DNA from: Gammaproteobacteria bacterium
GTDB lineage: Bacteria > Pseudomonadota > Gammaproteobacteria > Steroidobacterales > Rariloculaceae
DNA: 64,000 nucleotides
Assembly (NCBI GenBank): GCA_036563665.1
Contig: DATCLY010000025.1
Span: 21,042 to 85,041 of the forward strand
Direction: 5' to 3'
Shown here in pieces: positions 1 through 64,000 of this stretch. Each line of letters starts with the position of its first letter. The stretch's first letter is position 1. The notes under the pieces are model-generated. The model searched no databases. It was not told the origin of the DNA and was given only the letters and a program-made list of their open reading frames with translations. The position numbers and the translations under genes are program-made.

Positions 1-148
1 GGCCGCCGCGGTGCGGACAACGGTCGCGGAGCGCGAACACGCGGCCGTCGCCCGTGCGGAACACGGCGATGTCCTCTTCGCCGGCGCGCAGCACGCGCGC
101 GCCGCGCATTGGAATGCGCTCCGCGGGCCCGACGTCGATCCAGCTCAT
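1..148 (-). CDS. nirD: Nitrite reductase [NAD(P)H] small subunit NirD, N-terminal part (gene runs off the window)
   Basis: Not in the ORF track because it is short inside the window. The reverse-strand ATG at 148..146 overlaps the nirB stop (ATGA). My translation is MSWIDVGPAERIPMRGARVLRAGEEDIAVFRTGDGRVFALRDRCPHRGG. It carries the Rieske-like CPHxGG motif and sits directly downstream of nirB. Confidence 0.8.
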   Translation of the reverse strand, partial: MSWIDVGPAERIPMRGARVLRAGEEDIAVFRTGDGRVFALRDRCPHRGG

Positions 149-2625
149 GACGCCTCCGCCTCCTCCACCTCGGCCTCCTTCACCGCGCGCGCGGCGCGCA
201 GCGGCTCGAACTCCTCGGCGTCGTAGCCGCGGGCGCGCTCCGCCCACGGATCCACCTGCGCGTGCTTCTGCGCCTCGAGGAAGCGCGCGTAGAGCGCGCG
301 CCGCCCCTCCGCGTCGTCCGCGATGCGCGAGCGCACGTACGTGAGCCCAACCCGCTCGAGCCACGGCGCCGTGCGCTCGAGGTAGCGCGCTTCCTCGCGG
401 TAGAGCTGCAGGAACGCGGCGCAGTACTCGAGCACCTGCTCGGCGGTCTGCACCTTGCAGAGGAAGTCCGTGGGGCGCACCTTGATGCCGCCGTTGCCGC
501 CGACGTGGATCTCGTAGCCCGACTCGACGCACACCACGCCGAAGTCCTTGATGGTGGCCTCGGCGCAGTTGCGCGGGCAGCCGGACACCGCGAGCTTCAC
601 CTTGTGCGGGTGCCACGACCCCCAGGTCATCCTCTCGAGCGCTATGCCCAACCCCGTCGAGTCCTGCGTGCCGAACCGGCACCACTCCTTGCCGACGCAG
701 GTCTTCACGGTGCGCAGCGCCTTGCCGTACGCGTGCCCCGACACGAAGCCCGCGGCGGACAGATCGCACCACATCGCGGGCAGGTCCTCCTTCTTCACGC
801 CGAGCAGGTCGATGCGCTGGCCGCCGGTGATCTTGACCGTCGGCACGTTGTACTTCTCGGCCACCTCCGCGATGGCACGCAGCTCCCGCGGCGAAGTTAC
901 GCCGCCCCAGATGCGCGGCACCACCGAGTATGTGCCGTCGCGCTGGATGTTGCCGTGCACCCGCTCGTTGATGAACCGCGACTGCTTGTCGTCGCGGTAC
1001 TCGCCGGGCCATGCGCAGAGCAGATAGAAATTGAGCGCGGGGCGGCACTTGTGGCAGCCATCCGGCGTCTGCCACTCGAGGAACGCCATCACGTCCGGGA
1101 TGCTCTTCAGCGCGTACTTGACGATCGCCTCGCGCACCTCCTCGTGCGTGTGGATGGTGCACGGGCACATCGGCTTCTTGGCCGAAGGCTGCGAGTAGTC
1201 GCCGCCCAGCGTGTTCGCGAGGAGCTGCTCCACGAGCGCCGTGCACGAGCCGCACGACGACGAAGCTTTGGTATGGGCACGCACCTCGTCCAGCGTGAAG
1301 AGCTTCTTGGTCGTGATCGCCTTCACGATCGTGCCCTTGCACACGCCGTTGCAACCGCAGATCTCCGCGTTGTCCGGCAGGAGCGTCGCCGCGTTCGCGC
1401 CGGCCGTGCCCGAGTCGCCGAGGTGCGCCTGGCCGAACAGCAGGTTCTCACGCATGTCGGCCACGGGCACGCCGTCGCGCAGGAGCTGGAAGTACCACGG
1501 CCCGTCCACGGTGTCGCCGTACAGCACGACGCCGCGCACCCGGTCGTCGCGAATGACGAGCTTCTTGTAGACGCCGCGGCTCGCGTCCTTGAAGAGCATC
1601 TCCTCCGTGCTCGTTCCGCCTTCGAAGTCGCCCGCGGAGAAGAGATCGATCCCCGTGACCTTGAGCTTGGTGGACACCTGCGAGCCCACGTAGCGGCCGA
1701 TGCCGAACTCGGCGAGATGGTTCGCGGCCACCTTCGCCTGCTCGAAGAGCGGTGCCACGAGCCCGTAGCACTTGCCGCGGTGCTGCACGCACTCGCCGAC
1801 GGCGTAGATCTTCGGGTCGTAGGTGAGCATCGTGTCGTCCACGAGCACGCCGCGGTCGCAGGCGAGCCCGGATGCCCGGGCGAGCGCCACGTTCGGCCTG
1901 ATGCCCACCGCCATCACGACGAGGTCGGCCGGGATCTCGGTGCCGTCGTCGAACGCCACCGCCTGCACGCGGCCGTCGCCCCTGATCGCCGCCGTCTTCG
2001 CCGGCATGCGGAACGTAAGGCCCCGCTCCCGGAGCGAACGCTCGAGCAGCTTCGCCGCCTCGGCATCGAGCTGCCGCTCCATGAGGCGGTCGAGCAGGTG
2101 CACGACGGTGACCTGCATGCCGCGCTTCTGCAGGCCGTGGGCCGCCTCGAGGCCGAGCAGGCCGCCGCCGATCACCACGGCGCGCCGGCCGGGCTGCGCG
2201 GCCTCGATCATGCGGTCCACGTCCGCGATGTCCCTGAAGCTCACCACGCCCGGCAGGTCCGCACCGGGCACGGGCAGCACGATCGGGCTCGAGCCCGTGG
2301 CGAGCAGCAGCCGGTCGTACGGCGACTCGCGGCCGCTCTGCGCGACCACACGCTTGCGCGCGCGGTCGATCTTCACCACCGGGTCCCCCGCGTGCAGCGT
2401 GATGCCGCGCTCGGCGTACCACTCCGGCCGGTTGAGCATGATGTCGTCCAGCGTCTTCTCGGCGGCGAGCACCGGCGAGAGCAGGATGCGGTTGTAGTTG
2501 CCGTAGGGCTCCGCCCCGTAGACGGTGATGTCGTAGCGGTCCGGCGCGAGCGCGAGCAGCTCCTCGACGGCTCGCATGCCGGCCATGCCGTTGCCCACGA
2601 CGACGAGCTTGCGCCTGCCGCTCAT
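145..2625 (-). CDS. nirB: Assimilatory nitrite reductase [NAD(P)H] large subunit NirB
   Basis: ORF 145..2703(-). Contains an FAD/NAD Rossmann motif (KLVVVGNGMAGMRAVEEL), a BFD-like [2Fe-2S] CGCNGVCKG motif and a sirohaem/4Fe-4S region (TCVGKEWCRFG, AVSGCPRNCAEA). Start placed at MSGRRKLVVVGNG (ATG 2625), which overlaps the upstream stop as ATGA. Confidence 0.97.
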   Translation of the reverse strand: MSGRRKLVVVGNGMAGMRAVEELLALAPDRYDITVYGAEPYGNYNRILLSPVLAAEKTLDDIMLNRPEWYAERGITLHAGDPVVKIDRARKRVVAQSGRESPYDRLLLATGSSPIVLPVPGADLPGVVSFRDIADVDRMIEAAQPGRRAVVIGGGLLGLEAAHGLQKRGMQVTVVHLLDRLMERQLDAEAAKLLERSLRERGLTFRMPAKTAAIRGDGRVQAVAFDDGTEIPADLVVMAVGIRPNVALARASGLACDRGVLVDDTMLTYDPKIYAVGECVQHRGKCYGLVAPLFEQAKVAANHLAEFGIGRYVGSQVSTKLKVTGIDLFSAGDFEGGTSTEEMLFKDASRGVYKKLVIRDDRVRGVVLYGDTVDGPWYFQLLRDGVPVADMRENLLFGQAHLGDSGTAGANAATLLPDNAEICGCNGVCKGTIVKAITTKKLFTLDEVRAHTKASSSCGSCTALVEQLLANTLGGDYSQPSAKKPMCPCTIHTHEEVREAIVKYALKSIPDVMAFLEWQTPDGCHKCRPALNFYLLCAWPGEYRDDKQSRFINERVHGNIQRDGTYSVVPRIWGGVTSPRELRAIAEVAEKYNVPTVKITGGQRIDLLGVKKEDLPAMWCDLSAAGFVSGHAYGKALRTVKTCVGKEWCRFGTQDSTGLGIALERMTWGSWHPHKVKLAVSGCPRNCAEATIKDFGVVCVESGYEIHVGGNGGIKVRPTDFLCKVQTAEQVLEYCAAFLQLYREEARYLERTAPWLERVGLTYVRSRIADDAEGRRALYARFLEAQKHAQVDPWAERARGYDAEEFEPLRAARAVKEAEVEEAEAS

Positions 2626-2924
2626 GCCGCCGCCTCCTCCGTGGGATGCTCGGCCGCGCCGCCTTCGAGGAAATCGAGCACCTCGCGGCGGTAGCAGTAG
2701 CAATCCGGGTGCTCGAGCAGCGCGCGCGGCGTGCGCGGCCGTGGCAGGTCCACCTTCATCACGCTGCCCACCTTCGCGTTCGGGCCGTTGGTCATCATGA
2801 CCACCCGGTCGGCGAGCAGAATCGCTTCGTCCACGTCGTGCGTCACGCGGATCGCCGTCATGTCGTTCCCCGAGAAAAAGAAAAGCTGCCGGCCGCGCCC
2901 GAGCGTCTCGCGCTCGAACGGCTC
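2622..2924 (-). pseudogene. C-terminal remnant of an NrtD/CmpD-type nitrate ABC-transporter ATPase (Walker A, Q-loop and signature motif absent)
   Basis: The last ~100 codons of ORF 2622..3122(-) read EPFERETLGRGRQL..MTAIRVTHDVDEAILLADRVVMMTNGPNAKVGSVMKVDLPRPR..HPDCYCYRREVLDFL. This is the Walker-B-to-C-terminus part of nitrate/bicarbonate ABC ATPases. The 66 codons upstream are Arg/Ser-rich with no P-loop. Only 537 nt separate nasS and nirB, so nrtA/B/C cannot be present. Confidence 0.55.
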
Positions 2925-2963
2925 GGCAGCGTTGCCCTCATGGCCCAGCGTTGGGCCCGCGAT

Positions 2964-2996
2964 GGACGGCGACGCTCGCGCCCGCCGTCCGCGAGC
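2964..2996 (-). promoter_or_regulatory. Two mutually exclusive GC hairpins in the nasS-nirB spacer (candidate attenuator or antiterminator element)
   Basis: GGACGGCG (2964..2971) pairs with CGCCGTCC (2983..2990). GCTCGC (2974..2979) pairs with GCGAGC (2991..2996). The two helices share nucleotides, so only one can form. Location is upstream of nirB in an operon with a NasT (ANTAR) regulator. Confidence 0.3.
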
Positions 2997-3162
2997 CTCC
3001 CTTACAACACTCGTGCCAACGTCGGGACGAGTGCGACGGCGGTCGCAACTGCTTGATGCGCGGCGCATTGGCCGCGCCGGGCCGACCGATGACGGCGGGC
3101 GCGACCGTCGCGCACGCACCAAGACGGAACGGCCGGGCGCCCGCCCTCCCCGTCCTGGTGCA

Positions 3163-4338
3163 TCAGCTCCGGTCGGTGAAGCCCGCGCCGCCCGCGCGCA
3201 CCGGGAACTGCGCGAGATACTCGCCGAGCCGATCCGCGTCGAAGCGCGCGCCGTCGAACGCCTCCACGCCCCCGGCGGCGGCGGGCGCGCCGACGGCCCG
3301 CTCGTAGAGGTCCGGCCGAAACACGGCCTCCGCCGCCGCGGCGAGCCGGCGATCGAGGCGGGTCTGTCCCCAGCGCACCATCTGCGCGTAGAGCCACAAC
3401 GCCTCCTCGGGCCGCGGGGCGCTGGCGTCGCGTCGCGCGAAGACCAGGAACTCGCCGTCCTCGAACGTCGCGCCGCCGCCCACGTCGAGCACGCCGCCGA
3501 GCGAGCGGCCGATCACGTGCGCGGGAACGCCCAGGTACTCCGGCCGCGCGAGCAGCGCGGCGAGCTCCGGGCGATTGGCGGGCGTGTCGCACCATCGCGC
3601 GGCGGCGCGCAGGCTGCGCAGCAGCCGGTCCGTCGCGTCGGCATCTGCGGCGAGCGCGGTGCGCATCGCGAGCACCTTCTCGATGCCGAATGGCAGCAGC
3701 TTCGACTTCACCGCCGCGATGGCGCCGATGCGCTCCTCGACGGCCACGCTGTTCCAGGGCTCGCCCACGCAGAAGCCGTCGATGTGGCCCGCGCGCAGGC
3801 TCTCGACCATGAGCGGCGGCGGTATCGTCACCAGACGCACGTCGCGATCGGGATCGAGCCCCGCGGAGGCGAGCCAGTAGCGCAGCTCGAAGTTGTGCCC
3901 GGAGAACGGGTAGACCATCGCCAGCGTGAGCTCGCCGCCCCGGCGGCGGGCGGCCGCGGCGAGCGCTTGCGCCGTTCGAGCGGGGGAGTCGAGGCGGAGC
4001 TCGCCGTCCGCGTCGCGCAGCTCGTCCGCCAACGCGTTGGACACGGTGATGGCGTTGCCGCCTCGGCCGAGCACGAACGGCACCGCGTGAACGGAGCGCA
4101 CCTGGCCGATGCCGAGGGCCGCAGCGATCGGCAGCGGCGCGAGCGCGTGCGCGCAGTCGACGTGGCCGAGGTTCAGATGGTCGCGAAGGCTCGCCCACGA
4201 AGGCTCCTTCACGAGCCGCAGCTCGATGCCGTGCTCCTGCGCGAAGCCGAGCTCGCGCGCGGCGACGAGCACCGCCGCATCCACCAGCGGCACGAACGCC
4301 GCGACGACCGTGTCGAGGCCGTGGCCGCCGGCGCTCAT
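3163..4338 (-). CDS. nasS: NasS, cytoplasmic NrtA-like nitrate/nitrite sensor partner of NasT
   Basis: ORF 3163..4338(-), 391 aa with no signal peptide. NrtA/CmpA-like periplasmic-binding-protein fold blocks are present (FVPLVDAAVLVAARELGF, GHNFELRYWLASAGLDPDRDV, GHIDGFCVGEPWN). The start overlaps the nasT stop (ATGA). Confidence 0.9.
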   Translation of the reverse strand: MSAGGHGLDTVVAAFVPLVDAAVLVAARELGFAQEHGIELRLVKEPSWASLRDHLNLGHVDCAHALAPLPIAAALGIGQVRSVHAVPFVLGRGGNAITVSNALADELRDADGELRLDSPARTAQALAAAARRRGGELTLAMVYPFSGHNFELRYWLASAGLDPDRDVRLVTIPPPLMVESLRAGHIDGFCVGEPWNSVAVEERIGAIAAVKSKLLPFGIEKVLAMRTALAADADATDRLLRSLRAAARWCDTPANRPELAALLARPEYLGVPAHVIGRSLGGVLDVGGGATFEDGEFLVFARRDASAPRPEEALWLYAQMVRWGQTRLDRRLAAAAEAVFRPDLYERAVGAPAAAGGVEAFDGARFDADRLGEYLAQFPVRAGGAGFTDRS

Positions 4339-4967
4339 CGCTCGCCCGAGTCGTGGTCCAGAACGGACGCCGCCTCGACCACCGAGCGCGCGAGGTCCGC
4401 GATCTTGCGGTTCTGATTCATGGCCGTGCGCCGCAGCAGCGCGTAGGCCTGCTCCTCGGTCAACGCCTTCCTGCTCATGAGAATGCCCTTCGCCTGCTCG
4501 ATCACCTTGCGCTCCTCCAGCGCGGACTTGGCCTGGAGGAGCTCGGTCTGCAGCCGGTCGAACGCGCGAAACCGTCCGATGGTCACGTCGAGGATCGCTT
4601 TCACGCGCTCCTTGCGCAGGCCGTCCACGATGTACGCGGATACGCCCGCGTCGATGGCCGCGTGCACCGTTTCGGTGTCCGATTTGTCAACGAACATCGC
4701 GATCGGCCGGCGCACGAGGCGCGACACCTGGAACATCTGCTCGAGCGTGTCGCGGCTCGGATTCTCGAGATCGATGAGGATCACGTCCGGATCGATGGCC
4801 GCGATGCGCGCCAGCAGGTTCGTCATGTCGCGAATGTGGTGTATCGCGAAGCCGTTGCGCCCCTGCTCCGCGTCGGCGGCGCCGGCTTCGCGAAGCCCTT
4901 CCTCGAGGATCGCGGCGCGCACGGCATTGCCGTCGATGATGAGGATCTTTAGCGGCTTTTCCTTCAA
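4335..4967 (-). CDS. nasT: NasT, response-regulator receiver plus ANTAR RNA-binding antiterminator
   Basis: ORF 4335..5129(-). Receiver domain (KILIIDGNAVRAAILEEGL..DVILIDLENP) followed by an ANTAR domain (LEERKVIEQAKGILMSRKALTEEQAYALLRRTAMNQNRKIADLA). Start is uncertain. I place it at the in-frame TTG at 4967 just before KEKPLKILIIDG. The alternative is ATG 5066. Confidence 0.88.
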   Translation of the reverse strand: MKEKPLKILIIDGNAVRAAILEEGLREAGAADAEQGRNGFAIHHIRDMTNLLARIAAIDPDVILIDLENPSRDTLEQMFQVSRLVRRPIAMFVDKSDTETVHAAIDAGVSAYIVDGLRKERVKAILDVTIGRFRAFDRLQTELLQAKSALEERKVIEQAKGILMSRKALTEEQAYALLRRTAMNQNRKIADLARSVVEAASVLDHDSGER

Positions 4968-5169
4968 GCGGCGGCAGCGGTGGCGCGATCGAGCTCGGCC
5001 GGCCGCCTGCAAGAACCGTGCACGAGACGCGGCCGAGACGCGCAACTCGCGGCGAGCCAAAGGCATACGCGCCGCCCGCGCCCCTGCGGCGCCGCCGCAC
5101 GGAACGATCGCCGCACCGTAAAGCGGCACGCGCTGCTACGGCCGCCCCACGAGAGGGCAGACGGGCGCG

Positions 5170-5352
5170 CTAGTCGGCGCCGACCGCCTGGAGCCGCGCG
5201 AGCACCACGTCCTTCAGCAGCCGCAGCAGCTCGTCGCGCAGGTAGAGCGCCGCGTGCCCGGCGCCCGGGGTCACGACGAGCTCGGCGTGCGGCGCGCGAA
5301 CGTCCGCGACGTAGCGCTCGACCTCTGCCGTGGCGGTGTAGGTGTCTTCCTC
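5170..5352 (-). pseudogene. Possible C-terminal fragment of an alpha/beta hydrolase
   Basis: My reverse-strand translation ending at TAG 5172..5170 is EEDTYTATAEVERYVADVRAPHAELVVTPGAGHAALYLRDELLRLLKDVVLARLQAVGAD. This resembles the catalytic-His region (GAGH) and C-terminal helix of alpha/beta hydrolases. The frame is closed upstream by TGA and has no start. An adjacent frame continues protein-like for about 25 codons. Confidence 0.3.
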
Positions 5353-5685
5353 GCGCGGCGAGCGCCGCCTGCTCCGCCGCGGTCGGCGCGTTCAGATGCG
5401 CCGACGCGACGACCTCGTCGTCGATCGACGCCCACGGCGACGGCCAGCCTGATGATTCTGAAGCACAATCTCACGGGCGATCCGGTCCTCGAGACGCCGC
5501 CGTTCGCGGAGCGGCGCAATCGGATACGCGGGCGCTGAAGCCACGCACGCCCGCATCCGACTCCGTCATCGCGTGCATTGCACGACCCGTTGCGGTTCGA
5601 GCTCTGCTCGCGCGTGCGGGCGCGTCATCCGCGGAACCCCTGCGCGCGTTACTCGGCCCGTCGCCCGGCACGAAGGATCGAAACC

Positions 5686-6822
5686 ATGCCGCATGACGCG
5701 CCGTCGAGATCGCTGATTCGCACCGCCTCCATCCTTCTCCTGCTGCTCGCGGCCGCCGCGGTGCGCGCGCAGACCGCGCGCGAACCGCCGCCCCAGCCGG
5801 CGCAAGGGCCGGGCGGCAGCGAGTACGCGTATCAGCGCGTCCAGACCGCCGCTCATGGCGAAGGCAACGACCGCTACTGGATCTTCACGCCGGCCGGCCG
5901 CACGGCCGCCGTCGCCGTGCCGCAAGGCGCGACCGAGATACCTGTCGTGGTGTTTTTGCACGGCTGGGGCGCGATGAATCCCGCCCACTACGGCGCGTGG
6001 ATCGAGCATCTGGTGCGGCGGGGACACACGGTGATCTACCCGCAGTATCAGGAGTCGCTGCGCGTGCCGCCCGCCGCGATGATCGAGCACGCGGTCGCGG
6101 CGGTGCGGGAAGCGTTCCGTCGCCTCGGCGAGCCGCCCCGCTGGGCCGTGGTCGGTCACTCGCTGGGCGGCACGATCGCGGCGAATCTCGCGGCGCGCTC
6201 CGCCGCGGTGGGCCTGCCTCCGCCCACCCTGGTGCTCGCGGTCGAGCCCGGCATGCAGCCGCCGGGAAAGCGCTCGGCCGGCGGCCGCGCTGCCGTGCCG
6301 CTCGACGATCTAAGCAACCTGCCGCGCGATGTCGTGCTCGTGACCGTCGCAGGCGACCGCGATACCCTGGTCGGCGACACCGCCGCGCGGCTGATCTTCG
6401 CCCGCGCGACCGGCGTCGCGCCCACGCACAAGCGCTACGTCGTCGTGCCCTCCGACGAGCACGGCTCGCCGCCGATCATCGCGGACCACCGCGCGCCGGC
6501 CGCGCGCGACGACGACTTCGACCTGCTCGACCGACCCGAGCGCAACGCGGGCCGCGGGTCACGCCTCGTGGAGCGGCGGCTCTGCGGTGGAGACTGCGAC
6601 GCGCTCGAGGCGACCGACCGCGGCGCCGTCGGCGCAATCGACTGGTATGCGTTCTGGAAGCTCGCCGACGGACTGATCGGCATCGCCGCGGCGGGCGGCG
6701 CGCAACCGTTCACCGCCGAGAACGAACGCATGCTGGCCGACATGGGCCGGTGGAGCGACGGCACGCCGGTGCGGCCGCTCGAGATCCACGCGACGCTGCC
6801 CGCAGCAGCCGGACGGCGCTGA
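5686..6822 (+). CDS. Secreted alpha/beta hydrolase
   Basis: ORF 5578..6822(+). Start taken at MPHDAPSRS, followed by the signal peptide LIRTASILLLLLAAAAVRAQ. Contains the nucleophile elbow GHSLGG and a VVVFLHGWG oxyanion region. Confidence 0.85.
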   Translation: MPHDAPSRSLIRTASILLLLLAAAAVRAQTAREPPPQPAQGPGGSEYAYQRVQTAAHGEGNDRYWIFTPAGRTAAVAVPQGATEIPVVVFLHGWGAMNPAHYGAWIEHLVRRGHTVIYPQYQESLRVPPAAMIEHAVAAVREAFRRLGEPPRWAVVGHSLGGTIAANLAARSAAVGLPPPTLVLAVEPGMQPPGKRSAGGRAAVPLDDLSNLPRDVVLVTVAGDRDTLVGDTAARLIFARATGVAPTHKRYVVVPSDEHGSPPIIADHRAPAARDDDFDLLDRPERNAGRGSRLVERRLCGGDCDALEATDRGAVGAIDWYAFWKLADGLIGIAAAGGAQPFTAENERMLADMGRWSDGTPVRPLEIHATLPAAAGRR

Positions 6823-6871
6823 TCCCGGCTCGCGCGCGGAACGATCCGGAACGCCTTCCGAGGCGATGCGG

Positions 6872-6982
6872 CTAGAGGAGCGGCGCCACGAAGCGATAGC
6901 CGTGGCCGTGGATCGTCTTGATGATGCTCTGGCAGGTGAGATCGTCGCCGACGGCGCGACGCAACCGGATGGCTTGTTCCAT
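6872..6982 (-). pseudogene. Orphan 36-codon fragment resembling the C-terminal wing of an OmpR/CadC-type winged-helix DNA-binding domain
   Basis: My reverse-strand translation is MEQAIRLRRAVGDDLTCQSIIKTIHGHGYRFVAPLL followed by a stop. The (I/V)xTVxGxGYRF motif is the recognition wing of OmpR-family regulators. No receiver or N-terminal part is present, and a TAA closes the frame just upstream. Confidence 0.3.
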
Positions 6983-7111
6983 CGGCTGCCCCAGGTCTCC
7001 ACGCCGATGTTACCGCGAAACGGCGACGCAGACGGCGCCCGCGATCGAGCGATACGCCCCTACGCTAGAATGCGGTCACGTGCTCACTCGCAGAACAACA
7101 AGGATCACCCC

Positions 7112-8197
7112 ATGAAATCGCGCATCGTCCTCGCCGTGCTCTTGGGCTGCGCGGCCTCCGCCGCCCTCGCGCAGAGCCCCTCTTCCGCCTTCGATCGCGG
7201 CAACAGCCTGCAGGCCTGGCAGGACCCGGGGCTGCCCGCCGTGCTCGAGCGCTGCGCGACGCCGCCTGCGCCCTTCAGGCTCGGCGGCGGCGGTGGCGGT
7301 GGAGCGGCGGATGCGTCGCCTCCTCCTCCACCCGCGCTGCCGACGTCGCACGAGATCCCCGGCGTGATCGCCGCGGGGCAGACGTGGAAAGTCGTGTGGT
7401 CGTGGGAAGGCAACAACGCGGACGGCATCATCGCCGGCGACGACGGCACGATGCTCTTCGCCAACAACGACGCGAGCAACGTGATGCGCCTCGACCCCGC
7501 CACGGGCCTCGCCACCGTCATCCACGAGAACACCAACACCGGCGGCGCCCTCTCGCGCAGCAAGAACGGTGCGCTGTTCCTCGCGGCCCGCGGGCTCAAC
7601 TCCGCCATCATCCAGCTCGAGCCCGAGCGCAAGGTGCACGCGAGCACGTTCCGCGGCGAGCCGCTCGAGTGCGTGGGCGGCGTGCTGAACGACCTCGCCG
7701 CGGACAGCCGCGGCGGCGTGTACTTCACCGTGACCGGGACGGGCCTGTTCTATGCGGATCCTCAGGGGGTCGTGTCGCAGCACGGCGAAGGCATCGCCGC
7801 CGCCAACGGCGTCGTCCTGTCGCCGGACGAGCGCACGCTGTACGTCACGAACGGCGCCCTCGTGCTCGCCTTCGACGTGCGGCCCGACGGCTCGCTCACG
7901 AATCAGCGCGAGCTCGGCCGGCTGCGCGGCGGCCAGTCGGGCGACGGCTCGGCAGTGGATCAGGAGGGGCGCCTCTACGTGAGCACCGGCGCCTCCGTGG
8001 ACGTGTTCACGCCTCAGGGCGAGTTCCTGGGCAGCATACCGGGGCCCCGGGGACTGCACGGCGTGGCGTTCGGCGGACGCGACAAGAAGACCTTGTACGG
8101 CATCGTCTTCTATGGCGGCTGGGGCACGCCGAGCGCCAGGAATCAGGTGATCGCAATTCCCACCATCGCCCAGGGCTACACGGGACGCGCGAAATAG
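7112..8197 (+). CDS. Secreted SMP-30/gluconolactonase/LRE-like beta-propeller protein
   Basis: ORF 6866..8197(+). Start at ATG 7112 (MKSRIVLAVLLGCAASAALAQ signal) with AAGGA upstream. Repeated propeller blocks are present (NGVVLSPDERTLYV, DGSAVDQEGRLYVS, GVAFGGRDKKTLY). Confidence 0.85.
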   Translation: MKSRIVLAVLLGCAASAALAQSPSSAFDRGNSLQAWQDPGLPAVLERCATPPAPFRLGGGGGGGAADASPPPPPALPTSHEIPGVIAAGQTWKVVWSWEGNNADGIIAGDDGTMLFANNDASNVMRLDPATGLATVIHENTNTGGALSRSKNGALFLAARGLNSAIIQLEPERKVHASTFRGEPLECVGGVLNDLAADSRGGVYFTVTGTGLFYADPQGVVSQHGEGIAAANGVVLSPDERTLYVTNGALVLAFDVRPDGSLTNQRELGRLRGGQSGDGSAVDQEGRLYVSTGASVDVFTPQGEFLGSIPGPRGLHGVAFGGRDKKTLYGIVFYGGWGTPSARNQVIAIPTIAQGYTGRAK

Positions 8198-8342
8198 CGC
8201 GTTCCTCGGCGCTCGCGGCCGGCGGCGACGACCGCCGCCGGCCATCGTCGCTCGGCTCGCCCTTTCGATCGCGGGCTTGGCAAGGTACTTTATGGCTGGC
8301 GGCCGGCGTCCACGTCTCCGCCGGCGCCGGAGGGGAGCGACG

Positions 8343-9785
8343 ATGCATGGAATTACGCCGATCACACGCGCCGCGCTGCTGAGCGGCATCGCAGCCACGC
8401 TTCTCGCGGCCGCGGCTCACGCGCAGATCAACGACTCCATCCGCGGCCGCCCGAGCGAGGCCAACCACTTCATCGAGACGCCGCGCGGCTGGAAGCACCC
8501 CATGACGCCGTGGGGCGAGCCCGACATCCGGGCCAACCTGAACATGATGCAGGCGGCCGGCGTGCCGCTCGAGCGGTGCGCAAACAGCTACCGCCCCGGC
8601 GCTCCTCCCTGCGACATGAACAAGGTGTGGCTCACCGAGGAGGAGTACCAGGAGCGCTGGGCGGCGCTCGAGCGCCCCGATCGCTACCAGCAGGCCATCT
8701 CGCAGGGCGATTTCGGCGCCGCCATCCAGGCGGCCGTCACGGACCCCGCCATCCCGCAGCGGCAGACGAACCTCATCGTCGATCCGCCGAACGGCCTGCT
8801 GCCCCCGCTCACCGAGGAAGGCAAGCGCCGCGCCCGCCTCATGGGCAGCGACTGGGCGCTGCCGGGCGAGGACATCGTGTTCGACTCGCTGAACGACTTC
8901 GACAGCTGGGACCGCTGCATCACGCGCGGCATGCCGTCGATGATGATGCCTTACCGCTACAACGGCGGGTTCCGCATCCTGCAAGCGCCCGGCTACGTCA
9001 TCTTCGACATCGAGATGATCCACGAGGCGCGGATCATTCCGACGGACGGCCGCCCGCCGCTGCCGTCGCAGATCAAGCAGTGGCTCGGCGAGTCGCGCGG
9101 GCACTGGGAGGGCAACACGCTCGTGGTCGAGACCACCAACTACAAGGTGGGCCCGCCCATGATCAACCTCGCCGTGGTCGGCTCGCCGCCGGGCAATCGG
9201 TTCCCCATCAGCGAGCAGATGAAGACCACCGAGCGCATCGTGCGCCTGAACGACGAGTGGTGGCTCTACGAGATCACCACCGAGGATCCGGTGATCCTCA
9301 CGCGGCCGTTCACCGTGCGCTATCCGATGCGCCACGACCCCAACTACTGGTGGTCGGAGTACGCGTGCCACGAGGACAACACCATCGTCCGCAACTACGT
9401 CACCACCAACCGCTACGAGCTCGCGAACCCCACGCCAGAGCCGCCGCAGCCGCCCGTGCAGGTGTCGCCCGAGGTGGCCGACGCCCTCGCCGGACGGTGG
9501 GTGGGCCGGCCGCGCATCGTCACCATCGACGTGGACATCGAGCTCGAGTTCACGAAGAACCCGGACGGCACCGTCAACGGCAAGCTGATCGGCACCAACC
9601 TCGGGAAGATCGACAAGCCGCTGCGCGACTTCAAGATCGAGGGCCGCCACATCAGCTTCCAGCTGCCGAACATTCAGCCGTGGAACATCGACGGCAATCT
9701 CACCCAGGACGGCAAGATCTCGGCCGTCGTGTTCAGCATCCAGGGCGGCGCGCCGGTGACGTTCGAGCGCGTCTCGGGGAGCTGA
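8343..9785 (+). CDS. Secreted conserved hypothetical protein
   Basis: ORF 8277..9785(+). Start at MHGITPITRAALLSGIAATLLAAAAHAQ (signal peptide). Composition is coherent and non-repetitive with strong third-position GC. I recognise no domain. Confidence 0.8.
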   Translation: MHGITPITRAALLSGIAATLLAAAAHAQINDSIRGRPSEANHFIETPRGWKHPMTPWGEPDIRANLNMMQAAGVPLERCANSYRPGAPPCDMNKVWLTEEEYQERWAALERPDRYQQAISQGDFGAAIQAAVTDPAIPQRQTNLIVDPPNGLLPPLTEEGKRRARLMGSDWALPGEDIVFDSLNDFDSWDRCITRGMPSMMMPYRYNGGFRILQAPGYVIFDIEMIHEARIIPTDGRPPLPSQIKQWLGESRGHWEGNTLVVETTNYKVGPPMINLAVVGSPPGNRFPISEQMKTTERIVRLNDEWWLYEITTEDPVILTRPFTVRYPMRHDPNYWWSEYACHEDNTIVRNYVTTNRYELANPTPEPPQPPVQVSPEVADALAGRWVGRPRIVTIDVDIELEFTKNPDGTVNGKLIGTNLGKIDKPLRDFKIEGRHISFQLPNIQPWNIDGNLTQDGKISAVVFSIQGGAPVTFERVSGS

Positions 9786-9846
9786 GGCAGCGCCGGACGG
9801 CGAATGCCCGCGGCCTGGGGTCAGGGCCGCGGGCGCATCCCGGGGC

Positions 9847-9876
9847 TTGACCGCGGGATCGTCCAAAGCTGATTAT
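9847..9876 (+). promoter_or_regulatory. Candidate sigma-70 promoter for the SnoaL-like gene
   Basis: TTGACC (9847..9852), an 18-nt spacer, then GATTAT (9871..9876). It lies in a locally AT-rich patch about 35 nt upstream of ATG 9910. Confidence 0.3.
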
Positions 9877-9909
9877 CGAATCAGAAATAACCAGCCTCAG
9901 GGGGCACCG

Positions 9910-10416
9910 ATGAGAATACGAACAACCTTCTGCATGTTGGCCACCCTCGCGCTCAGCGGCGCCGCGTTCGCGCAAACGCCGGTCCGCGGCGTCGACGACC
10001 CCGAGTCGCTGTTCGTCGACGACGACCCCACGATTCACCGCAACAAGCAAGCGGCGCTGCACATCATGCGCGAGCTGCTGCAATGCGGGCAGTGGGAGCG
10101 CTCCGGCGAGTGGCTCACCGACCGCTACATCCAGCACAACCCCAATGCCGCGGACGGCCGCGAGGCGGTGGTGCGCTTCTTCACCGAGGTGCTGAGGCAG
10201 CCGCGCACCGAGAACTGCGGCAAGCTCACCACGCCCGTGACGAAGGTGGTCGCCGAGGACGACATCGTCGTCGTGATGATCGCACGCGAGTACGACGATC
10301 CCCGCCGGCCGGGGCAGAAGTACTCCACCACGTGGTTCGACGCCTGGCGCTTCGTCGACGGCAAGGCCGACGAGCACTGGGACCCGGCGACCATCGCGCC
10401 GCCGCAGGGGAACTAG
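9910..10416 (+). CDS. Secreted SnoaL/NTF2-like fold protein
   Basis: ORF 9847..10416(+). Start at MRIRTTFCMLATLALSGAAFAQ with GGGGG upstream. Pattern RYIQHNPNAADGREAVVRFF ... WFDAWRFVDGKADEHWD is typical of SnoaL-like polyketide-cyclase-fold proteins. Confidence 0.75.
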   Translation: MRIRTTFCMLATLALSGAAFAQTPVRGVDDPESLFVDDDPTIHRNKQAALHIMRELLQCGQWERSGEWLTDRYIQHNPNAADGREAVVRFFTEVLRQPRTENCGKLTTPVTKVVAEDDIVVVMIAREYDDPRRPGQKYSTTWFDAWRFVDGKADEHWDPATIAPPQGN

Positions 10417-10535
10417 CCGATCCGCACCGGCGCTGCGCGGCGCGGCCGCGCAGCGCCGCACGACCACGCCGGCTGCTTGCGGCGGCCGCTGCACTGCGGG
10501 ACGATGGCCGCCGCGCATCAGGGGGAGCTCGAGCG

Positions 10536-11453
10536 ATGACCACAAGAACAATTTCGCCGGCGCTCGGGATCGCAGCGCTCGCCTTCGCGGGCCTCGCGTC
10601 CGCTCAGCCGCCGCCCGGCATCACGCCCGAGATGATCGCCACGGCGCTGCCGCTCGAAGGCGCGCCGCTCGCCGAGCCCGGACCCTACGAAGTCACGTCC
10701 GAGCCGGCATTCGGCTCGCCCGGCCACGTGGTCTTCCGCCCGGCGGATCTCGGCGCCTTCCCCGCCCAGGACACCTTGCCGGTGATGGCGTGGGGGAACG
10801 GCGGCTGCGCCATCGACAGCACGCGCTACAGCGGATTCCTCTCGACCATCGCGTCGCACGGCTTCCTCGTGCTCGCGACGGCCGCCGTGGAGGGCGAGCC
10901 CCGCCGGCAAGCCACGGCCGACGACCTGCGCGCGGCGCTCGACTGGGCCGAAGCGGAGAACGCGCGCGCCGGCTCGCCGCTGCGCGGCAAGATCGCCACC
11001 GACCGCATGGCGGTGATGGGACAGTCCTGCGGGGGCGTGCTATCGATCACGCTGGGCTCGGACCCGCGGGTCGACACGATCGGGGTCTTCAACTCCGGCG
11101 TGCGGCCCCCGCGGCCCGACGCCGACCCGCGCTTCCCCACGACCGACGCCCTGGCGAAAGTCCACGGGCCCGTGCTGCTGATCAACGGCCACGAGCGGGA
11201 TTTCATGATGGAGGCGTCGGCGCACAACTTCGAGGTCATCGACCACGTGCCCGTCTTCTACGGCGCCCGCCACAACGCGGGCCACACTGCGACGGTGTTC
11301 CACCCGGGCGGCGGCGAGTACGCGAACGTCGCCGCGAGCTGGCTGCGCTTCACGCTGAAGGGCGACGCGGCGGCCGGCGCGATGTTCGTCGGCGACGACT
11401 GCAGCCTCTGCACGAACGAGAACTGGGAGACGCGGGCCAAGGGGCTCGACTAG
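10536..11453 (+). CDS. Secreted alpha/beta hydrolase (dienelactone-hydrolase/chlorophyllase-like)
   Basis: The in-frame ATG 10536 within ORF 10083..11453(+) gives MTTRTISPALGIAALAFAGLASAQ (signal). Contains the nucleophile elbow GQSCGG and the late His in NAGHTA. Confidence 0.85.
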   Translation: MTTRTISPALGIAALAFAGLASAQPPPGITPEMIATALPLEGAPLAEPGPYEVTSEPAFGSPGHVVFRPADLGAFPAQDTLPVMAWGNGGCAIDSTRYSGFLSTIASHGFLVLATAAVEGEPRRQATADDLRAALDWAEAENARAGSPLRGKIATDRMAVMGQSCGGVLSITLGSDPRVDTIGVFNSGVRPPRPDADPRFPTTDALAKVHGPVLLINGHERDFMMEASAHNFEVIDHVPVFYGARHNAGHTATVFHPGGGEYANVAASWLRFTLKGDAAAGAMFVGDDCSLCTNENWETRAKGLD

Positions 11454-11481
11454 CGCCCGCCCCTCCCGGCCGCGCCGGCGG

Positions 11482-12204
11482 TCAGACGGCGTCCGCGGCG
11501 ATGCCGATCACGATGAGCACGGCGTAGTCCTGCTTGTCGCAGCCCTCCACCGGCGGCATCGGCGCCCCCGGCGCCACGGGGAACGCGGACGACGGGGCCT
11601 TCGCCGGCGAGCACGAGCCGTGTGCTGCCGCGGGCCGGTAGCGCGCGGAGCGGCAGCGCAGATGAGTCACGTCGTAGATCGTGGCGCCGTCCGCGAGCGC
11701 CCAGCGCTGCCTGCCGTCCGCGTCCGGAGCGTCAACGGTCAGCACGCTCTTCGCGTCGCGGTTGCCGGTGACCATGTAATGACCGGGAGGCAACGGGAAC
11801 TCCGGCGCCTCCATGATCAGGCCGTGCTCCTCGAGCCACCAGTCGTCCGCGTCGAACTTCCAGCGCGCCGGGGCGACGCCAGTGGCGCGCAGCCGATCGT
11901 AGTGCTCGAGGCTCACGCCGCGCGGGCCGGGATCCAGCCGCCACAACCCCCAGAGGTGGGCGTTGTCCCCGGACGTGGCATCGGGTTCGCCGAGCGCGGC
12001 GATGAACTGCGTGGGGATCCGCTGGAACCTCATGGGGCGGTCGCCCGCCGCTCGCACGGCCTGCGCGAGCGCGGCCGGCGGCAGCGCCGCGGCCAGCGCC
12101 GTGGCGGCCCCGGCCTTCAGGAACGCGCGGCGCCCCCAGCCCGCGCCATCCGTAAGCCGCTCCGTGAATCCGCGTCTCCGATCGAGCCCGTGCTTCCGCC
12201 CCAT
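11482..12204 (-). CDS. Tat-signal hypothetical protein
   Basis: ATG 12204 within ORF 11482..12999(-), preceded by GGAGGTG. The N-terminus GWGRRAFLKAGAATALAAALPPAALA is a twin-arginine signal. No domain recognised. Confidence 0.7.
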   Translation of the reverse strand: MGRKHGLDRRRGFTERLTDGAGWGRRAFLKAGAATALAAALPPAALAQAVRAAGDRPMRFQRIPTQFIAALGEPDATSGDNAHLWGLWRLDPGPRGVSLEHYDRLRATGVAPARWKFDADDWWLEEHGLIMEAPEFPLPPGHYMVTGNRDAKSVLTVDAPDADGRQRWALADGATIYDVTHLRCRSARYRPAAAHGSCSPAKAPSSAFPVAPGAPMPPVEGCDKQDYAVLIVIGIAADAV

Positions 12205-13028
12205 GGCACACCTCCATCTCTCGGCTCCGGCGTCGCTCCGGCCAATGTACCAGCTTCCACGCGGGCAGGCGCCGCTCTTCCCTCCGGCTCCACCGTGCAG
12301 CCCCGCTCGGCCTCCTCGAAGCCCTCGAACAAGCGCGCCGCGCCGGCCCCGGCGAGCGTCTCGATGCGATGCGGCTGCCCCTTCTCCACCGTGTAACGCG
12401 CGAGCGCGCCGCGGGCACGCAGGAACTCGGCCTCGCGCTGCATCTCGCTGTGCCAGGGGAACTCGTCGCGTTCCCCGATGTAGAGGAACACGCAGAGGCT
12501 CGACAGCGCGATCAGCTTCGCGTCGGTGGGCTGCCAGAGGTAGCCCGGGAACGCCGTGACGGAGCGGAAATACTGCGGGTGCTTCGCCGCCACGTGCAGC
12601 GCCGAGATGCCGCCGTTCGACGGCCCGGCGACGTGGAACTTGCGCTCCTCGATGCGGTACTCGCCGAGGATCATCTCGAGGAACTCGGGGAAGATGCGGT
12701 CGCCTTCGCGGAAGAACTGCTCGCCGTCCGGCGCCGCGGGCGCCACCACGATGTAGCCGCGCCGCTCCGCTTCCGCGCGGAAGTTGCGCTCGAGCGTGCG
12801 GTCCACCGTGTCCATGGTCTGCGGGCCGCCGCCGAACACGAGCACGGCCGGGTATTCCTTCTCGGGGTCGTAATCGGCGGGCAGGACGACCTTGTAGTGA
12901 ACCGTGGCGCCGGCCACCCGCATGACCTGCTCGAGCACCTCGGCGATGGCGGCCTGCGACGCGACGAGGGCCGCCAACGCGAACGCCGTTGGCCAGCAAC
13001 CGCTGATGGTTCTTGCCGCCATCGGCAT
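12117..13028 (-). CDS. Secreted esterase/alpha/beta hydrolase
   Basis: ORF 12117..13061(-). Signal peptide (AARTISGCWPTAFALAALVASQAAIA), nucleophile elbow GPSNGG and a PAVLVFGGGPQ block. The last ~60 codons are low-complexity and overlap the next gene by 88 nt, so the native stop may have been lost. Confidence 0.8.
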   Translation of the reverse strand: MPMAARTISGCWPTAFALAALVASQAAIAEVLEQVMRVAGATVHYKVVLPADYDPEKEYPAVLVFGGGPQTMDTVDRTLERNFRAEAERRGYIVVAPAAPDGEQFFREGDRIFPEFLEMILGEYRIEERKFHVAGPSNGGISALHVAAKHPQYFRSVTAFPGYLWQPTDAKLIALSSLCVFLYIGERDEFPWHSEMQREAEFLRARGALARYTVEKGQPHRIETLAGAGAARLFEGFEEAERGCTVEPEGRAAPARVEAGTLAGATPEPRDGGVPWGGSTGSIGDADSRSGLRMARAGGAARS

Positions 13029-13119
13029 CCCCCCACTGCGTGGCGTTACGCCTTCATACAACGCCCGGCATCCGCTGACAATCGCGGTTTACCGAGCGAG
13101 CCCGCAATCGCCGAAGCCG

Positions 13120-13581
13120 TCAGCGTTCGCCGCGCGGCCGCAGCATCCACGGCCACGTCACGGCATGCAGCACGATCGCGGCCAGGGCGCCGAGCGCTAC
13201 CAGCACGAAGAGATAGGGAGGCGAATACCAGCCCGTCCTGCCCGGGAAATTCCCGGCCAGGAAATCGAAGCCGTTGACCACGTAGCGGTAGACCCCGTAG
13301 GCCGAGAACGCGAAGGCGAGCAGCGTGAACGCGAGCGCGAGCCACACGCCCGGACGCCAGTCGAGCGCGGCCGCCACGGCGGCCGCGAGGTAACAGAGCC
13401 CCACGAGGCCCGCGAACAGCAGCAGCGAGCCGGGGTAGATGAGCCAGAAGAGCACCAGCACGCCGACGGCCACGGCGAGCTGGATGGCCTTGAGCCACGC
13501 CGTCGCCGACGAGGCCGATGGCCGCGGCTCTCGTGCTACTTCTTGCCCCAGAGCTCTTCGAGCCGTGCCGGCCGGCCGCAT
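13120..13581 (-). CDS. Small integral membrane protein (about 4 TM helices)
   Basis: The C-terminal 120 codons of ORF 13120..14151(-) form four hydrophobic spans (LAVAVGVLVLFWLIY, LLLFAGLVGLCYLAAAVAAAL, VWLALAFTLLAFAFSAYGVY, YLFVLVALGALAAIVLHAV). Start is uncertain. ATG 13581 overlaps the msrA 3' end by 46 nt. The alternative is GTG 13473. Confidence 0.5.
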   Translation of the reverse strand: MRPAGTARRALGQEVAREPRPSASSATAWLKAIQLAVAVGVLVLFWLIYPGSLLLFAGLVGLCYLAAAVAAALDWRPGVWLALAFTLLAFAFSAYGVYRYVVNGFDFLAGNFPGRTGWYSPPYLFVLVALGALAAIVLHAVTWPWMLRPRGER

Positions 13582-14144
13582 GTGAACTTGTAGAAGTTGT
13601 AGCGCGCGGCGTTGCGCTTGTAGTAGTCCTGGTGATAGTCCTCGGCCGGGTAGAACTCGCCCGCCGGGACGATCTCCGTGACGATCTTGCCGGGCAGCAC
13701 GCCGCTCTCTTCCAGCTTGCGCTTGGAGCGCTCGGCGAGCTCGCGCTGCTCGTCGTCGTGGTAGAAGATCGCGGTGCGATACTGATCGCCGCGATCGCAG
13801 AACTGGCCGCCGGCGTCCAGCGGGTCGACGTTGTGCCAGAAGGCGTCGAGCAGCTGCTCGTAGCTCACGACGCTCGGGTCGTACTCCACGCGCACCGCCT
13901 CGGCGTGCCCCGTCTTGCCCCGCGACACCTGCTCGTAGCTCGGATTGGCCACGTGGCCGCCGGTGTAGCCCGACGTGGTGGAGATCACGCCCTCGACCTT
14001 GTCGAAGGCTTCCTCCACGCACCAGAAGCAGCCGCCGGCGAAGGTGGCGACGGCCGTCGTGCGCGAGCCCTGACCCGCCTGTTGCGCCGCGAGCGGCGCG
14101 GCGAGCACGAGGAACGCGAGCAGTCCACTGAGGAGTCGAGTCAT
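13536..14144 (-). CDS. msrA: Peptide-methionine (S)-S-oxide reductase MsrA with N-terminal signal peptide
   Basis: ATG 14144 with AAGGAG upstream. MTRLLSGLLAFLVLAAPLAAQQ is followed by the catalytic GGCFWC motif and the HDPT-like core (GHAEAVRVEYDP, QFCDRGDQYRTAIFY). Confidence 0.93.
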   Translation of the reverse strand: MTRLLSGLLAFLVLAAPLAAQQAGQGSRTTAVATFAGGCFWCVEEAFDKVEGVISTTSGYTGGHVANPSYEQVSRGKTGHAEAVRVEYDPSVVSYEQLLDAFWHNVDPLDAGGQFCDRGDQYRTAIFYHDDEQRELAERSKRKLEESGVLPGKIVTEIVPAGEFYPAEDYHQDYYKRNAARYNFYKFTCGRPARLEELWGKK

Positions 14145-14254
14145 CGGGCAACTCCTTGGCCGGTGAGCCGGCCGGTCGCTCGGGCGAGTCTGCGGCCGCG
14201 GCTCGAGGCCACGCCGCCGAGACCCGCTTCGCACCGATTGTAACGCAACGATCC

Positions 14255-14746
14255 CTACTGGAGCCCGCCCCGCACCGAGGTGATGCGCTCCGTGTTGAAC
14301 CCGAGCCAGTGCATGCGTCCCACGTAGCGGGCGTGCTCGACCTTGATGCACCGGTCCATCACGACCGCGAGGCCGCCCTCCTCGGCGATGCGCGCGCCTT
14401 GCTCGTTGATGACGCCGAACTGGCACCAGAGCGCCTTGGCCCCGATCTGCACCGCCTCCCTGGCGATGCCCGGCAGCGCGGCGGGGGCGCGGAACACGTT
14501 CACGATGTCGACCGGCACCGGCACCTCGAGCAGGCTCGGATGGCTCTTCTCGCCCAGGACTTCCTGCTCGCGCGGGTTCACGGGGATCACCCGATAGCCG
14601 TGCCGCTGCAAGTAGAAGCCGACGAAATAGCTCGCCCGCAGCGGATTGCCGGACAGGCCCACGATGGCGATGGTCTTGGCGTTCAGCAGCAACCGCTGGA
14701 TCGTCAGCGGATCCTGATAGCGAGCGAGATCGAACGACGCGCTCAT
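14255..14746 (-). CDS. CoA-binding domain protein (YccU/YneT-like)
   Basis: ATG 14746 overlaps the metY stop (ATGA). Contains TIAIVGLSGNPLRASYFVGFYLQRHGYRVIPVNP, a typical CoA-binding Rossmann N-terminus. Confidence 0.88.
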   Translation of the reverse strand: MSASFDLARYQDPLTIQRLLLNAKTIAIVGLSGNPLRASYFVGFYLQRHGYRVIPVNPREQEVLGEKSHPSLLEVPVPVDIVNVFRAPAALPGIAREAVQIGAKALWCQFGVINEQGARIAEEGGLAVVMDRCIKVEHARYVGRMHWLGFNTERITSVRGGLQ

Positions 14747-16059
14747 GACGACGCCTCCCCGCCCGACAGCACGGCGCGGACGCGGGCGAAGCCCTGCTCG
14801 AGGTCCCAGATCAGATCGTCGACGTCCTCGATGCCGACCGAGAGCCGGATCGTGCCGGGGCGCACCCCGGCCGCCTCGAGCTCCGCCTCCTCGAGCTGCC
14901 GGTGGGTGGTGCTCGCCGGATGGATCACCAGGCTCTTCGCGTCGCCCACGTTGGCGAGGTGCGACCACAACGTGAGCCCGCGGATGAACTCCTCCCCGCC
15001 GCGGCGCCCGCCCTCGATGTCGAACGAGAACACCGCGCCGGTCCCGCGCGGCAGGTACTTCTCCACGAGCGGCCGGTAGCGGCTGCCGGGCAGCCCCGAG
15101 TAGGTCACGTTCGACACGAGCTCGTGACGCTCCAGGTACTCGGCGATGGCGAGCGCGTTCTCCACGTGCCGCTGCATGCGCAGCGACAGCGTCTCGAGGC
15201 CCTGCAGGAACAGGAACGCGTTGAACGGGCTCAGGCAGCTGCCCAGATCGCGCAGCGACTCCGCGCGCAGCTTCATGAGGTACCCGTAGACGCCGAACGT
15301 CTCGTGGAACTTGAGGCCGTGATACGCCGGCGACGGATCCGCCACCACCGGGAAGCGTCCGTTCGACCAGTTGAACGTGCCGGAGTCGATCACCACGCCG
15401 CCGATGCTCGTGCCGTGGCCGCCGATGAACTTCGTGGCGGAGTGCAGCACGATGTCGGCGCCCCACTCGATGGGCCGGCAGAGATACGGCGTCGCGAAGG
15501 TGTTGTCGACCAGGAGCGGCACGCCGTGCTCGTGCGCTATCCGTGCGACCGCCTCGATGTCGAGCACGTTGCCGCCCGGGTTACCGATCGTCTCGGCGAA
15601 GAACGCCTTGGTGTTGTCGCGCACGGCCGAGCGCCACGCGTCGAGGTCGTCCGGGTTCACCCAGGTGAGCTCCACGCACATCTTGCGCAGCAGGTGCTTG
15701 AGCTGGTTCACGGTGCCGCCGTAGAGCGCGGCGGACGACACCACGTGGTCGCCGGGCGTGAGCATCGTGAACAGCGCGGCGGCCTGGGCCGCGAGCCCGC
15801 TCGCGAACGCCACGGCTCCGCAGCCGCCCTCGAGGCTCGCCATGCGCTCCTCGAACGCGGCCACGGTCGGGTTCATGATGCGCGTGTAGGTGTTGCCGTA
15901 CTCCTGGAGATTGAAGTAGGCGGCGGCCGACTCCGGGTCCTCGAACACGTAGCTCGTCGTCTGGTAGATCGGCACGGCGCGCGCCCCGGTGTTCGGGTCC
16001 GGCCGCTGGCCGGCGTGCACCTGGCGCGTGTCGAAGCCGAAGCGGCGTGGCTCTTCCAT
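14743..16059 (-). CDS. metY: O-acetylhomoserine sulfhydrylase (PLP-dependent)
   Basis: ATG 16059 within ORF 14743..17325(-). Blocks [20 protein letters not shown] and the PLP-lysine block [11 protein letters not shown]. Product is 438 aa. Confidence 0.96.
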
Positions 16060-16073
16060 GGGAAGTCCTTTCC

Positions 16074-17291
16074 TCAGCGCGCGAGGAAGCGTCGAATGAT
16101 GGGAGTTTGGAGGGCCTCCTCCAGCAGGAAGCAGTCGTGCCCGTACGGCGCGTCGATCACGTGGAGCTCCACTTCCTTGCCGGCGGCGCGCAACGCGGCC
16201 GCGAGCGCCTCGGAGTCCGACGGCGGGTACAGCCAGTCCGAGCTGAATGCGATCAAGAGCGTGCGAGCGCGCACGTTGCGCACCGCCTCCACGAGGCTTC
16301 CGCCGCCGTGCTCGCGCGCGAGATCGAAGTACGTCAGCGCGCGCGACATGTACAAATAGGTGTTGGCGTCGAAGCGCTGCACGAACTTCGCCGCCTGGTG
16401 ACGCAAGTAGCTCTCCACCTGGAACTCCGGTTCCGCGAGCACGTAGCGGATGTCGTCGCCGACCTGCAGCCGCCTGGCGAACTTGCGCTCGAGCGCCTCG
16501 GCCGACAGATACGTGATGTGCCCGATCATGCGCGCCACGCCCATGCCGCGCGTGGGCGCCCGGCCCGTGCCGTAGTAGTGGCCGCCCTGCCAGTCCGGAT
16601 CGGAGGTGATGGCGTTGCGGGCGATGGCGTTCCAGGCGACGCCCTGCGGGCGCAGCGCGTGCGTGCTCGCGATCGGGATGATGGCGTCCACGGCGTCGGG
16701 GTACAGCACCGCCCACTCGAGCGCCTGCATGCCGCCGAGCGAGCCGCCCGCGACCGCCGCCAGCCGCTCGATGCCGAGCTCCGCGAGGAACGCCCGCTGC
16801 GCGCGCACCATGTCCGCCACGGTGATGACCGGGAAGTCGGAGCCGTACGGCCGGCCGGTCGCGGGATTGATGGACGACGGTCCCGTGGTGCCGCGGCAGC
16901 CGCCCAGCAGGTTCGTGCTGACGACGAAGTAACGCTCGGTATCGAACGCCTTGCCGGGGCCGATCATGCCGTCCCACCAGCCGAGCGCCGGGCCCGCGGC
17001 GCCGTCGCGCTCCTCGGCGCCGAAGCCGTCGCGGGTGCCGCTCGCCGCGGGCGCGCGGGAGATGCCCGCGGCATGGGCGTCCCCGGACAGGGCATGGCAG
17101 ACGAGCACGACGTTGTCGCGGGCGGGCGAGAGCTCCCCATACGTCTCGTAGGCGATGCGCACCGGATACAGCTCCCGGCCGCAGTCGAGCGCGAGGGGCT
17201 TCGGCAGGTCGAGGAACTGCGTGTCGACCACGCCCACGGAGCCAACGTCGGCCAGTGCACTGTGCGTGGCTCGCGTGGCCATGGGCGGCAT
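16074..17291 (-). CDS. metX: Homoserine O-acetyltransferase
   Basis: ORF 16074..17360(-). Blocks VLVCHALSGDAH, nucleophile GGSLGGMQALEW and C-terminal GHDCFLLE. Start is at ATG 17291 or ATG 17282. Confidence 0.95.
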   Translation of the reverse strand: MPPMATRATHSALADVGSVGVVDTQFLDLPKPLALDCGRELYPVRIAYETYGELSPARDNVVLVCHALSGDAHAAGISRAPAASGTRDGFGAEERDGAAGPALGWWDGMIGPGKAFDTERYFVVSTNLLGGCRGTTGPSSINPATGRPYGSDFPVITVADMVRAQRAFLAELGIERLAAVAGGSLGGMQALEWAVLYPDAVDAIIPIASTHALRPQGVAWNAIARNAITSDPDWQGGHYYGTGRAPTRGMGVARMIGHITYLSAEALERKFARRLQVGDDIRYVLAEPEFQVESYLRHQAAKFVQRFDANTYLYMSRALTYFDLAREHGGGSLVEAVRNVRARTLLIAFSSDWLYPPSDSEALAAALRAAGKEVELHVIDAPYGHDCFLLEEALQTPIIRRFLAR

Positions 17292-17333
17292 TATATACGT
17301 CCGCCGTCCGCGGCCTTTTAGACACGGGCGGTG

Positions 17334-17358
17334 GCGGGGGGTATCATCCGACCCCCGC
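17334..17358. other. GC hairpin in the metX/OsmC divergent intergenic region
   Basis: GCGGGGGGT (17334..17342) pairs with ACCCCCGC (17351..17358) with one bulged G. The loop is 8 nt (ATCATCCG). Function and strand unknown. Confidence 0.25.
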
Positions 17359-17401
17359 ACGGAAGCGCATCCAAACCGACCTTCACCGCGGAGGCAACAC
17401 C

Positions 17402-17968
17402 ATGGCAGCGACGAGCATCCCCGTCGACAACGGCGTCAACGTCCAAGCGCTGCTCGAGGCCCGGGAAGCGCTCAAGAAGGCGCCCGAGGCGGCCAAGTTC
17501 ACCTGGCGCGCCACCTGCAAGTGGATCAACGGCACCCACAGCCGCACGAGCATCAGCGGCTTCCATGGCCTCGGCCAGGAGCAGAAGCACAGGACCGAGT
17601 TCACGTTCGACGCCGACCATCCGGAGGTCTTCGCGTCGGAAGACCTGGGCGCGACGCCGGTCGAGCTGGTGCTAGCGGGCCTCGCGAGCTGTCTAACGGC
17701 AGGCGTAGCCGCCGTGGCGCAGAACCGGGGCATCCAGCTCCGGTCCGTCGAGGCGAGGCTCGAGGGCAACATGGACATTCGCGGCATCCTCGGCGTCGAC
17801 AGCGACGTGCGCAACGGCTACGAGGACATCAAGGTCACCTTCGACATCGACGCGGACGCGTCGCAGAAGGACATCGAGGCGCTGGTCGCGCAGTCGCAGA
17901 AGCGCTCGGCCGTGTTCGACATCGTCACGAACCCGACCAACGTCACCGTCGAGGTCCGTAAGCGCTGA
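17402..17968 (+). CDS. OsmC-family peroxiredoxin-like protein
   Basis: ATG 17402 with GGAGG upstream. Contains GATPVELVLAGLASCLTAG, the OsmC/Ohr Cys-containing helix. Product is 188 aa. Confidence 0.88.
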   Translation: MAATSIPVDNGVNVQALLEAREALKKAPEAAKFTWRATCKWINGTHSRTSISGFHGLGQEQKHRTEFTFDADHPEVFASEDLGATPVELVLAGLASCLTAGVAAVAQNRGIQLRSVEARLEGNMDIRGILGVDSDVRNGYEDIKVTFDIDADASQKDIEALVAQSQKRSAVFDIVTNPTNVTVEVRKR

Positions 17969-19218
17969 TCGACCGCACGGAGCGGTTTCCGGCCATCGAA
18001 CGCGTTACCACTGTCGTCATCGGGGCAGGCCACGCGGGCCTCGCCGCGAGCCGGCTCCTCACGGAGCGAGCCATCGACCACGTCGTGCTCGAGCGCGGCG
18101 AGGTCGCGAACTCCTGGCGCCGCGAGCGCTGGGACTCGTTGCGCCTGCTCACCCCCAACTGGCTGTGCCGGCTGCCGGGCCTGCGCTACGACGGCGCGGA
18201 GCCCGACGGCTTCATGACTACCTCCGAGGTCGTCTCGTTCATCGAACGTTACGCCGCGGCCGCCGCGGCGCCGGTGCGCACGCACACGGAGGTGCAGTCG
18301 GTCACGCCGCTCGACGACGGCTACCGGGTGCTCACGCCGGACGGCGAGCTGCGCTGCCGCGCCCTCGTGATCGCGAGCGGCGCCTGCAACCTGCCCGTGG
18401 TGCCGCCGTTCCGCGACGCCATCCCGCCCTCCATCGAGTGCGTGACGCCGTTCGACTACCGCAATCCCGACCGGCTGCCGGAGGGCGGCGTGCTCGTCGT
18501 CGGCGCGTCCGCCACCGGCGTGCAGCTCGCGGACGAGATCCGCCGTTCCGGGCGGCGCGTGATCCTGGCCGTGGGCGAGCACGTGCGGCTGCCGCGCACC
18601 TATCGCGGCCGCGACGTGCTCTGGTGGATGGAAGCGTGCGGCATCTGGGACCAGCGCTACGACGAGATCGAGGATCTCGAGCGCGCCCGGCGGCTGCCGT
18701 CGCCGCAGCTCGTGGGCACGCCCGACCGGGCCACGCTCGACCTGAACGCCCTGAGCGCGGCGGGCGTCGAGCTCGTGGGTCGGCTCGCGGCCGTGCGCGA
18801 CGGGCGCGCGCTCTTCTCGGGCGGCTTGCGCAATCTGTTCGCGCTCGCCGACCTCAAGATGAACCGGCTGCTCGACACGTTCGACGAGTGGGCGCGCACC
18901 CAGCCCGACCTCGAGGTGGGCCCGCCCGAGCGCTTCGAGCCCACGCGCGCGCCCGCGTCGCCGCGCTTGAGCCTGGATCTCAGGAGCGGCGAGATCCGCT
19001 CCATCGTGTGGGCGACGGGCTTCCGGCCCGACTACCGGTGGCTCCAGGTGCCCGTGCTGGATCACAAGGGGCGGCTCGTCCACGACGGCGGCGTGGTGCC
19101 GGCCCCGCGCATGTACGCGATCGGCCTGCCCGTGCTGCGCCGGCGCAAGTCGACGTTCATCCACGGGGCGGAGGACGACGCGCGAGACATCGTCGAGCAT
19201 CTCGCGCGCTCCCTCTGA
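17965..19218 (+). CDS. FAD/NAD(P)-binding flavin monooxygenase-like oxidoreductase (CzcO/FMO class)
   Basis: ORF 18085..19218(+) extended upstream, because the dinucleotide-binding motif VVIGAGHAGLAAS lies at 18013..18051. That is upstream of the first canonical start and downstream of the in-frame TAA 17959..17961. The only near-cognate starts are CTG 17965 (overlapping the OsmC TGA) and ATC codons. A second Rossmann motif is VLVVGASATGVQLA, and the C-terminal ATGFRPD block is present. Confidence 0.8.
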   Translation: MIDRTERFPAIERVTTVVIGAGHAGLAASRLLTERAIDHVVLERGEVANSWRRERWDSLRLLTPNWLCRLPGLRYDGAEPDGFMTTSEVVSFIERYAAAAAAPVRTHTEVQSVTPLDDGYRVLTPDGELRCRALVIASGACNLPVVPPFRDAIPPSIECVTPFDYRNPDRLPEGGVLVVGASATGVQLADEIRRSGRRVILAVGEHVRLPRTYRGRDVLWWMEACGIWDQRYDEIEDLERARRLPSPQLVGTPDRATLDLNALSAAGVELVGRLAAVRDGRALFSGGLRNLFALADLKMNRLLDTFDEWARTQPDLEVGPPERFEPTRAPASPRLSLDLRSGEIRSIVWATGFRPDYRWLQVPVLDHKGRLVHDGGVVPAPRMYAIGLPVLRRRKSTFIHGAEDDARDIVEHLARSL

Positions 19219-19229
19219 GCGCGCCCGCT

Positions 19230-21041
19230 CTACGGCGTGTAGTCGGGCTGACAGACGTCCGTGATGCAGATCGAGTCGAGCGTGCGCCCCTCGGGCGGCA
19301 CGTCGAGGCCCCGTTCCAGCATGAGCCTGCGCAGCAGCGCGGCGGTCTCCGGGTGCGGGATGGCGGACTGCACGCCCACGCGCACGAGCCCGTCGGCGTA
19401 GTCGATGGCGCGCCACCTGACGCCCGCGAGCTTGTGGATGGTGTCGCGGCTGCCGATGTCGCGCGCGTCGAGGTCGGCGCCGTGATCGACGAGGAGCTGC
19501 ACGATCTCGTTGCGCCCCTTGTGCGCGGCGCCCATGAGCGCCGTGCGGCCCTCGGAGTTTTGCGCGTTCACGTCGATCCCGAGGTCGAGCAGCATCTTCA
19601 CGGCCTCGAGATTCGCCTCGCGCGACCACTCGTAGGTGACGCCTTCCACCCAGCCGATGCCCGACGCGACCATGAGCGCCGTGGTGCCGTCGAAAGTCGG
19701 TATGAGCGGATCGGCGCCGTGCTCCAGCAGGTAGCGCATGAGCTCGAGGTCGCTCGATTGCGCGGCGCGCAGGAACGGCGTGGCGCCCTCCTCGTACAGC
19801 CATTGATGGGTGAACACCGTGCGCGTCTCGGTGCTCGAGCGCATGCGGATGTTCACGTCCGCGCCGTGCTCCACCAGCAGCCGGATCATCTCGAAGTGAT
19901 CCATGTCCGGCTTGCGCGTGGGATAGTCGCCCGCCTCGATGTTGCGGTTGTCCGTGGCGAGATACAGCGGGCTCCACCCGCCCTGGTTCTGGATGTTCGG
20001 GTCCGCCCCTCGCTCGAGCAGGAAAGCGGCCAGACGGTAGTAGCGGTTCTGCACGGCGGCGAGCAGCGGGGTCCAGCCGCCCGTCGTCTGCTGGTTCACG
20101 TCGGCGCCGGCATCGAGCAGCAGCCGCGCGGACTCGATGTCGCCCTCGCGGGCCGCGAACACGAGCGGCGTGAGCCCGCCCCACATCTCCTGCTCCCGGC
20201 CCGCGGGCGCAGGCCCGTCCACGTCGTCGGAGCCGCCGACCGGCGCGGGAGCGGGGCTCGCCCTGAGCGCCGCGAGCGCGCGCTCGCGCTGCGCGGCGAG
20301 GCGGGCGGCCTCGGCGGGATCGTCGGGCGGCACGGCCCCGAGCCGCGAGCTCGTCGTCACCCGCCGGCCGGCCTGGCCGATCTCGAGGATGAAATCGTTG
20401 AGGCGGCTCTGCACCGTGGGCGCGAGATAGGGCCGCCGCCCCCGCGGGACCGGCTTGGAGCGGGCCGCGACGTCCGCGCCGTGCTGGAGCAGCACCGCCA
20501 CGGCCGCGGGGCGCTCGTAGGCGGCCGCCCACATCAGCGCGGTGGTGCCGCGCAGATCCTCCGCCGCGTTCACGTCCGCGCCGCGCTCGATCAGGAGCCG
20601 TATCGGCTCGGGGTTGCCGGTGCGCGCGGCCATCATGAGGGCCGTCTCGCCGTGCGGCAGCTTGTCGTTCGGGTCGGCACCGGCGTCGAGCAACAGGCGA
20701 ACCAGCTCGACGTCGCCCGTCTCGCACGCGAGCAGCAGCGGCGTCACGCCGTTGCGATTCGGCCGGCGAACGTCGGCGCCCGCCTGGACGAGCGCCCTGG
20801 CCAGCGCCACGTCGCCGCGGTACGCGGCCCAATGGAGCGCGGTGGCCCCGTCGGCCTGGGCGGCGTTCACGTCCCCGCCCTCGGCAATCAGTTGCCGCAC
20901 CGCGGCGGCGTCCCCCCGCATCGCGGCGTCGGCGATGGGGCTCTCGGCCCCGGCCGCCCCGGCGCCGCCGAGCACGACCGCGGCCAGCACCCATGCGAGC
21001 ATCGCCCGCAGCGCGCCGCGTCCTCGAGCTTCCTGTCTCAC
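19230..21041 (-). CDS. Secreted ankyrin-repeat protein, paralogue 1 (603 aa)
   Basis: ORF 19230..21041(-). GTG start with GGGGGA upstream. Signal peptide LRAMLAWVLAAVVLGGAGAAGA. At least 10 ankyrin units (G-TALHWAA..G....V..LL..GADVN). Same architecture as 36906..38447 and 52639..54105. Confidence 0.9.
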   Translation of the reverse strand: MRQEARGRGALRAMLAWVLAAVVLGGAGAAGAESPIADAAMRGDAAAVRQLIAEGGDVNAAQADGATALHWAAYRGDVALARALVQAGADVRRPNRNGVTPLLLACETGDVELVRLLLDAGADPNDKLPHGETALMMAARTGNPEPIRLLIERGADVNAAEDLRGTTALMWAAAYERPAAVAVLLQHGADVAARSKPVPRGRRPYLAPTVQSRLNDFILEIGQAGRRVTTSSRLGAVPPDDPAEAARLAAQRERALAALRASPAPAPVGGSDDVDGPAPAGREQEMWGGLTPLVFAAREGDIESARLLLDAGADVNQQTTGGWTPLLAAVQNRYYRLAAFLLERGADPNIQNQGGWSPLYLATDNRNIEAGDYPTRKPDMDHFEMIRLLVEHGADVNIRMRSSTETRTVFTHQWLYEEGATPFLRAAQSSDLELMRYLLEHGADPLIPTFDGTTALMVASGIGWVEGVTYEWSREANLEAVKMLLDLGIDVNAQNSEGRTALMGAAHKGRNEIVQLLVDHGADLDARDIGSRDTIHKLAGVRWRAIDYADGLVRVGVQSAIPHPETAALLRRLMLERGLDVPPEGRTLDSICITDVCQPDYTP

Positions 21042-21125
21042 GCGTTCCCCCTCTGCACGGCTGGCTCGGTCGCATTATAGGGTTGCGCGCCGACCGACGT
21101 CGTGCAAGGGCCGGAGGCCGCGGCG

Positions 21126-21461
21126 TCACTTCATCGTCGGTGCCGTTCGGGAGCCCGCGGAGCGCACGTCCCGCGCGAAGCGGGCGACGACGTGATCGAG
21201 CTCCGCGATCAACGGATCGACGTCGGCCAGCAACGAGGCGCCGAGGTCGGTCACGACCATTTCGCCGGCGCGGCGTTCGAACAGCTTCACCTGGAGCCGT
21301 TGCTCGAGGGCCCTGATCTGGTGGCTCACCGCGGACGGCGTGAGACACAGCTCGTCGGCCGCGGCCTTGAAGCTGCGGCGGCGAGCGGCGATGCAGAACG
21401 TCTTCAGGCTTCTGAGCGAGCTCAAGCGCACGGCGGCGAACGGCGACAACGGTTGCGGCAA
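21126..21461 (-). pseudogene. Truncated LysR-family regulator (HTH domain only, 111 aa)
   Basis: ORF 21126..21461(-). LRSLKTFCIAARRRSFKAAADELCLTPSAVSHQIRALEQRLQVKLFERR is a GcvA-like LysR HTH. The ORF stops about 200 codons short of a normal LysR, so the effector-binding domain is missing. Confidence 0.65.
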
Positions 21462-21702
21462 CGCTCCTCGCGTCGACTAGCGCGCTGGAAGTTGCACGAG
21501 GTGTGCCAGCGACCCGACGACTGCCGGCCGCCGAGCGGCAGCGGCCCGATCCGGCGTCGCAGGATGCGCCGTAACACGCAATCGCCGCATCGATGAATTC
21601 TTTTCAACGCGTCGTCGCGCGCGTAGCGGGGCGATCGACTGCACCTGCGCAGGGCATCGCCACGGCGCCCACGCTCGGACATCGTGCACGTGCGGCGACT
21701 CC

Positions 21703-22142
21703 TCATTGCACGGACGGATCGATCGTCGCCGGCAACGGCCAGTTGCCGTGATACGGCGGCCAGTTCGGAACGGCGAGCTCCGGCGGCGGATAGAACATGG
21801 CCGTGTAGATCGTGCGGATGCGGTTGCCGTCGATGAAGAACCATTCGCTGAACGCGTTGCGCGGCGTCGGCGAGCCCGGACGACGAATGAAGACGCCGTA
21901 GGCCAGCACCGCCTGCGCCTCCACGTCGATCAGCGGAATCCTCCGGGCCACGACCATCTGCAGGTTGAAGTTCTCGAGGCCGCTCACGCAGTCGCGCTCG
22001 CCCTGCCCCGCTTGATTCGGTCCGCCGGACGCGGCGGCCGGCCGCACCGGCGGCAGGAACCGGCCCGCCGGCGCGGGCGTGCCGTGGGGCCCGCCCCGAG
22101 CGCGAGCAGGCCGAGCACCAGACACGAAACCGATCGCCGCAT
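21703..22142 (-). pseudogene. Frameshifted gene for a small secreted protein
   Basis: The signal peptide MRRSVSCLVLGLLALGAGP (ATG 22142) is in one frame. The conserved-looking body (CVSGLENFNLQMVVARRIPLIDVEAQAVLAYGVFIRR..FIDGNRIRTIYTAMFYPP) is in another (ORF 21703..22236). The switch falls in the G/C run CGGGGCGGGCCCC near 22085..22097. Confidence 0.5.
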
Positions 22143-22448
22143 GGGTCTTCCCCCTGACGAATCCCGCAAGCGGCCGCAGTCTACCAGCATCGGCCGGCGT
22201 CTCGCCGCCAACGCCGCCGGCAACGCCTTGCCGCACGCGGTGGTGTTATCTCATCGCGCCCCGCCGCGTACCAGCGCCGAGCCTTCGCCGCCCCGCCGCG
22301 GTGCGCGGCCGCCGCCCTGGGTGACGTAAGTCGTTGTGCGCGCTCGCATGGCCGCTTGGCACGCGCGGTGCAATGGAATGCGCGCGTGGTTGCACACGTG
22401 AGCCATTCCCTCGATGACAACCGTTCGACACAAGGAGGCGTCTTTCTC

Positions 22449-22685
22449 ATGCGGCTTCGTAACTTCACCATAGCGGCGGCGGCAGCGCCGCTCCTCGCGG
22501 GCTGCGGCGTGCTCGACGAGCTGACGTTCCTGAGCCCGCCGCGGCTCGACCCCAGCAAGGTGTACCTCGGCACGAGCATCATCGACGTGCCGCGCTGGGA
22601 GCTCGAGCGCTATGCGTGCGTGGAGGGGCCGCTGCTCTGCGAGAACGCGGGCGCCATCATGTTCACGTGCCGCTGCTCGTACTGA
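22449..22685 (+). CDS. Small lipoprotein (78 aa)
   Basis: ATG 22449 with AAGGAGG 11 nt upstream. MRLRNFTIAAAAAPLLAGC carries a lipobox (LAGC). The mature part is Cys-rich. Confidence 0.6.
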   Translation: MRLRNFTIAAAAAPLLAGCGVLDELTFLSPPRLDPSKVYLGTSIIDVPRWELERYACVEGPLLCENAGAIMFTCRCSY

Positions 22686-22755
22686 TGGACACGCCGTTGC
22701 GATGCGGCCCGGCCTCGGAGCCGAAAGCTCTCGAGCTGCCGGCGTCTGGTTCGCG

Positions 22756-25173
22756 CTAGAGCGGCGGCCCGGGCGGCAATGGATAGCGGGAGCGCGGCCG
22801 CTCGCCCCACGACAACCGCGGCCGCTTCGCGGCCTCCCCCACCGGGTCGTCGAGAAAGCGCGCGATATCGCGCGCAGATTGCCGCAGGTGCGCCTGGGTG
22901 AGCGGATCGGCGCTCCGTTTGCCGGTCAGCTCCTCGCCTAGCGCGGCGAGCCGATCCAGCACGTAGGCGCGGACCTCGGGCGCGGCCTGCGGATCGCCGC
23001 CGAGCCTCATCATCGCATCCAGCATCACGCCTTGCGTCACGCGCCGCAGCGCCGCATGGCGCGGGTTCCGATCGGGCGGCGCGTGCCACGTTCGCGCGAG
23101 CAGCGTCTCGACCACCTCGGGCAGCGTGACCGTGGCGGGATCGCGGTCGCCGAATGCCACGAGCCGCGCGGCGCGCGCGGGCTCGAGCAGCGGGTCGATC
23201 ACCATGGACGCGAGCACGCGGGCCGCCCGCAGGTGATCGAACGCGTAGTCGTCGGACAGGTCCTCGAGATTGCTGCCGGGATGCGTCGTGAGCAGCACGA
23301 GCACGCGCTCGGGCAGCACCAGACGCTCGGGCTCGATGGCTTCCATGAGCAGGCCGAGCACCTCGCGCTGCAGCGGCGCGGGCACGATCTCCGTGGGCGG
23401 GAGCGTTTCGCCCTTCACGACCAGGTTGTGATACATCCCGCCGACGTAGCGCAGGCCCGCCTCGATGGCCCAGCGGTGATGCAGATACGTCATCCAGAAG
23501 CGCATGTCGCGCAGCGCGCCGATCGGCTCGCCCGGCTTCAGCATGCCGGTGCCGAAGCGCTCGAGCAGCAGCTCGCGGGCGGCCATCGTCTCGCGCAGAT
23601 ACTCGGCCGGCGAGGCGCGGTCGTCGTACCACGCCCAGCGCGGATCGGTGCTCGGCACGTACAGGATCTCCCGCTTCCGCATCTCGGCGATGATGCCTTC
23701 GAGCACGGCCTCCTCTTCCTCCGGCGCGGCCTCGGTGTAGGCGTAGCGCGCCATGAGCTTGTCGTACTCGCCGATCCCGCGGGCGAAGGACTCCGAAAGA
23801 TCGAGCTTGTCGTTCACCACGGCGAGCCGGGGCGTCGGATACTCCATGACGGACGCCCGCTCGTTGATGCTCGACGCCCAGTTGTGGCCGAAGCCCAGGG
23901 CGTGGCCCAGCTCGTGCGCGGTGAGGAGCGACTGGCGCAGCAGCACCATGTCGCGCTGCGCGGCCGGCATCTCGGCCGCATCCTCCGGCCGCACCGGCAT
24001 GTAGCTGTCCCAATAGTTGGCGATCGTGCGGATGCGATGCGAATCCATGCGCGTCTTCGAGCCCAGGATCTCGCCCGTGCGCGGATCGCGGTAGGTGCCG
24101 CCGCTCGAGAAGCCGCGCTCGTCGCGCTCGATCCACAGGATCCACGCGTAGCGGATGTCCATCGGGTCCATGTCGGGCGTCGGATCGCGCACCTGAACCG
24201 CGTCCTTGAACCCGGCCGCCTCGAACGCCTCGTTCCACCAGAGCGCCCCTTCGCGCATGGCGGTGCGGATCGGCTCGGGGATCGCCGGGTCGAGGTAGAA
24301 CACGATCGGCCGCACGGGCTCGCTCAGCTCCGCTTCGGGATCCCGCTTCTCGAGCCGCCAGCGCGTCACCCATTCGGTCTCCGTGCCGTCGTCGAAGGGG
24401 CTCGCGTAGTCGCGAAAGCCCACGCTGCTCACGCCGATGCGGGGGTCGGCGCGGCGCGGCCGGTAGCCCGTGGGCGCCCGGAGGAACGAGTGATGGATGC
24501 GCAGCGACAGCGCCGTCGCGTCGGGCGCGACGTTGGCCACGACCGGCCCCGGGTCGCGCACGGCGAACGTGACCAGCGTCTCGATCTCGGTGTTGTCGGG
24601 AAAGGCCTTCATGCGCGGCGGGTAGAAACCGCTGCGCTCCTCGTCGAAGCGGAACTCGCCCTGCCCGCGCTCGGACAGCCGCGCCTCGAGGCCCGCGGCG
24701 TCGCGCAGGAAGAGGGCCGTTCCGTCCACGAGGAGGCGCTCGCCGATCGCGGCCTCCACGGGCAGCGCCGCGATCACCGAGGAAGCGAACGAGTCGCGCA
24801 CGTTTTGCGCGCGCGCCTCGTCACCGAGCGCGCGATAGCGCAAGTTCTGCTCTTCCACGAGCACGCGCGGCCCGGCCCGCCGGAAGCGGATCACGCTGCT
24901 CTTCAGGATGCCGCGGTCGAGCGGCAGCTCCACGGAGCCGCCGCCGGTGGCGGCCGAGACGTAGTAGAGCACGTCCTCGTCGAGCGCCGGGATCTCGAGC
25001 AGCACGCGTCCGCGCGCCTCGTCCCAGTAGAACGGGAGGAACCCTTCCTCGCGCTCGAGGCCGGCCGTCCGCTCGGCGATGCCCGGCGCCCGCTCGGGCT
25101 GCGCGGGCGCGACGGCCGGGGAGCCGACGAGAGCGGCGACGATGACGATGCGAGCACGCAGGCACGCCGACAT
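22756..25173 (-). CDS. Secreted zinc-dependent metalloprotease (HExxH)
   Basis: ORF 22756..25182(-). ATG 25173 is preferred because GGAGG lies 10 nt upstream. Signal peptide ACLRARIVIVAALVGSPAVAPAQ. Zinc site HELGHALGFGHNW plus downstream SVMEYP. Confidence 0.9.
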   Translation of the reverse strand: MSACLRARIVIVAALVGSPAVAPAQPERAPGIAERTAGLEREEGFLPFYWDEARGRVLLEIPALDEDVLYYVSAATGGGSVELPLDRGILKSSVIRFRRAGPRVLVEEQNLRYRALGDEARAQNVRDSFASSVIAALPVEAAIGERLLVDGTALFLRDAAGLEARLSERGQGEFRFDEERSGFYPPRMKAFPDNTEIETLVTFAVRDPGPVVANVAPDATALSLRIHHSFLRAPTGYRPRRADPRIGVSSVGFRDYASPFDDGTETEWVTRWRLEKRDPEAELSEPVRPIVFYLDPAIPEPIRTAMREGALWWNEAFEAAGFKDAVQVRDPTPDMDPMDIRYAWILWIERDERGFSSGGTYRDPRTGEILGSKTRMDSHRIRTIANYWDSYMPVRPEDAAEMPAAQRDMVLLRQSLLTAHELGHALGFGHNWASSINERASVMEYPTPRLAVVNDKLDLSESFARGIGEYDKLMARYAYTEAAPEEEEAVLEGIIAEMRKREILYVPSTDPRWAWYDDRASPAEYLRETMAARELLLERFGTGMLKPGEPIGALRDMRFWMTYLHHRWAIEAGLRYVGGMYHNLVVKGETLPPTEIVPAPLQREVLGLLMEAIEPERLVLPERVLVLLTTHPGSNLEDLSDDYAFDHLRAARVLASMVIDPLLEPARAARLVAFGDRDPATVTLPEVVETLLARTWHAPPDRNPRHAALRRVTQGVMLDAMMRLGGDPQAAPEVRAYVLDRLAALGEELTGKRSADPLTQAHLRQSARDIARFLDDPVGEAAKRPRLSWGERPRSRYPLPPGPPL

Positions 25174-25189
25174 CACGCTCACGCCTCCG

Positions 25190-26803
25190 TCACTTCGCGC
25201 TCGAGGCGCGCACGGTCGGATACTCGATGCCGAGCTGCTCGAGGTAGGTGTCGTACTTCTCGGGGTCGTAGTAGTAGGGGCGCATCTCCGGGCGCCACCG
25301 CGCCATGATGTCGGCGTTCAGATGGATGGCCGGGCGGTCCTCCGGCCGCAGCAGCGGCTGGTACTGCGTTTCCTTCGTCTGCACGTGTTCGAAGTAGTCC
25401 CAGGCGGCCTCGAGCAACGCCTCGTCCGTCAAGAGATCGTAGAGATTGAGCGCCTGCGCCTTGGCGCCCGCGACGATGCCCTTGTGCGCGATCGGCGTGG
25501 CCATCGCCACGGCGTTCGCCCAGTTGTGGCCCGGCAGGTTCGGAATGTTCGCGGGATAGCGCAGGGTGATCGTGGGCACCTGCCACGACACGTCGCCGAT
25601 GTCGTCGGAGCCGCCGCCCGTGTTCTCCTCGGGCGGCCGCGGCGGCCTGAGCTCCTGCGGCACCTCGGTCTCGAGCCCCTTCTCGGGCACGCCGATCTCC
25701 GCCTGCAGGGCCTTCGCGAGCGTGACGTCGGCCTCGGACCATTCCGGCATGCCGACGTAGCGGATGTTCTCGAACGCGCGCTCGGCCATCGCCTTGTTCA
25801 TGTGCTGCGGCCACGCGCTGCCGAGCACCGTGGAGTCCCACGTCGTGTTCGTCATGAGCGCGGCACCCTGCGCCATCCGGTCCGCGATCTCCCAGAGCCC
25901 CTTGATGTGGTCGTAGTCGCTCTCGCGCAGGAAGAACCAGATGCTCGCCTCCGGCGGGACGACGTTGGGCTGATCGCCGCCGTCGACGATCACCGAATGG
26001 ATGCGCTGCGACAGGCGCAGGTGCTCGCGGCGGTAGTTCATGCCGATGTTCATGAGCTCCACCGCGTCCAGGGCGCTCCTGCCCCGCCACGGCGCGCCCG
26101 CGCTGTGCGCGCTCTCGCCGTGGAAGTCGTAGCGCACCGACACGAGGCCGTTGCCGCCGCCCGGCCCCCACGACACGCCGAACGCGTTCCCGACGTGCGA
26201 GAAGAGCACCGCGTCCACGTTCTCGAAGTAGCCGTCGCGCACGTAGAACGCCTTGGTCGCGAGCTGCTCCTCGGCGACGCCTGGCCAGATCTTGATGGTG
26301 CCTTCGATGCCGCGCTCCTCCATGACCTCCTTCACCGCGAGCGCGGCGACGATGTTCACCACCTGGCCCGAGTTGTGCCCTTCGCCGTGGCCCGGAGCGC
26401 CGGGGACGATCGGGTCGTGATAGGCCACGCCGGGCTTCTGCGAAGCCTTGGGGATGCCGTCGATGTCGGAGCCGAGGGCGATGACCGGCTCGCCCGAGCC
26501 CCACGTGGCCATCCACGCCGTCGGTATGCCGGAGATGCCGCGCATCACCTCGAACCCGTTCTCCTCGAGCAGTCGCGTGAGGTACGCGGACGTCTCGAAC
26601 TCCTGGAAGCCGAGCTCGCCGAAGCTGAAGATCATGTCGTTCATCACCTGAGCCAGCTTGGCGCGCTCCTCGACCTCGGCGACGAGGCGGCGCCTGATCT
26701 CCTCGCGCGCCGGGTCGAGCATCTCGTCCGAGGCGAGCGCGGTCGCGGCCATGCTCCCGAGGACGGCGGCGCTGACGGAAGCGGACAGTCGAATGCCATT
26801 CAT
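25190..26803 (-). CDS. Secreted M20-family amidohydrolase/peptidase (AbgB-like)
   Basis: ATG 26803 with AGGAGAG upstream (alternative ATG 26824). Signal peptide MNGIRLSASVSAAVLGSMAATALA. Blocks ALGSDIDGIP, GHGEGHNSG and FHGESAHSAGAPWRGRSALDA. Confidence 0.9.
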   Translation of the reverse strand: MNGIRLSASVSAAVLGSMAATALASDEMLDPAREEIRRRLVAEVEERAKLAQVMNDMIFSFGELGFQEFETSAYLTRLLEENGFEVMRGISGIPTAWMATWGSGEPVIALGSDIDGIPKASQKPGVAYHDPIVPGAPGHGEGHNSGQVVNIVAALAVKEVMEERGIEGTIKIWPGVAEEQLATKAFYVRDGYFENVDAVLFSHVGNAFGVSWGPGGGNGLVSVRYDFHGESAHSAGAPWRGRSALDAVELMNIGMNYRREHLRLSQRIHSVIVDGGDQPNVVPPEASIWFFLRESDYDHIKGLWEIADRMAQGAALMTNTTWDSTVLGSAWPQHMNKAMAERAFENIRYVGMPEWSEADVTLAKALQAEIGVPEKGLETEVPQELRPPRPPEENTGGGSDDIGDVSWQVPTITLRYPANIPNLPGHNWANAVAMATPIAHKGIVAGAKAQALNLYDLLTDEALLEAAWDYFEHVQTKETQYQPLLRPEDRPAIHLNADIMARWRPEMRPYYYDPEKYDTYLEQLGIEYPTVRASSAK

Positions 26804-26859
26804 CTCGATCGCTCTCCTGATCATCGTGGGTTTGCCTGGCGGCGGCTCGATCGGCGGCC

Positions 26860-29643
26860 TCAGAAGTTGAGCCGCATCCCGAGCCGGAAGCTTCGTCCGA
26901 GCGTGTCGTACAGGCCGCGGTTCGTGATGGGGTAGCCGATCGCGTTCTCCGCCCCCTGCCCGGCCGGGTCGTCCACGAGGACGGGATCCGTGTCGAACAG
27001 GTTCTTCACGCTCAGGAACACCTCGGCGTCGAGGCCGCGCAGGTTGAACGTGCGCGAGGCGTACGCGTCGAAGTACACCTCGCCCTCCACGCTGTTGTCG
27101 TTGATGGTGTAGTACGGCGGCTCGACCTCCGGGCAGTCGGTCACGCATTCGATGTATGCGTTGCTGATCACGCCGTCGCTCACGCCTCGCGCGATCAGGT
27201 TGAAGCTCCACGCATCGCCCATGCCGTAGCCGAACACGATCCGATAGGTCCAGTCCGGCGTGCTGCCCGCGTTCGAGCCGGCGTTGTCGATGGCCGTGAC
27301 GCCGTCGTCGACGATGTCGTCGATGTAGCTGGTGGCGAGCGCGCGCACGCTGAACGTGCCGGGGCCGACGTCGTAGGACCAGCTCGCTTCGTAGTCGACG
27401 CCCTTGGCCTGCATGCGGTTCAGGTTCTCGTAGTAGAGATCGATCGTGCTCAGTACGCCGTCCACGTACTTCATGTTGTCGCAGTAGCGCTGCACGTCGA
27501 ACACGAAGCAGAAGTCCGCCGTCTGCTGCGCGCTCACGAAGCTGATCACACCCGAGATGTCCACGTCGTAGTAGTCGATGGACGCCGCGAAGCGAGGCGC
27601 GAAGCCGGGCTTGAGCACCAGGCCGACACCGAGCGAGTCGGCCTCCTCCGGCTTCACCTTCGTGCTGCCCATGAGGTTCTGCACGAAGGGCACGGACTGG
27701 CCGTTGATCGCCACCGCGTTGGTGCGCGCCGTGCCCGTCTCGAAGAGCTCGGCCAGGTTCGGCGAGCGGATGTCGCGCGACCTGGTCATGCGCAACGTGA
27801 CCGCGTCGACGGGCGAGTACACGATGCCGGCCTTCCAGGTGCGCACGCCACCGGACGTGCTGTAGTCGGTGTAGCGGGCCGCGGCATTGAACTCGAGGCG
27901 GTCGAGCAGCGGAATCACCGTCTCTCCGTACACCTCGGCGACGTCGTACTCGCCTTCCGTCACCTTGTAGTTGCCGTACTTCCAGCCGTTCTGGTAGATC
28001 GGGTCGACCTCGCCGGTCATCTGCTCCTTGCGCCACTCGGCGCCCATGGCGAACGAGATGTCGCCGGCCAAGCCGCGGAAGTCGTTCGTCGTGAAGTTCA
28101 CGGCCACGACGTCCTGCTGGAAGCGCTGCTCGCGCCGCGGCCGGCCCAGCACGTAATCGAGCGCCTCCTGGCTCGCCACGCCCACGCCGAAGCGGTTGAG
28201 CGGCACGCAGCCGTTGTCGGGGTCCGTCAAGGTCGAGCGGCAGACGATCTCGCCCGTATCCGGATGGAAGACGGCGTCGGTGGCGAGCGCCAGCCGCTCG
28301 AAGTGGAACGTCGGCGTCTCGTGCTCGTCGGTCTTCGTGATGCCCTTCTGGTAATAGGTATCCCACGACCAGGTCTTGCCGAACGCGTCGAGGCTGCCGT
28401 TCGCGCCGACCACGTAGCGCGTGGTGTCGCGCTCGTTGTTGCTGCCGGAGGCCGGCATGTCGGCGTTGCTCGTGCCCATCGTGAACGTCTCGAGGCCCAG
28501 GTCCTCCATCTGCTGCCGGACGGACGCGGGCAGGAAAGCGTTGTCACGCCGGATGACGATGCCCGTCTGGGTGGGCCGGATGTAGTAGCTCAGGCCTTCA
28601 TACGCGGCGTGCGAGGCCTGAAAGAACACCTCGGTGTCGGGTCCGACCATGTAGCCCAGGCGAGTGAACAGGCTGTCCCGCTCGTCGTCGGCGAGCAGCG
28701 AATTCGTGCCGATCATGGCCGAGCCCGTGTACTCCCAGTCCCCGCCGACCATCCACTGGCCGGACACCTGACCGTAATCCAACTGATGCACCGAGCCGCC
28801 CTCGCCGAAGTACGTGCCGCGCAGCGGACCGGACGTGATGAGGCCGCCCGGCGCGTACGCGGAGATGCCGATGCCCTCCGAGACGAGGTAGTAGGGAGCG
28901 CCCGGAGACTTGTCGGGATTGACGATCCCGAAGTACCCCGTCCGGGCCCAGTCCTTGGCCGTATAGTGGATGCCGTCCGAGCTGTACGTCTCCCCGCTCA
29001 CGAGAAGGTGGGCCCTGTCGTCCGCGAAGCGGTGGCCGGCCGTGACCGTGATCTTGCGGTTGTCGTTCTCGCCGTCGAAGGTGTGGCCGTACTGCACCTC
29101 GGACTTCACGCCCGTGAATTCCTTGTCGAGGATGAAGTTCACCACGCCGCCGATCGCGTCTGAGCCGTACGCGGAGGAGGCGCCGCCCGTCACGACCTCC
29201 ACCTGCTTCACCAGCGACTGAGGGAAGGTATTCGTGTCCACCTGCCCGGTGGACGCCGACACCACGGAGCGCTGACCGTCGAAGAGCACGAGCGTGCGCC
29301 CGGTGCCGAGCGAGCGCAGATTGAGCGCGGCGATGCCGGCCTGGCCGTTCGACAACGAGCCCGAGTTCGTGGTGGAAGTGGAGCTGCCCTTCACCGAAGG
29401 CAGCGTCATCACCAATTCGGCGACGCTGCCGGGCGCATACATCTGGATCTCGTCCTCACCGATCACCGATACCGGCGTCGGCGTGTCGTAGCCGTTGCGC
29501 ACCACGCGGGAGCCCGTGACGAGGATCTGCTCCACGCTCTCGGTGGGCGGCGCGCCTCCCGCCGCAGGGCTCTGGGCGCGAGCCACGCCCGACATGGACA
29601 CGACGGCAGGAATGACCAGGGCGCAAGACCTGAGCGAGCTCAT
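26860..29643 (-). CDS. TonB-dependent receptor
   Basis: ORF 26860..29643(-), 927 aa. Signal peptide, TonB box/plug (EQILVTGSRV, DTPTPVSVIGEDEIQ, GQRSVVS) and a terminal beta-strand ending GRSFRLGMRLNF. Confidence 0.95.
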   Translation of the reverse strand: MSSLRSCALVIPAVVSMSGVARAQSPAAGGAPPTESVEQILVTGSRVVRNGYDTPTPVSVIGEDEIQMYAPGSVAELVMTLPSVKGSSTSTTNSGSLSNGQAGIAALNLRSLGTGRTLVLFDGQRSVVSASTGQVDTNTFPQSLVKQVEVVTGGASSAYGSDAIGGVVNFILDKEFTGVKSEVQYGHTFDGENDNRKITVTAGHRFADDRAHLLVSGETYSSDGIHYTAKDWARTGYFGIVNPDKSPGAPYYLVSEGIGISAYAPGGLITSGPLRGTYFGEGGSVHQLDYGQVSGQWMVGGDWEYTGSAMIGTNSLLADDERDSLFTRLGYMVGPDTEVFFQASHAAYEGLSYYIRPTQTGIVIRRDNAFLPASVRQQMEDLGLETFTMGTSNADMPASGSNNERDTTRYVVGANGSLDAFGKTWSWDTYYQKGITKTDEHETPTFHFERLALATDAVFHPDTGEIVCRSTLTDPDNGCVPLNRFGVGVASQEALDYVLGRPRREQRFQQDVVAVNFTTNDFRGLAGDISFAMGAEWRKEQMTGEVDPIYQNGWKYGNYKVTEGEYDVAEVYGETVIPLLDRLEFNAAARYTDYSTSGGVRTWKAGIVYSPVDAVTLRMTRSRDIRSPNLAELFETGTARTNAVAINGQSVPFVQNLMGSTKVKPEEADSLGVGLVLKPGFAPRFAASIDYYDVDISGVISFVSAQQTADFCFVFDVQRYCDNMKYVDGVLSTIDLYYENLNRMQAKGVDYEASWSYDVGPGTFSVRALATSYIDDIVDDGVTAIDNAGSNAGSTPDWTYRIVFGYGMGDAWSFNLIARGVSDGVISNAYIECVTDCPEVEPPYYTINDNSVEGEVYFDAYASRTFNLRGLDAEVFLSVKNLFDTDPVLVDDPAGQGAENAIGYPITNRGLYDTLGRSFRLGMRLNF

Positions 29644-30442
29644 GCGACTAACCCTCCCCGTGAATGAGCGAAAGTGAACGAAGCTCTTCTGGGAGGGAGC
29701 GGGAGCATCGGCCGTGCCAAGCCCGCGACCGCTCCCGCCATGAGGATGATGAGAAAGCGAGAGCGACGACGGTCGCCGTCGACGAGCGCACTGCGTCGAG
29801 GACGGTGGGGCGACGAGTTTTCTTTACGGCGAGAGCACTTGGGCGTGTCGGCGTCGGCGCCGCACGCAACGTCGGCGACTCGCGTGAAAAGAATTCAATT
29901 CGCGTCCGGCGCCGTCGGCACCGACTCGTGCCGCGCGAGCGCGCTGCAGCGCGTGCCTCTCACGAAGGCAAGGGAGCCCGCGACTGCGCCAATTTCGATC
30001 GCGGCGAGCGCGCGCACGCGAACGGGCGGCAGGCACGCGCGACGCCAGGCGGACACCGCTGCCGCGCTTGCGTTCGGTGCAGGCTGCGCCTCGTCGTCCT
30101 CGCCGGCGTGCACGACGACGAGCGCGCGCACCGGGAAACGGCAGGCGGTCACGTTCGTGGCGCGTCGGCGGCTCTCGATCGTGCGCGCGCGCACTTCGCC
30201 CGCGCGTCAGGCGCGCCGGGAACGACCATCCGGCGAGATGGATGGCCGCCGGGCGCCCCTCTGCATGCGCCGTGGTGGACCGGATTTTCGGCGGATCCGC
30301 TCCACGCGCGGGCAGCGCGCTGCACCGCGACCGCTCAGGAGCGGTACGTAAGGTTCAAACGCCGCGCGAGGAACGAAGGCTTCGGCTATCATTCGGCGAC
30401 TGCCGGCGGACGAGCCGGCCACCTTCCGAGGAGAACTAGAAC

Positions 30443-30925
30443 ATGCGAAGGGTGCTCACGACGCTGCTCGGGCTCACGGCGGCGACATGGCTGATGGCGG
30501 CGCAGGCGCAGGTGACGGTCATCGCCGTTCGGCTCGGCGCGGACGACGTCGTCGCGCTCGCGAAGTTCTACGAGACGGCATTCGGCTTCAAGGAGATCGA
30601 CCGCGTCGGGGACCCGGCGACCGAGATCATCATGCGTTACGGCAGCACGGTCGCCGAGGCCAAGGCAGGCTCGTCGCCCGAGTTCCTGCTGCAGAAGCGC
30701 GAGGCGGGCGCCGCCCCGGACCCCATTCACCACGCGGTCTTTCGCGTGCCCGACATCGCGGCCGCGGTGGCCGCCGCAACGGCCGCGGGTGCCAAGGTGG
30801 AGCGCGACGTGGTCACCGTGCCGATCGGCGGCGCGCCGATCAAGATCGCCATGCTCGTCGATCCCGACGGGAACGCGATCGAGCTCATGGAGCTACCGGA
30901 GGATCTCACTCACCTGCCTCATTAG
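30443..30925 (+). CDS. Secreted VOC (glyoxalase/bleomycin-resistance fold) protein
   Basis: ORF 30443..30925(+) with GAGGAG upstream. Signal peptide MRRVLTTLLGLTAATWLMAAQAQ. Blocks FYETAFGFKE and HHAVFRVPDI..MLVDPDGNAIELME. Confidence 0.85.
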   Translation: MRRVLTTLLGLTAATWLMAAQAQVTVIAVRLGADDVVALAKFYETAFGFKEIDRVGDPATEIIMRYGSTVAEAKAGSSPEFLLQKREAGAAPDPIHHAVFRVPDIAAAVAAATAAGAKVERDVVTVPIGGAPIKIAMLVDPDGNAIELMELPEDLTHLPH

Positions 30926-30949
30926 CACCGACTCGAGAGCGCAACGCGC

Positions 30950-31848
30950 GTGCGCGCACGCCGCGGAGTTCTCCTGGCAGATCGTCGGCACCGTGCAGGA
31001 GGCCGAATTCGCCCGAGACACCGAGGCCGACGGAGCGACGCTGTCCGCGACGTATTACTTCCGACCGGTGGACGACTCCAACGGCCCGTACGCGCTGGCG
31101 CCGTTCCTGGACCGGAGCAGCCGCATCGGCGCGACCTACTCGGAGGACAAGACGACGTCGCTCGCCCCGTCCATCTCGTCCATCGGACCGATCCCGCTGC
31201 CGCCGCGGCCGCCGGTCACGGTCGTCACGCGCGCCGCGGGACGGTCGTTGTCGGGCCGGTACGTGTGGCGCGAGTCGGGCTGGTACGTCGGCGCCGCGCT
31301 CGCCGAGACCGGTGCCGCGCATCCGGCGCCGCTGCCCACGCCGTTCAGCGTGCTCGGCGACGACCTCGAGACGCGCTCGCTCACGCTCAGCAAGTACGTC
31401 GCCCGATCCACCGGCCGTCGAGCTCTCCGCGCTGCACGTCGGCCGCTTCGGCCGGTTCACCTACTCGCTGTCGGGCGGCGTGACGGCGAGCGATACGGAT
31501 GCCCGGAGCGAGGTCGTCCAGACGCCGGTCCTGCCGCCGCCGCCCACTTTCCCGGCCCCGCCTTTGAACATCGTGAACCCGCCCGCCGGCGTGATCACCG
31601 TACCCGTCGCCTCCCCGTCCGCGCGGTCGGAGCGCTAGGCCGTGGCCGGGGAGCTGTTTCCGACGGCGGCGCTCGGCGTGCGCATCGGTTACGCGCGCTG
31701 GGACGGCGACGACGCTCTCGACAAACTCTATGACGTCGGCGTCAGCTGGTTTTTCCGGCGCCGCATCGGCGTGCAGGTCGGATGGAGCCAGACCGACTCG
31801 CGTCTGCCGATCGAGACCGTGACGCTTTCTCCGATCGGCCGGCTCTGA
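30950..31848 (+). pseudogene. Probable decayed outer-membrane beta-barrel gene (frameshift plus in-frame TAG, no start or signal peptide)
   Basis: Protein-like sequence with alternating hydrophobic residues runs through three pieces. Frame 0 (about 30960..31410): AEFSWQIVGTVQEAEFARDTEADGATLSATYYFRPVDDSNGPYALAPFLDRSSRIGATYSEDK. Frame 1 (31417..31635): VELSALHVGRFGRFTYSLSGGVTASD. After TAG 31636..31638, still in frame 1: ELFPTAALGVRIGYARWDGDD..YDVGVSWFFRRRIGVQVGWSQTD. Confidence 0.3.
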
Positions 31849-31880
31849 GGCCGCGTCTGCCGCGAGCGCGCCGTGCCGCC

Positions 31881-32084
31881 CTAGCGGGCGGCCTGCAATC
31901 GAGGGCTTTCGGCCGGCAACGGGCCAACGCGCGTGCCGGGTCCATCGGCCGACGCGCTCGCGTCCCGCCCCTCGGCACGGACGGGCTCTAAGGCCTCGGA
32001 GTCTCCGGGCCGTCTCGAGAGGAACTCGGCCGCTTCGGCGTAAAGCTCGTCCACGAGGCTCGGGCGTCGGTTCGCGGGGTTCAT
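31881..32084 (-). CDS. Small hypothetical protein (67 aa)
   Basis: Internal ATG 32084 of ORF 31881..32234(-), preceded by GGAGGA at 6-nt spacing. The product MNPANRRPSLVDELYAEAAEFLSRRPGDSE... has no recognised domain. Confidence 0.3.
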   Translation of the reverse strand: MNPANRRPSLVDELYAEAAEFLSRRPGDSEALEPVRAEGRDASASADGPGTRVGPLPAESPRLQAAR

Positions 32085-32457
32085 CCGTGTCCTCCAGGCT
32101 CGTCGATGGATGCGCGGCTCCCCCCGGGCCGAGGGGGCGCGCCGGAAACTGCGCCAGTCTTCGGACGCCGCGTTGCAACACCTGTGCCATCTGGACGTCA
32201 CATCGCTCGCCGCGGCCAAGGCCCCGTTCCACACGGGCTTTCGTCAAGTGCCGCGAGCGGCCCCTCGGGCGGCGACACGCGCGGTGCACCGCGACGGCGC
32301 AGGCGGACCGCGGCGAAGCCTCCTGACGGCGCACGGCGGTGGGGAAGAGCGGCACGGCGCTGCCGCCCGGCGAGATAGGGGGAGCGGCGCGGCCCCGTCA
32401 CCGGCCGAGACGCGCCGCGGCGTCCAGCCCCTCGGCGCGCCCCGCGGGGCGGCCGCG

Positions 32458-32916
32458 TCAGTCGCGCTTCATCTTCAACAGCGCCCCGCCGAAGAACCCT
32501 TCGACGCTGTCGAGCTCGATGATCAGCGCATTCCCTTTGCGCTCCTTGTCCTGACTCTGCTCGAACGGATGCGCGTTCTCGTAGACGCGCTTGCGGACCT
32601 CTTCGCTCGTGTCGATGCGTGCACGGCCCCTGAAGATCATGAAGTCGCGTCCGTCTTCACGGAAATCGCCGTAGATGAGCGCCACGGCGGGATTCCTCTT
32701 CACCGCGGCGAGAATCGGGCCATCGGGCATGCGCACCCAGATCGCGAGGGCCGTGTCGCTGTACGCCTGCGTGCTGCCGCGATACGAGAGCTTGGGCGCG
32801 TTGTTCTCGTCGACGTACGCGATGGCGATGGGCTTCCTGCGCTCGAACGCCGTGTTCACGGCCTTCTTCATCTCCTCGGACAGCTTGAGCTCGGTCAGGA
32901 CGGGTGGTGCGCTCAT
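32458..32916 (-). CDS. Pyridoxamine 5'-phosphate oxidase-family (FMN-binding split-barrel) protein
   Basis: ORF 32458..32916(-), 152 aa. Lower-GC, clearly coding composition. Blocks PIAIAYVDENNAPKLSYRGS and NPAVALIYGDFREDGRDFMIFRGRARI. Confidence 0.82.
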   Translation of the reverse strand: MSAPPVLTELKLSEEMKKAVNTAFERRKPIAIAYVDENNAPKLSYRGSTQAYSDTALAIWVRMPDGPILAAVKRNPAVALIYGDFREDGRDFMIFRGRARIDTSEEVRKRVYENAHPFEQSQDKERKGNALIIELDSVEGFFGGALLKMKRD

Positions 32917-32978
32917 CTATCGACTCCCTGTTATTCGACGCGAGATGATATCGCAGGCGCCCGGCACGGCGACCCCGC

Positions 32979-32996
32979 GCGGCAGTCGACTGCCGC
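32979..32996. other. Perfect 18-bp palindrome GCGGCAGTCGACTGCCGC
   Basis: Read directly from the sequence. It lies in the 141-nt spacer between the NB-ARC gene stop (33058) and the PNPOx-family gene start (32916). It could act as an RNA hairpin (7-bp stem, TCGA loop) or as a dimeric operator. Confidence 0.3.
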
Positions 32997-33057
32997 CTCC
33001 CGCGTCGCTCAGGACCTTCACGGACGGCGCGCCACCGCCACGGCCCGCGGCCAGCCC

Positions 33058-34203
33058 TCAGCGCACCACCTCGCTGAGCCTGCGCGCCAGCGCTTCGATC
33101 CTGAGCAGCGCCTGCATGTCGTTCTTCCGCGAGGCGTGCTCCATCGCCGCGAAGAGGTGCGATTGCTCGAGCTCGAGGCGCTCCGGATGCCGCTCGAGCA
33201 GCGTCACGTAGTGCGTGAACACGCGCTCGGGATCGATCTCCGTGCGGCGCGCCACGGCGTGGCGGACCACGGCATGCAACGTGTAGCGCCCCTCCACCGG
33301 CTGCTGCACGAGGCGCCACCGCTCGAGCTCCGCGAGCGCCGCGCCGAGCCGCGCGACGCCCGCGAGCTCGGCGAGCGACGCCGTGTCGACGTGATCGCCT
33401 TCCACGTGCGCGAGCACCGCGAGCGCGCGCCGCGCGGCCGTGCTCAAGCGCGGCCACGCCCACTCGATGAGCAGCGCGATCTCGGGAAGGTCGTCCTCGT
33501 GCTCGAGCGCGCGCACCCGGGTCACGCCGGCGTCGCGCAGGAATGCCGCGAGCTCCTTCACGCTCGCCGCGCGCGACGCCACGATGCCGTCCGCGATGTC
33601 GAGCGCGAGCGGGTTCCAGCGCAGCAGACGCGTGAGCGCCGCCACGCGCGGGAACGCGGTCTCGCCCGATGTGACGAGCGGCGCCACCACGGGGAAGATG
33701 AACACGCCCGCGAGCAGGCAGCGGCGGGCGGTGATGACGAAGGTGGCCTTGCAGTCGGGCAGCGCCTCGAACAGGCGCGCCACGGCCGCGTCGTTCTCGT
33801 GGTTGTCCAGGACGATGAGCCGCTCGGGGCCCTGCGCCAGGAACTCCGCCAGGCGCTGCACGCGGCCGTCGCCGCGCCCCGTGCCGAACCGGAGCGCCAG
33901 CATCTCGCTCAGCGTGTAGAAGCCCCAGGCGCCCGAGCGGAACCAGTCGATGCGGCCGCCGAACGCGGCCCGCAGCCGGTGCCCGAGCGCCGCCGCCAGC
34001 ATCGACTTGCCGCTGCCGCCCGCGCCGACGAGCGCGATGCGCGTGGGGCGCGTGGCGAGCACCGTGCTCGCGAGCGTCGCGAGCTCTGCGCCGCGACCCT
34101 TCATACCGCGGGGACGCGGCGGAAAGATCGAGCCGCGTCCCGCCTCGCGAGCGCGTGCTCGCGGGCGGGAGCCGGACGGCAATCTCTGGGAACGCCGGGT
34201 CAA
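33058..34203 (-). CDS. Stand-alone NB-ARC/STAND-type P-loop NTPase (no effector or repeat domain)
   Basis: ORF 33058..34203(-), TTG start. Walker A VGAGGSGKS, Walker B LIVLDNHEND, sensor block FVITAR, a GxPLAL-like RWNPLALDIA motif and a winged-helix segment (RRALAVLAHVEG). Ends after one or two helices at 381 aa. Confidence 0.8.
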   Translation of the reverse strand: MTRRSQRLPSGSRPRARAREAGRGSIFPPRPRGMKGRGAELATLASTVLATRPTRIALVGAGGSGKSMLAAALGHRLRAAFGGRIDWFRSGAWGFYTLSEMLALRFGTGRGDGRVQRLAEFLAQGPERLIVLDNHENDAAVARLFEALPDCKATFVITARRCLLAGVFIFPVVAPLVTSGETAFPRVAALTRLLRWNPLALDIADGIVASRAASVKELAAFLRDAGVTRVRALEHEDDLPEIALLIEWAWPRLSTAARRALAVLAHVEGDHVDTASLAELAGVARLGAALAELERWRLVQQPVEGRYTLHAVVRHAVARRTEIDPERVFTHYVTLLERHPERLELEQSHLFAAMEHASRKNDMQALLRIEALARRLSEVVR

Positions 34204-34220
34204 AGGTATGCCAGGCCGAG

Positions 34221-34619
34221 TCAGCGCTGCGTGAGGTACGCGACGAGCGCGTCGAGATCGGCGTCGTCGATCTCCGTCTTGCGGAAGAACGGCATCGTCG
34301 CCACGCCGTTGCGCACGAAAGCCCTGACCGCCTCCGGCGTGAGATCCGTGCGATCCTCGAGCGCGGCCGGCACGGCGCCCTGGTACTTGTGCTGCAGCGA
34401 CGTCGTGCCGGGCGCGTTACGCGTGTCGCGGCTATGGCACGCGCTGCACCAGTTGTTGAACACCGCCGCGCCGCGCTCGACGAGCGTGCCGGCCGTCTCG
34501 TCGGCGGCCGTGGTGCGGCTCCAGGCCGCGATCGGCCGCGGCGCGTCCTGCGCGCTCGCCGCTGCCGCCGCCGCCAGCGCGCCCGCGAGCAGCGCCTTCG
34601 CCCAGCCCCGCGCCGTCAT
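34221..34619 (-). CDS. Periplasmic mono-haem cytochrome c (flavocytochrome c small subunit-like)
   Basis: ATG 34619 overlaps the upstream stop (ATGA). Signal peptide MTARGWAKALLAGALAAAAAASAQ. Haem motif CSACH and a distal MPFF methionine region. Confidence 0.85.
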   Translation of the reverse strand: MTARGWAKALLAGALAAAAAASAQDAPRPIAAWSRTTAADETAGTLVERGAAVFNNWCSACHSRDTRNAPGTTSLQHKYQGAVPAALEDRTDLTPEAVRAFVRNGVATMPFFRKTEIDDADLDALVAYLTQR

Positions 34620-36208
34620 GCGCGCGTCTCCCGCAGATGCCGCGGCCAGATGTCGTAGCGGCCCGGCGAGATGATCCCGTTCGGGTCGAGCGCGTCCTTC
34701 AACGCCTGGTGCAGCCGCTGCAGCGTCCCGCCGTTCCAGCCGAACATCTGCATGCCGAGCGCCTGGAAATGCGCGTGGATGCGATACACGGGCCAGCCGT
34801 TCGCGGAGCACTCGCGCACCAGCCGCTGGAACAGCGCCCGGATCCGGCGGTTGCCCTCGGCGTTGCGATAGGTCGGCACCGCGTGGAAGCAGATCATCGT
34901 GCGCGGATGGAACATGAGCCCGCCCACGAACGACGGCGTCATGCCCATCTCGCCGTAGATCTTGCCGGTCACGTCCGCGAGCGCGATGAGCTCCTCGCCG
35001 CGCGGCGGGATCATCGGCGAGAAGTCGAGGTGGCCCTCGCTCGGGACCGCGGTCGGCGAGCTGCGCGAGCCGAAGAGATTGAGCGACGGTATGCCGAGCC
35101 GCGCCTTGTCCGGCACCGCCTCCACCTGCTCGTCCGTGAGCGGGAAAGTGTAGGACGCCGTCTCGCGGAACTGCACGCCGGCGATGTGGCCGAGCCGGTC
35201 CTTGGTGTGCTCCCACTGCGCCGCGATGACCTTCTGCGGGCCGTAGTACACCCAGGTGGCGCTCCAGAACGGCCGGCCGTTCGCGTGGCGATCCCAGTCC
35301 GCATCCGACGCGCCGCCCGAGGTGCGCAGCCGCACGAGCTCGGGATCGTCGGAGCCGTTCATCACGGGGCTCGCCACCGTGGTCTGCGACGGGATGATGT
35401 GCGCGCACATGAGGCTGTGCAGCGCGTCCACGAGCGGCACCACGTCGCGGCGCTTCGGCACCGTGACGTTCACCTGCAGCGCCGCCTCCGGCTCCTCCAT
35501 GAGCCAGAAGCCCATCTTCGTGACGATCCCGAGATTCGACTGCGAGAAGATGCCGTCGACCCACGGCCCCAGGCCGTACTTGAAGAGCTGCCAGGTCTTC
35601 GCGCCCGGCGCGGCGCCCATGCCCGTGCGCACCACGTCGCCGTTCGCGAGCACGACTTCCATGCCGCAATGCGCGTCGAAGTGGTCGCGGTAGTCGACGT
35701 CCGTGTAGCCGCCGCCGCGGTCGAGCGCGTTGCCCACGAGGCCGCCCCAGCCCGGATCGGCCGTGTCGATCCAGAGGCGGATCCCGTTCGTGCGCAGGTA
35801 CCGGTAGAGATCGAAGTAGCTGACGCCCGGCTCCACGAGGCAGGTCTTGTCGCGCTCGTTCACGTCGAGGATGCGGTTCATGCGCTTGAGATCCAGCACC
35901 ACGCTGCCGGAGTACGTGGGCGCCGAGCCGCCGTAGGTCAGGTTGCGGCCGGTCGAGATCGGATAGAGCGGGATGCGGAACCGGTTCGCCACGCGCACGA
36001 TCGCCTGGACTTCCTCCACGGACTGCGGCGCCACGGCGGCCGAGGCGACGCGCTCCTCGGGCTCGCCCCAGAGCGGCGAGTAGGCGTCGCGGTAGAGCGC
36101 GACGTCCTCGTCGCTCGAGAACACCCACTCGCGCCCTACGATCTGCTCGAATTCGCGCAGCGCCGCGCGGAAGTCGGCGGCGTCGATGCCCGGAGGCGGA
36201 TTCGGCAT
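34616..36208 (-). CDS. FAD-linked oxidase of the p-cresol methylhydroxylase / vanillyl-alcohol oxidase family (flavoprotein subunit)
   Basis: ORF 34616..36208(-), 530 aa. FAD-binding PCMH-type domain (AVAPQSVEEVQAIVRVANRFRIPLYPISTGRNLTYGGS, VVLDLKRMNRILDVNE). The C-terminal substrate domain ends LDPNGIISPGRY. It is translationally coupled to a cytochrome c. Confidence 0.88.
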   Translation of the reverse strand: MPNPPPGIDAADFRAALREFEQIVGREWVFSSDEDVALYRDAYSPLWGEPEERVASAAVAPQSVEEVQAIVRVANRFRIPLYPISTGRNLTYGGSAPTYSGSVVLDLKRMNRILDVNERDKTCLVEPGVSYFDLYRYLRTNGIRLWIDTADPGWGGLVGNALDRGGGYTDVDYRDHFDAHCGMEVVLANGDVVRTGMGAAPGAKTWQLFKYGLGPWVDGIFSQSNLGIVTKMGFWLMEEPEAALQVNVTVPKRRDVVPLVDALHSLMCAHIIPSQTTVASPVMNGSDDPELVRLRTSGGASDADWDRHANGRPFWSATWVYYGPQKVIAAQWEHTKDRLGHIAGVQFRETASYTFPLTDEQVEAVPDKARLGIPSLNLFGSRSSPTAVPSEGHLDFSPMIPPRGEELIALADVTGKIYGEMGMTPSFVGGLMFHPRTMICFHAVPTYRNAEGNRRIRALFQRLVRECSANGWPVYRIHAHFQALGMQMFGWNGGTLQRLHQALKDALDPNGIISPGRYDIWPRHLRETRA

Positions 36209-36233
36209 GGCGGTTCCCCCTTCTGCGCCGCGA

Positions 36234-36821
36234 TCACGCGGCGGGCCGCGCTCGCGGCCCGATCACCCAGGAATAGACCGGCGCCGGTTCGATGTCATCG
36301 GGCGTGGCGGGCTCCACGAGCTCGAGCCGCACCGAGGGCGGTGACGCGGGCGTCAGGGCCAGGCGCGCGGCCTCGCCGACCCAGCGAGGGCCGGCCGCGG
36401 CCAGCATCGTTTCGGCATGCGCGGCATCGCAGCCCGCGGCCGCATGCGCGAAGCCGCCGTCCGGCGCTGGCGCGTGGCGCGCGCGCCGCTCCACCGCGAC
36501 GCCGTAGTCGCGGGCCAGGAGCTCGAGGCAGAACAACGCGCCGGTGCGCGTGAAGCCCGCGACCCGCCCGCGCCCCGCGCGCCACAACGGCTCCACCTGG
36601 TGCATCCAGGCGCCGCCGACGTCGCCCGCAATCGCCAGCACGCGCACGCCGCGCCGCTCCGCCACGGCCGCGAACTCGTCCGCGCCAGGAATCGTGTGAT
36701 CGACGATGGCGAGCGCCGGCGGCGCGGCGCTCGCGAACGCGCCGCTCGCGGGGCGTGCCGCGAGGGCCGCCAATGCGGCGCCGTAACCCAGGAATGCGCG
36801 GCGGCTGTGCAGTGCGGGCAC
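36234..36821 (-). CDS. Tat-signal hypothetical protein
   Basis: In-frame GTG 36821 of ORF 36234..36869(-), preceded by GGGGAG. The N-terminus reads ALHSRRAFLGYGAALAALAARPASGAFA, a twin-arginine signal. No domain recognised. Confidence 0.6.
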   Translation of the reverse strand: MPALHSRRAFLGYGAALAALAARPASGAFASAAPPALAIVDHTIPGADEFAAVAERRGVRVLAIAGDVGGAWMHQVEPLWRAGRGRVAGFTRTGALFCLELLARDYGVAVERRARHAPAPDGGFAHAAAGCDAAHAETMLAAAGPRWVGEAARLALTPASPPSVRLELVEPATPDDIEPAPVYSWVIGPRARPAA

Positions 36822-36905
36822 GATCGTCTCCCCTCGCGCGGGGCAGTATAAACGACCCGGCGGCGGCACTCGCGGCCTCGCCGCGCCGCCGTGTCGCGGG
36901 TTCCG

Positions 36906-38447
36906 CTAATGCGCCTCGGCGCGGCTCGCGGCGCGCAGGATGGCGACGACCTCGTCGGCGTTCGGGAGGGGTTGCCCGTTGACCAGCGCCGTGGCCTCGT
37001 CGAGCGGCGACCTGCCGCGCGCGTCCACGATGTCGACCTCCGCGCCGTGCTCCACGAGGAACCGCGTGACCTTCACCCAGCCGCGGCCCGCGGCGGAATA
37101 GAGCGCCGTCTGGCCGTCGCGATCGGTCATCGCCGTGGGGCGCGCGATGCGCGCCGTGCGGCTCTTCGTGTCCGTCACGCGCGCGTTGATGTCCGCGCCG
37201 GCCGCGAGCAGGATCTCGAGCGACTTTATGACCTTGTCCTCGATCTCCGGGTCGTTCTCGAAATCCGGCGAGCGGTTGGCGCCGAAGTTGATGTTGCGCA
37301 CGCCCAAGCCGGCGGCGGCCATCAACGGCGTCACGCCCATGACGTTCGGCAGGTCCACCTTGGCCCCGGCGTCGAGCAGCGCCCGCATCGCCTCGTGGTC
37401 GTGCGTGATGGCCGCGCGCAGCAGCGGGGTGGCGCCCGTGGTCAGCAGGTAGTCGGTGAACCGCGCGCTGTTGCCGCCCCGGCCAGGCCGATGCATGTTG
37501 AGCTGCGGGTCCACCTCCACGCCCATCGCGAGCAGGCGCTGCACGAGGTCCATGCCGGTGGCGGTCTTCGAGCGCGGGTGGGCCGGCGTGCGCGGTACGT
37601 AGGTGTTCATGTCCACCGCGAGGTAGAGCGCCGTTCTCCCCCACCAGTCCGCGTAATGCGGGTCGGCGCCGAGGTCGAGCAGCGCCATGGCGGTGTCGAA
37701 CTCGTAGTTGTCGATCGCGAGCATGAGCGCCGTCACGCCGTCGGGCGTGGGCCGGTCCACGTCCTCGCCGGCCGCGACGATGGCGCGCACGCACTCGACG
37801 CATCCGGCCCGCGCCGCGTAGAGCAAGGGCGTCAGGCCGCCGGTCGGGCGGTACTGCGCGCGCGGCTCGGACGTGATCTGCGCGCCCCAGTCGTTCGCGG
37901 CCGCCCGCGCGGTGGGATCCGCGCCGTGCTCGAGCAGGAGCCGCGTCAAGTCCGCGTACGCGCCGCCGGCCGCCCACATGAGCGCGGTCTGCTCGCGCCA
38001 GACCTCGCGCGCGTTCACGTCCGCGCCGCGCTCGAGCAGCAGCTTCGCCACCTCCACGGAGCCCGTGCGCGCGTTCAGCATCAACGTAGTCTGGCCGTCC
38101 GCGTTCGGCGAGTCGACCTCGGCGCCCGCGTCGAGCAGGAGCTTCACGAGCGCGGGATCGGCGGCCTTCACGGCCTCGGCGAGCGGGGTCGAGCCGTAGC
38201 GGTTCTGGACGTCCGGCCTCGCGCCGCGGGCGAGCAGCAGGCGCACGAGCTCCGCGTCGAGCCTGTAGACGGCCCAGTGCAGCGGCGTCGTGCCGTCGCC
38301 CTGGGCGGCGTTCACGTCGGCGCCTTCCTCGATGAGCTCGATCGCGATGCCGCGCTGTCCCTGCTGGATCAGGTCCGCGAGGCGGCTCTCGCCCCACGCG
38401 CCTCCAGCGGCGAGCAGCGCCGCCGCCGCCAGCCAAGATCTCGTCAT
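36906..38447 (-). CDS. Secreted ankyrin-repeat protein, paralogue 2 (513 aa)
   Basis: ATG 38447 within ORF 36906..40835(-). Signal peptide MTRSWLAAAALLAAGGAWG. Multiple ankyrin units (DGTTPLHWAVYRLDAELVRLLLARGARPD, etc.). Shares the central non-canonical block TALYLAVDMNT...GATPLLRAA with the other two paralogues. Confidence 0.9.
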   Translation of the reverse strand: MTRSWLAAAALLAAGGAWGESRLADLIQQGQRGIAIELIEEGADVNAAQGDGTTPLHWAVYRLDAELVRLLLARGARPDVQNRYGSTPLAEAVKAADPALVKLLLDAGAEVDSPNADGQTTLMLNARTGSVEVAKLLLERGADVNAREVWREQTALMWAAGGAYADLTRLLLEHGADPTARAAANDWGAQITSEPRAQYRPTGGLTPLLYAARAGCVECVRAIVAAGEDVDRPTPDGVTALMLAIDNYEFDTAMALLDLGADPHYADWWGRTALYLAVDMNTYVPRTPAHPRSKTATGMDLVQRLLAMGVEVDPQLNMHRPGRGGNSARFTDYLLTTGATPLLRAAITHDHEAMRALLDAGAKVDLPNVMGVTPLMAAAGLGVRNINFGANRSPDFENDPEIEDKVIKSLEILLAAGADINARVTDTKSRTARIARPTAMTDRDGQTALYSAAGRGWVKVTRFLVEHGAEVDIVDARGRSPLDEATALVNGQPLPNADEVVAILRAASRAEAH

Positions 38448-38479
38448 CGTTCCTCGCCGCACGCGCGCCTCCGCTTGCC

Positions 38480-39424
38480 TCACACGATGTCGTGCGTGAG
38501 CTTGTTGTGGTGTGCCCAGAGTCCCTTGTGGGCCGCGTACAGGAACGCCGCCGGGTCCTGGAACGTGCGCGGCAGCCCGTCGAGCACGCCGGCCTCGAGC
38601 ATGTCCTCCGCGGTCTCGCCCATCCGCACGTGCTCCACCATGCGCTCGAACACCTCGAGCAGCAGGTCGTGCTCCGCCTGCACCTCGGCGCGCCCGACGA
38701 CGGGGCCGTAGCTCGGCACGAAGCGCGTGCGCGCATCGCTCGCCGCGAGCAGCGCGGCGAGCGAGTCCACGCGGCCGCCGAGCCAGCCGCCGCCAAACCA
38801 GTCGAGCTCGGGGTCGCGCGCGGGCGAGACGGCGTCTCCGACGGCGATGAGGTTCGCGTCCGGGAACGCCACGTAGATGTCGCCGTCGGTGTGCGCCTCG
38901 AGCAGATAGCCGCACTCGATGCGCCGGCCGCCGACGGTGGTCGCGTACGTCGTGTGGAAGCTCTCGCCCGGCACGGCGGCAGCGGGCAACGGCCGCTCGT
39001 AGCGGTCCTCGGCCGGGAGGTAGTAGCCGGTGCGGAGGCGAATGCGGGTCTTCTCGTGCGCGACGATCGTGGCCCCGGCGCGCGCGAGCGCCTCGTTGCC
39101 GCCCACCTGGTCGAGGTGCCAGTGCGTGTTGAAGAGCGCCGCTACCGGCCCGCCGGGCAGCGCCTCGAGCGCGGCCAGGAGATCCGCGGTGGAGTGGGCC
39201 GCGCCGCTGTCGACGAGCACCTTGCCGGCGTCGGTGGCCGCCACGAGCACGTGGCCGCCGGCGCCCGCGAGCAGCGTGAAGCCCGGCGCCACCTCCGTCG
39301 CCGTGACGGAGCCTGCCGCGCGGCCGACGCGCGCGAAGCGCGGCAGCGCGAGGCCCACGGCCGCGCCCGCGGCGCCGCGGAGCAGCGCCCGGCGGCTCGC
39401 GAGCGTTCCCGTCCCCCCGCGCAT
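38480..39424 (-). CDS. Tat-exported MBL-fold protein with variant metal motif (HWHLDQ)
   Basis: ORF 38480..39424(-). Tat signal LASRRALLRGAAGAAVGLALP. MBL motif 2 reads NTHWHLDQVGGN, so Gln replaces the second His of HxHxDH. Later blocks EAHTDGD and VPSYGP. Confidence 0.85.
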   Translation of the reverse strand: MRGGTGTLASRRALLRGAAGAAVGLALPRFARVGRAAGSVTATEVAPGFTLLAGAGGHVLVAATDAGKVLVDSGAAHSTADLLAALEALPGGPVAALFNTHWHLDQVGGNEALARAGATIVAHEKTRIRLRTGYYLPAEDRYERPLPAAAVPGESFHTTYATTVGGRRIECGYLLEAHTDGDIYVAFPDANLIAVGDAVSPARDPELDWFGGGWLGGRVDSLAALLAASDARTRFVPSYGPVVGRAEVQAEHDLLLEVFERMVEHVRMGETAEDMLEAGVLDGLPRTFQDPAAFLYAAHKGLWAHHNKLTHDIV

Positions 39425-39433
39425 GCGCAGGTC

Positions 39434-40777
39434 CTAGACGCCCGCGATCTCGCCCGTGCTGTCGACGAAGCTCTTCATCTCGAGCCCGGCCTTGTTGAGC
39501 ACGGTGAGATGCAGGTTCGCGAGCGTGGTGTACTCGGGAAGCTCCACGTGCTGGCCGCCGCGCAGCCTGCCGCACGCGCCGCCCACCAGGATGATCGGCA
39601 GCGGATAGTTGTTGTGGCGGTCGCTGTTGCTCATGTTCGAGCCGTACATGAGCAGCGAGTGATCGAGCAGCGAGCCCTCGCCGTCCGGCGTCTTCGCGAG
39701 CCGGTCCACGAACTCCGCGAACCGCTCCACGTGATACCGCTGGATCTTCACGAGCTTCTCGATGCGCTCCAGGTTGTTCGCGTGGTGCGACACGGGGTGG
39801 AACGCGTCCGGCACGCCGATGTGGTTGTACGTGCGGTTCGTGCCCTCGGCCACCATGATGTACGAGGCCACCCGCGTCACGTCCGCCTGGTAGGCGAGCG
39901 CGATCAGATCGAACATGAGCCGCACCTGCTCGTCGAAGTCCGGCAGCTCGCCGATGGGCGTATCCGGCAGCTCGATGCCGGAGAGATCGCGCTCCGAGGC
40001 CTTCGCGACCCGGCGCTCCGTCTCGCGCACGGACTCGAGATAGTCGTCGAGCACCACGCGGTCGCGGGGCCCCAGCGTGCGCTTGAGCTCCTGTGTGCGC
40101 TCGTTCACGAGGTCCAGCACGCTCGCCCGGCGCCGGGCGATCCGCGCGCGCTCCTCGGGCGTATCGCCCGCGCCGAAGAGCTGCACGAACACCTTGCGAG
40201 GATTGAACTCCATCGGCAACGGGGTCGTCGGGTTGCGGAACGACAGCGTCGAGCTGTAGTAGCACGCGCCGCTGCCGCAGGCGGCGCTCTGCGTGGTGGT
40301 CTCGGAGGCCACCTCGAGCGACGGCAGCACGGTGTCGCCGCCGATGTGCGCGGCGATCATCTGGTCGATGGTGGTGGCCATCTTGGCGCCCGTGGCCTTC
40401 TCGTCGGGGCGCACGCCGGAGAGCCACGTGGCCGGCACGAGCGTGTGCACCGAGTTCTGCGGCGCCTTGTTCTCGAGGTTGCTGAACGACACGACGTAGC
40501 GCTTGTAGGCCTCGAGCGGCTCCAGGATCGGGCTCAAGGTGAAGCTCTCGCCCGTGCCGCTCGGCGTCCAGCGGTCCATCGCCGCGCCGAAGGGCGTGTT
40601 CCACATGATGGCGCCGTGGGGGATGTAGAAGAATCCCGCCCTGAGCCTGGGCGCCGCCGCCGTCTGCGCGAGCGCGGTGGCCGCAGGGATCATCGCGTCG
40701 AGCAGCGGCAGGCCGAGCGCGACGCCTGCGCCGCGTAGGACCGAACGGCGGGACAAGTGCTTGCGTGTGAGAAACAT
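39434..40777 (-). CDS. DUF1552-family Tat-exported protein (cassette A)
   Basis: ORF 39434..40777(-), 447 aa. The N-terminus MFLTRKHLSRRSVLRGAGVALGLPLLDAM is the family-typical Tat signal. About half of the residues appear identical by eye to 54102..55412 (e.g. HHSLSHH/FHPVSHH, LLDHS/LLDSS, SNMSNSDRHN/SGMSESNNHD). Confidence 0.88.
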   Translation of the reverse strand: MFLTRKHLSRRSVLRGAGVALGLPLLDAMIPAATALAQTAAAPRLRAGFFYIPHGAIMWNTPFGAAMDRWTPSGTGESFTLSPILEPLEAYKRYVVSFSNLENKAPQNSVHTLVPATWLSGVRPDEKATGAKMATTIDQMIAAHIGGDTVLPSLEVASETTTQSAACGSGACYYSSTLSFRNPTTPLPMEFNPRKVFVQLFGAGDTPEERARIARRRASVLDLVNERTQELKRTLGPRDRVVLDDYLESVRETERRVAKASERDLSGIELPDTPIGELPDFDEQVRLMFDLIALAYQADVTRVASYIMVAEGTNRTYNHIGVPDAFHPVSHHANNLERIEKLVKIQRYHVERFAEFVDRLAKTPDGEGSLLDHSLLMYGSNMSNSDRHNNYPLPIILVGGACGRLRGGQHVELPEYTTLANLHLTVLNKAGLEMKSFVDSTGEIAGV

Positions 40778-40779
40778 CG

Positions 40780-43212
40780 CTACTCTCTCCTGGCTCCGGC
40801 GGCCATGGCCGTTTGCGGCCCGGCCACCGCCTCATCGTGCACCACGGCCTGCATGCGGAATGCGCCGCTCTGCACGATTCCCGTCACGATGGCGGAGAAC
40901 CGGTAGTCCTGCTCCCTCGCGGCGCGCACGATGGCGCGCACCTGCGGCATGTCGTGGTGCTCGAGCTCGCGGCCGAGCGCGTACATCATGAGCCGCTTCG
41001 TCAATGCCTGCACGAACTGGTCCTCGCGGCGCAGCAGCGCCGCCGTGAGCTCCACCGGGCCGTCGACGGCCACGCCGCCCGGCAGCACGGTGCTCGCGTC
41101 GATGGGCGCGTCGGCCTCGGCGTCGTGATCGCGCCAGCGGCCCGTGACGGTGAAGTTCTCGAGCGCGAGGCCGTAGGGGTCGATCACCCCGTGGCAGGCG
41201 TTGCAGACGCTGTCGCGGCGATGCTGCTCGAGGCGCAGCCGCAGCGTCTTCGGCATCTCGCCCGCGGTCTGCGCGAGGTTGGTCTCCACGCCGGGCGGCG
41301 GCGGCGACGGCGGCGTGCCCATGAGCCGGTCGAGCACCCACGCGCCGCGCAGCACCGGCGACGTGCGGTCGCCGTACGACGTGCGCAGCAGCACGGCCCC
41401 CTTGCCGAGCAGCCCGTGGCGCCGCGGGTCCTCGAGCGTGACGCGGCGGAACTGCGGGCCCACGACGCCCGGCACGCCGTAGTGCCGCGCCAGGCGCTCG
41501 TTCAGGAAGGTGTAGTCGGCCGTGAGCAGCGTGCGGACGTTGCGGTCCTCGAGCAGCACGCTCGCGAGGAACAGCCGGATCTCCTCGGCGAAGTCCTCGC
41601 GCAGCGCGTCGGTGAACTCCGGGAACAGCAGCTTGTCCGGCACCACGGCGTCGAGATCGTCGACGTTGAGCCAGCGCAGCGCGAACTCGTCGACGAGCAC
41701 CTCGGCCCGCGGGTCCGCGAGCATGCGCTTCACCTGCGCGTCGAGCACCTCGGGCTTTCCGAGCTCCCCGGCGGCGGCGAGCTCGAGCAGCTCGTCGTCG
41801 GGCCCGCTGCTCCAGAGGAAGAACGACAGCCGCGACGCGAGCTCGAAATCGTCGAGCGGGTACTGGCCGTCCGCGTCGGCCCGCGGCGCGATCGTGCGGA
41901 ACAGGAAATCCGGGCTCGCGAGCACCGCCGTGACAAGGAGCTCCAGCCCCTCGTCGAAGCCGCCCGGCCCCCGCCGCCCTTCCTCGTAGAACGGCATGAG
42001 CCGGTCGAGATCCGCCTGGCCGATGGGCCGCCGGAACGCGCGGCGCGCGAGGTTCACGGCGATCTGCTCCGCGCACGCGCGCTCCCGCTCCGGCACCTCG
42101 GGCTCGCAGATGAAGAGCTTGCGGCGGCTCTCGGTGGGCGAGAGGCCCGTCGAGTCGAACGGCCCGATCAGATCCACGCCGCCGTAGATGCCCGGAACAC
42201 GCGGCGCGCCCGTGAAGCTGAAGGTGTCGGTGGGCGAGAACGGCGTGATCATCTCGTCGTCGAACGCGCGCGAGCGCTCGATGAAGGTGATGGCGATCTC
42301 GTGCACGCCGGCCTTCACCGGCACCGGGATGTTCGTGAAGCGCGCCATGATCTCCGCGCGCGCGGGGGCGCCGCCGCGATCGACGAGGGCCAGGTCCTCG
42401 GGCCCGCCGATCTCGCCGCGCCACACTTCCTGACGGTCCACGAGCACCACGAGCGTGTGCCGCGTCTCGAGCGCGCGCGGGTAGAGGCCGACGCCCAGGT
42501 CCTTGAGCGTCAGGCGGTACTCGCCGTCGGCCGGAAACGTATGCGTGAAGCGGATGCCGCCCCGCGTGCCGGGCGGCATGCCGTCGACGTATCCTTCCTG
42601 GTCCTCCTCCGGGCGCGGGAAGAACACCGTCTGCACCTTGGGCCGCGGCTCGCCGACGGCGAGGTGGGCCACCGTGGCCGCGACGTTCACGTATTGCTCG
42701 ACGAAGGCGGGGGACGACGACAGCGCCGCCGCGATGTTCGTGAAGCCGTCCACCTCGATCTCGGCCGGCAGGTGCTCGGCCGGATCGATCGTGACGCCGA
42801 GCAGGTCCTTCACGGCGTGCGCATATTCCGTGCGGCTCAGGCGCTGGGCGGGGACATAGCCCGCGGCGTCGCGCGGCGCGGTCTCGTCGATGGAGCGCTC
42901 GAGCCACGCGATCAGCGCGTCGACGTCCTGCTGGCGGGGCTGCGGGCCGCCGGGCGGCGGCATCAGCCCGCCGCGGAGCTTGGTGACGACCTTCTCGAAG
43001 ACGTCGGCGTGCTGCGGCACCGCGTCGGCCGAGAACGCCTCGAAGGAGAGATCGCCCGCGCGGTCGAGATCGTTGTGGCACTCGACGCAGTACGTCTCGA
43101 GCATGTCCCAACGGTCGCGCTCGCGGGCGTGCTCCACCGCCCGCCACGACACCGCGGCCACCGTCGCGCCGACGACGGCCGCGGCCGCGAGCCATCCATG
43201 GGATCGTTTCAT
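40780..43212 (-). CDS. DUF1592/DUF1595/DUF1587/DUF1585/DUF1588 multidomain protein with CxxCH motifs (cassette A)
   Basis: ATG 43212 within ORF 40780..44544(-), 810 aa. N-terminal anchor/signal, CVECH (43075..43089) and a later CNACH. Family blocks LSFFLWSSGPDDELLELA, TADYTFLNERLARHYG, DRTSPVLRGAWVL and PPSPPPPG. Confidence 0.88.
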   Translation of the reverse strand: MKRSHGWLAAAAVVGATVAAVSWRAVEHARERDRWDMLETYCVECHNDLDRAGDLSFEAFSADAVPQHADVFEKVVTKLRGGLMPPPGGPQPRQQDVDALIAWLERSIDETAPRDAAGYVPAQRLSRTEYAHAVKDLLGVTIDPAEHLPAEIEVDGFTNIAAALSSSPAFVEQYVNVAATVAHLAVGEPRPKVQTVFFPRPEEDQEGYVDGMPPGTRGGIRFTHTFPADGEYRLTLKDLGVGLYPRALETRHTLVVLVDRQEVWRGEIGGPEDLALVDRGGAPARAEIMARFTNIPVPVKAGVHEIAITFIERSRAFDDEMITPFSPTDTFSFTGAPRVPGIYGGVDLIGPFDSTGLSPTESRRKLFICEPEVPERERACAEQIAVNLARRAFRRPIGQADLDRLMPFYEEGRRGPGGFDEGLELLVTAVLASPDFLFRTIAPRADADGQYPLDDFELASRLSFFLWSSGPDDELLELAAAGELGKPEVLDAQVKRMLADPRAEVLVDEFALRWLNVDDLDAVVPDKLLFPEFTDALREDFAEEIRLFLASVLLEDRNVRTLLTADYTFLNERLARHYGVPGVVGPQFRRVTLEDPRRHGLLGKGAVLLRTSYGDRTSPVLRGAWVLDRLMGTPPSPPPPGVETNLAQTAGEMPKTLRLRLEQHRRDSVCNACHGVIDPYGLALENFTVTGRWRDHDAEADAPIDASTVLPGGVAVDGPVELTAALLRREDQFVQALTKRLMMYALGRELEHHDMPQVRAIVRAAREQDYRFSAIVTGIVQSGAFRMQAVVHDEAVAGPQTAMAAGARRE

Positions 43213-43257
43213 GCGTTTGCGCCCATGCGCCGCGCGGCTCCCCCTCCGGTAATCGCT

Positions 43258-43265
43258 AGTATAGT
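43258..43265. promoter_or_regulatory. AT-rich -10-like element in the divergent DUF1592-A / PQQ-dehydrogenase intergenic region
   Basis: AGTATAGT reads TATAGT on the plus strand (43260..43265) and TATACT on the minus strand (43258..43263). It is the only AT-rich patch in a 159-nt GC-rich spacer. No convincing -35 element was seen. Confidence 0.25.
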
Positions 43266-43371
43266 TGGCCGGCGCGGGGCCTGAGCAGGACGGGCAAACC
43301 CGGAGCAGCGGCAATACTGTCACCCGCGCTGACCCGTGAGCACGCCGCCCGGCGCCCGACAGGGGGAAACC

Positions 43372-45201
43372 ATGCGCAGAGCTTTGGGGCTCGTCGCGCT
43401 CGCGGCGCTCGCCGCGGCGCTCAAGCCGGGCCAGGCGGCGGCACAGCGGGCCGCCCCGGCCCCGTCCCCGGCCTTCTCGGCCGAGGAGCTCACGGCCTGG
43501 CCGACAAACGGCTGGATCACGAACGGCGGCAACGTCTACAACCAGCGCTACTCGCCGCACACGCGCATCAACCGCGACAACGTGGCGCGGCTCACGCCCC
43601 GCTGGCGCACGCACCTGAACGGCTCGGGCACCGACAGCAAGTACTCGGGTCAGGCGCAGCCGCTCGTCTACGAGGGCGTCATCTACATCCCCACCGGCGC
43701 CAACGACGTCTTCGCCATGGACGTGAAGACCGGCGAGATCCTCTGGACGTACGAGGCGCACCTTTCCCCGGACCTCGTCGCCATCTGCTGCGGCTGGATG
43801 AGCCGGGGCGTGGCGATGGGCGACGGCAAGATCTTCTCGGGTCAGCTCGACGGCAAGCTCGTCGCGCTCGATCAGGCGACGGGCCGGGTGGTGTGGTCCG
43901 TGCAGGCGGAGCGGAACGAGGACGGCTTCAGCATCACGTCCGCGCCGCTCTACTACGACGGCCTCGTGATCACCGGCTTCGCGGGCGGGGACCGGGCCAC
44001 GCGCGGCCGCGTGAAGGCGTTCGACGCCAGGACGGGCGAGCTCGTGTGGACGTTCTACACGATTCCGGGCCCGGGAGAAGTCGGGCACGACACCTGGCCC
44101 GACTGGAACGACACGTGGATGTACGGCGGCGCCGCGGTCTGGCAGACGCCCGCCGTCGATCCCGAGCTGGGCCTGGTCTACTTCTCCACCGGCAACCCGG
44201 GGCCGGACTTGAACGGCTCGGTGCGGCCCGGCGACAACCTGTTCAGCGTGTCGATCGTCGCCGTCGACGCGAAGACCGGCGAATACCGCTGGCACTTCCA
44301 GCAGGTGCACCACGACCTCTGGGACTACGACTCGCCCAATCCCGTGGTCCTGTTCGACGCGATGTACGACGGCGTGCTGCGCAAGGGCATCGTGGAGGTG
44401 GGCAAGACGGGCTTCGTCTACATCCTGGATCGGATAACGGGCGAGCCGCTGATCGGCATCGAGGAGCGGCCGGTGCCGCAGGAGCCGCGGCAGGCAACCG
44501 CCGCCACGCAGCCGTTCCCCATCGGCGACGAGCTCATCCCGCACGAGATCGACATCCCGCCCGAGGGGTACGAGCTCGTGAACGATGGCCGCATCTTCAC
44601 GCCGTTCTGGGACGAGCCCGTGATCGTGAAGCCGCTCGGCACGGGCGGCGCCAACTGGCCGCCGAGCTCCTACGATCCCGAGACCAACCTGTTCTACGTC
44701 TGCGCGAACGACGGCGCGGCGGCGTACTCCACGAGCGAGGGCGGTGCCGAGTGGCTCATGCCGCAGCCGGGCTCACGCTACTTCGGCGGCGAGTACACAC
44801 GCTCCGGGGTGCCGCGGCGCGGCATCTTCGGCGCCGTGGACTTGAAGACCAATCGCATCGCGTGGCGCCAGCAGTGGGGCGACATGTGCTACGCGGGGTC
44901 CATCGTCACGCGCGGCGGCCTCGTGTTCATCGGCCGCAACGACGGGCGTATCACCGCGCTCGACAAGGCGAACGGCAAGCTGCTCTGGGAGTTCCAGACC
45001 GACGCCGGCATCCATGCGGCGCCGAGCACGTTCGAGCACGACGGACAGCAGTACCTCGTCGTGCTCTCGGCGGGGTCGTTCTTTCCCGGCACCAAGCGGG
45101 GCGACAGCGTCTGGCTGTTCGCGCTCGGCGGCGCCGAGGAGCCGAGCGGCGGCACGTCCACGCCGCCGGCCGTCGGCGGCGAGGAGACGCTCACGCACTG
45201 A
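43372..45201 (+). CDS. Periplasmic PQQ-dependent alcohol dehydrogenase family protein (D-Y-D, lanthanide-type signature)
   Basis: ATG 43372 with GGGGGA upstream. Signal peptide MRRALGLVALAALAAALKPGQAAA. Vicinal Cys pair in AICCGWMSRGVA, beta-propeller W-motifs and HHDLWDYDSPN at 44311..44343. Confidence 0.93.
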   Translation: MRRALGLVALAALAAALKPGQAAAQRAAPAPSPAFSAEELTAWPTNGWITNGGNVYNQRYSPHTRINRDNVARLTPRWRTHLNGSGTDSKYSGQAQPLVYEGVIYIPTGANDVFAMDVKTGEILWTYEAHLSPDLVAICCGWMSRGVAMGDGKIFSGQLDGKLVALDQATGRVVWSVQAERNEDGFSITSAPLYYDGLVITGFAGGDRATRGRVKAFDARTGELVWTFYTIPGPGEVGHDTWPDWNDTWMYGGAAVWQTPAVDPELGLVYFSTGNPGPDLNGSVRPGDNLFSVSIVAVDAKTGEYRWHFQQVHHDLWDYDSPNPVVLFDAMYDGVLRKGIVEVGKTGFVYILDRITGEPLIGIEERPVPQEPRQATAATQPFPIGDELIPHEIDIPPEGYELVNDGRIFTPFWDEPVIVKPLGTGGANWPPSSYDPETNLFYVCANDGAAAYSTSEGGAEWLMPQPGSRYFGGEYTRSGVPRRGIFGAVDLKTNRIAWRQQWGDMCYAGSIVTRGGLVFIGRNDGRITALDKANGKLLWEFQTDAGIHAAPSTFEHDGQQYLVVLSAGSFFPGTKRGDSVWLFALGGAEEPSGGTSTPPAVGGEETLTH

Positions 45202-45780
45202 TCAGAACCGGTACACCATGCCGATGTTCACGGCCGAGGCATCGGCCTCGTCGAAGTCGTACCACTGATACTCGCCGCGAATGCTGAAGTTGCGCAGGTC
45301 CAGGCCGAAGTCGTACTGGACGCCGAGCGTGGCCGTGCTGCCCCGCTCGTGAGCGTCGAAGAAATCCACCTCGCCGAACCCGCTCACGCTCACGGTGCCG
45401 CTCGCGTCCGCGGAGTAGTAGCCGACGCCGGCGAACAGCTTGAAACGATCGAGGGGCAGCGAGCCGATGATTTTCGCGGCGTAGATGTCGTACGTGAGAT
45501 CCACCTCCAGCCCCAGCGTGCCGAGCCCGGGAATCGTCGCCTCGAAGTCGTCCTCGAGGTCGCCGGTTCGGCCGATGTTGGCTTCCACCGCGAAGTAATC
45601 GTTGAAGCGGTACCCGCCGATGATCTGATAAGCGGGGGTCGAGTCGGAGACGACGCGCGTGCCGACCTCTTCCTCGTAGTCGAAGGTGCCGAAACCGGCG
45701 CCGATGTACCCGCCGCCCTCGCCCTGCGCGTGCGCGAGCTGCGCGAGACCCAGAAAAGCCAGCAGAGCGAGGCGGTTCAT
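45202..45780 (-). CDS. Small outer-membrane beta-barrel protein (OmpA-like/OmpW-like barrel)
   Basis: ORF 45202..45780(-). Signal peptide MNRLALLAFLGLAQLAHAQ. Alternating beta-strand pattern with terminal NIGMVYRF. Confidence 0.85.
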   Translation of the reverse strand: MNRLALLAFLGLAQLAHAQGEGGGYIGAGFGTFDYEEEVGTRVVSDSTPAYQIIGGYRFNDYFAVEANIGRTGDLEDDFEATIPGLGTLGLEVDLTYDIYAAKIIGSLPLDRFKLFAGVGYYSADASGTVSVSGFGEVDFFDAHERGSTATLGVQYDFGLDLRNFSIRGEYQWYDFDEADASAVNIGMVYRF

Positions 45781-45911
45781 GAGCTTCCCTCCCGTGGGCG
45801 GCTTGATCAGAAACGCAATCTAGCGGAACTCCGGGGCGCGCGATGTGAAGCGCTTCCGCGCTCGCACCGCGGCCCCGACGCGCCGTCCTCCGGGCGCTGA
45901 GCTCGCAAAGG

Positions 45912-46973
45912 CTATTCAGACCGCGCGGCTTCGATCGACGCCGCGATGTCCATGAACACGCGGGCGTACGCGGCGTTGTCGAGCTGCGCCATGGCGAAGT
46001 GGCCGCCGCCCCGCAGGCCGCGATCGGGCAGCCATACGAAGGACGCGTCGGCGCCCGCCTGGCGCCACACGGCGGCCTGGCACTCGAGCGCGTCACGGTT
46101 CGCGAGCCCGCGCTCGGAGGCGACCAGGACGATCGGCAAGTCCGCGTAGCGCACGAGCCGGCTCGGAGGGTCGGGCTGCATCATGCAACCGTCCCGTTCC
46201 ACGGCCTTGAAGTCGCGCGGCAGCGGCGGCTCGGCGGTCCACTCGACGATCAGCGGCGGGCTGCCGCCGAACCCGGGCGCGGTCGGGTTGGCGCCCGCGG
46301 CCTCGAACGCGATGATGCCGACGACGTTGCTCGCGTTGCGCTCGGGCACGCGGAACGTGCTGCCGCCGCCGGCCGAATGCGCCAGCAGGATGGCCGGGCC
46401 GATCTCGTCGAGCAGCGCGGAGATCGTCTGCGCGGCGAGCGCGTCGCCGCAGTAAGGCGCCGTCGTCGAGCTCGCGGTCCAGCCGACGACGGCGGGGTTC
46501 GTGGGCGTGGGCTCGCCGCCGGGCCACACGTCCGCATCGGACGTCGCGAGCCGGGAGATGATCGCGGAGTTGGCGACGCCCACGCTGCCGTTGCCGCAGC
46601 CCGAGTTGCTCTGCGAGCGCCCGTGGCCCGGCCGGTCCACCACGTAGACGTCCCAGCCGTCCGCCACGAAGTAGTCGACCCAGCCGTCGCGTCCGTCCGG
46701 CGTCTCGAGCCAGTCCGTGCCCTGCCCGCCGCCGCCGTGGATCATCACCACGGGATAGCGGTGCCGGCGCTCCGCCGGCAGCAGGTACTGGACGAACATC
46801 GCGTTGCGCACGTCGAGCGAGCCGTCGTCCTTCGCCTGCGTGGTGTAGCCGACGAACCTCGCGCCGACGTCGCGCAGCTCGAGACGTCCCGCCTCACCGC
46901 CCGCGAGCACGGGCGCGGCGGCCATCGCCGCCACAGCAGCGACGGCGAACGAATATCGGGCCATTGCCTGCAT
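45912..46973 (-). CDS. Secreted alpha/beta hydrolase
   Basis: ATG 46973 with GAGGAG 8 nt upstream. Signal peptide MQAMARYSFAVAAVAAMAAAPVLAG. Blocks VVMIHGGGGQG, nucleophile elbow AHSAGG and late GGGHFA. Confidence 0.85.
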   Translation of the reverse strand: MQAMARYSFAVAAVAAMAAAPVLAGGEAGRLELRDVGARFVGYTTQAKDDGSLDVRNAMFVQYLLPAERRHRYPVVMIHGGGGQGTDWLETPDGRDGWVDYFVADGWDVYVVDRPGHGRSQSNSGCGNGSVGVANSAIISRLATSDADVWPGGEPTPTNPAVVGWTASSTTAPYCGDALAAQTISALLDEIGPAILLAHSAGGGSTFRVPERNASNVVGIIAFEAAGANPTAPGFGGSPPLIVEWTAEPPLPRDFKAVERDGCMMQPDPPSRLVRYADLPIVLVASERGLANRDALECQAAVWRQAGADASFVWLPDRGLRGGGHFAMAQLDNAAYARVFMDIAASIEAARSE

Positions 46974-47169
46974 TCGAAAAACTCCTCGTTGACGGAACGG
47001 CCGCCACGCGGCGGCCGCAAGCCGGGAAGGCTCGGATTTGATCGTTGGCCCGCGCAAAAAGCAAGCGCGGCACGGGGAATTTCCGCCCAGCGCCGTTGTC
47101 TCTTTTCCGGCTCGGCACGCGCGGCACGCCACTTGCGTCGCCGCTGAGCCACGAGTTAATTAGGGTGCC

Positions 47170-47191
47170 GGCGCCGCGCGCCCGCGGCGCC
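47170..47191. other. 9-bp GC hairpin GGCGCCGCG-CGCC-CGCGGCGCC in a divergent intergenic region
   Basis: Read directly. The arms at 47170..47178 and 47183..47191 are exact reverse complements. It lies 50 nt upstream of the NEW3-protein start. Confidence 0.3.
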
Positions 47192-47193
47192 TC

Positions 47194-47240
47194 CCAACCA
47201 CAAGGAACAAGAAGGAGCCAACCACAACAAAGGAGGCAGA
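47194..47240 (+). promoter_or_regulatory. C/A-rich tandem leader with repeated GGA motifs upstream of the NEW3/ABC operon
   Basis: CCAACCACAA occurs twice (47194..47203 and 47218..47227). Each copy is followed by an AAGGA(G) element (AAGGAA, AAGGAG, AAGGAGG). The last serves as the SD for GTG 47244. Confidence 0.3.
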
Positions 47241-47243
47241 ACC

Positions 47244-48398
47244 GTGCGCGCAGTCCTGGTCACGATCACCGCCTCGTCGCTGCTCTCGAGCGCCGCCCTG
47301 GCGCAGGACACCGACTACCGCGGCCTGTGGGTGTCGACGCCCTATCCGTCGATCGAGGTCGCGCCCGGCGACGACATCTCCTTCTCCCTCACCGTCCACA
47401 ACGCCAACCGGCCGCCCCAGCGCGTCGCGCTGAGCGTGCTCGACGCGCCCGAGGACTGGGACGTGCGCCTGCTCGGCGGCGGCAAGCCGGTGGGCGCGGT
47501 GTTCGTGGGACCGGACGCCACGGCCAACCTCCAGCTCGAGCTCGAGCCGCCTGCGGGCACGGCCAAAGGCGAATACTCACTCACGGTGCGCGCGGCGGGC
47601 AGCTCCGACCGCTTCGATCTGCCGCTCGAGGTCGTGATCGGCGAGACGCCGCCCGCGAAGCTCGAGCTCGATCCGGAGCTGCCGATCCTGCCCGGCACGC
47701 CCGATACCGCGTTCCGCTTCAACGTGGAGCTCGAGAACGGCACCGGCGAGGACGCGCTGATCGCGCTCTCGGCGGACGCCCCGCCGGGTTTCCAGGTGTC
47801 GTTCAAGGAGCGCTTCGGCTCCCAGCGGCTCTCGAGCGTGGCCGTTGAGGCCGGCCGGACGCAGGGCCTCGAGATCGAGGTGAGGCCGCCGCAGGGCACG
47901 GAAGCCGGGCGCTATCCGGTCACCGTGCGCGCGATGGCGGGCGAGGTGGCGGCAACCACCGAGCTCATGCTCGACGTGAGCGGGCAGCCGGCGCTGCGGC
48001 TGACGGCGCCCGGAGAGCTCTTGTCCGGGCGCGTGGAAGCCGGCGAGCAGACGCCGCTGCAGCTCGTGCTGCAGAACACCGGCAGCGCGCCCGCGCAGGG
48101 CGTGCGCTTCTCCGCGTCGCAGCCGCAGGGCTGGGAGATCGAGTTCGAGCCCGAGACCGTGCCGGTGCTGCCGCCCGGCGAGCGCGTGGAGGTGCGCGCG
48201 CTCGTCACGGCGCCCGCCGAGGCCATCGCCGGCGACTACATGCTGACGCTGCGGGCGAACGCCGACGCGGCGTCGGCCAACTCCGAGTTCCGCGTCACCG
48301 TGCGGACCTCGACGCTCTGGGGGATCGTGGGCCTGGTCGTGATCGCGGCCGCCGTGGCCGTGCTCGCGCTCGCCGTCATGCGCTACGGGAGGCGTTGA
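47244..48398 (+). CDS. Exported NEW3/CARDB-like repeat protein with C-terminal membrane anchor
   Basis: ORF 47244..48398(+), GTG start after AGGAGG. Signal peptide [21 protein letters not shown]. Three Ig-like repeats each end in a GxYxxTVRA-type strand ([27 protein letters not shown]). Terminal [23 protein letters not shown]. Confidence 0.8.
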
Positions 48399-48400
48399 CC

Positions 48401-49336
48401 ATGACCGCCGTGATCGAAGCGCGCGGCCTCACCAAGCGCTACGGCGGGATCACGGCCGTCGACGGCATCGACCTCGAGATTCGCCGCGGCGAGGTGTTCG
48501 GCCTGCTGGGCCCGAACGGCTCGGGCAAGACGACGACCATCCTGATGCTGCTCGGGCTCACCGACGTCACCGCCGGCAGCGTGCGCGTGCTCGGGCTCGA
48601 TCCCGCGCGCGAGCCGCTCGCCGTGAAGCGGCGCGTGGGCTACATGCCGGACACGGTGGGCTTCTACGAGCACCTGTCGGCGCGCGCGAACCTGCGCTAC
48701 ACGGGGCGCCTCGCCGGCATCGACCGGGCCGTGCTCGACGAGCGCATCGACGCCGCGCTCGCGCAGGTGGGCTTGAGCGAGGCGGCCGACCGGCGCGTGG
48801 GCGCCTTCTCCGCCGGCATGCGCCGCCGGCTCGGGCTCGCCGACGTGCTGCTCAAGGAGCCCGAGATCGCGATCCTCGACGAGCCCACCAACGACCTCGA
48901 TCCCACGGCCACGCGCGAGTTCCTCGATCTCATCCTCGCGCTCAAGGGCCGCAACATCACGGTGCTCCTGTCGTCGCACCTGCTCGAGCGCGTGCAGGCC
49001 GTGTGCGACCGCGTGGCGCTGTTCCACCGCGGCCGCGTGGCGCTCGAGGGCACCGTCGCCGCGCTCGCGCAGCAGGTGCTGGGCGGCGGGCATCGGATCA
49101 TCCTCGAGGCGGACGGCGCCGAGCTCGAGCCGGCGCTCGAGCGCCTGCAGGGCGTGGTCGGCGTGAGCACGCCCGAGCCCGGCCGCTACGTGATCGAAGC
49201 GTCCGAGGACGTGCGCGCGGCCGTCGCGGCGGAAGCGGTGCACGCCGGGGCGGCCGTCAAGTCGCTCGCGCTCGAGCAGCCGAGCCTGGCCGAGGTGTAC
49301 GCGAGCTACTTCAGGAGGCTGCGCGATGCGGCGTGA
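48401..49336 (+). CDS. ABC transporter ATP-binding protein (ABC-2/DrrA-like)
   Basis: ORF 48395..49336(+). ATG 48401 is preferred over TTG 48395. Walker [10 protein letters not shown], signature [12 protein letters not shown], Walker [11 protein letters not shown]. Confidence 0.95.
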
Positions 49337-50288
49337 AGGATCTCCCTGGACCGGGCTCGCCACCGTGGTGGCGAAGGAGATGGCCGACCACCTCACGAGC
49401 GCGCGCATGCGGATCCTCGAGGGGCTGATCGTGCTGATCGCGGCCGGCACGCTCTACACGTCGATCGGCATGCTGCGGCGCACCACCGTGGAAGATCCGT
49501 TCCTGTTCCTGCGGCTCTTCACGATCGCCGATGCGCCGCTGCCGTCGTTTCTGTCCTTCCTGGGCTTCTTCGTGCCGCTGATGGCGATCGCGCTCGGCTT
49601 CGACAGCATCAACGGCGAGTATGCGCGCCGCACGCTGTCGCGCGTGCTCGCGCAGCCGATCTACCGCGACGCGCTGATCTTGGGCAAGTTCCTCGCGAGC
49701 CTCGCGACGCTCGCGCTCACGCTCGCGGCGCTGTGGCTCATCGTGACGGGGGCCGGGCTGCTGTTCCTCGGCGTGCCGCCGAGCGGCGAGGAGGTGCTGC
49801 GGGGCATCGGCTTCCTCGTCGTCACCATCGCCTACGCCGCCGTGTGGCTCGCGCTCGCGATGCTGCTCTCCACGACGTTCCGGCAGGCGGCCACGGCGGC
49901 GCTCGCGGCGCTCGCGGTGTGGCTGCTGTTCTCGATCTTCTGGCCGATCATCGTGGACTTCCTCGCGCCGCTCTTCGTGGGGCAGCCCGCGGACCTCGTG
50001 GCCGCGCTGCAGGCGGCCGCGGACCGGGCGCAGGCGCAGCTCGCGCTGTCGCGCGTCTCGCCGAACACGCTCTACGGCGAGGCGACGCTCGCGCTGCTCA
50101 ACCCCGAGACGCGCACGCTCGGCCTCGTGTTCTTCGGCCAGCTGCAGAACGCGATCGTGGGCGCGCCGCTGCCGCTCGGGCAGAGCCTGCTCTTGATCTG
50201 GCCGCACGTCACGGGGCTCGCGGCGGCGGCGATCCTGCTCTTCACGCTGACCTACGTGCTGTTCCAGCGGCAGGAGGTGCGGGCCTGA
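49326..50288 (+). CDS. ABC-2 type transporter permease
   Basis: ORF 49326..50288(+). Overlaps the ATPase gene by 11 nt. Six hydrophobic spans, with the N-terminus [18 protein letters not shown] typical of ABC-2 permeases. Confidence 0.85.
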
Positions 50289-50294
50289 GGCGGC

Positions 50295-50312
50295 GCGCCG
50301 CGAACGCGGCGC
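50295..50312 (+). terminator. Candidate stem-loop terminator after the ABC-2 permease
   Basis: GCGCCGC-GAAC-GCGGCGC (7-bp stem, 4-nt loop) starts 7 nt after the stop codon. It has no U-tract, so this is weak. Two further GC hairpins follow before avtA. Confidence 0.25.
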
Positions 50313-50404
50313 TCGCGTGAGCACGCCCCGGCGCGCCGCCGAGCGCGTCGGGGCGGAATGGGGGTAAGCTCGGGGCTTCGCCCCGCTCGCCCCCGAGAGA
50401 CCGC

Positions 50405-51691
50405 ATGCCGTTCGAGTTCTCGACCTTCGGACAGCTCTTCACGCGCCCCACGGGCGCGCTCGAGCTGATGGACGACATGGGTCGCGCGCTCGACGGCCAG
50501 CGCGACGTCGCGTTCCTGGGCGGCGGCAACCCCGCGAAGATCCCGGCCGTCCAGGCGCGGCTCGCGCGCCGGCTCGCCGAGATCGCGGCCAACGGGCCCG
50601 AGCTCGACCGGATGGTCGCGAACTACCCGCATCCGGCCGGCGAGCTCGCGTTCCGGCGCGCCCTCGCCCGGCTCCTGGCGCGCGAGTACGGCTGGCGGCT
50701 CACGGCGGACAACGTCGCGCTCACGGCCGGCAGCCAGGCGGCGTTCTTCCTGCTCTTCAACCTGTTCGCGGGACGCGACGCCCAGGGCCGCCGCCGGCGC
50801 CTGCTGCTGCCGATGACGCCCGAGTACGTGGGCTACGCGGACGTGGGCCTCGAGCCGGACCTCGTCGTCGCCCGCCGCCCGGTCATCGAGGAGCTCGACG
50901 CGCCGTTCTTCAAGTATCGGATCGACTTCGCACGCCTCGGGCTCGGTGACGACGTGGGCGCCGTCTGCATCTCGCGCCCCACGAATCCGACCGGGAACGT
51001 CATCGGCGACGCCGAGCTCGCCGAGCTCGGGGCCCGCTGCGCGGCCGCGGGCGTGCCGCTCATCGTCGACGGCGCATACGGGCGGCCGTTCCCCGACATC
51101 GTGTTCGGCGACGCGGAGCCCACGTGGAGCGACGGCACGATCCTGTGCCTGAGCCTCTCGAAGCTCGGGCTGCCCGGCGTGAGGACGGGCATCGTGATCG
51201 CGCACGCCGAGATCGTCGAGGCGCTCACGCGCATGATCGCGGTGATGAACCTCGCCGTGGGCAGCGCCGGGCCGGTGCTGATGCAGCCGCTCGTCGAGAG
51301 CGGCGAGATCCTCGCGCTCGCCCGCGAGCACGTGCGGCCCTACTATCGAGACAAGTCGCAGCGGGCCTGCGAGCGCCTCGTGCGCGCGCTCGACGGCGTG
51401 CCGTTCAAGGTGCATCGTCCCGAAGGCGCGTTCTTCCTGTGGATCGCGTTTCCCGGCCTGCCGATCACGAGCGCGGAGCTCTATGCGCGCCTCAAGGCGG
51501 CCGGCGTGCTCGTGCTGTCCGGCCACTATTTCTTTCCGGGGCTCGACGAGCCGTGGGCGCATCGCGACGAGTGCATCCGCCTGTCGTTCGCGCAGGACGA
51601 CGAGGTGGTCGAGCGCGGCATCCGCCGTCTCGCGGCCGAGGTGCGCGCGGCGTTCGACGGCGGAGCCTCCGCCGTCACATCTCGACGTTGA
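50405..51691 (+). CDS. avtA: Valine--pyruvate aminotransferase
   Basis: ORF 50405..51691(+), 428 aa. MPFEFSTFGQLFTRPTGALELMDDMG is the AvtA-typical N-terminus. Blocks GGGNPA and the PLP-lysine block LSLSKLGLPGVRTGI. Confidence 0.9.
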   Translation: MPFEFSTFGQLFTRPTGALELMDDMGRALDGQRDVAFLGGGNPAKIPAVQARLARRLAEIAANGPELDRMVANYPHPAGELAFRRALARLLAREYGWRLTADNVALTAGSQAAFFLLFNLFAGRDAQGRRRRLLLPMTPEYVGYADVGLEPDLVVARRPVIEELDAPFFKYRIDFARLGLGDDVGAVCISRPTNPTGNVIGDAELAELGARCAAAGVPLIVDGAYGRPFPDIVFGDAEPTWSDGTILCLSLSKLGLPGVRTGIVIAHAEIVEALTRMIAVMNLAVGSAGPVLMQPLVESGEILALAREHVRPYYRDKSQRACERLVRALDGVPFKVHRPEGAFFLWIAFPGLPITSAELYARLKAAGVLVLSGHYFFPGLDEPWAHRDECIRLSFAQDDEVVERGIRRLAAEVRAAFDGGASAVTSRR

Positions 51692-52511
51692 GCACCACGT
51701 CCGCCTCGGCGCCCGCCATGGACACCGAGAAGCGGTTGATGCCCGGCTTGAACTCCTTGCGCAGCGTCTCGAGGTTCACGCGCCCCTGGAGCTCGTGGCA
51801 AGGCTCGCCGCGGCGGCTGGTGATGATGGACACCATGATGGGCCGGACGGGCGCGCCGTTGACCGCGGTGACGTTCGCCTCGCGGGTGAACGCCCGGTTG
51901 CAGAGCGTGAGCTCGAGCGGCAGCGTGCCCTTCCGCTGATCGAGCTCGTCGTACAGGACGTCCACGGTGAGGTCCGGCAGGTCGCCGAGCTTCAACGTGG
52001 GCAGCGCGTCGTCGGGCAGCGTGATGCGCGTATCCGCGGGGATCGACGCGTCGAACACGGTGCCGACATCCAGCACCGCCTTGCGGCCCGGCAGGAACAC
52101 GGCGGGAAACAGTATGGCCCCCAGGCCGCGCGCCAGCGCGTAACGGTTGCCGCCCGATTGATCGTAGCCGCCGGAGAGCGTGATCTCGGTGCCGTCCACG
52201 GCCTTCACCGACACGGCCATCACGCGCACCGAGCCGCCTTCGCCGCCGATGTCGCTGTCGTCGAGCTTGGAGATGCGCAGCTCCATCGGCGTGCCGGCGG
52301 CGATGACGGTGTGACCGTCCACCACTACGTCCTTCCAGACGTGGCCGTCCACCGGGTAGCCGACCCTGAACTTCCGCTCGCTCGACGTGATGCGCTCGTC
52401 GAGCTCGCCGAACACGACGGTGCCGCGCGGGATGATCACCTCCTTCGCGAGCACGCAGGCGGGAGCGACGGAGGCCAGGACGCCGGATAGGAGCGCGATG
52501 CCGAGTCTCAT
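51675..52511 (-). CDS. Secreted hypothetical protein
   Basis: ORF 51675..52511(-). Signal peptide MRLGIALLSGVLASVAPACVLA. Coherent beta-rich sequence with no recognised domain. Its 3' end overlaps the avtA 3' end by 17 nt (convergent). Confidence 0.7.
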   Translation of the reverse strand: MRLGIALLSGVLASVAPACVLAKEVIIPRGTVVFGELDERITSSERKFRVGYPVDGHVWKDVVVDGHTVIAAGTPMELRISKLDDSDIGGEGGSVRVMAVSVKAVDGTEITLSGGYDQSGGNRYALARGLGAILFPAVFLPGRKAVLDVGTVFDASIPADTRITLPDDALPTLKLGDLPDLTVDVLYDELDQRKGTLPLELTLCNRAFTREANVTAVNGAPVRPIMVSIITSRRGEPCHELQGRVNLETLRKEFKPGINRFSVSMAGAEADVVLNVEM

Positions 52512-52638
52512 GAGCCGTCGATCGGGTAGGTCGGCCGCATCTTACGGCAGGCGTCCGCACGTTGTCGATTCGACAAAATGTTCTTCTGCCCGGGAGGCTC
52601 CCGGCGGAGGGGAGAAGCCCCGGATGGGGCGGCCGGGA

Positions 52639-54105
52639 TTACTGCGACTCGGCCAGGCTACGGAGCAGCGCGGCCACCGATTCGTTGAACCCGCGGCCGG
52701 GGGTGGTCACGATGTCGAGCGCGGTGCGCCCCTCGTCGTCGCGCGCGTCGACGCGCGCGCCGTTCGCGACCAGCAACGTCACGAAGGCCGCGTTGCCGAG
52801 CCGCGCGGCCCGATGCAGCGCCGTCTCGCCGTTGGCGGCCCGCGCGTTGACGTCGACGCCCGCGTCGAGCAGCAGGCGCAACGCCTCGCGCGTGCGGTCG
52901 GTGTCGACGTCGCCGACCCCGCCGACGAATGGGCGCAGCGCCCCCGCCAGCACGAACACCGCGGTGGCGCCATCGGCCTGCGTGAGCATGGGATCCGCCC
53001 CGGCCTCGAGCAGGACGCGCATGGACTCCATGTCGAGGCCCCGCGCGGCGCGCATGAGCGCCGTCGTGCCGGCGCCGAGCGTGCGATCGGGGAAACCGTG
53101 ATGCCGCGGGATGGCGGGCTCGGTGAGCTGGGCGTTCGGATTGGCGCCGTGGGCGAGCGCGAGCCGCACGAGATCGTGCGCATCCCGCTCGTCCCGGTTC
53201 GGCCGCGCCGGCCGGCCGATCTCGCGGCCGAGCGTCGCCATGTCCACCGCGGCGTAGAGCGCGTTCACGCCGGTGCGGTCCGCCACGTTCGGATCCGCGC
53301 CCGCCTCGAGCAGCTCGGCCGCGAGATCGTAGTGGGCGTTCATGATCGCGATGGCGAGCGCCGTGGTGCCGTCCGGGTCCTGCGCGTCGAGGTCCGCCCC
53401 CATTTCGACGAGCGCCCGCGCCGCGGCGCGCGAGCCCTGGCGCGCGGCCAGCATGAGCGCCGTCCAGCCGCCGGAAGGCAGCACGGTGGAGACCATGCCC
53501 GTCTGCTCCCAGTTCATGGGCAGCAGGTCGAGCACGCGGGAATGCGCGTTCGGGTCCGCGCCGCCTTCGACGAGGGCACGGATCGCGTCGGGGTGATCCT
53601 CGGCCGCGGCCCACATGAGCCCCGTCTCGCCGAGCGACGTCTCGCTCGCGTTCGGATCGGCCCCCGCACGGAGCAGCACGCGAATGGTGGCGACGTCGCC
53701 CGCCCGCGCGGCCGCCATGAGCGCCGTCTCGCCGTGGGGCAGCGCGCCGTTCACCTCCGCGCCGTGCTCGAGCAGGAGCTCCGCGAGCGGCGCGTTGCGG
53801 TTGATGGCCGCGACCCAGAGCGGCGTGATGCCGAATCGATTGGGCAGGTTGGGATCCGCGCCCGCCGCGAGCAGCGTGCGGGCCAGCTCGACGTCGTTCG
53901 CCTGGCACGCCCAGAGCAGTGCGGTCATGCCGTCGCCGCCGGGCGCGTTTACGTCACCCGCCCCGGTGCCCGCCTCGAGCAAGTCGCGCACGGCGGCGAG
54001 ATCGCCCCGCCGCGCGGCCTCGACGAGGTCCACCGATGCCGGCCGGGCGGGCCCGGCCAGCAGCAGCACGGCGAGCGCGAGCAACCAGCGCGGACGCACG
54101 CTCAA
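52639..54105 (-). CDS. Secreted ankyrin-repeat protein, paralogue 3 (about 488 aa)
   Basis: C-terminal part of ORF 52639..54900(-). No in-frame ATG near the signal peptide. TTG 54105 overlaps the DUF1552-B stop as TTGA, and GTG 54099 is the alternative. Signal peptide RPRWLLALAVLLLAGPARPA. Multiple ankyrin units. Shares the central block NALYAAVDMAT...GTTALMRAA with paralogues 1 and 2. Confidence 0.88.
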   Translation of the reverse strand: MSVRPRWLLALAVLLLAGPARPASVDLVEAARRGDLAAVRDLLEAGTGAGDVNAPGGDGMTALLWACQANDVELARTLLAAGADPNLPNRFGITPLWVAAINRNAPLAELLLEHGAEVNGALPHGETALMAAARAGDVATIRVLLRAGADPNASETSLGETGLMWAAAEDHPDAIRALVEGGADPNAHSRVLDLLPMNWEQTGMVSTVLPSGGWTALMLAARQGSRAAARALVEMGADLDAQDPDGTTALAIAIMNAHYDLAAELLEAGADPNVADRTGVNALYAAVDMATLGREIGRPARPNRDERDAHDLVRLALAHGANPNAQLTEPAIPRHHGFPDRTLGAGTTALMRAARGLDMESMRVLLEAGADPMLTQADGATAVFVLAGALRPFVGGVGDVDTDRTREALRLLLDAGVDVNARAANGETALHRAARLGNAAFVTLLVANGARVDARDDEGRTALDIVTTPGRGFNESVAALLRSLAESQ

Positions 54106-55412
54106 ATGTCCACCGTGCCCGTGCTGATGCCGAACGTGTCCATCTCCACGCCGTAATGCTGCGCGAGCGTGAGCATGAGGTTCGCGATCGGCGTCTCCGG
54201 CGCCGCCTGGACGTGGCGGCTGCCCCGACCGCCGAACCCGCCCACGAGCAGCGTCGGCAGATCGTTCGGGTCGTGGTTGTTGCTCTCGCTCATCCCGCTG
54301 CCGAACAGGATCATCGAGCTGTCGAGCAGCGACCCGTCGGCATCCGGCGTCTCCGCGAGCCGTGCCAGGAATTTCTCGAATAGCGTGATGTGATACACGT
54401 TGAGCTTGACGAGCTGCTGCTTCTTCTCCTCGTTGCCGCCGTGATGCGACAGCGAGTGATGCGGCTCCGTGATCCCGATCTCCGGGTACGTCCGCTGGGT
54501 GATGTCGCGGCTCATCATGAACGTGAACACCCGCGTCAGGTCCGCGGCCCACGCGAGCGTCAGCAGCTCGAACTGCAGCCCGACGTGCTCCGCGAAGGAG
54601 TCCGGAATGCCGACCGGCGCCGCCGGTATGTCGAGCTCCGCCCCCGCCTGACGCTCCGCCCGCTCGATGCGCTGCTCCGTCTCCCGCACGTTGTCCAGAT
54701 AGTCCTCGAGCCGCGCGCGGTCCTGCGGGCCGATGTCGCGCGTGAGATCGGCCAGGTCGTCCTGGATCGAATCCAGGATGCTGCGGCCCGTGCGCATCCG
54801 CTCGAGCCGCTGCTCCGGCGTGCCGGCGCGCCCGAACAGCCGCTCGAACAGCCGCCGCGGATTGATCTCCATCGGCAACGGCTCCGTCGGCGACGCCCAC
54901 GACAGCGTGTTCACGTACGCGCAGGCATACGCCGGGTCACATCCGCCGATGTATCCGGTGAAATCTTCCGTCGCCACCTCGAGCGACTTGAACACCGTGT
55001 CCTGACCGATGTGGTTGGCGATGACCTGATCCACGGTGGTCCCCGCGCGCACGTCCTCGGCCACCGTGCGCTTCGGGATGCTGCCCGACAGCCACGACGC
55101 CACCGTCACCGCGTGCCCCGCCACCGGATTGCAGAGCTGCGACACCACCGTGAGCTGGTCGCGGTAGGCCGCCAACGGCTCGAGAATCGGCGAGAGCTCC
55201 ACGTCGTACCCCACCTGCGCGGGCGTCCAGTAGCCCGGCCGCTCGCCGTGCGGCACGAACACCACGCCGAACCGCTTCGGCCGGCGATCCGGGGTGGCGC
55301 CGAGCGCGGTCGCCGCGGGCCACATGGCGCTCAGGAACGGCAGCGCCACGCTCACACCCGCGCCCCGCAGCACGTGCCGTCGGGAAAGCGCCTTTCGCGT
55401 CAAGAACCCCAT
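54102..55412 (-). CDS. DUF1552-family Tat-exported protein (cassette B)
   Basis: ATG 55412 of ORF 54102..55463(-) with GAGGAG upstream. Tat signal MGFLTRKALSRRHVLRGAGVSVALPFLSAM. Collinear with 39434..40777. Confidence 0.88.
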   Translation of the reverse strand: MGFLTRKALSRRHVLRGAGVSVALPFLSAMWPAATALGATPDRRPKRFGVVFVPHGERPGYWTPAQVGYDVELSPILEPLAAYRDQLTVVSQLCNPVAGHAVTVASWLSGSIPKRTVAEDVRAGTTVDQVIANHIGQDTVFKSLEVATEDFTGYIGGCDPAYACAYVNTLSWASPTEPLPMEINPRRLFERLFGRAGTPEQRLERMRTGRSILDSIQDDLADLTRDIGPQDRARLEDYLDNVRETEQRIERAERQAGAELDIPAAPVGIPDSFAEHVGLQFELLTLAWAADLTRVFTFMMSRDITQRTYPEIGITEPHHSLSHHGGNEEKKQQLVKLNVYHITLFEKFLARLAETPDADGSLLDSSMILFGSGMSESNNHDPNDLPTLLVGGFGGRGSRHVQAAPETPIANLMLTLAQHYGVEMDTFGISTGTVDI

Positions 55413-55425
55413 CGATCCATCTCCT

Positions 55426-57849
55426 CTAGGCCGAGGCGTCGGCAGCCGCCTCGGGTTTGACACGCATTCTGAACGGAACGCTGTTCACGATGCCGAGAAC
55501 GATCTCCGAGAAGCGGTAGTCGTCCTCCGCCGCGTCGCGGACGATCCGCCGCACGGCCGGCATGTCGTCGGCCGTGAGCCCACGCCCCAGCGCATAGATC
55601 ATGAGCTTCTCCACGAGCGTGCCCACGAACACTTGCGGGTCGCGCAGCAGCGCCTCGCGCAGCTCGACGGGCCCCGTCACCTCGGTGCCGTCCGTCAGCC
55701 GGGCGTGCGCATCGATGCGGGGCGTATCGATGCCGGCCTCGTGGTCCCGCCACGCGCCCACCGCGTCGAAATTCTCGAGCGCGAAGCCGATCGGATCCAT
55801 GATGCCGTGGCACGCGGCGCACACCGAGTTCTGCCGGTGAGCCTCGAGCCGCGCGCGCAGCGTGTCGGCCACCACTTCCTCGAGCGGCGGCACGTCTGGC
55901 GGCGGCGGAGGCGGCGGCGTGCCGAGCAGGTTCGTGAGCACCCAGTTCCCGCGGACCACGGGCGACGTCCTGTCGGTGTGCGACGTGACCATCAGCACGC
56001 TGCCCTTGCCGAGCAGGCCGAAGCGGGCCTCGTCCTCGAGCTGCACGCGCCTGAAGTGCGGGCCGTAGACCCCCTCGATCCCGTAGTGCCGCGCCACGCG
56101 CTCGTTGAGGAAAGTGTAGTCCGCGGTCATGAAGTCGAGGACGTTGCGGTCCTCACGCATCACGCTCTCGAAGAACAGCCTCGTCTCCGTGAGGAAGCCC
56201 TGACGCAGGTTGTCGTCGAAGTCCGGGAAGCCCACCGAGTTCGGCACGAAGCTCTCGAGGTTGCGCAGATACAGCCACTGGCCGGCGAAGTTGTCGACCA
56301 GCGCCGCGGCTTTCGGGTCGGCCAGCATGCGGCGCACTTGCGCCTCGAGCACGCGGGGATCGGTGAGCGCGTCGCGCTCGGCGAGCTCGAGCAGCTCGTC
56401 GTCGGGGATGCTGCTCCAGAGGAAGAAGGACAGCCGCGTCGCGAGCTCGCGGCTCGCGACCGGATACGCCTCGCCCGGAGCGACCTCCGGCGGGTCGCGC
56501 TCCACGCGGAAGGTGAACTTGGGGCTCGCGAGCAACCGCTCGATGGCGACCTGGATGCCGCCCTCGAAACCGCGCGCGGCGCGGCCCCGCTCGAAGAAAG
56601 CCATGAGCGTGTCCACGTCGTGCGGCGTGTCGTAGCCGCGATAGGCGCGCCGCGCGAGCGTCGAGAGGATCTCGCGCGCACACTCGCGCTCCGCCGCCTC
56701 GCTCGCCGCCGCGTCCGGGTAGCACACGAAGATGCGTTGCCGCGAGGGCGTATCGCCCGGCCCCGTGGCACCGTAAGGACCGGACACGGTCAGCGTCTCG
56801 ATGTGCGGGTGACCGGTCACGTCGAGGATGTCCTGGGAGCTGCGCAGATACGGCTGAAGCCGCACGCTCGTCTGCAGCGCACCCTGGTACACGAAGCCCA
56901 CGCTGATGTCGTGCGGCCCGGCCGTGAGCGGCACGACGGTGGAGCTGCGCGCCTCCACCGCTTCCGCCGCCTCCGTGATGTTGCGCATGAGGGCGGCGAA
57001 GTCCTCCGGCCCCCCGATCGTGGCCGAGTGCACGCGCCGGCCGTCGACGGCGATCTCCATCTCGTGCGCCGTCTCGAGCCCTTTCATGGCGCCGAGGTTC
57101 GATTTGAAGTACGTGACGTCGAGGCGGTACTCGCCGTCGAGCGGCAGCACCACGCGCCACCGGCCGCCGCCGACCGTCCCGAGCGGCATGCCGGGCACCG
57201 GGATGTCTTGCGAAGCGTCCTGGCGTACGCGGAACGTCTGCGCGGCGGGGCCCGTGGTGGGGTCGCCCACTGCGAGCGCCGCGATCTCGCCGGCCGCGCT
57301 CAAGTACTGCTCGACGAGCACGGGCGAGGTGCCGAGCGCCTCCGCGTTGTTGTCGAAGCCGTAGGCGGAGTCGTCGGGCGGCAGCAGCGCCGTGGCGTCG
57401 ATCTCGACGTGCAGCAGGTCGCGCACCGCGTTCTCGTATTCCGCGCGATTCAGCCGCCGCACGAGCGCGGGCCCCGGATTCGGCCGCTCGCGCGCCGCGC
57501 GGTCGAGCCGCTCCTCGAGCCACGAGATGAGCGCGCGCCGCTCTTCGGCCGGCGGCTTGGGCGCATCCGCCGGCGGCATCATGCCCGCGCGCAGCTTGCG
57601 GATGACCTTCTCCCACGCGTCGGCATCGCGCTCCGGATGGGAGAGATCGAGCTCGTCGAGCGCCAGATCCGCCGTGAGATCGATGGGATTATGACAATCG
57701 AGGCAGTAGCGATCGACGAGCCTGCGATGATCGTCGACGGAGGGCGCGAGGCTCGCGCGCACGACCAGGTAGCCGGCGGGCAGGCCGACGCTCGCCACGA
57801 GCAGCGCCGCGAGAAGGCGCCGGTCAGCTGCGACTCCGCGATTCCTCAT
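55426..57849 (-). CDS. DUF1592/DUF1595/DUF1587/DUF1585/DUF1588 multidomain protein with CxxCH motifs (cassette B)
   Basis: ORF 55426..57849(-), 807 aa. CLDCH at 57691..57705 and a later CAACH. Blocks LSFFLWSSIPDDELLELA, TADYTFLNERVARHYG, DRTSPVVRGNWVL and PPPPPPPD. Collinear with 40780..43212. Confidence 0.88.
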   Translation of the reverse strand: MRNRGVAADRRLLAALLVASVGLPAGYLVVRASLAPSVDDHRRLVDRYCLDCHNPIDLTADLALDELDLSHPERDADAWEKVIRKLRAGMMPPADAPKPPAEERRALISWLEERLDRAARERPNPGPALVRRLNRAEYENAVRDLLHVEIDATALLPPDDSAYGFDNNAEALGTSPVLVEQYLSAAGEIAALAVGDPTTGPAAQTFRVRQDASQDIPVPGMPLGTVGGGRWRVVLPLDGEYRLDVTYFKSNLGAMKGLETAHEMEIAVDGRRVHSATIGGPEDFAALMRNITEAAEAVEARSSTVVPLTAGPHDISVGFVYQGALQTSVRLQPYLRSSQDILDVTGHPHIETLTVSGPYGATGPGDTPSRQRIFVCYPDAAASEAAERECAREILSTLARRAYRGYDTPHDVDTLMAFFERGRAARGFEGGIQVAIERLLASPKFTFRVERDPPEVAPGEAYPVASRELATRLSFFLWSSIPDDELLELAERDALTDPRVLEAQVRRMLADPKAAALVDNFAGQWLYLRNLESFVPNSVGFPDFDDNLRQGFLTETRLFFESVMREDRNVLDFMTADYTFLNERVARHYGIEGVYGPHFRRVQLEDEARFGLLGKGSVLMVTSHTDRTSPVVRGNWVLTNLLGTPPPPPPPDVPPLEEVVADTLRARLEAHRQNSVCAACHGIMDPIGFALENFDAVGAWRDHEAGIDTPRIDAHARLTDGTEVTGPVELREALLRDPQVFVGTLVEKLMIYALGRGLTADDMPAVRRIVRDAAEDDYRFSEIVLGIVNSVPFRMRVKPEAAADASA

Positions 57850-58046
57850 GATGCGACCGGATGCGCCGACGGCGAATCCAATTGATCTCGACGAAGTCTA
57901 CCGCCGAATCGGTTGCAAATCTCCGGAGCGTCGCCGCAACCGGCAGCGACGGCAGCGACACGCGTTGTTCGCTCATCTCGAATGCTATGACTGCGAGCAA
58001 CAGGAACGCCTGCGCCTCCGGCCGTCGGCGTCTGTGCGTCCTCGGG

Positions 58047-58784
58047 CTACGCGCGCTTCGGCCGGCACACGAAGTACAGGCACACGGCGAACCGCTCGGG
58101 GAGCGGCGCGGTCCGCTCGAGCCAGCGCCAGGCGGACGCGGGCAGCAGCCGCAGCAGCCACTTGTCGTAGGAGGCGATGCCGCGCCACTCGACGACTTCG
58201 AGGCCGTGGCGGGCGGCGAGCGCCACGCACTCTCGCAGCGTCATCGAGGAGAACGCCTCGCCCGTGATACGCGCCTTCGCGGCGACCACGGCGCGGGTGC
58301 TGTAGCGGTTGCCGTGCACGTTGAACACGAGCCGCGAAGCGTCGTCACGGAGAGCGGACGCGAGCCAGGCCATCGCCTCCTCGCGCAGGGACGGCTGCGC
58401 GTTCAGGAAGAACCGGAAGGCGGTGATGAGATCGAACCTGCGCCCGCCGAGCACGTCCGGGTCGCGCGTCGGATCGCCGCACACGAGCTCGGCCGCACGC
58501 ACGCGCTGCCGGGCGGCGGTCAGCATCGTGTCCGAGATGTCGACGCCCACCGCCGAGCGGAAACGCTGCTCGAGATAGGCGAGCACGCGCCCCGTGCCGC
58601 ACGCGAAATCGAGGTAGCTGTCGCGGCGCGCCACGTGCCGCTGCAGGATCTCGTCGAGGAGGCGCTGCTCGCGCTCCCACACGACCGCGTTGAAGGAGCC
58701 GGACGGGAACAAGGTGGCGTCGTAGTCCTTGGCCCAGGACTCCTCTCCGACGTGCGCGGTTCGGTAATCCCGCAGGCCCCTCAT
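58047..58784 (-). CDS. Class I SAM-dependent methyltransferase
   Basis: ATG 58784 within ORF 58047..59429(-) overlaps the upstream stop (ATGA). Motif I is YLDFACGTGRV. Also contains VGVDISDTML and a DLITAFRFF post-I/II pattern. Confidence 0.85.
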   Translation of the reverse strand: MRGLRDYRTAHVGEESWAKDYDATLFPSGSFNAVVWEREQRLLDEILQRHVARRDSYLDFACGTGRVLAYLEQRFRSAVGVDISDTMLTAARQRVRAAELVCGDPTRDPDVLGGRRFDLITAFRFFLNAQPSLREEAMAWLASALRDDASRLVFNVHGNRYSTRAVVAAKARITGEAFSSMTLRECVALAARHGLEVVEWRGIASYDKWLLRLLPASAWRWLERTAPLPERFAVCLYFVCRPKRA

Positions 58785-59596
58785 GCCGTGGGCGCGAGGT
58801 CGTCCGTGCGAAACAGCCGGCTGCGCCGCAGATACCGGCCCGCGAACGACTCGCCGAGATACGTCGTCTCGAGGAGCTCGTTGGCGCAGCGCTCGAGCAG
58901 GCGGCGATCGTAGGCGTCGGGCGCGGTGCGGAAGTAGCCACGGACGAAGGCGCGCGCGAGCTCGCGCAGCTCTGCCCGCATGGCCAGGTGGAGCTGGTGG
59001 GGCGGATACTTGGCCCTGAGCAGCAGCACGAACAGCGCGATGTCGCGGTAGACGTCGCCGCGGTTGTACGCCGGGAAGCGGGCATAGTCGGGCGGCGTGA
59101 AATCCACGAACACGGCCCGGTCGGCGCCGCGCTTCACGAGGACGTTGTCGAAGTCGAAGTCGCCGTGGATGCGGCGCGTGTGCCGGTGCAGCTCTTCGAG
59201 CGCCGCGCCGATCGCCCAGAAGAGGCGGCGCAGCTCCGGGGGCGGAATCCCCTGGAACGTGCGATGCCGGATCACCGTGCGAACGGGCTTCCACCCGACC
59301 AGCAGCTCGTAGTCGATCCGTAGCTCCCGTGGGTCCGCCAGCAGCACGCGCGGGACTCGCAGCCACGACGAGCGCTGCGCCGCCGCCCACGCCCGCAGCG
59401 AGTTGCGCAGCGTGGCGCGATACAGCCACTCCTCCGCGAAACGCTTGCTGAAGCGCGGCACGCCGGGGGCCGGCGGCGGCGTTCCGGCCGCGGAAGCGGC
59501 CAGCGCGTCGTGCGTCGCCCGGTTGCCGGTGGTCCCTGCGATCGCGCTCCTCCTCGAGCTCGCCGTGCGGGCCGCGGCCCGCCGGCCGTCACGCAA
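58781..59596 (-). CDS. Small protein-kinase-like fold protein (Kdo/WaaP/RIO-like)
   Basis: ORF 58781..59596(-), start uncertain (TTG 59596). Catalytic-loop-like IHGDFDFDNVLV followed by VFVDFT (DFG-equivalent). The N-lobe is short with no clear Gly-rich loop. Confidence 0.65.
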   Translation of the reverse strand: MRDGRRAAARTASSRRSAIAGTTGNRATHDALAASAAGTPPPAPGVPRFSKRFAEEWLYRATLRNSLRAWAAAQRSSWLRVPRVLLADPRELRIDYELLVGWKPVRTVIRHRTFQGIPPPELRRLFWAIGAALEELHRHTRRIHGDFDFDNVLVKRGADRAVFVDFTPPDYARFPAYNRGDVYRDIALFVLLLRAKYPPHQLHLAMRAELRELARAFVRGYFRTAPDAYDRRLLERCANELLETTYLGESFAGRYLRRSRLFRTDDLAPTA

Positions 59597-59790
59597 CCGT
59601 CATCATTTTGTCACACCGACGCGCGGCAGGTTCGCGCGGCGGCGGCTCGCTCCTCGACGAGCTGGAGCGCCCGTGCTACGGAAGGCATGAAGCGGCGGTT
59701 CCCGCAACGGGCTGCGGCGCGCGATCGGCGGGCTTCCTCCCGCCGACCGCTGCTATCATCCCGCGTGGTGCTTCGCTCCGGGGGGCCCGC

Positions 59791-60825
59791 ATGAGGCCGA
59801 TCTGGATACTCGTCCTGCTCGCCGCCGGCCCGGCCGGCGCGCTCGCGCAGAGCTGCGAGCCGGAAGGCGACCTGCGGTTCGTGTGCGGCTTGAACGCCGT
59901 CGAGGACCTGGTGCGGGTGGGCGATTCGCGGTGGTTGCTGGGCAGCGGCCTCGGGGGCGACGGCCAGCCGGGCACGCTGGTGCTGATCGATTCCGACGCG
60001 AAGACGGGCGAGGTGATCTATCCGGCCGAGCGCGCCCCCGTAGCGCACGCCCGCGAGCGCTTTCCGGCCTGCGCCGCACCGCCCGACGCGAGCGTGTTCA
60101 ACGCCCACGGCATCACGCTGCGGGCCACCGGGGCCGGCCGGTACGAGCTCCTCGTCGTGAATCACGGCGGGCGCGAAGCGGTCGAGTTCTTCGACGTGGA
60201 TGCGCGCGGCGCGAAGCCCGCGCTCACGTGGATCGGCTGCGTGAACATGCCGCCCGACACCTCGATCAACTCGCTCGACACGCTCCCGGACGGCGGCTTC
60301 ATCGCTACGCACTTCTACACGCCGAGCAAGGGCGGCATGGGCGCCGTGTTCGACGGCGAGATCACCGGCGGGCTGCTCGAATGGCATCCGGGCGGCGAGG
60401 TCACGCCGATTCCCGGCACGGAGCTTTCCGGCGCGAACGGCATCGCGCTGTCGGACGGCGGCCGCGTGATTCACGTGGCGGCGTGGGGCACGCGCGACCT
60501 CGTGCGCTTCGAGCGGCGCGGCGGCGGCGTCACCAAGCGCGCCGTGCCCGTGGACTTCGCGCTCGACAACATTCGCTGGACGTCCGACCGCAAGCTGCTG
60601 ATCGCCGGGCAGAAGTTCGTTCCCCGCCGCGAAGGCCCGGAGTCGCTCGACGGCTGGACGGTGGCCGTGTACGACCCCGACACCCTCGAGCACGTCGCCA
60701 CGCTCAAGGATGTCGACGAGACCGCCGCGTTCCAGGGCGTGAGCAGCGCGCTCGAGGTGGGTGACACGATCTGGGTCGGCCCCTTCGAGGGCGATCGCAT
60801 CGCGTACTTCCCGAACCCGCGCTGA
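59791..60825 (+). CDS. Secreted SMP-30/arylesterase/strictosidine-synthase-like beta-propeller protein
   Basis: ATG 59791 within ORF 59608..60825(+). Signal peptide MRPIWILVLLAAGPAGALAQ. Blocks NAHGITL, LSGANGIALSDGGRVIHVA and a GVSSALEVGDTIWVGPFEGDRIAY C-terminus. Confidence 0.8.
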   Translation: MRPIWILVLLAAGPAGALAQSCEPEGDLRFVCGLNAVEDLVRVGDSRWLLGSGLGGDGQPGTLVLIDSDAKTGEVIYPAERAPVAHARERFPACAAPPDASVFNAHGITLRATGAGRYELLVVNHGGREAVEFFDVDARGAKPALTWIGCVNMPPDTSINSLDTLPDGGFIATHFYTPSKGGMGAVFDGEITGGLLEWHPGGEVTPIPGTELSGANGIALSDGGRVIHVAAWGTRDLVRFERRGGGVTKRAVPVDFALDNIRWTSDRKLLIAGQKFVPRREGPESLDGWTVAVYDPDTLEHVATLKDVDETAAFQGVSSALEVGDTIWVGPFEGDRIAYFPNPR

Positions 60826-60864
60826 CGCCGCCGAAGTGGCGGCCCGCCCGGGCGGCGGGCCTCG

Positions 60865-61584
60865 TCAGAAGCGGTTGCGCTTGATGATCTCCGTGATGCC
60901 GTGGAGATCGTCGATCTCGTAGTCGGCCGGCGTGTCTCCGGGCTGGAACGTGTCGCGCGTCATGCCGGAACGGCGGATCTGCGCCGTGATCATGTCGATC
61001 GCCATGGCGCCCTGACAGTCGAAGGTGGGCCCGGCGCAGTAGAGCACGTCGCGGACGTCGAGCCCCGTCTGACGCAGCACCCAGTAGTAGGTCCGCGGAT
61101 GCGGCTTGTGGAAGCCGGCCTCCTCGGTAGTGCCCACGAAGTCGGGCTTGAAGCGCTTGAACTTGCTCACGTACATGTCGAGGTACTTGCGCTCGACGTC
61201 GGAGTAGATGAGCACCTTGACGCCCAAATCCTGCTGCTCCTGCAGCGCGGCCTCGGTCTCGGGGAAGAGCTGCACCTGGTCCTGCAGGTCCAGCATGAGG
61301 TGAACGTCGTCCGGCGAGCCTTCGATGCCGTGGATCTTGAAGGCCGTCATCATCGCCTGCTGCACGAGATCCGACACCGGCGTGTAGCGGAAAGCGGCCG
61401 CACGCCGATGCGCGCCTTCGAACTGCCGCGCCCAGGTCTCGAGGAACGCGTCGGCTCCGACCGGCGCGTCGTACTTCTTCACGATCTCCTCCGCCGCGCG
61501 CCGCCACGTCCACGGCCAGTCGAACAGCGTGCCCTTCGAGTCGTAGAAGATCGCACGCGGCCACCGTCCCTTGAGTACGCCCAT
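60865..61584 (-). CDS. HAD-superfamily hydrolase (haloacid dehalogenase type II-like)
   Basis: ORF 60865..61584(-). Motif I is IFYDSKGTLFDW. Also contains LIYSDVE, GFHKPHPRTYYW and a later CAGPTFDCQGA. Confidence 0.82.
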   Translation of the reverse strand: MGVLKGRWPRAIFYDSKGTLFDWPWTWRRAAEEIVKKYDAPVGADAFLETWARQFEGAHRRAAAFRYTPVSDLVQQAMMTAFKIHGIEGSPDDVHLMLDLQDQVQLFPETEAALQEQQDLGVKVLIYSDVERKYLDMYVSKFKRFKPDFVGTTEEAGFHKPHPRTYYWVLRQTGLDVRDVLYCAGPTFDCQGAMAIDMITAQIRRSGMTRDTFQPGDTPADYEIDDLHGITEIIKRNRF

Positions 61585-61610
61585 CTCGATCCTCCTCCTT
61601 GCCTTCGAGC

Positions 61611-62462
61611 TCAGCGCATCTCCGCGATCACGCCGTCGAGGCCCACGAGCATCTCGAGCCGCCCCCAGTTGAACTCGGACTCGAGCACGCTCTGGATCTC
61701 CTCGCGCGAGCGGCGTTGCGCGTTCATCTCCCGCACCATGTCCTGCGTGCGGGTGAGATATTCGATGTAGCCCTCGATGTTCTGCCGGTCGGTGGTGCCG
61801 CTATGGCCCGGGATGACCACGTCGAAATCGAGCGCGAGCAGCCGCTCGAGCGTGCGGGTCCAATCGCGCAGGCTGCCGCCGGCGCTGTAATCGATCACCG
61901 CGCGGTACGGATCGTAGAGCGCGAACAGGTCGCCCGTGATGACGACGCGGCGGGTGGGCAGATGGACGACGATGTCGCCGTCGGTGTGCCCACGGCCGAA
62001 GTAGTGCAGGTCGATCGGCATGTCGTCGAGCCACACGCGCATGTAGTCGCGCATGGTGATGTTCGGCAAGCCGGGCACGTTGCGCTCGGCCATGATCCTG
62101 CGCGCGTTCTCGGACGCGATGATGGCCGCGCCCACGTCCTGCATGGCGGGGTTGCCGCCGGTGTGATCCGGGTGCAGGTGCGTATTGATGACGTAGAGCA
62201 ACGGAGCGTCCGTCACCTCGCGCACGAGCTTCATGATGGCCTCGTGATCCTGCGGGAACTTGTCGTCGACGAGCACCACGCCCTCTTCGCCGACCAGCAC
62301 CGTCACGTTACCGGCCATCGCGTTGCGGATGGTGTAGATGTTTTCCTGCACCTCCACGCGCGTCATCTCCGGCGGGCCGAAGCCGCCCTGGGCGTGCACT
62401 GCAGGCATCGCCGCCAGGGAGAGCGCGAGGCAGGTGACCGTCGCCAGCACCGTCGTTCTCAT
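61611..62462 (-). CDS. Secreted MBL-fold metallo-hydrolase (canonical HxHxDH)
   Basis: ORF 61611..62462(-). Signal peptide MRTTVLATVTCLALSLAAMPAVHA. Motifs INTHLHPDHTGGN, GRGHTDGD and IPGHSG. Confidence 0.9.
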   Translation of the reverse strand: MRTTVLATVTCLALSLAAMPAVHAQGGFGPPEMTRVEVQENIYTIRNAMAGNVTVLVGEEGVVLVDDKFPQDHEAIMKLVREVTDAPLLYVINTHLHPDHTGGNPAMQDVGAAIIASENARRIMAERNVPGLPNITMRDYMRVWLDDMPIDLHYFGRGHTDGDIVVHLPTRRVVITGDLFALYDPYRAVIDYSAGGSLRDWTRTLERLLALDFDVVIPGHSGTTDRQNIEGYIEYLTRTQDMVREMNAQRRSREEIQSVLESEFNWGRLEMLVGLDGVIAEMR

Positions 62463-62475
62463 CGGAGGCTCCGTC

Positions 62476-63321
62476 CTACTGCTCGTTTCGCCGGCCGCCG
62501 CGAAAATCCGCCTGCAGCAGATGCGTGAGCGTATGCACGTAGCGCAGCTTGCCGTTCTCCACGCGGAACAGATGCGTGTCGGGCGCCCCGCTCCCGCCTT
62601 CCGGGCCGCCCGCGCCGAACGTGCAGAACACCACCACGGCGCCGATCACCTCGTCCACCACGAAGCGGCGGTTGGCGATGTTCACGCCGCTCGGCACGCC
62701 CACCTCGCAGCTGTCGTCGGGGCGTCCCTTGCCCGTATAGGCGCCGCCTTCGATGCGGACGCAGGGGAAGCCCCAGGGCACGAGGTCGATCTTGCCCTCG
62801 AGGAAGGCGTCGAGATAGGCGTTCGCGGCCGCGACCAGCGTGCCGCGGGAATCGCGCCGCTCCGGCGGAATGGGATCCCAGCTCTCCGCGGACGAGTAGC
62901 GCAGGTACGCGTCCGCGTCGAACAGCCAATAGCCGGTGGTCGTCCAGAGGATCTCGATCTCGGCGATCTTGTCGTGGTTCACCCGCAGCCGCGTGCCGAG
63001 CACGTACGGCTTCTCGGGGTTGGTGACGATCACCTCGGTGAACGTCTGGCAGGTGTGCTCGTCGAGCAGGCTGCGGTGATGATCGATCCTGAGCGGCGTG
63101 CCCAAGAGACCGCTGGCGATGTCGGTCGGCTTCATGTTCTCGAAGTAGCCCACGCCGGGCGCCAACGGCAGGCCGGAGACGTCGCCCTTGGTCTGGGCGT
63201 CGATGTAGAGATCGACCGCGCGCTGCAGCCCGCCTCGCGCGCAGGAGATCTGACCGAAGCTCACCGCCGGAACGAGCAGCGCGCCCGACAGCAGGACCGC
63301 CGCAACGATGTCGCGCCCCAC
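62476..63321 (-). CDS. Secreted conserved hypothetical protein
   Basis: ORF 62476..63321(-). Signal peptide MGRDIVAAVLLSGALLVPAVSFGQ. Several conserved-looking Cys residues. The C-terminal block RRFVVDEVIGAVVVF..HLFRVENGKLRYVHTL suggests an NTF2-like fold. Confidence 0.72.
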   Translation of the reverse strand: MGRDIVAAVLLSGALLVPAVSFGQISCARGGLQRAVDLYIDAQTKGDVSGLPLAPGVGYFENMKPTDIASGLLGTPLRIDHHRSLLDEHTCQTFTEVIVTNPEKPYVLGTRLRVNHDKIAEIEILWTTTGYWLFDADAYLRYSSAESWDPIPPERRDSRGTLVAAANAYLDAFLEGKIDLVPWGFPCVRIEGGAYTGKGRPDDSCEVGVPSGVNIANRRFVVDEVIGAVVVFCTFGAGGPEGGSGAPDTHLFRVENGKLRYVHTLTHLLQADFRGGRRNEQ

Positions 63322-63569
63322 GAGCCCCTCCTTCGGTTGTTCTCGCGATCGATTATAACGAAGCGACTCGCGGGCGGCGCGCGGCGCCCGGACGGCCTCG
63401 CGGGCAAGCGCGAGAGGATTCCATGCGTCGAGAAGACGAGAATGCTTTTTTCAGCGTCGCACTCGGGGCGCAAGTGGTTCTCGGCCGAGCCTCGTGAAAC
63501 GCGGCGCGACCGGGCAAGCGATCTCGAGGATCTGGACCTCGAGTCGCGCGTCCGCGGAAAGCGGCGGCC

Positions 63570-64000
63570 TCACTGGCCGCGGCGGATGACGATGTTGCCG
63601 TTGTAGGTCTTGAAGCGTATCTCCGGGCCGCCGGCGCCCACGCGCGCGCGCACCTCCCGCTCCATGCGGATCTGGCGGCGCTGCGGATCGCCGCCCCGCT
63701 CGATGATCGCCGCTTGCGGCTGCAACTCCACGTCGAAATCGGTCAGCACGTCGCCGCGCCCCGCTGCGATGACCAGATCGCCCGAGAAATCCGCGGGGAA
63801 CGTGATCTCGAAGTCGCCGTTGAAGGAGCGGAACGACATCGGCTTGGTGCGGTCCACCTCGGCGAACGACACCTCGACGTCGCCGTTCATCGTGGACACC
63901 ACCGCGGACCCGCCCACGTCGAAGGCCGCGATGTCGCCGTTCTGCGAGGAGAGCTCGTGATCTCCCACGACGCCGCGCACCACCAGGTCGTCGTTCATCG
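63570..64000 (-). CDS. DUF4097 (putative adhesin beta-helix) protein, C-terminal part (gene runs off the window)
   Basis: ORF 63570..63998(-) is open to the window edge. Repetitive NGD-type strands (QNGDIAAFDV, MNGDVEVSF, FNGDFEITF, YNGNIVIRR). Confidence 0.7.
   Translation of the reverse strand, partial: MNDDLVVRGVVGDHELSSQNGDIAAFDVGGSAVVSTMNGDVEVSFAEVDRTKPMSFRSFNGDFEITFPADFSGDLVIAAGRGDVLTDFDVELQPQAAIIERGGDPQRRQIRMEREVRARVGAGGPEIRFKTYNGNIVIRRGQ

What the first reader, a model, noticed from the sequence alone, without database searches (positions are those of the whole stretch)
36906..43212. Cassette A: haem-motif DUF1592-family protein, Tat DUF1552 protein, variant MBL protein and secreted ankyrin protein in one tight operon
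Four minus-strand genes are separated by only 2, 9 and 32 nt.
(1) An 810-aa protein with an N-terminal anchor, a CVECH motif (43075..43089), a second CNACH motif, and the block structure of the planctomycete-type DUF1585/1587/1588/1592/1595 family.
(2) A DUF1552 protein with the family-typical twin-arginine signal.
(3) A Tat-exported MBL-fold protein whose metal motif reads HWHLDQ instead of HxHxDH.
(4) A Sec-exported 513-aa ankyrin-repeat protein.

The DUF1592/DUF1552 pair is a recurrent gene pair, and I know of no experimentally established function for it. I also know of no description of a fixed partnership with a large periplasmic ankyrin protein. One precedent for the logic is the Pseudomonas aeruginosa katB-ankB operon. 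There a periplasm-facing ankyrin protein supports a haem enzyme. The whole set is exported, so it is most plausibly a periplasmic redox or maturation module.
Basis: partly seen in the sequence, partly recalled or inferred. Interest (0 to 1): 0.75.

Follow-up and report, generated by a model that had tools for sequence, protein, structure and literature searches.

The report
Conserved exported cytochrome–DUF1552–ankyrin gene module
Four tightly packed genes for exported proteins (a two-haem cytochrome, an unknown metal enzyme, a lactamase-like protein and a large ankyrin-repeat protein) are inherited together in well over a hundred soil and water bacteria, which gives a dedicated ankyrin partner to one branch of a widespread protein pair that still has no known function.

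Summary
All four minus-strand genes, the 2/9/32-nt gaps, both CxxCH motifs, the two Tat signals, HWHLDQ and the ankyrin signal peptide are present. Pfam places gene 1 in the PSCyt1/PSD3/PSD5/PSD4/PSCyt3/PSD2 (DUF1592) architecture and gene 2 in DUF1552.

The adjacency is not peculiar to this genome.
- 52 of 63 informative loci from GTDB species genomes carry the ankyrin gene directly after DUF1552.
- 68 of 72 informative metagenome loci do the same.
- The window itself holds a second, paralogous triad (cassette B, no MBL).
- Pairwise distances of the three core proteins correlate at r≈0.96 over 82 triads.

The link is clade-specific. It is present down to about 39-40% DUF1552 identity, sometimes with the ankyrin gene upstream, and absent at 34-38%.

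The MBL is an accessory. It has a degenerate second metal site, and every triad that has it also has a CxxC motif in the ankyrin protein.

A moderate-confidence model puts DUF1552 in the alkaline-phosphatase/sulfatase fold.

Function remains unknown. My best reading is a periplasmic redox-coupled enzyme complex with the ankyrin protein as a dedicated third subunit. In this lineage it lies next to a lanthanide-type PQQ dehydrogenase. I found no published description.

The parts
40780..43212 (-). Gene 1: DUF1592-type di-haem c-type cytochrome, 810 aa, with an N-terminal hydrophobic anchor or signal. Domain order: cyt c, PSD3, PSD5, PSD4, PSCyt3, PSD2.
   Evidence: Pfam. Both CxxCH motifs and Met84 are invariant in 65-66 of 66 orthologues.
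43075..43089 (-). Haem-binding motif 1, CVECH (residues 42-46)
41191..41205 (-). Haem-binding motif 2, CNACH (residues 670-674, inside PSCyt3/DUF1588)
39434..40777 (-). Gene 2: DUF1552 (HXXSHH) protein, 447 aa, Tat signal (SRR at 40745-40753), HPVSHH at 39782-39799. Predicted alkaline-phosphatase/sulfatase-like core with many invariant His/Asp/Glu.
   Evidence: Pfam 274 bits. RR present in 82/82 orthologues. Invariant columns. AF2 pLDDT 65.7, pTM 0.69. Top-ranked Foldseek hits all from the alkaline-phosphatase superfamily, but weak.
38480..39424 (-). Gene 3: Tat-exported MBL-fold protein, 314 aa. HWHLDQ at 39107-39124. Only the three-His site is conserved. Accessory member of the module.
36906..38447 (-). 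Gene 4: Sec-exported ankyrin-repeat protein, 513 aa, about 12 helix-pair repeats with five long loop insertions. CxxC (CVEC) at 37791-37802, at the start of a repeat helix.
   Evidence: Pfam. AF2 pLDDT 86.8, pTM 0.85. Family-specific invariant residues E148, W158, R213. Signal-like N-terminus in 79/82 orthologues.
43336..45201 (+). Divergently transcribed PQQ-dependent alcohol dehydrogenase, 621 aa, with vicinal CC at 43786-43791 and WDYD at 44320-44331. Associated with the cassette only in the closest clade.
   Evidence: Pfam/NCBIfam. Close orthologue (phmmer score above 1000 bits) adjacent in 11 of the genome-set loci (L004-L009, L012, L014, L017, L066; L013 cut by the contig end) and in L163; on the ankyrin strand starting within about 20 nt of the ankyrin match in L005, L007, L009 and L017. 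Best solved relatives are 6zcv/6zcw ethanol dehydrogenase and XoxF 6dam.
34221..36821 (-). Lineage-specific downstream genes on the same strand: Tat-signal protein of about 195 aa with no Pfam hit (36234-36821), VAO/PCMH-type flavoprotein (34616-36208), and cytochrome c (34221-34619, ATGA overlap). Not part of the conserved module.
   Evidence: Present in the nearest relative L163; absent from the other loci.
52639..57849 (-). Cassette B, a paralogous triad in the same window: DUF1592 55426-57849, DUF1552 54102-55412, ankyrin 52639-54105 (TTGA start/stop overlap). No MBL and no CxxC in its ankyrin protein.
   Evidence: Identity to cassette A is 47/46/38%.

Best explanation
**Shown.** Cassette A is one copy of a conserved module of exported proteins. 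The core is three genes that are inherited as a unit:
- a di-haem c-type cytochrome of the DUF1592 architecture, anchored or secreted by a hydrophobic N-terminus;
- a Tat-exported DUF1552 protein;
- a Sec-exported ankyrin solenoid of 500-700 aa.

A Tat-exported MBL-fold protein is an accessory in one branch, type A, to which this cassette belongs.

**Inferred.**
- DUF1552 is the catalytic subunit. It would be a His-rich metalloenzyme on an alkaline-phosphatase/sulfatase-like scaffold, folded or loaded with metal in the cytoplasm, which would explain Tat export.
- The DUF1592 cytochrome is its electron-transfer partner. It would connect DUF1552 to the respiratory chain or to periplasmic dehydrogenases.
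- The ankyrin protein is a dedicated third subunit. It would act as a scaffold or adaptor that holds the enzyme, the cytochrome or a macromolecular substrate on its groove.
- In type A, the MBL-like protein, which has one metal site at most and in some lineages none, docks on or works with the complex.
- In the window's lineage the module is wired next to a lanthanide-type PQQ alcohol dehydrogenase. That enzyme is a plausible electron donor.

The substrate is unknown.
For: **Family and motif assignments.**

**Conservation of the gene set.**
- Of 63 informative genome loci, 44 have the order 1592-1552-MBL-Ank, 2 have the MBL first and 6 lack the MBL, so 52 of 63 have the ankyrin gene directly downstream.
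- 68 of 72 informative metagenome loci (42-54% identity, GC 0.44-0.71) have the ankyrin gene within 1 kb downstream.
- Cassette B in the window is a paralogous triad.

**The link survives rearrangement.**
- MBL first: L079, L081, L120, L140, L142, L159.
- MBL divergent or convergent: L107, L114, L123, L125, L141, L148.
- Ankyrin gene upstream of DUF1592 with a 4-nt overlap: L165.

**Co-divergence.** Pairwise distances of the three proteins correlate at r = 0.956-0.962 over 82 triads; 0 of 999 Mantel permutations reached the observed value.

**One ankyrin family.** Distant ankyrin partners keep the family-specific motifs (QTALMWA, GG.T.L..AAR.G) and align over about 500 residues.

**Export signals.** Conserved in orthologues.

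**DUF1552 fold.** The top-ranked Foldseek hits are all alkaline-phosphatase-superfamily enzymes: LtaS, sulfatases, phosphonate monoester hydrolase, ENPP, alkaline phosphatase. Invariant His, Asp and Glu residues are listed.

**Neighbours.** PQQ dehydrogenases are the commonest flanking family (17 loci) and Ior-type molybdenum dehydrogenases come next among identified families (12 loci).

**Literature.** The sister module DUF1501 + PSCyt1/2/PSD1 has been read as membrane-targeted electron transport of unknown function (PMC3542564).
Against: - No experiment bears on any of these proteins.
- The DUF1552 model has only moderate confidence (pLDDT 65.7). The Foldseek matches are weak (E 5e-3 to 0.6, TM 0.2-0.4). 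Neither a sequence search nor a profile search of the PDB, nor Pfam at E up to 10, links DUF1552 to the alkaline-phosphatase superfamily.
- To my knowledge, known members of that superfamily are hydrolases, transferases or mutases, not redox enzymes, so a cytochrome partner is unexplained.
- Some loci keep DUF1552-MBL without DUF1592 or ankyrin (L021, L022, L052). Eight of 63 loci lack the ankyrin gene. The partners are therefore not strictly obligatory.
- The PQQ link holds only in the closest clade.
- Co-divergence also follows from simple co-inheritance in an operon and does not prove physical contact.
Confidence: 0.45

Rival explanations
1. **Cofactor-delivery or maturation reading.** The ankyrin protein is a chaperone that delivers haem or metal to DUF1592 or DUF1552, or stabilises them. 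This follows the model of small ankyrin proteins that support haem enzymes: P. aeruginosa AnkB with KatB, and C. jejuni Cj1386 with KatA. The MBL-like protein would be a second maturation factor.
For: - A precedent exists. Flint et al. [quoted passage not shown]
- The ankyrin protein diverges faster than the two presumed enzymes (mean p-distance 0.556 against 0.45 and 0.515). That fits an accessory factor.
- The CxxC motif sits at a helix N-terminus in type A.
Against: - From established knowledge, c-type haem is attached by the Ccm/CcsBA machinery and needs no dedicated carrier.
- A 500-700 aa solenoid of 12 repeats, conserved at one copy per cassette, looks more like a stoichiometric subunit than a chaperone.
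- There is no sequence relationship to AnkB or Cj1386 beyond the repeat itself; this was not tested directly.
Confidence: 0.2
2. **Hydrolytic scavenging reading.** DUF1552 is a phosphatase-, sulfatase- or phosphodiesterase-like enzyme and the MBL protein is a hydrolase. Together they form a periplasmic nutrient-scavenging or polymer-degrading set. The ankyrin protein and the large non-haem part of DUF1592 bind the substrate. The haems would serve sensing or stability rather than catalysis.
For: - The fold matches are to hydrolases and transferases of the alkaline-phosphatase superfamily.
- Several paralogous triads occur per genome, as is usual for substrate-specific catabolic sets: cassettes A and B in the window, L127, L151.
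- A TonB-dependent receptor lies next to the cassette in L001 and L075.
- Published PSCyt proteins sometimes carry carbohydrate-binding modules (PMC5615132; PMC3542564).
Against: - Both CxxCH motifs and the Met ligand are invariant in 65-66 of 66 orthologues, which argues for functional haems.
- The MBL metal site is degenerate, and in L159 it is lost altogether.
- No hydrolase-family profile matches DUF1552.
Confidence: 0.15
3. **Enzyme-inhibitor reading.** The ankyrin protein is a co-exported inhibitor that keeps DUF1552 or the MBL protein inactive until it is released. (From memory: ankyrin-type self-protection proteins are known in Bdellovibrio.)
For: - Gene coupling is tight, with start/stop overlaps (TTGA in cassette B) and one ankyrin gene per enzyme gene.
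- The ankyrin protein evolves fast.
Against: - The cassette shows no toxin-like features and no mobile-element or secretion-system context.
- PADLOC gives only generic ankyrin hits.
- The module is chromosomal, vertically inherited and multi-copy.
Confidence: 0.08
4. **Synteny without function.** The four genes are neighbours by descent only and do not work together.
For: Many of the loci sampled come from related uncultured Gammaproteobacteria.
Against: - The adjacency holds across Pseudomonadota and Acidobacteriota, at GC contents from 0.44 to 0.71 and down to 39-40% identity.
- It persists through changes of gene order and orientation.
- The flanking genes are not conserved.
Confidence: 0.02

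Closest known systems
DUF1592-type (PSCyt3/PSD) + DUF1552 (HXXSHH) two-gene pairs of Planctomycetes and Verrucomicrobia (from memory: Studholme et al. 2004; also He et al. 2017, PMC5615132)
   Same: Same two Pfam architectures, same gene order, Tat signal on DUF1552, function unknown.
   Different: This clade adds a dedicated, co-diverging ankyrin gene and often an MBL gene. It occurs in Gammaproteobacteria, Alphaproteobacteria and Acidobacteriota. More distant DUF1552 pairs (34-38% identity) have no ankyrin gene.
DUF1501 + PSCyt1/PSCyt2/PSD1 modules of PVC bacteria (Kamneva et al. 2012, PMC3542564)
   Same: Same logic: a Tat-signal protein of unknown function paired with a large cytochrome-c-motif protein, present in many paralogous copies and read as membrane-targeted electron transport.
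   Different: Different Pfam families. No ankyrin partner is described there. From memory, DUF1501 is filed with the alkaline-phosphatase clan; for DUF1552 I have only a moderate-confidence structural match.
Small ankyrin partners of haem enzymes: P. aeruginosa katB-ankB and C. jejuni Cj1386-KatA
   Same: An ankyrin-repeat protein is genetically tied to a haem protein and supports it. The reference is cited in PMC4518328.
   Different: From memory, those proteins are under 200 aa and their partner is a catalase with non-covalent haem. Here the ankyrin protein has 513 aa and about 12 repeats, and its partners are a c-type cytochrome and a DUF1552 protein. Homology beyond the repeat was not tested.
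SoxH-related 'quinoprotein relay system zinc metallohydrolases' (NCBIfam TIGR04558/TIGR04559) and subclass B1 metallo-beta-lactamases
   Same: Exported MBL-fold proteins. They give the best NCBIfam matches to the cassette MBL (E 1e-15 to 1e-20). Both the relay-system proteins and this MBL lie near PQQ dehydrogenases. The HxHxD-nonHis motif matches B1 enzymes.
   Different: Scores fall far below the family cut-offs (57 against 280, and 72 against 100). The Cys221 position is Asp and the His263 position is Tyr/Phe/Thr. Asp120 is variable.
Alkaline-phosphatase superfamily (LtaS, sulfatases, phosphonate monoester hydrolases, ENPP)
   Same: The top-ranked Foldseek matches of the DUF1552 model belong to this superfamily.
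   Different: There is no sequence-level or profile-level similarity. DUF1552 has a long helical insertion (about residues 193-297) and a His-rich set of conserved residues in place of the usual Asp/Ser/Thr/formylglycine set.

Membership tests
DUF1592-group (planctomycete-type PSCyt/PSD cytochromes) | Pfam domains PSD3, PSD5, PSD4, PSCyt3 and PSD2, in that order, above the gathering scores | tested here: met
   70.4, 62.7, 160.9, 113.2 and 84.5 bits against cut-offs of 23-34.
DUF1592-group (planctomycete-type PSCyt/PSD cytochromes) | CxxCH haem-binding motifs in the N-terminal cytochrome domain and in PSCyt3 | tested here: met
   CVECH and CNACH are present and invariant in 65-66 of 66 orthologues. 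Haem attachment itself cannot be tested with these tools.
DUF1552 (HXXSHH, PF07586) | Pfam model above the gathering score, and the HxxSHH motif | tested here: met
   274.3 bits against 30. HPVSHH at residues 327-332; H327, S330, H331 and H332 are invariant.
DUF1552 (HXXSHH, PF07586) | N-terminal twin-arginine signal | tested here: met
   SRR at residues 9-11. RR occurs in 82/82 orthologues. The weak Pfam TAT_signal hit is below its threshold. Export itself was not tested.
Metallo-beta-lactamase superfamily (PF00753) | Pfam model above the gathering score | tested here: met
   60.5 bits against 22.7.
Metallo-beta-lactamase superfamily (PF00753) | Complete binuclear site: HxHxDH, His196, Asp/Cys221, His263 | tested here: not met
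   H101, H103 and H178 are conserved. Gln stands at the last motif position in 46/58 sequences. The Asp120 position is D/E/A. The His263 position is never His. L159 has lost both motif His residues.
Class B beta-lactamases / quinoprotein-relay SoxH-like hydrolases (NCBIfam) | Score at or above the curated cut-off | tested here: not met
   bla_class_B_core 71.7 against 100; TIGR04559 57.3 against 280; TIGR04558 46.6 against 300.
Ankyrin-repeat proteins | Pfam Ank models above threshold and a helix-pair solenoid | tested here: met
   Ank_2 208 bits and Ank 181.7 bits. The AF2 model (pLDDT 86.8) shows 12 helix pairs.
AnkB/Cj1386-type haem-enzyme helpers | Orthology to AnkB or Cj1386, and a requirement for the activity of a partner haem enzyme | not tested
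   No AnkB or Cj1386 sequence was compared. The functional requirement needs genetics.
Alkaline-phosphatase superfamily (as the fold of DUF1552) | Structural match of the alpha/beta core with the metal ligands in the canonical places | tested here: inconclusive
   The top-ranked Foldseek hits are from the superfamily, but with E 5e-3 to 0.6 and TM 0.2-0.4, on a model of pLDDT 65.7. There is no sequence or profile match. Ligand positions could not be inspected.

The most novel reading that the evidence does not exclude
**Main novel reading.** The DUF1592-DUF1552-ankyrin triad is a new kind of periplasmic oxidoreductase complex.
- An enzyme on the alkaline-phosphatase fold has become redox-coupled to a di-haem cytochrome.
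- A large ankyrin solenoid is an obligate structural subunit. To my knowledge, no bacterial respiratory or periplasmic enzyme complex with such a subunit has been described.

**A sharper sub-version for type A.**
- The CxxC of the ankyrin protein is a covalent carrier or relay site.
- The MBL-like protein acts on the cysteine-bound intermediate, as a glyoxalase-II-type thioesterase would.
- Electrons come from an adjacent lanthanide-type PQQ dehydrogenase.
- This would parallel the SoxYZ-carrier plus SoxH-like 'quinoprotein relay system'.
Probability: 0.2. Interest if true: 0.85.

Novelty: new variant of a known kind. Interest (0 to 1): 0.62.

Why it matters
**An open question with a new handle.** DUF1552/DUF1592-type pairs and their DUF1501/PSCyt sisters are abundant in Planctomycetes, Verrucomicrobia and many soil bacteria. 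DUF1552 alone has about 16,000 clusters at 50% identity. The two papers I read on these modules state that the function is unknown (PMC5615132; PMC3542564).

**What this clade offers.** It is a defined, clade-specific version with extra, informative partners:
- a dedicated ankyrin protein;
- an MBL-like protein that always comes with a CxxC motif in the ankyrin protein;
- PQQ or molybdenum dehydrogenases nearby.

**Why that helps.**
- The partners give experimental entry points: complex isolation through the ankyrin protein, and cysteine mutants.
- The module lies in Proteobacteria and Acidobacteriota, outside the Planctomycetes and Verrucomicrobia in which these pairs were first described.
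- To my knowledge, large periplasmic ankyrin proteins with a defined partner are rare in bacteria.

Tried and rejected
- **Sequence and profile searches for DUF1552 and DUF1592.** Searching the PDB with both sequences and with a DUF1552 profile gave nothing. Pfam at E up to 10 for 11 diverse DUF1552 proteins gave only DUF1552 and a weak TAT_signal hit.
- **Literature.** Searches for DUF1552, DUF1592, DUF1585/7/8, DUF1595, PSCyt, HXXSHH, DUF1501, DUF1549 and DUF1553 found no functional study.
- **Promoters and terminators.** The scan of 33.8-45.4 kb gave nothing above the shuffled expectation. Operon boundaries therefore rest on gene spacing alone.
- **RNA families.** Rfam at gathering thresholds found no RNA family in 30-60 kb.
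- **Defence systems.** PADLOC gave only generic ankyrin hits, so a defence-system reading was dropped.
- **Gene fusions as 'Rosetta stone' evidence.** The only two ORFs with both MBL and ankyrin matches (L009, L068) lie in assemblies whose cassette genes are visibly broken by frameshifts. I did not count them.
- **Downstream genes as part of the module.** The Tat-195, VAO-flavoprotein and cytochrome c genes were considered. They are found only in the nearest relative and were rejected.
- **Unbiased clustering of flanking ORFs over about 160 loci.** No further family is shared by more than 17 loci.

Full report
**1. Observation**

The window has about 71% G+C. ORF listing and junction sequences confirm four minus-strand genes:
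- a DUF1592-type gene at 40780-43212 (810 aa);
- a DUF1552 gene at 39434-40777 (447 aa);
- an MBL gene at 38480-39424 (314 aa);
- an ankyrin gene at 36906-38447 (513 aa).

The gaps are 2, 9 and 32 nt.

Pfam places gene 1 in the architecture Cytochrome_CBB3/PSCyt1 - PSD3 - PSD5 - PSD4 - PSCyt3 - PSD2. Gene 2 falls in HXXSHH/DUF1552 (274 bits), gene 3 in Lactamase_B and gene 4 in the Ank families. NCBIfam has no model for genes 1 and 2.

DUF1552 of the window is 100% identical to an NCBI protein of a 'MAG TPA: Gammaproteobacteria bacterium'. The related genomes include Candidatus Rariloculaceae.

**2. A second copy in the same window**

Cassette B consists of DUF1592 at 55426-57849, DUF1552 at 54102-55412 and an ankyrin gene at 52639-54105. 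The ankyrin start overlaps the DUF1552 stop (TTGA). It has no MBL gene. Its three proteins are 47%, 46% and 38% identical to those of cassette A over their full lengths. The triad was therefore duplicated, or acquired twice, as a unit.

**3. Conservation**

*Genome set.* I scanned one genome per GTDB species with peptide patterns taken from the A/B DUF1552 alignment. This returned 80 loci at 51-89% identity. The taxa are Gammaproteobacteria (Rariloculaceae, Steroidobacteraceae, Pseudohongiellaceae), MAGs labelled Alphaproteobacteria, and Acidobacteriota (Terriglobia, Vicinamibacterales, Solibacteraceae).

I annotated the loci by phmmer with the window proteins. Of 63 loci with enough sequence on both sides:

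| Arrangement | Loci |
|---|---|
| 1592-1552-MBL-Ank | 44 |
| MBL-1592-1552-Ank | 2 |
| 1592-1552-Ank, no MBL | 6 |
| No ankyrin gene | 8 |
| Extra lone DUF1552 copy beside a complete divergent cassette | 3 |

*Metagenome set.* A scan ranked on cassette B gave 80 more distant loci, at 42-54% identity and GC 0.44-0.71. Of the 72 with at least 600 nt downstream, 68 have an ankyrin gene on the same strand within 1 kb of DUF1552, usually within 100 nt. Only 10 of the 80 have an MBL gene. It lies upstream on the same strand, upstream and divergent, or downstream and convergent.

*Flanks.* Unbiased clustering of flanking ORFs found no other family in more than 17 loci. The conserved unit is the triad, with or without the MBL.

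*Caveat.* Both sets were retrieved with patterns from this subfamily, and only the best 80 hits were kept. They describe the subfamily, not all DUF1552 proteins.

**4. Limits of the clade**

Against 1.84 billion cluster representatives, DUF1552-A finds 15,962 clusters at E ≤ 1e-3 and 1,785 at E ≤ 1e-30. Only 27 full-length representatives among the best 150 reach 39% BLASTP identity.

I looked up the gene neighbourhoods of distant representatives:

| Identity to DUF1552-A | Locus | Result |
|---|---|---|
| 40% | L165 | Ank-1592-1552, ankyrin gene upstream with a 4-nt overlap |
| 40% | L170 | 1592-1552-Ank (697 aa) |
| 39% | L169 | 1592-1552-Ank (630 aa) |
| 38% | L171 | no ankyrin gene |
| 37% | P0383 locus | no ankyrin gene; the third gene is a 533-aa protein with no Pfam hit |
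| 36% | L168 | no ankyrin gene |
| 35% | L164 | no ankyrin gene |
| 34% | L173, L174 | no ankyrin gene |

Two further look-ups were uninformative. An extra DUF1592/DUF1552 pair in L033 also lacks an ankyrin gene.

The ankyrin link is therefore clade-specific. It is near-universal inside a branch that makes up a small percentage of the family's diversity, and it is absent outside that branch.

**5. Co-inheritance**

Over 82 complete triads, pairwise p-distances correlate as follows:
- DUF1592 against DUF1552: r = 0.958;
- DUF1552 against ankyrin: r = 0.956;
- DUF1592 against ankyrin: r = 0.962.

None of 999 Mantel permutations reached the observed value.

The ankyrin proteins form one family. 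They share non-generic conserved positions (E148, QTALMW158, GG.T.L..A.R213) and long loop insertions. The distant partners in L165 and L169 keep these features and align over about 500 residues at 30-36% identity. This shows a single origin and joint descent. It does not by itself prove physical contact.

**6. The individual proteins**

*DUF1592.* Both CxxCH motifs and Met84 (in GGLMPPP) are invariant in 65-66 of 66 orthologues. That fits a functional di-haem cytochrome c. Most orthologues have a hydrophobic N-terminus.

*DUF1552.*
- The twin-arginine motif occurs in 82 of 82 orthologues.
- The signal region itself is unusually conserved (LPLLDAM.PA.TA).
- Many His, Asp and Glu residues are invariant: H54, H111, D138, E155, E159, H327, H331, H332, D372 and H388.
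- There is no solved relative by sequence or profile.
- An AF2 model from 46 sequences reached pLDDT 65.7 and pTM 0.69.
- Its top-ranked Foldseek matches in the PDB are all alkaline-phosphatase-superfamily enzymes (LtaS, sulfatases, phosphonate monoester hydrolases, ENPP, alkaline phosphatase). The scores are weak: E from 5e-3 upward, TM 0.2-0.4.
- I take the fold assignment as probable, not settled.

*MBL.*
- The nearest solved relatives are B1 enzymes, which also have a non-His residue after HxHxD.
- In 58 orthologues H101, H103 and H178 are conserved. The Asp120 position varies (D 35, E 14, A 7). Gln106 occurs in 46 of 58. Asp197 (55 of 58) stands at the position of the B1 Cys221. The His263 position is Tyr, Phe or Thr. 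The Tat motif is conserved.
- More distant partners read HWH-x-[D/E/N/G/A]-[Q/H], and one (L159) has lost both His residues.
- The protein thus has one metal site at most and may be non-catalytic in some lineages.
- Its best NCBIfam neighbours, far below their cut-offs, are the class-B core and the SoxH-related 'quinoprotein relay system' hydrolases.

*Ankyrin protein.*
- The AF2 model is confident (pLDDT 86.8, pTM 0.85). It shows 12 helix pairs with five loop insertions.
- A signal-like N-terminus occurs in 79 of 82 orthologues.
- A CxxC motif (C216, C219) lies at the start of helix 217-225. It is present in 58 of 82 triads.
- All 52 triads that have an MBL nearby have the CxxC. All 24 triads without the CxxC lack the MBL. 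Six triads have the CxxC without an MBL.
- This may be a functional link or merely a split between two clades.

**7. Context**

*PQQ dehydrogenase.* A PQQ-dependent dehydrogenase is transcribed divergently from the cassette (43336-45201).
- A close orthologue lies next to the cassette in 11 of the 80 genome-set loci and in L163. In L005, L007, L009 and L017 it lies on the same strand as the ankyrin gene, and its match begins within about 20 nt of the end of the ankyrin match.
- It has the vicinal Cys-Cys and a WDYD motif.
- Its best solved relatives are the ethanol dehydrogenase 6zcv/6zcw and XoxF 6dam.
- From established knowledge of these enzymes, the extra Asp two residues after the catalytic Asp marks lanthanide-dependent members. 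I did not verify this by alignment.

*Other dehydrogenases.* Ior-type molybdenum dehydrogenase genes recur in 12 loci.

*Downstream genes.* The Tat-signal protein of about 195 aa, the VAO-type flavoprotein and the cytochrome c that follow cassette A are shared only with the nearest relative, GCA_036381915.1. They are not part of the module.

**8. Interpretation**

*What is shown.* This is a conserved, exported, co-inherited gene module whose core is cytochrome + DUF1552 + ankyrin.

*What I infer.*
- DUF1552 is a Tat-exported metalloenzyme.
- The cytochrome is its electron-transfer partner.
- The ankyrin protein is a dedicated subunit or scaffold.
- The MBL-like protein is an accessory of type A.
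- Periplasmic dehydrogenases are plausible electron sources in some lineages.

*Weaknesses.*
- To my knowledge, no alkaline-phosphatase-fold enzyme is redox-active.
- The DUF1552 model is only moderately confident.
- Some loci drop one or two partners.

*Rivals.* The alternatives are a cofactor-delivery chaperone, a hydrolytic scavenging set and an enzyme-inhibitor pair. Pure synteny is effectively excluded.

**9. Novelty**

The pair DUF1592/DUF1552 is known as a recurrent pair of unknown function (PMC5615132). So is the analogous DUF1501/PSCyt module (PMC3542564). In the searchable literature I found no mention of an ankyrin or MBL partner.

I therefore rate the finding a new variant of a known kind. 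It is of solid interest because it gives handles on a long-standing unknown, but it does not yet reveal a mechanism.

Noticed in passing
window 52639-57849 (-): Cassette B is a second, paralogous DUF1592-DUF1552-ankyrin triad. It has no MBL gene. The ankyrin start overlaps the DUF1552 stop (TTGA), and its ankyrin protein lacks the CxxC motif.
   Followed up: yes
window 43336-45201 (+): This PQQ-dependent alcohol dehydrogenase has a vicinal Cys-Cys (43786-43791) and WDYD (44320-44331). Its best solved relatives are the ethanol dehydrogenase 6zcv/6zcw and XoxF. The extra Asp suggests a lanthanide-dependent enzyme. No small cytochrome c gene lies beside it.
   Followed up: partly
window 34221-36821 (-): A flavocytochrome set resembling p-cresol methylhydroxylase follows cassette A. 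It comprises a VAO-type FAD protein (34616-36208) and a 132-aa cytochrome c (34221-34619, ATGA overlap). A Tat-signal protein of about 195 aa with no Pfam hit (36234-36821) precedes them. The set is shared only with the nearest relative, L163.
   Followed up: partly
window 40690-40777 (-), DUF1552 residues 1-30: The Tat signal region of DUF1552 (F.TKKHLSRR..L.G.GV.L.LPLLDAM.PA.TA) is nearly invariant across proteins that are otherwise only 38-50% identical. That is unusual for a cleaved signal peptide. It may remain as an anchor, or it may be recognised by a specific partner.
   Followed up: no
window 51675-52511 (-): A 278-aa lipoprotein-like protein with no Pfam hit lies downstream of cassette B. 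A homologue (379 bits) lies between an A-type cassette and a PQQ dehydrogenase in L004 (13250-14086).
   Followed up: no
L127 318-9855; L151 444-11103; L050, L067, L073: Several triads can lie side by side: in tandem in L127 and convergent in L151. In L050, L067 and L073 an extra lone DUF1552 copy lies divergent from a full cassette. The module multiplies within genomes.
   Followed up: no
L021 3858-7612; L022 5997-8260; L052 9001-11277: These loci carry a DUF1552-MBL pair without a DUF1592 or ankyrin gene. The MBL link therefore does not depend on the ankyrin gene.
   Followed up: no
L159 1007-1933 (+): The MBL partner in this low-GC locus reads NWRPEH in place of HWHxDQ. Both motif histidines are lost, so this copy may be a pseudoenzyme.
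   Followed up: no
JGI 3300047160 contig (no DNA held): At 37% DUF1552 identity, the position of the third gene is taken by a 533-aa protein with no Pfam hit, which overlaps DUF1552 by 29 nt. It may be a non-ankyrin replacement partner.
   Followed up: no
window 61611-62645 (-): A second, unrelated MBL-fold protein (344 aa, Lactamase_B 74 bits) lies in the window, outside both cassettes.
   Followed up: no
window 22756-25317 (-) and 26860-29823 (-): A DUF4953 Met-zincin/DUF5117 protein and a TonB-dependent receptor lie here. They are ordinary features of this kind of environmental Gammaproteobacterium.
   Followed up: no

Follow-up and report, generated by a model that had tools for sequence, protein, structure and literature searches.

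Sequence comparisons place an ankyrin-repeat gene in a conserved, co-evolving module with DUF1592 and DUF1552 genes

Introduction

Cytochromes of the PSCyt3 type owe their name to the term 'Planctomycete-specific cytochrome c', and the type spans the DUF1592, DUF1588, DUF1587, DUF1585 and DUF1595 domains. Their pairing with a DUF1552 protein is usual in Verrucomicrobia, and its function is unknown (He et al. 2017, PMC5615132). We identified two cassettes (A and B) that are a variant of this pair in a 64,000-nucleotide window of the genome of a Gammaproteobacteria bacterium (GCA_036563665.1). Like the known pair, both have a DUF1592-type protein with the full domain set (A1 and B1) and, directly downstream, a clear DUF1552/HXXSHH protein (A2 and B2). 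They differ in that the cassettes and about 100 related loci add an exported ankyrin-repeat protein (in type A, a metallo-beta-lactamase-fold (MBL) protein and an ankyrin) and in that their hosts are mainly Acidobacteriota and Proteobacteria rather than members of the PVC group. The literature that we searched held no link between ankyrin proteins and the DUF1592 or DUF1552 families, and the conserved third gene is unrecorded there.

Ankyrin genes also lie beside the genes of haem enzymes, as in the katB-ankB pair of Pseudomonas aeruginosa. In Campylobacter jejuni, the ankyrin-repeat gene Cj1386 is directly 3' of the haem-protein gene katA and serves that enzyme, according to a passage in PMC4518328 that cites Flint et al. 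(2012). The cassettes resemble these pairs in having a bacterial ankyrin gene in a haem-protein neighbourhood. However, the cassettes place it with a c-type cytochrome and a DUF1552 enzyme rather than with a catalase, and the ankyrin, of about 12 repeats, bears a signal peptide of its own. Pfam searches found no catalase in the cassettes or among 40 predicted genes of the window (14743..63983, with the genes at 145..14746 left out).

Results

Cassette B is on the minus strand, with the gene order DUF1592, DUF1552 and ankyrin. Its features are, by position in the window:

55426..57849, minus strand: B1, predicted DUF1592-type dihaem cytochrome c, 807 aa, ATG start
57691..57705, minus strand: haem motif 1 of B1, CLDCH (C49..H53), invariant in 52 aligned homologues
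55807..55821, minus strand: haem motif 2 of B1, CAACH (C677..H681), within PSCyt3, invariant in 52 aligned homologues
55413..55425, minus strand: 13-nt spacer between B1 and B2, aggagatggatcg, includes AGGAG
54102..55412, minus strand: B2, DUF1552/HXXSHH protein, 436 aa, Tat signal, ATG at 55412
55377..55385, minus strand: twin-arginine S-R-R of B2, within SRRHVLRG
54441..54458, minus strand: HxxSHH signature of B2, HSLSHH (H319..H324)
52639..54099, minus strand: B3, exported ankyrin-repeat protein, 486 aa, probable GTG start (alternative, TTG 54105)
51675..52511, minus strand: hypothetical protein, 278 aa, signal peptide, a lineage-specific neighbour outside the cassette

The sequence-only reading had already given the span of 51675-57849, the 807-aa length of B1, the CLDCH motif, the 13-nt spacer and the gene at 51675..52511 with its 127-nt gap, and these are confirmed. 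The ankyrin ORF ends at 52639. The intergenic gaps within the cassette are 13 nt (B1/B2) and then 2 nt or an overlap (B2/B3), depending on the start of B3.

The deposited protein P0241 matches B1 at 100 % identity. B1 exceeds the Pfam gathering scores for PSCyt1, Cytochrome_CBB3, PSD3, PSD5, PSD4 (DUF1592), PSCyt3 and PSD2. PSD3, PSD5, PSD4, PSCyt3 and PSD2 follow one another in this order with 92, 59, 160, 120 and 80 bits (cut-offs, 23–34), and the same PSD3-PSD5-PSD4-PSCyt3-PSD2 set is above the Pfam cut-offs in A1. At its N-terminus the protein has a hydrophobic anchor or signal; it further contains a cytochrome c domain resembling class I, a jelly-roll of beta strands and a large helical region, in which the second haem motif lies. 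The two CxxCH motifs, putative haem-attachment sites, are invariant in the 52 aligned homologues, and B1 also has an invariant M-P-P motif. Foldseek returned no whole-fold match for the AF2 model of B1 (pLDDT 81.6, pTM 0.83), and similarity to known structures, CBM6/35 and C1q, was confined to its central sandwich (E about 0.01). The jelly-roll domain may bind a ligand.

B2 matches the HXXSHH/DUF1552 family of Pfam (PF07586) with 295 bits (cut-off, 30) and has the HxxSHH motif. Seven histidines (H100, H319, H323, H324, H341, H380 and H400) form an invariant cluster, an eighth (H55) is nearly invariant, and B2 has a conserved cysteine pair (C158/C164). N-terminal Tat-type motifs (S/T-R-R-x-F/L-L/K and a hydrophobic stretch after it) were identified by motif reading in B2 (LSRRHVLRGAGVSVALPFL), A2 (LSRRSVLRGAGVALGLPLL) and A3 (ASRRALLRGAAGAAVGLAL). 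Searches of the PDB with the AF2 model (pLDDT 76, pTM 0.78) gave Foldseek E-values down to 2e-6 and probabilities of about 1.0 across the top 50 matches listed, at TM scores of 0.32–0.43 and about 11 % identity. We take these 50 matches to be members of the alkaline-phosphatase superfamily, mostly sulfatases and presumably also phosphonate monoester hydrolases, the periplasmic domain of YejM and an intestinal alkaline phosphatase. A sequence profile of B2 against the PDB was empty, with no match to the superfamily at the sequence level. B2 is thus predicted to have an alkaline-phosphatase/sulfatase-like fold of moderate similarity, consistently over the matches listed, and the conserved histidine and serine residues that follow its beta strands in the predicted secondary structure presumably correspond to metal-binding positions of the superfamily. 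B2 differs from these enzymes in the lack of a conserved formylglycine motif, in its histidine-rich ligand set, in its Tat export and in its obligate cytochrome c partner; the last three features suggest a chemistry unlike that of the superfamily. The C/S-x-P-x-R formylglycine motif of type I sulfatases is not conserved: the SIPKR of B2 gives way to TIPKR in its close orthologues and to VRPDE in the paralogue A2.

The start of the ankyrin gene had been read as a TTG overlapping the stop codon of B2. The overlap exists (TGA at 54102..54104, TTG at 54103..54105), but GTG at 54097..54099 is the more likely start because it is better placed relative to a Shine-Dalgarno-like GGTGGA, 9 nt after which it sits, and yields the deposited 486-aa protein P0001 (100 % identity). 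B3 is indeed without an ATG start, for which reason the sequence-only reading had raised the case that the ORF might not be translated. The dN/dS of 0.31 against the closest orthologue and the presence of ATG in 39 of 75 orthologous junctions remove this concern. B3 has about 12 ankyrin repeats with three insertions (Pfam Ank_2, 208 bits against a cut-off of 27; Ank, 194 bits), and its homologues are 53–100 % identical among the 120 matches listed. Its N-terminus resembles a Sec signal peptide, as do those of about 90 % of 119 family members. In a test based on the canonical repeat register rather than on a model of B3, the positions of the groove that canonically bind targets were more conserved than the back face (0.61 versus 0.45, p = 3e-4), with near-invariant residues in repeats 2–6. 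Compared in the same relatives, the ankyrin diverges faster than both of its neighbours (60–68 % versus 74–82 % identity).

The window also contains cassette A and an orphan ankyrin gene:

40780..43212, minus strand: A1, DUF1592-type paralogue, 810 aa, CVECH and CNACH
39434..40777, minus strand: A2, DUF1552 paralogue, 447 aa, Tat signal, HPVSHH
38480..39424, minus strand: A3, MBL-fold protein, Tat signal, HWHLD
36906..38447, minus strand: A4, exported ankyrin paralogue, 513 aa, ATG start
19230..21002, minus strand: orphan third ankyrin paralogue, full-length, 590 aa, signal peptide, 37 % identical to B3

Cassette A (36906..43212; intergenic gaps of 2, 9 and 32 nt) is collinear with cassette B, with the same gene order and strand, as had been proposed. 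Protein identities between the two are 47 %, 47 % and 40 % for DUF1592, DUF1552 and the ankyrin; BLASTP, over almost the whole length, gives 48 %, 45 % and 38 %. Their DNA is alike only in patches, at 65–72 % identity, and the cassettes are therefore not an assembly repeat. Each is closer to outside relatives (72–85 % identity for A and 60–82 % for B) than to the other (40–47 %). Judged by this divergence, A and B are ancient paralogues, in agreement with the earlier suggestion of an old duplication or independent acquisition. The MBL gene, first noticed only in cassette A, is specific to this type and is a conserved fourth gene there (33 of 41 loci) rather than an accident of the source genome. 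A3 resembles quinoprotein relay zinc metallohydrolases (TIGR04558 and TIGR04559, SoxH-related) in being a Tat-exported MBL-fold protein near a PQQ dehydrogenase, which adjoins cassette A in the window. The two models are its best non-beta-lactamase NCBIfam matches; A3 scores 57 and 47 bits against their cut-offs of 280 and 300 and is thus not a member of either.

To place the cassettes in a wider context, we compared 163 loci (about 160 others) chosen by DUF1552 similarity only, ignoring the ankyrin. In 68 of 71 B-like loci, the gene next after DUF1552 is an ankyrin gene. The order DUF1552, MBL and ankyrin occurs in 33 of 41 A-like loci, and the ankyrin is kept beside DUF1552, the MBL gene counted in, in 35 of these 41. 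The gene directly upstream of DUF1552 is DUF1592 in 68/73 B-like loci and in 45/48 of the A-like ones. Between the DUF1552 stop and the start of the ankyrin there are 8 nt at the median, and at most 20 nt in 69 % of cases. This shared gene order recurs, far beyond chance, in about 100 independent loci of different phyla. Flanks vary, and no other gene of the window recurs in more than 17 of the 163 loci. Among the hosts are, by record label, members of several classes of Acidobacteriota, Gammaproteobacteria (Steroidobacteraceae among them) and Alphaproteobacteria (Hyphomicrobiales), and their genomes were assembled from environmental, largely soil, metagenomes; a separate plasmid search added a plasmid of a cultured alphaproteobacterial Novosphingobium as a carrier. 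More distant DUF1552 homologues (27–32 % identity) on plasmids of Planctomyces, Sphingobium and Chondrinema have no ankyrin neighbour, and the DUF1592/DUF1552 pair can therefore work without one.

The three genes also diverge together. Distance matrices of DUF1592, DUF1552 and the ankyrin correlate in all pairs (Mantel r 0.86–0.92; within a type, part of this correlation would be expected of any two genes that share their genomes), and the nearest DUF1552 neighbour is at the median also the rank-1 ankyrin neighbour. By these measures, the three components are congruent. Genomes with several cassettes keep one ankyrin per cassette, and the ankyrin follows its own cassette in 7 of 8 in-genome paralogue comparisons, which answers the question of whether ankyrins track their DUF1552 partners rather than each other. 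The retention of the gene in both cassettes had been the main in-window argument for a functional component. That retention stands, and the argument is slightly weakened by the orphan paralogue, a member of the same family with no DUF1592 or DUF1552 neighbour. The comparison across loci, in which the ankyrin adjoins DUF1552, in type A with the MBL gene between them, in nearly all B-like and most A-like cases, bears out the claim itself: on the sequence evidence, the module includes the ankyrin gene as a conserved component that evolves along with the other two.

The gene at 51675..52511 had been regarded as a possible accessory of cassette B. Its product has no Pfam or NCBIfam match, and no homologue was found in any of 79 B-like loci. 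The gene is also absent from the closest relative (L168), which keeps the remaining synteny. Furthermore, it has its own promoter-like site (52568..52539), and its sole homologue (L091) neighbours a cassette of type A, in opposite orientation. These findings argue against an accessory role. Other neighbours occur in a minority of loci. In about a quarter of B-like operons (17 of 66), an ORF for a soluble c-type cytochrome lies downstream of the ankyrin in the same orientation, a PQQ dehydrogenase is near the cassettes in 18 of 163 loci, and TonB-dependent-receptor-like genes are near them in 15 loci. Four loci (L004, L023, L083 and L161) have extra ankyrin genes upstream in other orientations. 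On plasmid pMSHV of Sphingobium herbicidovorans, the genes after DUF1552 encode a cytochrome c, a cytochrome b and an SDR.

Discussion

What the sequences show (the genes and their arrangement, signals for export, conservation and joint divergence, the class of fold and the haem motifs) points to a redox module in the periplasm whose ankyrin, specific to its cassette, would act as an adaptor, subunit or dedicated assembly factor, a reading to which we assign a probability of roughly 0.55. Physical contact between the proteins, a redox function and the direction in which electrons move are inferred. The redox function is favoured by the invariant CxxCH and M-P-P motifs of B1, the cytochrome ORFs after the ankyrin, the genes next to DUF1552 on pMSHV and the PQQ dehydrogenases near cassettes. 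The ankyrin-free distant pairs, the orphan ankyrin, the moderate fold similarity of B2 to sulfatases and the minority of loci with cytochrome or PQQ-dehydrogenase neighbours count against the reading. Cassette B would be one copy of a widespread, co-transcribed and tightly coupled three-gene operon whose products all leave the cytoplasm. The DUF1592 protein would be a membrane-anchored or secreted dihaem c-type cytochrome with a jelly-roll that perhaps binds a ligand. The DUF1552 protein, presumably the catalytic subunit, is a predicted Tat substrate and is therefore likely to be folded, and probably metal-loaded, before export. It may transform a substrate at a metal centre while DUF1592 shuttles electrons between this centre and either the respiratory chain or cytochromes c that are soluble. 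With its concave groove, the Sec-exported ankyrin solenoid (about 12 repeats) could then hold or assemble its own DUF1592/DUF1552 pair, either as an adaptor or subunit in stoichiometric amounts or as a factor dedicated to assembly. In type A, a Tat-exported MBL-fold hydrolase would be added. More tentatively, the ankyrin could be the obligate third subunit of a new class of periplasmic, cytochrome-c-linked enzymes with redox chemistry at an alkaline-phosphatase-fold metal centre and several paralogous specificities per genome (A, B and others).

A transient maturation factor that, like Cj1386, delivers haem to or stabilizes the cytochrome, or helps to load the metal enzyme, seems unlikely to us. 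It has a precedent in an ankyrin gene beside a haem enzyme that is fully active only with it (Flint et al. 2012, from the citing passage in PMC4518328), and both the faster evolution of the ankyrin and the distant pairs that manage without it are in its favour. Yet a generic chaperone would not need a co-diverging copy for each paralogous cassette. The general Ccm/Ccs machinery attaches c-type haem covalently, which leaves no obvious need for a haem-trafficking chaperone. Cj1386 and AnkB are, moreover, far smaller than B3 with its about 12 repeats. Maturation of this kind overlaps the assembly-factor branch of the redox module. Somewhat more doubtful is a role in binding a substrate or envelope component (a polymer, peptide or outer-membrane protein) to present it to the enzyme pair or tether the pair, instead of binding the folded cores of the enzymes. 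The long groove with its near-invariant residues, the CBM-like jelly-roll of DUF1592 and the nearby TonB-dependent-receptor-like genes are consistent with such binding, but co-divergence with the enzymes fits protein partners and would fit a substrate only if the cassettes differed in substrate.

It is very improbable that the adjacency has no functional meaning and reflects inherited synteny or an abundant ankyrin family. The orphan paralogue and the extra upstream ankyrins would be expected in that case; however, order, strand and a distance of at most 20 nt are kept in about 100 loci of different phyla while flanks change, the arrangement outlived several cassette duplications, and the ankyrin played no part in the choice of loci. 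We give even less credence to a secreted effector acting on eukaryotic cells, of the Ank type of Legionella and Coxiella. NCBIfam models of Dot/Icm Ank effectors match the cassette ankyrins with E-values down to 1e-39, but the scores (20–134 bits, the best 118–134) are far under the curated cut-offs of 450–1400 and thus reflect generic repeat similarity rather than membership. The Sec-type N-terminal signal, the lack of a type IV secretion context and the operons shared with periplasmic enzymes in environmental, largely soil, metagenome genomes also argue against an effector.

The cassettes thus extend the PSCyt3/DUF1552 pair with a conserved ankyrin. If the ankyrin is an obligate subunit, the module would be the first defined complex for the DUF1592 and DUF1552 families and a rare example of an ankyrin scaffold at work in the envelope of the bacterium instead of a host cell. 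It would also represent an enzyme class common in soil Acidobacteriota and Proteobacteria.

Two diverged cassettes share a DUF1592-DUF1552-ankyrin core

Because of the high G+C content of the window (~71%), genes were called by third-position G+C and checked with Pfam. This placed the following genes in the two cassettes and immediately downstream of cassette B:

55426..57849, minus strand: B1, DUF1592-type cytochrome c, 807 aa, ATG start
54102..55412, minus strand: B2, DUF1552 (HXXSHH) protein, 436 aa, ATG start, 13-nt spacer with AGGAG after B1
52639..54099, minus strand: B3, ankyrin-repeat protein, 486 aa
51675..52511, minus strand: hypothetical protein with a signal peptide, 278 aa
40780..43212, minus strand: A1, DUF1592-type protein of cassette A
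39434..40777, minus strand: A2, DUF1552 protein of cassette A
38480..39424, minus strand: A3, MBL-fold protein of cassette A
36906..38447, minus strand: A4, ankyrin protein of cassette A

The N-terminus of B1 carries the PSCyt1 and Cytochrome_CBB3 domains and is followed by PSD3, PSD5, PSD4 (DUF1592), PSCyt3 and PSD2, all above the Pfam gathering scores. B2 scores 295 bits on the Pfam HXXSHH/DUF1552 model and begins with a twin-arginine motif (SRRHVLRG). The N-terminus of B3 (MRPRWLLALAVLLLAGPARPA) looks like a Sec-type signal peptide. The deposited annotation describes the cassette proteins only as "DUF1592 domain-containing" (P0241, the deposited B1) or "ankyrin repeat domain-containing" (P0001, the deposited B3).

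Cassettes A and B have the same gene order and strand, as a sequence-only reading of this DNA had noted; its positions for the B1 CLDCH motif (57691..57705), the B1-B2 spacer, the TTGA overlap at the end of B2 and the 127-nt gap after B3 were exact. Successive genes of cassette A are separated by 2, 9 and 32 nt. Scans of positions 51300..58300 for sigma-70 sites and terminators returned a single promoter-like site, which precedes the gene for the 278-aa protein, and nothing credible as a terminator, so the operon limits are drawn from gene spacing.

The same reading had taken the two cassettes for an old duplication or independent acquisitions, and their divergence bears this out. Pairwise alignment gave protein identities of 48% (DUF1592), 45% (DUF1552) and 38% (ankyrin) over nearly the full lengths, and the multiple alignments of the components gave 40–47%. 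An assembly repeat or a recent duplication is rejected by this protein divergence, by a DNA identity of 65–72% that is confined to patches, and by the closer orthologues that each copy has elsewhere. Cassettes A and B are thus products of an old duplication or of separate acquisition.

The ankyrin gene of cassette B is real and starts at a non-ATG codon

The stop codon of B2 (TGA) shares bases with a TTG at 54105 that had been read as the start of B3. The overlap exists and the start is indeed non-ATG, but a GTG at 54099, six bases 3' of the TTG and 9 nt after GGTGGA, is better placed and yields a product of 486 residues, precisely the length of the deposited one. Non-ATG starts are common at orthologous junctions: among 75 of these, the best-supported ankyrin start was ATG in 39, GTG in 30 and TTG in 6. 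The open reading frame has a third-position G+C of 0.93, and its homologues range from 53 to 100% identity among the 120 matches listed. Furthermore, comparison with the closest orthologue (85% identity) gave a dN/dS of 0.31 (dS 0.27), the signature expected of a protein under purifying selection. In light of these four lines of evidence, the lack of an ATG does not call the gene into question.

The ankyrin gene is a conserved member of the module

Each of the first three B3 homologues examined (60–68% identity) is encoded immediately 3' of a DUF1592-DUF1552 pair and in its orientation. Later loci were chosen without reference to the ankyrin gene: a DUF1552-alignment scan with one genome per species gave 79 B-like loci (48–82% identity to B2), and a metagenome scan with A2 gave 80 A-like loci (66–85% identity). 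Cassette genes were then located by tblastn with the window proteins. A DUF1592 gene lies directly upstream of DUF1552 in 68 of the 73 evaluable B-like loci and in 45 of 48 evaluable A-like ones. The ankyrin gene is directly downstream of DUF1552 in 68/71 B-like loci, and in two of the three exceptions a tandem pair of DUF1552 genes precedes the ankyrin gene. In A-like loci, the order DUF1552, MBL, ankyrin was found in 33 of 41, with the ankyrin gene directly after DUF1552 in 2 more. DUF1552 stops and ankyrin starts lie a median of 8 nt apart, and 69% of these junctions overlap or span at most 20 nt. The flanks are not conserved, as other window genes each recur in at most 17 of 163 loci. These results support a conserved module, of three genes in type B and of four in type A, and they extend the earlier view of the ankyrin protein as a component of it.

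By record label, the B-like hosts include Hyphomicrobiales, Gammaproteobacteria (among them Steroidobacteraceae) and several classes of Acidobacteriota (Bryobacterales, Vicinamibacterales, Terriglobia), though some few labels are evident binning errors. The triad is also present in a cultured bacterium, Novosphingobium sp. KACC 22771, on a 1.33-Mb plasmid (42% identity to the window proteins for DUF1592 and DUF1552 each, ~30% for the ankyrin). On this plasmid (NZ_CP117882.1), DUF1592 occupies roughly 943.5–945.8 kb, DUF1552 945,893–947,227 and the ankyrin gene roughly 947,184–948,518.

Several loci depart from the common layout. Two tandem DUF1552 genes (52–56% identical to B2) separate DUF1592 from the ankyrin gene in L027, L034 and L036. 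Two others, L004 (9476..14663, minus strand) and L161 (1..5089, minus strand), have the variant order ankyrin, DUF1592, DUF1552, and L083 has the sole ankyrin gene divergent from DUF1592. Directly upstream of an intact triad, L001 (484..4112) contains PSD4, PSD2 and HXXSHH fragments and three ankyrin pieces, which look like a decayed cassette or frameshifts of a long-read assembly.

The ankyrin association has limits, as there are distant pairs without an ankyrin gene and an ankyrin gene of the window without a pair. A plasmid search covering four distant DUF1552 contexts found no ankyrin neighbor beside the 27–32% identical homologues in Planctomyces, Sphingobium and Chondrinema. In Sphingobium herbicidovorans plasmid pMSHV, the distant DUF1592-DUF1552 pair is followed by genes for a cytochrome c, a cytochrome b domain protein and an SDR oxidoreductase. 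The orphan in the window is a third paralogue:

19230..21002, minus strand: orphan ankyrin protein, 590 aa, signal peptide, 37% identical to B3

It adjoins a flavin oxidoreductase gene, and tblastn of 20900..22800 detected no DUF1592 or DUF1552 remnants beside it (all E > 0.1). Its best homologue (48%) is an extra, divergent ankyrin gene upstream of the cassette in L023. In L020 (5620..17023), genes matching window positions 14255..19218 (75–86%) are preceded by a complete DUF1592-DUF1552-ankyrin-dihaem cytochrome c operon. Also adjoining the orphan is a 107-aa open reading frame (21126..21449, minus strand) with only a LysR-type HTH domain, probably a truncated regulator.

The three components have diverged together

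The sequence-only reading had asked for congruence of the component phylogenies and whether the ankyrins track their DUF1552 partners or each other. We aligned each component of 91 complete cassettes and compared the distance matrices, which were congruent (Mantel r of 0.90 for DUF1592-DUF1552, 0.92 for DUF1552-ankyrin and 0.90 for DUF1592-ankyrin). Within the three-gene and four-gene types separately, r was 0.86–0.92 with 0 of 999 permutations as high, a correlation partly expected of any genes that share a species tree. For this reason, paralogous cassettes provide the sharper test. Four genomes or loci carry two complete cassettes each. In 7 of the 8 comparisons that they provide, an ankyrin was closer to the one paired with the nearest foreign DUF1552 than to the second ankyrin of its own genome. 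A4 is 72–75% identical to ankyrins of A-type cassettes elsewhere, and B3 is 60–68% identical to those of B-type cassettes, against only 40% between A4 and B3. Across the cassettes, the nearest neighbor by DUF1552 ranked first by ankyrin at the median and among the top three in 91%. By the paralogue and nearest-neighbor results, the ankyrin genes were not duplicated independently of their neighbors. Judging by these sequence distances, the ankyrins have been carried along with DUF1592 and DUF1552 since before the A/B split.

Genomic context points to periplasmic electron transfer

All open reading frames flanking the cassettes were clustered to count recurrent neighbors. Of 66 B-like operons, 17 (including L011, L012, L014, L016, L018-L021, L023, L044, L047, L057, L068, L074 and L078) continue on the same strand from the ankyrin gene directly into a mono- or dihaem c-type cytochrome gene, at 3–90 nt in eight of the 17; none of 29 A-type operons does so. 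Two sets of redox genes flank cassette A in the window:

43384..45201, plus strand: PQQ-dependent dehydrogenase, methanol/ethanol family, adjoining cassette A and divergent from A1
34221..36208, minus strand: FAD-linked oxidase (530 aa) and cytochrome c (132 aa) genes with a 4-nt overlap, just downstream of cassette A

The latter pair may resemble a p-cresol methylhydroxylase-type flavocytochrome c. By raw count, a PQQ-dependent dehydrogenase gene lies within a few kb of the cassette, in varying orientation, in 18 of 163 loci (L086, L089, L091, L092, L094, L095, L152, L162 and ten B-like loci). It is 230–285 nt upstream on the same strand in three A-type loci, and four more loci have orthologues of the dehydrogenase (73–85% identity) near the cassette. 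A3 carries a twin-arginine signal, and its best NCBIfam matches besides generic beta-lactamase models are quinoprotein relay system zinc metallohydrolases, at scores far below threshold (57 bits for a cut-off of 280, 47 bits for one of 300). Taken as raw counts, all of these associations point to periplasmic electron transfer, and so do the neighbors of the pMSHV pair.

Other recurrent neighbors encode TonB-dependent-receptor-like (15 loci), VOC/glyoxalase (10), SnoaL_4 (9) and DUF6152 (7) proteins. The most frequent non-cassette neighbor (20 loci) is a ~297-aa family with a signal peptide and no Pfam match (e.g., L031 14529..15422), sometimes encoded directly after the ankyrin gene (L038, L040). 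Cassette B is preceded, at a distance of 3.8 kb, by a second MBL-fold gene (61611..62450, minus strand; 28% identical to A3), with HAD hydrolase and hypothetical genes around it.

The 278-aa gene at 51675..52511, previously put forward as a possible accessory of cassette B, does not belong to the cassette. Its product has no Pfam or NCBIfam match, and no homologue was found in any B-like locus. The gene is missing from the closest relative (L168, ankyrin 85% identical), where the rest of the downstream gene order is intact (aminotransferase, ABC-2 transporter, NPCBM_assoc protein, hydrolase, OMP and PQQ dehydrogenase). Furthermore, it has a separate promoter-like site (52568..52539), and its sole homologue among 168 loci (L091 12250..13086, 63% identity, opposite strand) is flanked by an A-type ankyrin gene and a PQQ dehydrogenase gene. 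Its distribution is that of a lineage-specific neighbor. The accessory proposal and the TTG start are the parts of the earlier interpretation that did not hold; its main reading is supported and extended.

Predicted structures and conserved residues

The AlphaFold2 model of B2 (pLDDT 76, pTM 0.78) resembles alkaline-phosphatase-superfamily structures across the top 50 PDB matches listed. We take most of these to be sulfatases (e.g., 8di0 and 1e2s) and the others to be phosphonate monoester hydrolases, the periplasmic domain of YejM and an intestinal alkaline phosphatase. The match is significant (E down to 2e-6, probability ~1.0) but only moderate (TM 0.32–0.43, ~11% identity), and the predicted fold class of B2 is alkaline-phosphatase-superfamily-like. 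PDB sequence searches gave no match for B1, B2 or the DUF1552 profile, and NCBIfam has no model for B1 or B2. Invariant residues of B2 include seven histidines (H100, H319, H323, H324, H341, H380 and H400), S375, S377 and the pair C158/C164; H55 is nearly invariant. A sulfatase formylglycine motif was considered and rejected, as the candidate SIPKR is not conserved (TIPKR in close orthologues, VRPDE in A2). Tat export suits proteins that take up a cofactor or metal ahead of membrane passage, and the twin-arginine signal of B2 fits such a route.

Foldseek found no whole-fold counterpart for the B1 model (pLDDT 81.6, pTM 0.83). Its central beta sandwich (~residues 200–365) weakly resembles CBM6/CBM35 and C1q/TNF jelly rolls (E ~0.01), and a long hydrophobic helix forms the N-terminus. 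Both CxxCH motifs and the M-P-P motif (M91-P93) are invariant in 52 homologues.

B3 has ~12 ankyrin repeats and three insertions. Across eight regular repeats of 55 B-type orthologues, assuming the standard repeat register, conservation averaged 0.61 at target-binding positions versus 0.45 on the exposed back face (one-sided Mann-Whitney p = 3e-4), and repeats 2–6 have near-invariant groove residues. About 90% of 119 ankyrin family members have a signal-peptide-like N-terminus. NCBIfam matches of the ankyrin proteins are generic, including their similarity to Legionella Ank effectors.

A candidate periplasmic redox module

The three products most likely form a periplasmic redox module with a cassette-specific ankyrin. 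DUF1552 would be the metal-dependent catalytic component and DUF1592 its dedicated dihaem electron carrier, with a jelly roll that may bind a ligand. The ankyrin protein could serve its own cassette as an adaptor, a subunit or a dedicated assembly factor, with its groove as the binding site for the partners. The data show gene order and coupling, export signals, co-divergence, purifying selection, the predicted fold class and the haem motifs; from these we infer that the proteins touch, that they act in redox chemistry and which way electrons would flow. The cassette-specific role is argued from the retention of a separate, co-diverging ankyrin in every paralogous cassette, which a general chaperone would not require.

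AnkB of P. aeruginosa is one precedent for an ankyrin gene beside that of a haem enzyme. The nearest functional one is Cj1386 of C. jejuni, which supports catalase (Flint et al., 2012, as cited in PMC4518328). Both proteins are small and serve a catalase, making their likeness to the cassette ankyrins one of analogy rather than membership.

The PSCyt/DUF15xx families were first noted in Rhodopirellula and abound in Planctomycetes and Verrucomicrobia; in our analysis they were also abundant in soil Acidobacteriota and Proteobacteria. Literature searches for DUF1552, DUF1592, DUF1501 and PSCyt3, with or without ankyrin, retrieved neither a functional study nor any reference to an ankyrin partner or triad for the DUF1592/DUF1552 families. 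The pairing of DUF1592/PSCyt3 with DUF1552 is known and its function is reported as unknown (He et al., 2017, PMC5615132).

Three points should ease work on the function of these families. In a whole clade of the pairs, a dedicated, exported and co-evolving ankyrin partner defines a unit for purification, joined in one sub-clade by an MBL hydrolase or by soluble cytochromes c. The gene context indicates electron transfer in the periplasm. At least one carrier, Novosphingobium sp. KACC 22771, is in culture and open to genetics. Bacterial ankyrins are usually discussed as host-directed effectors. The cassettes add a well-supported case in which ankyrin repeats of environmental bacteria serve a housekeeping function in the cell envelope.
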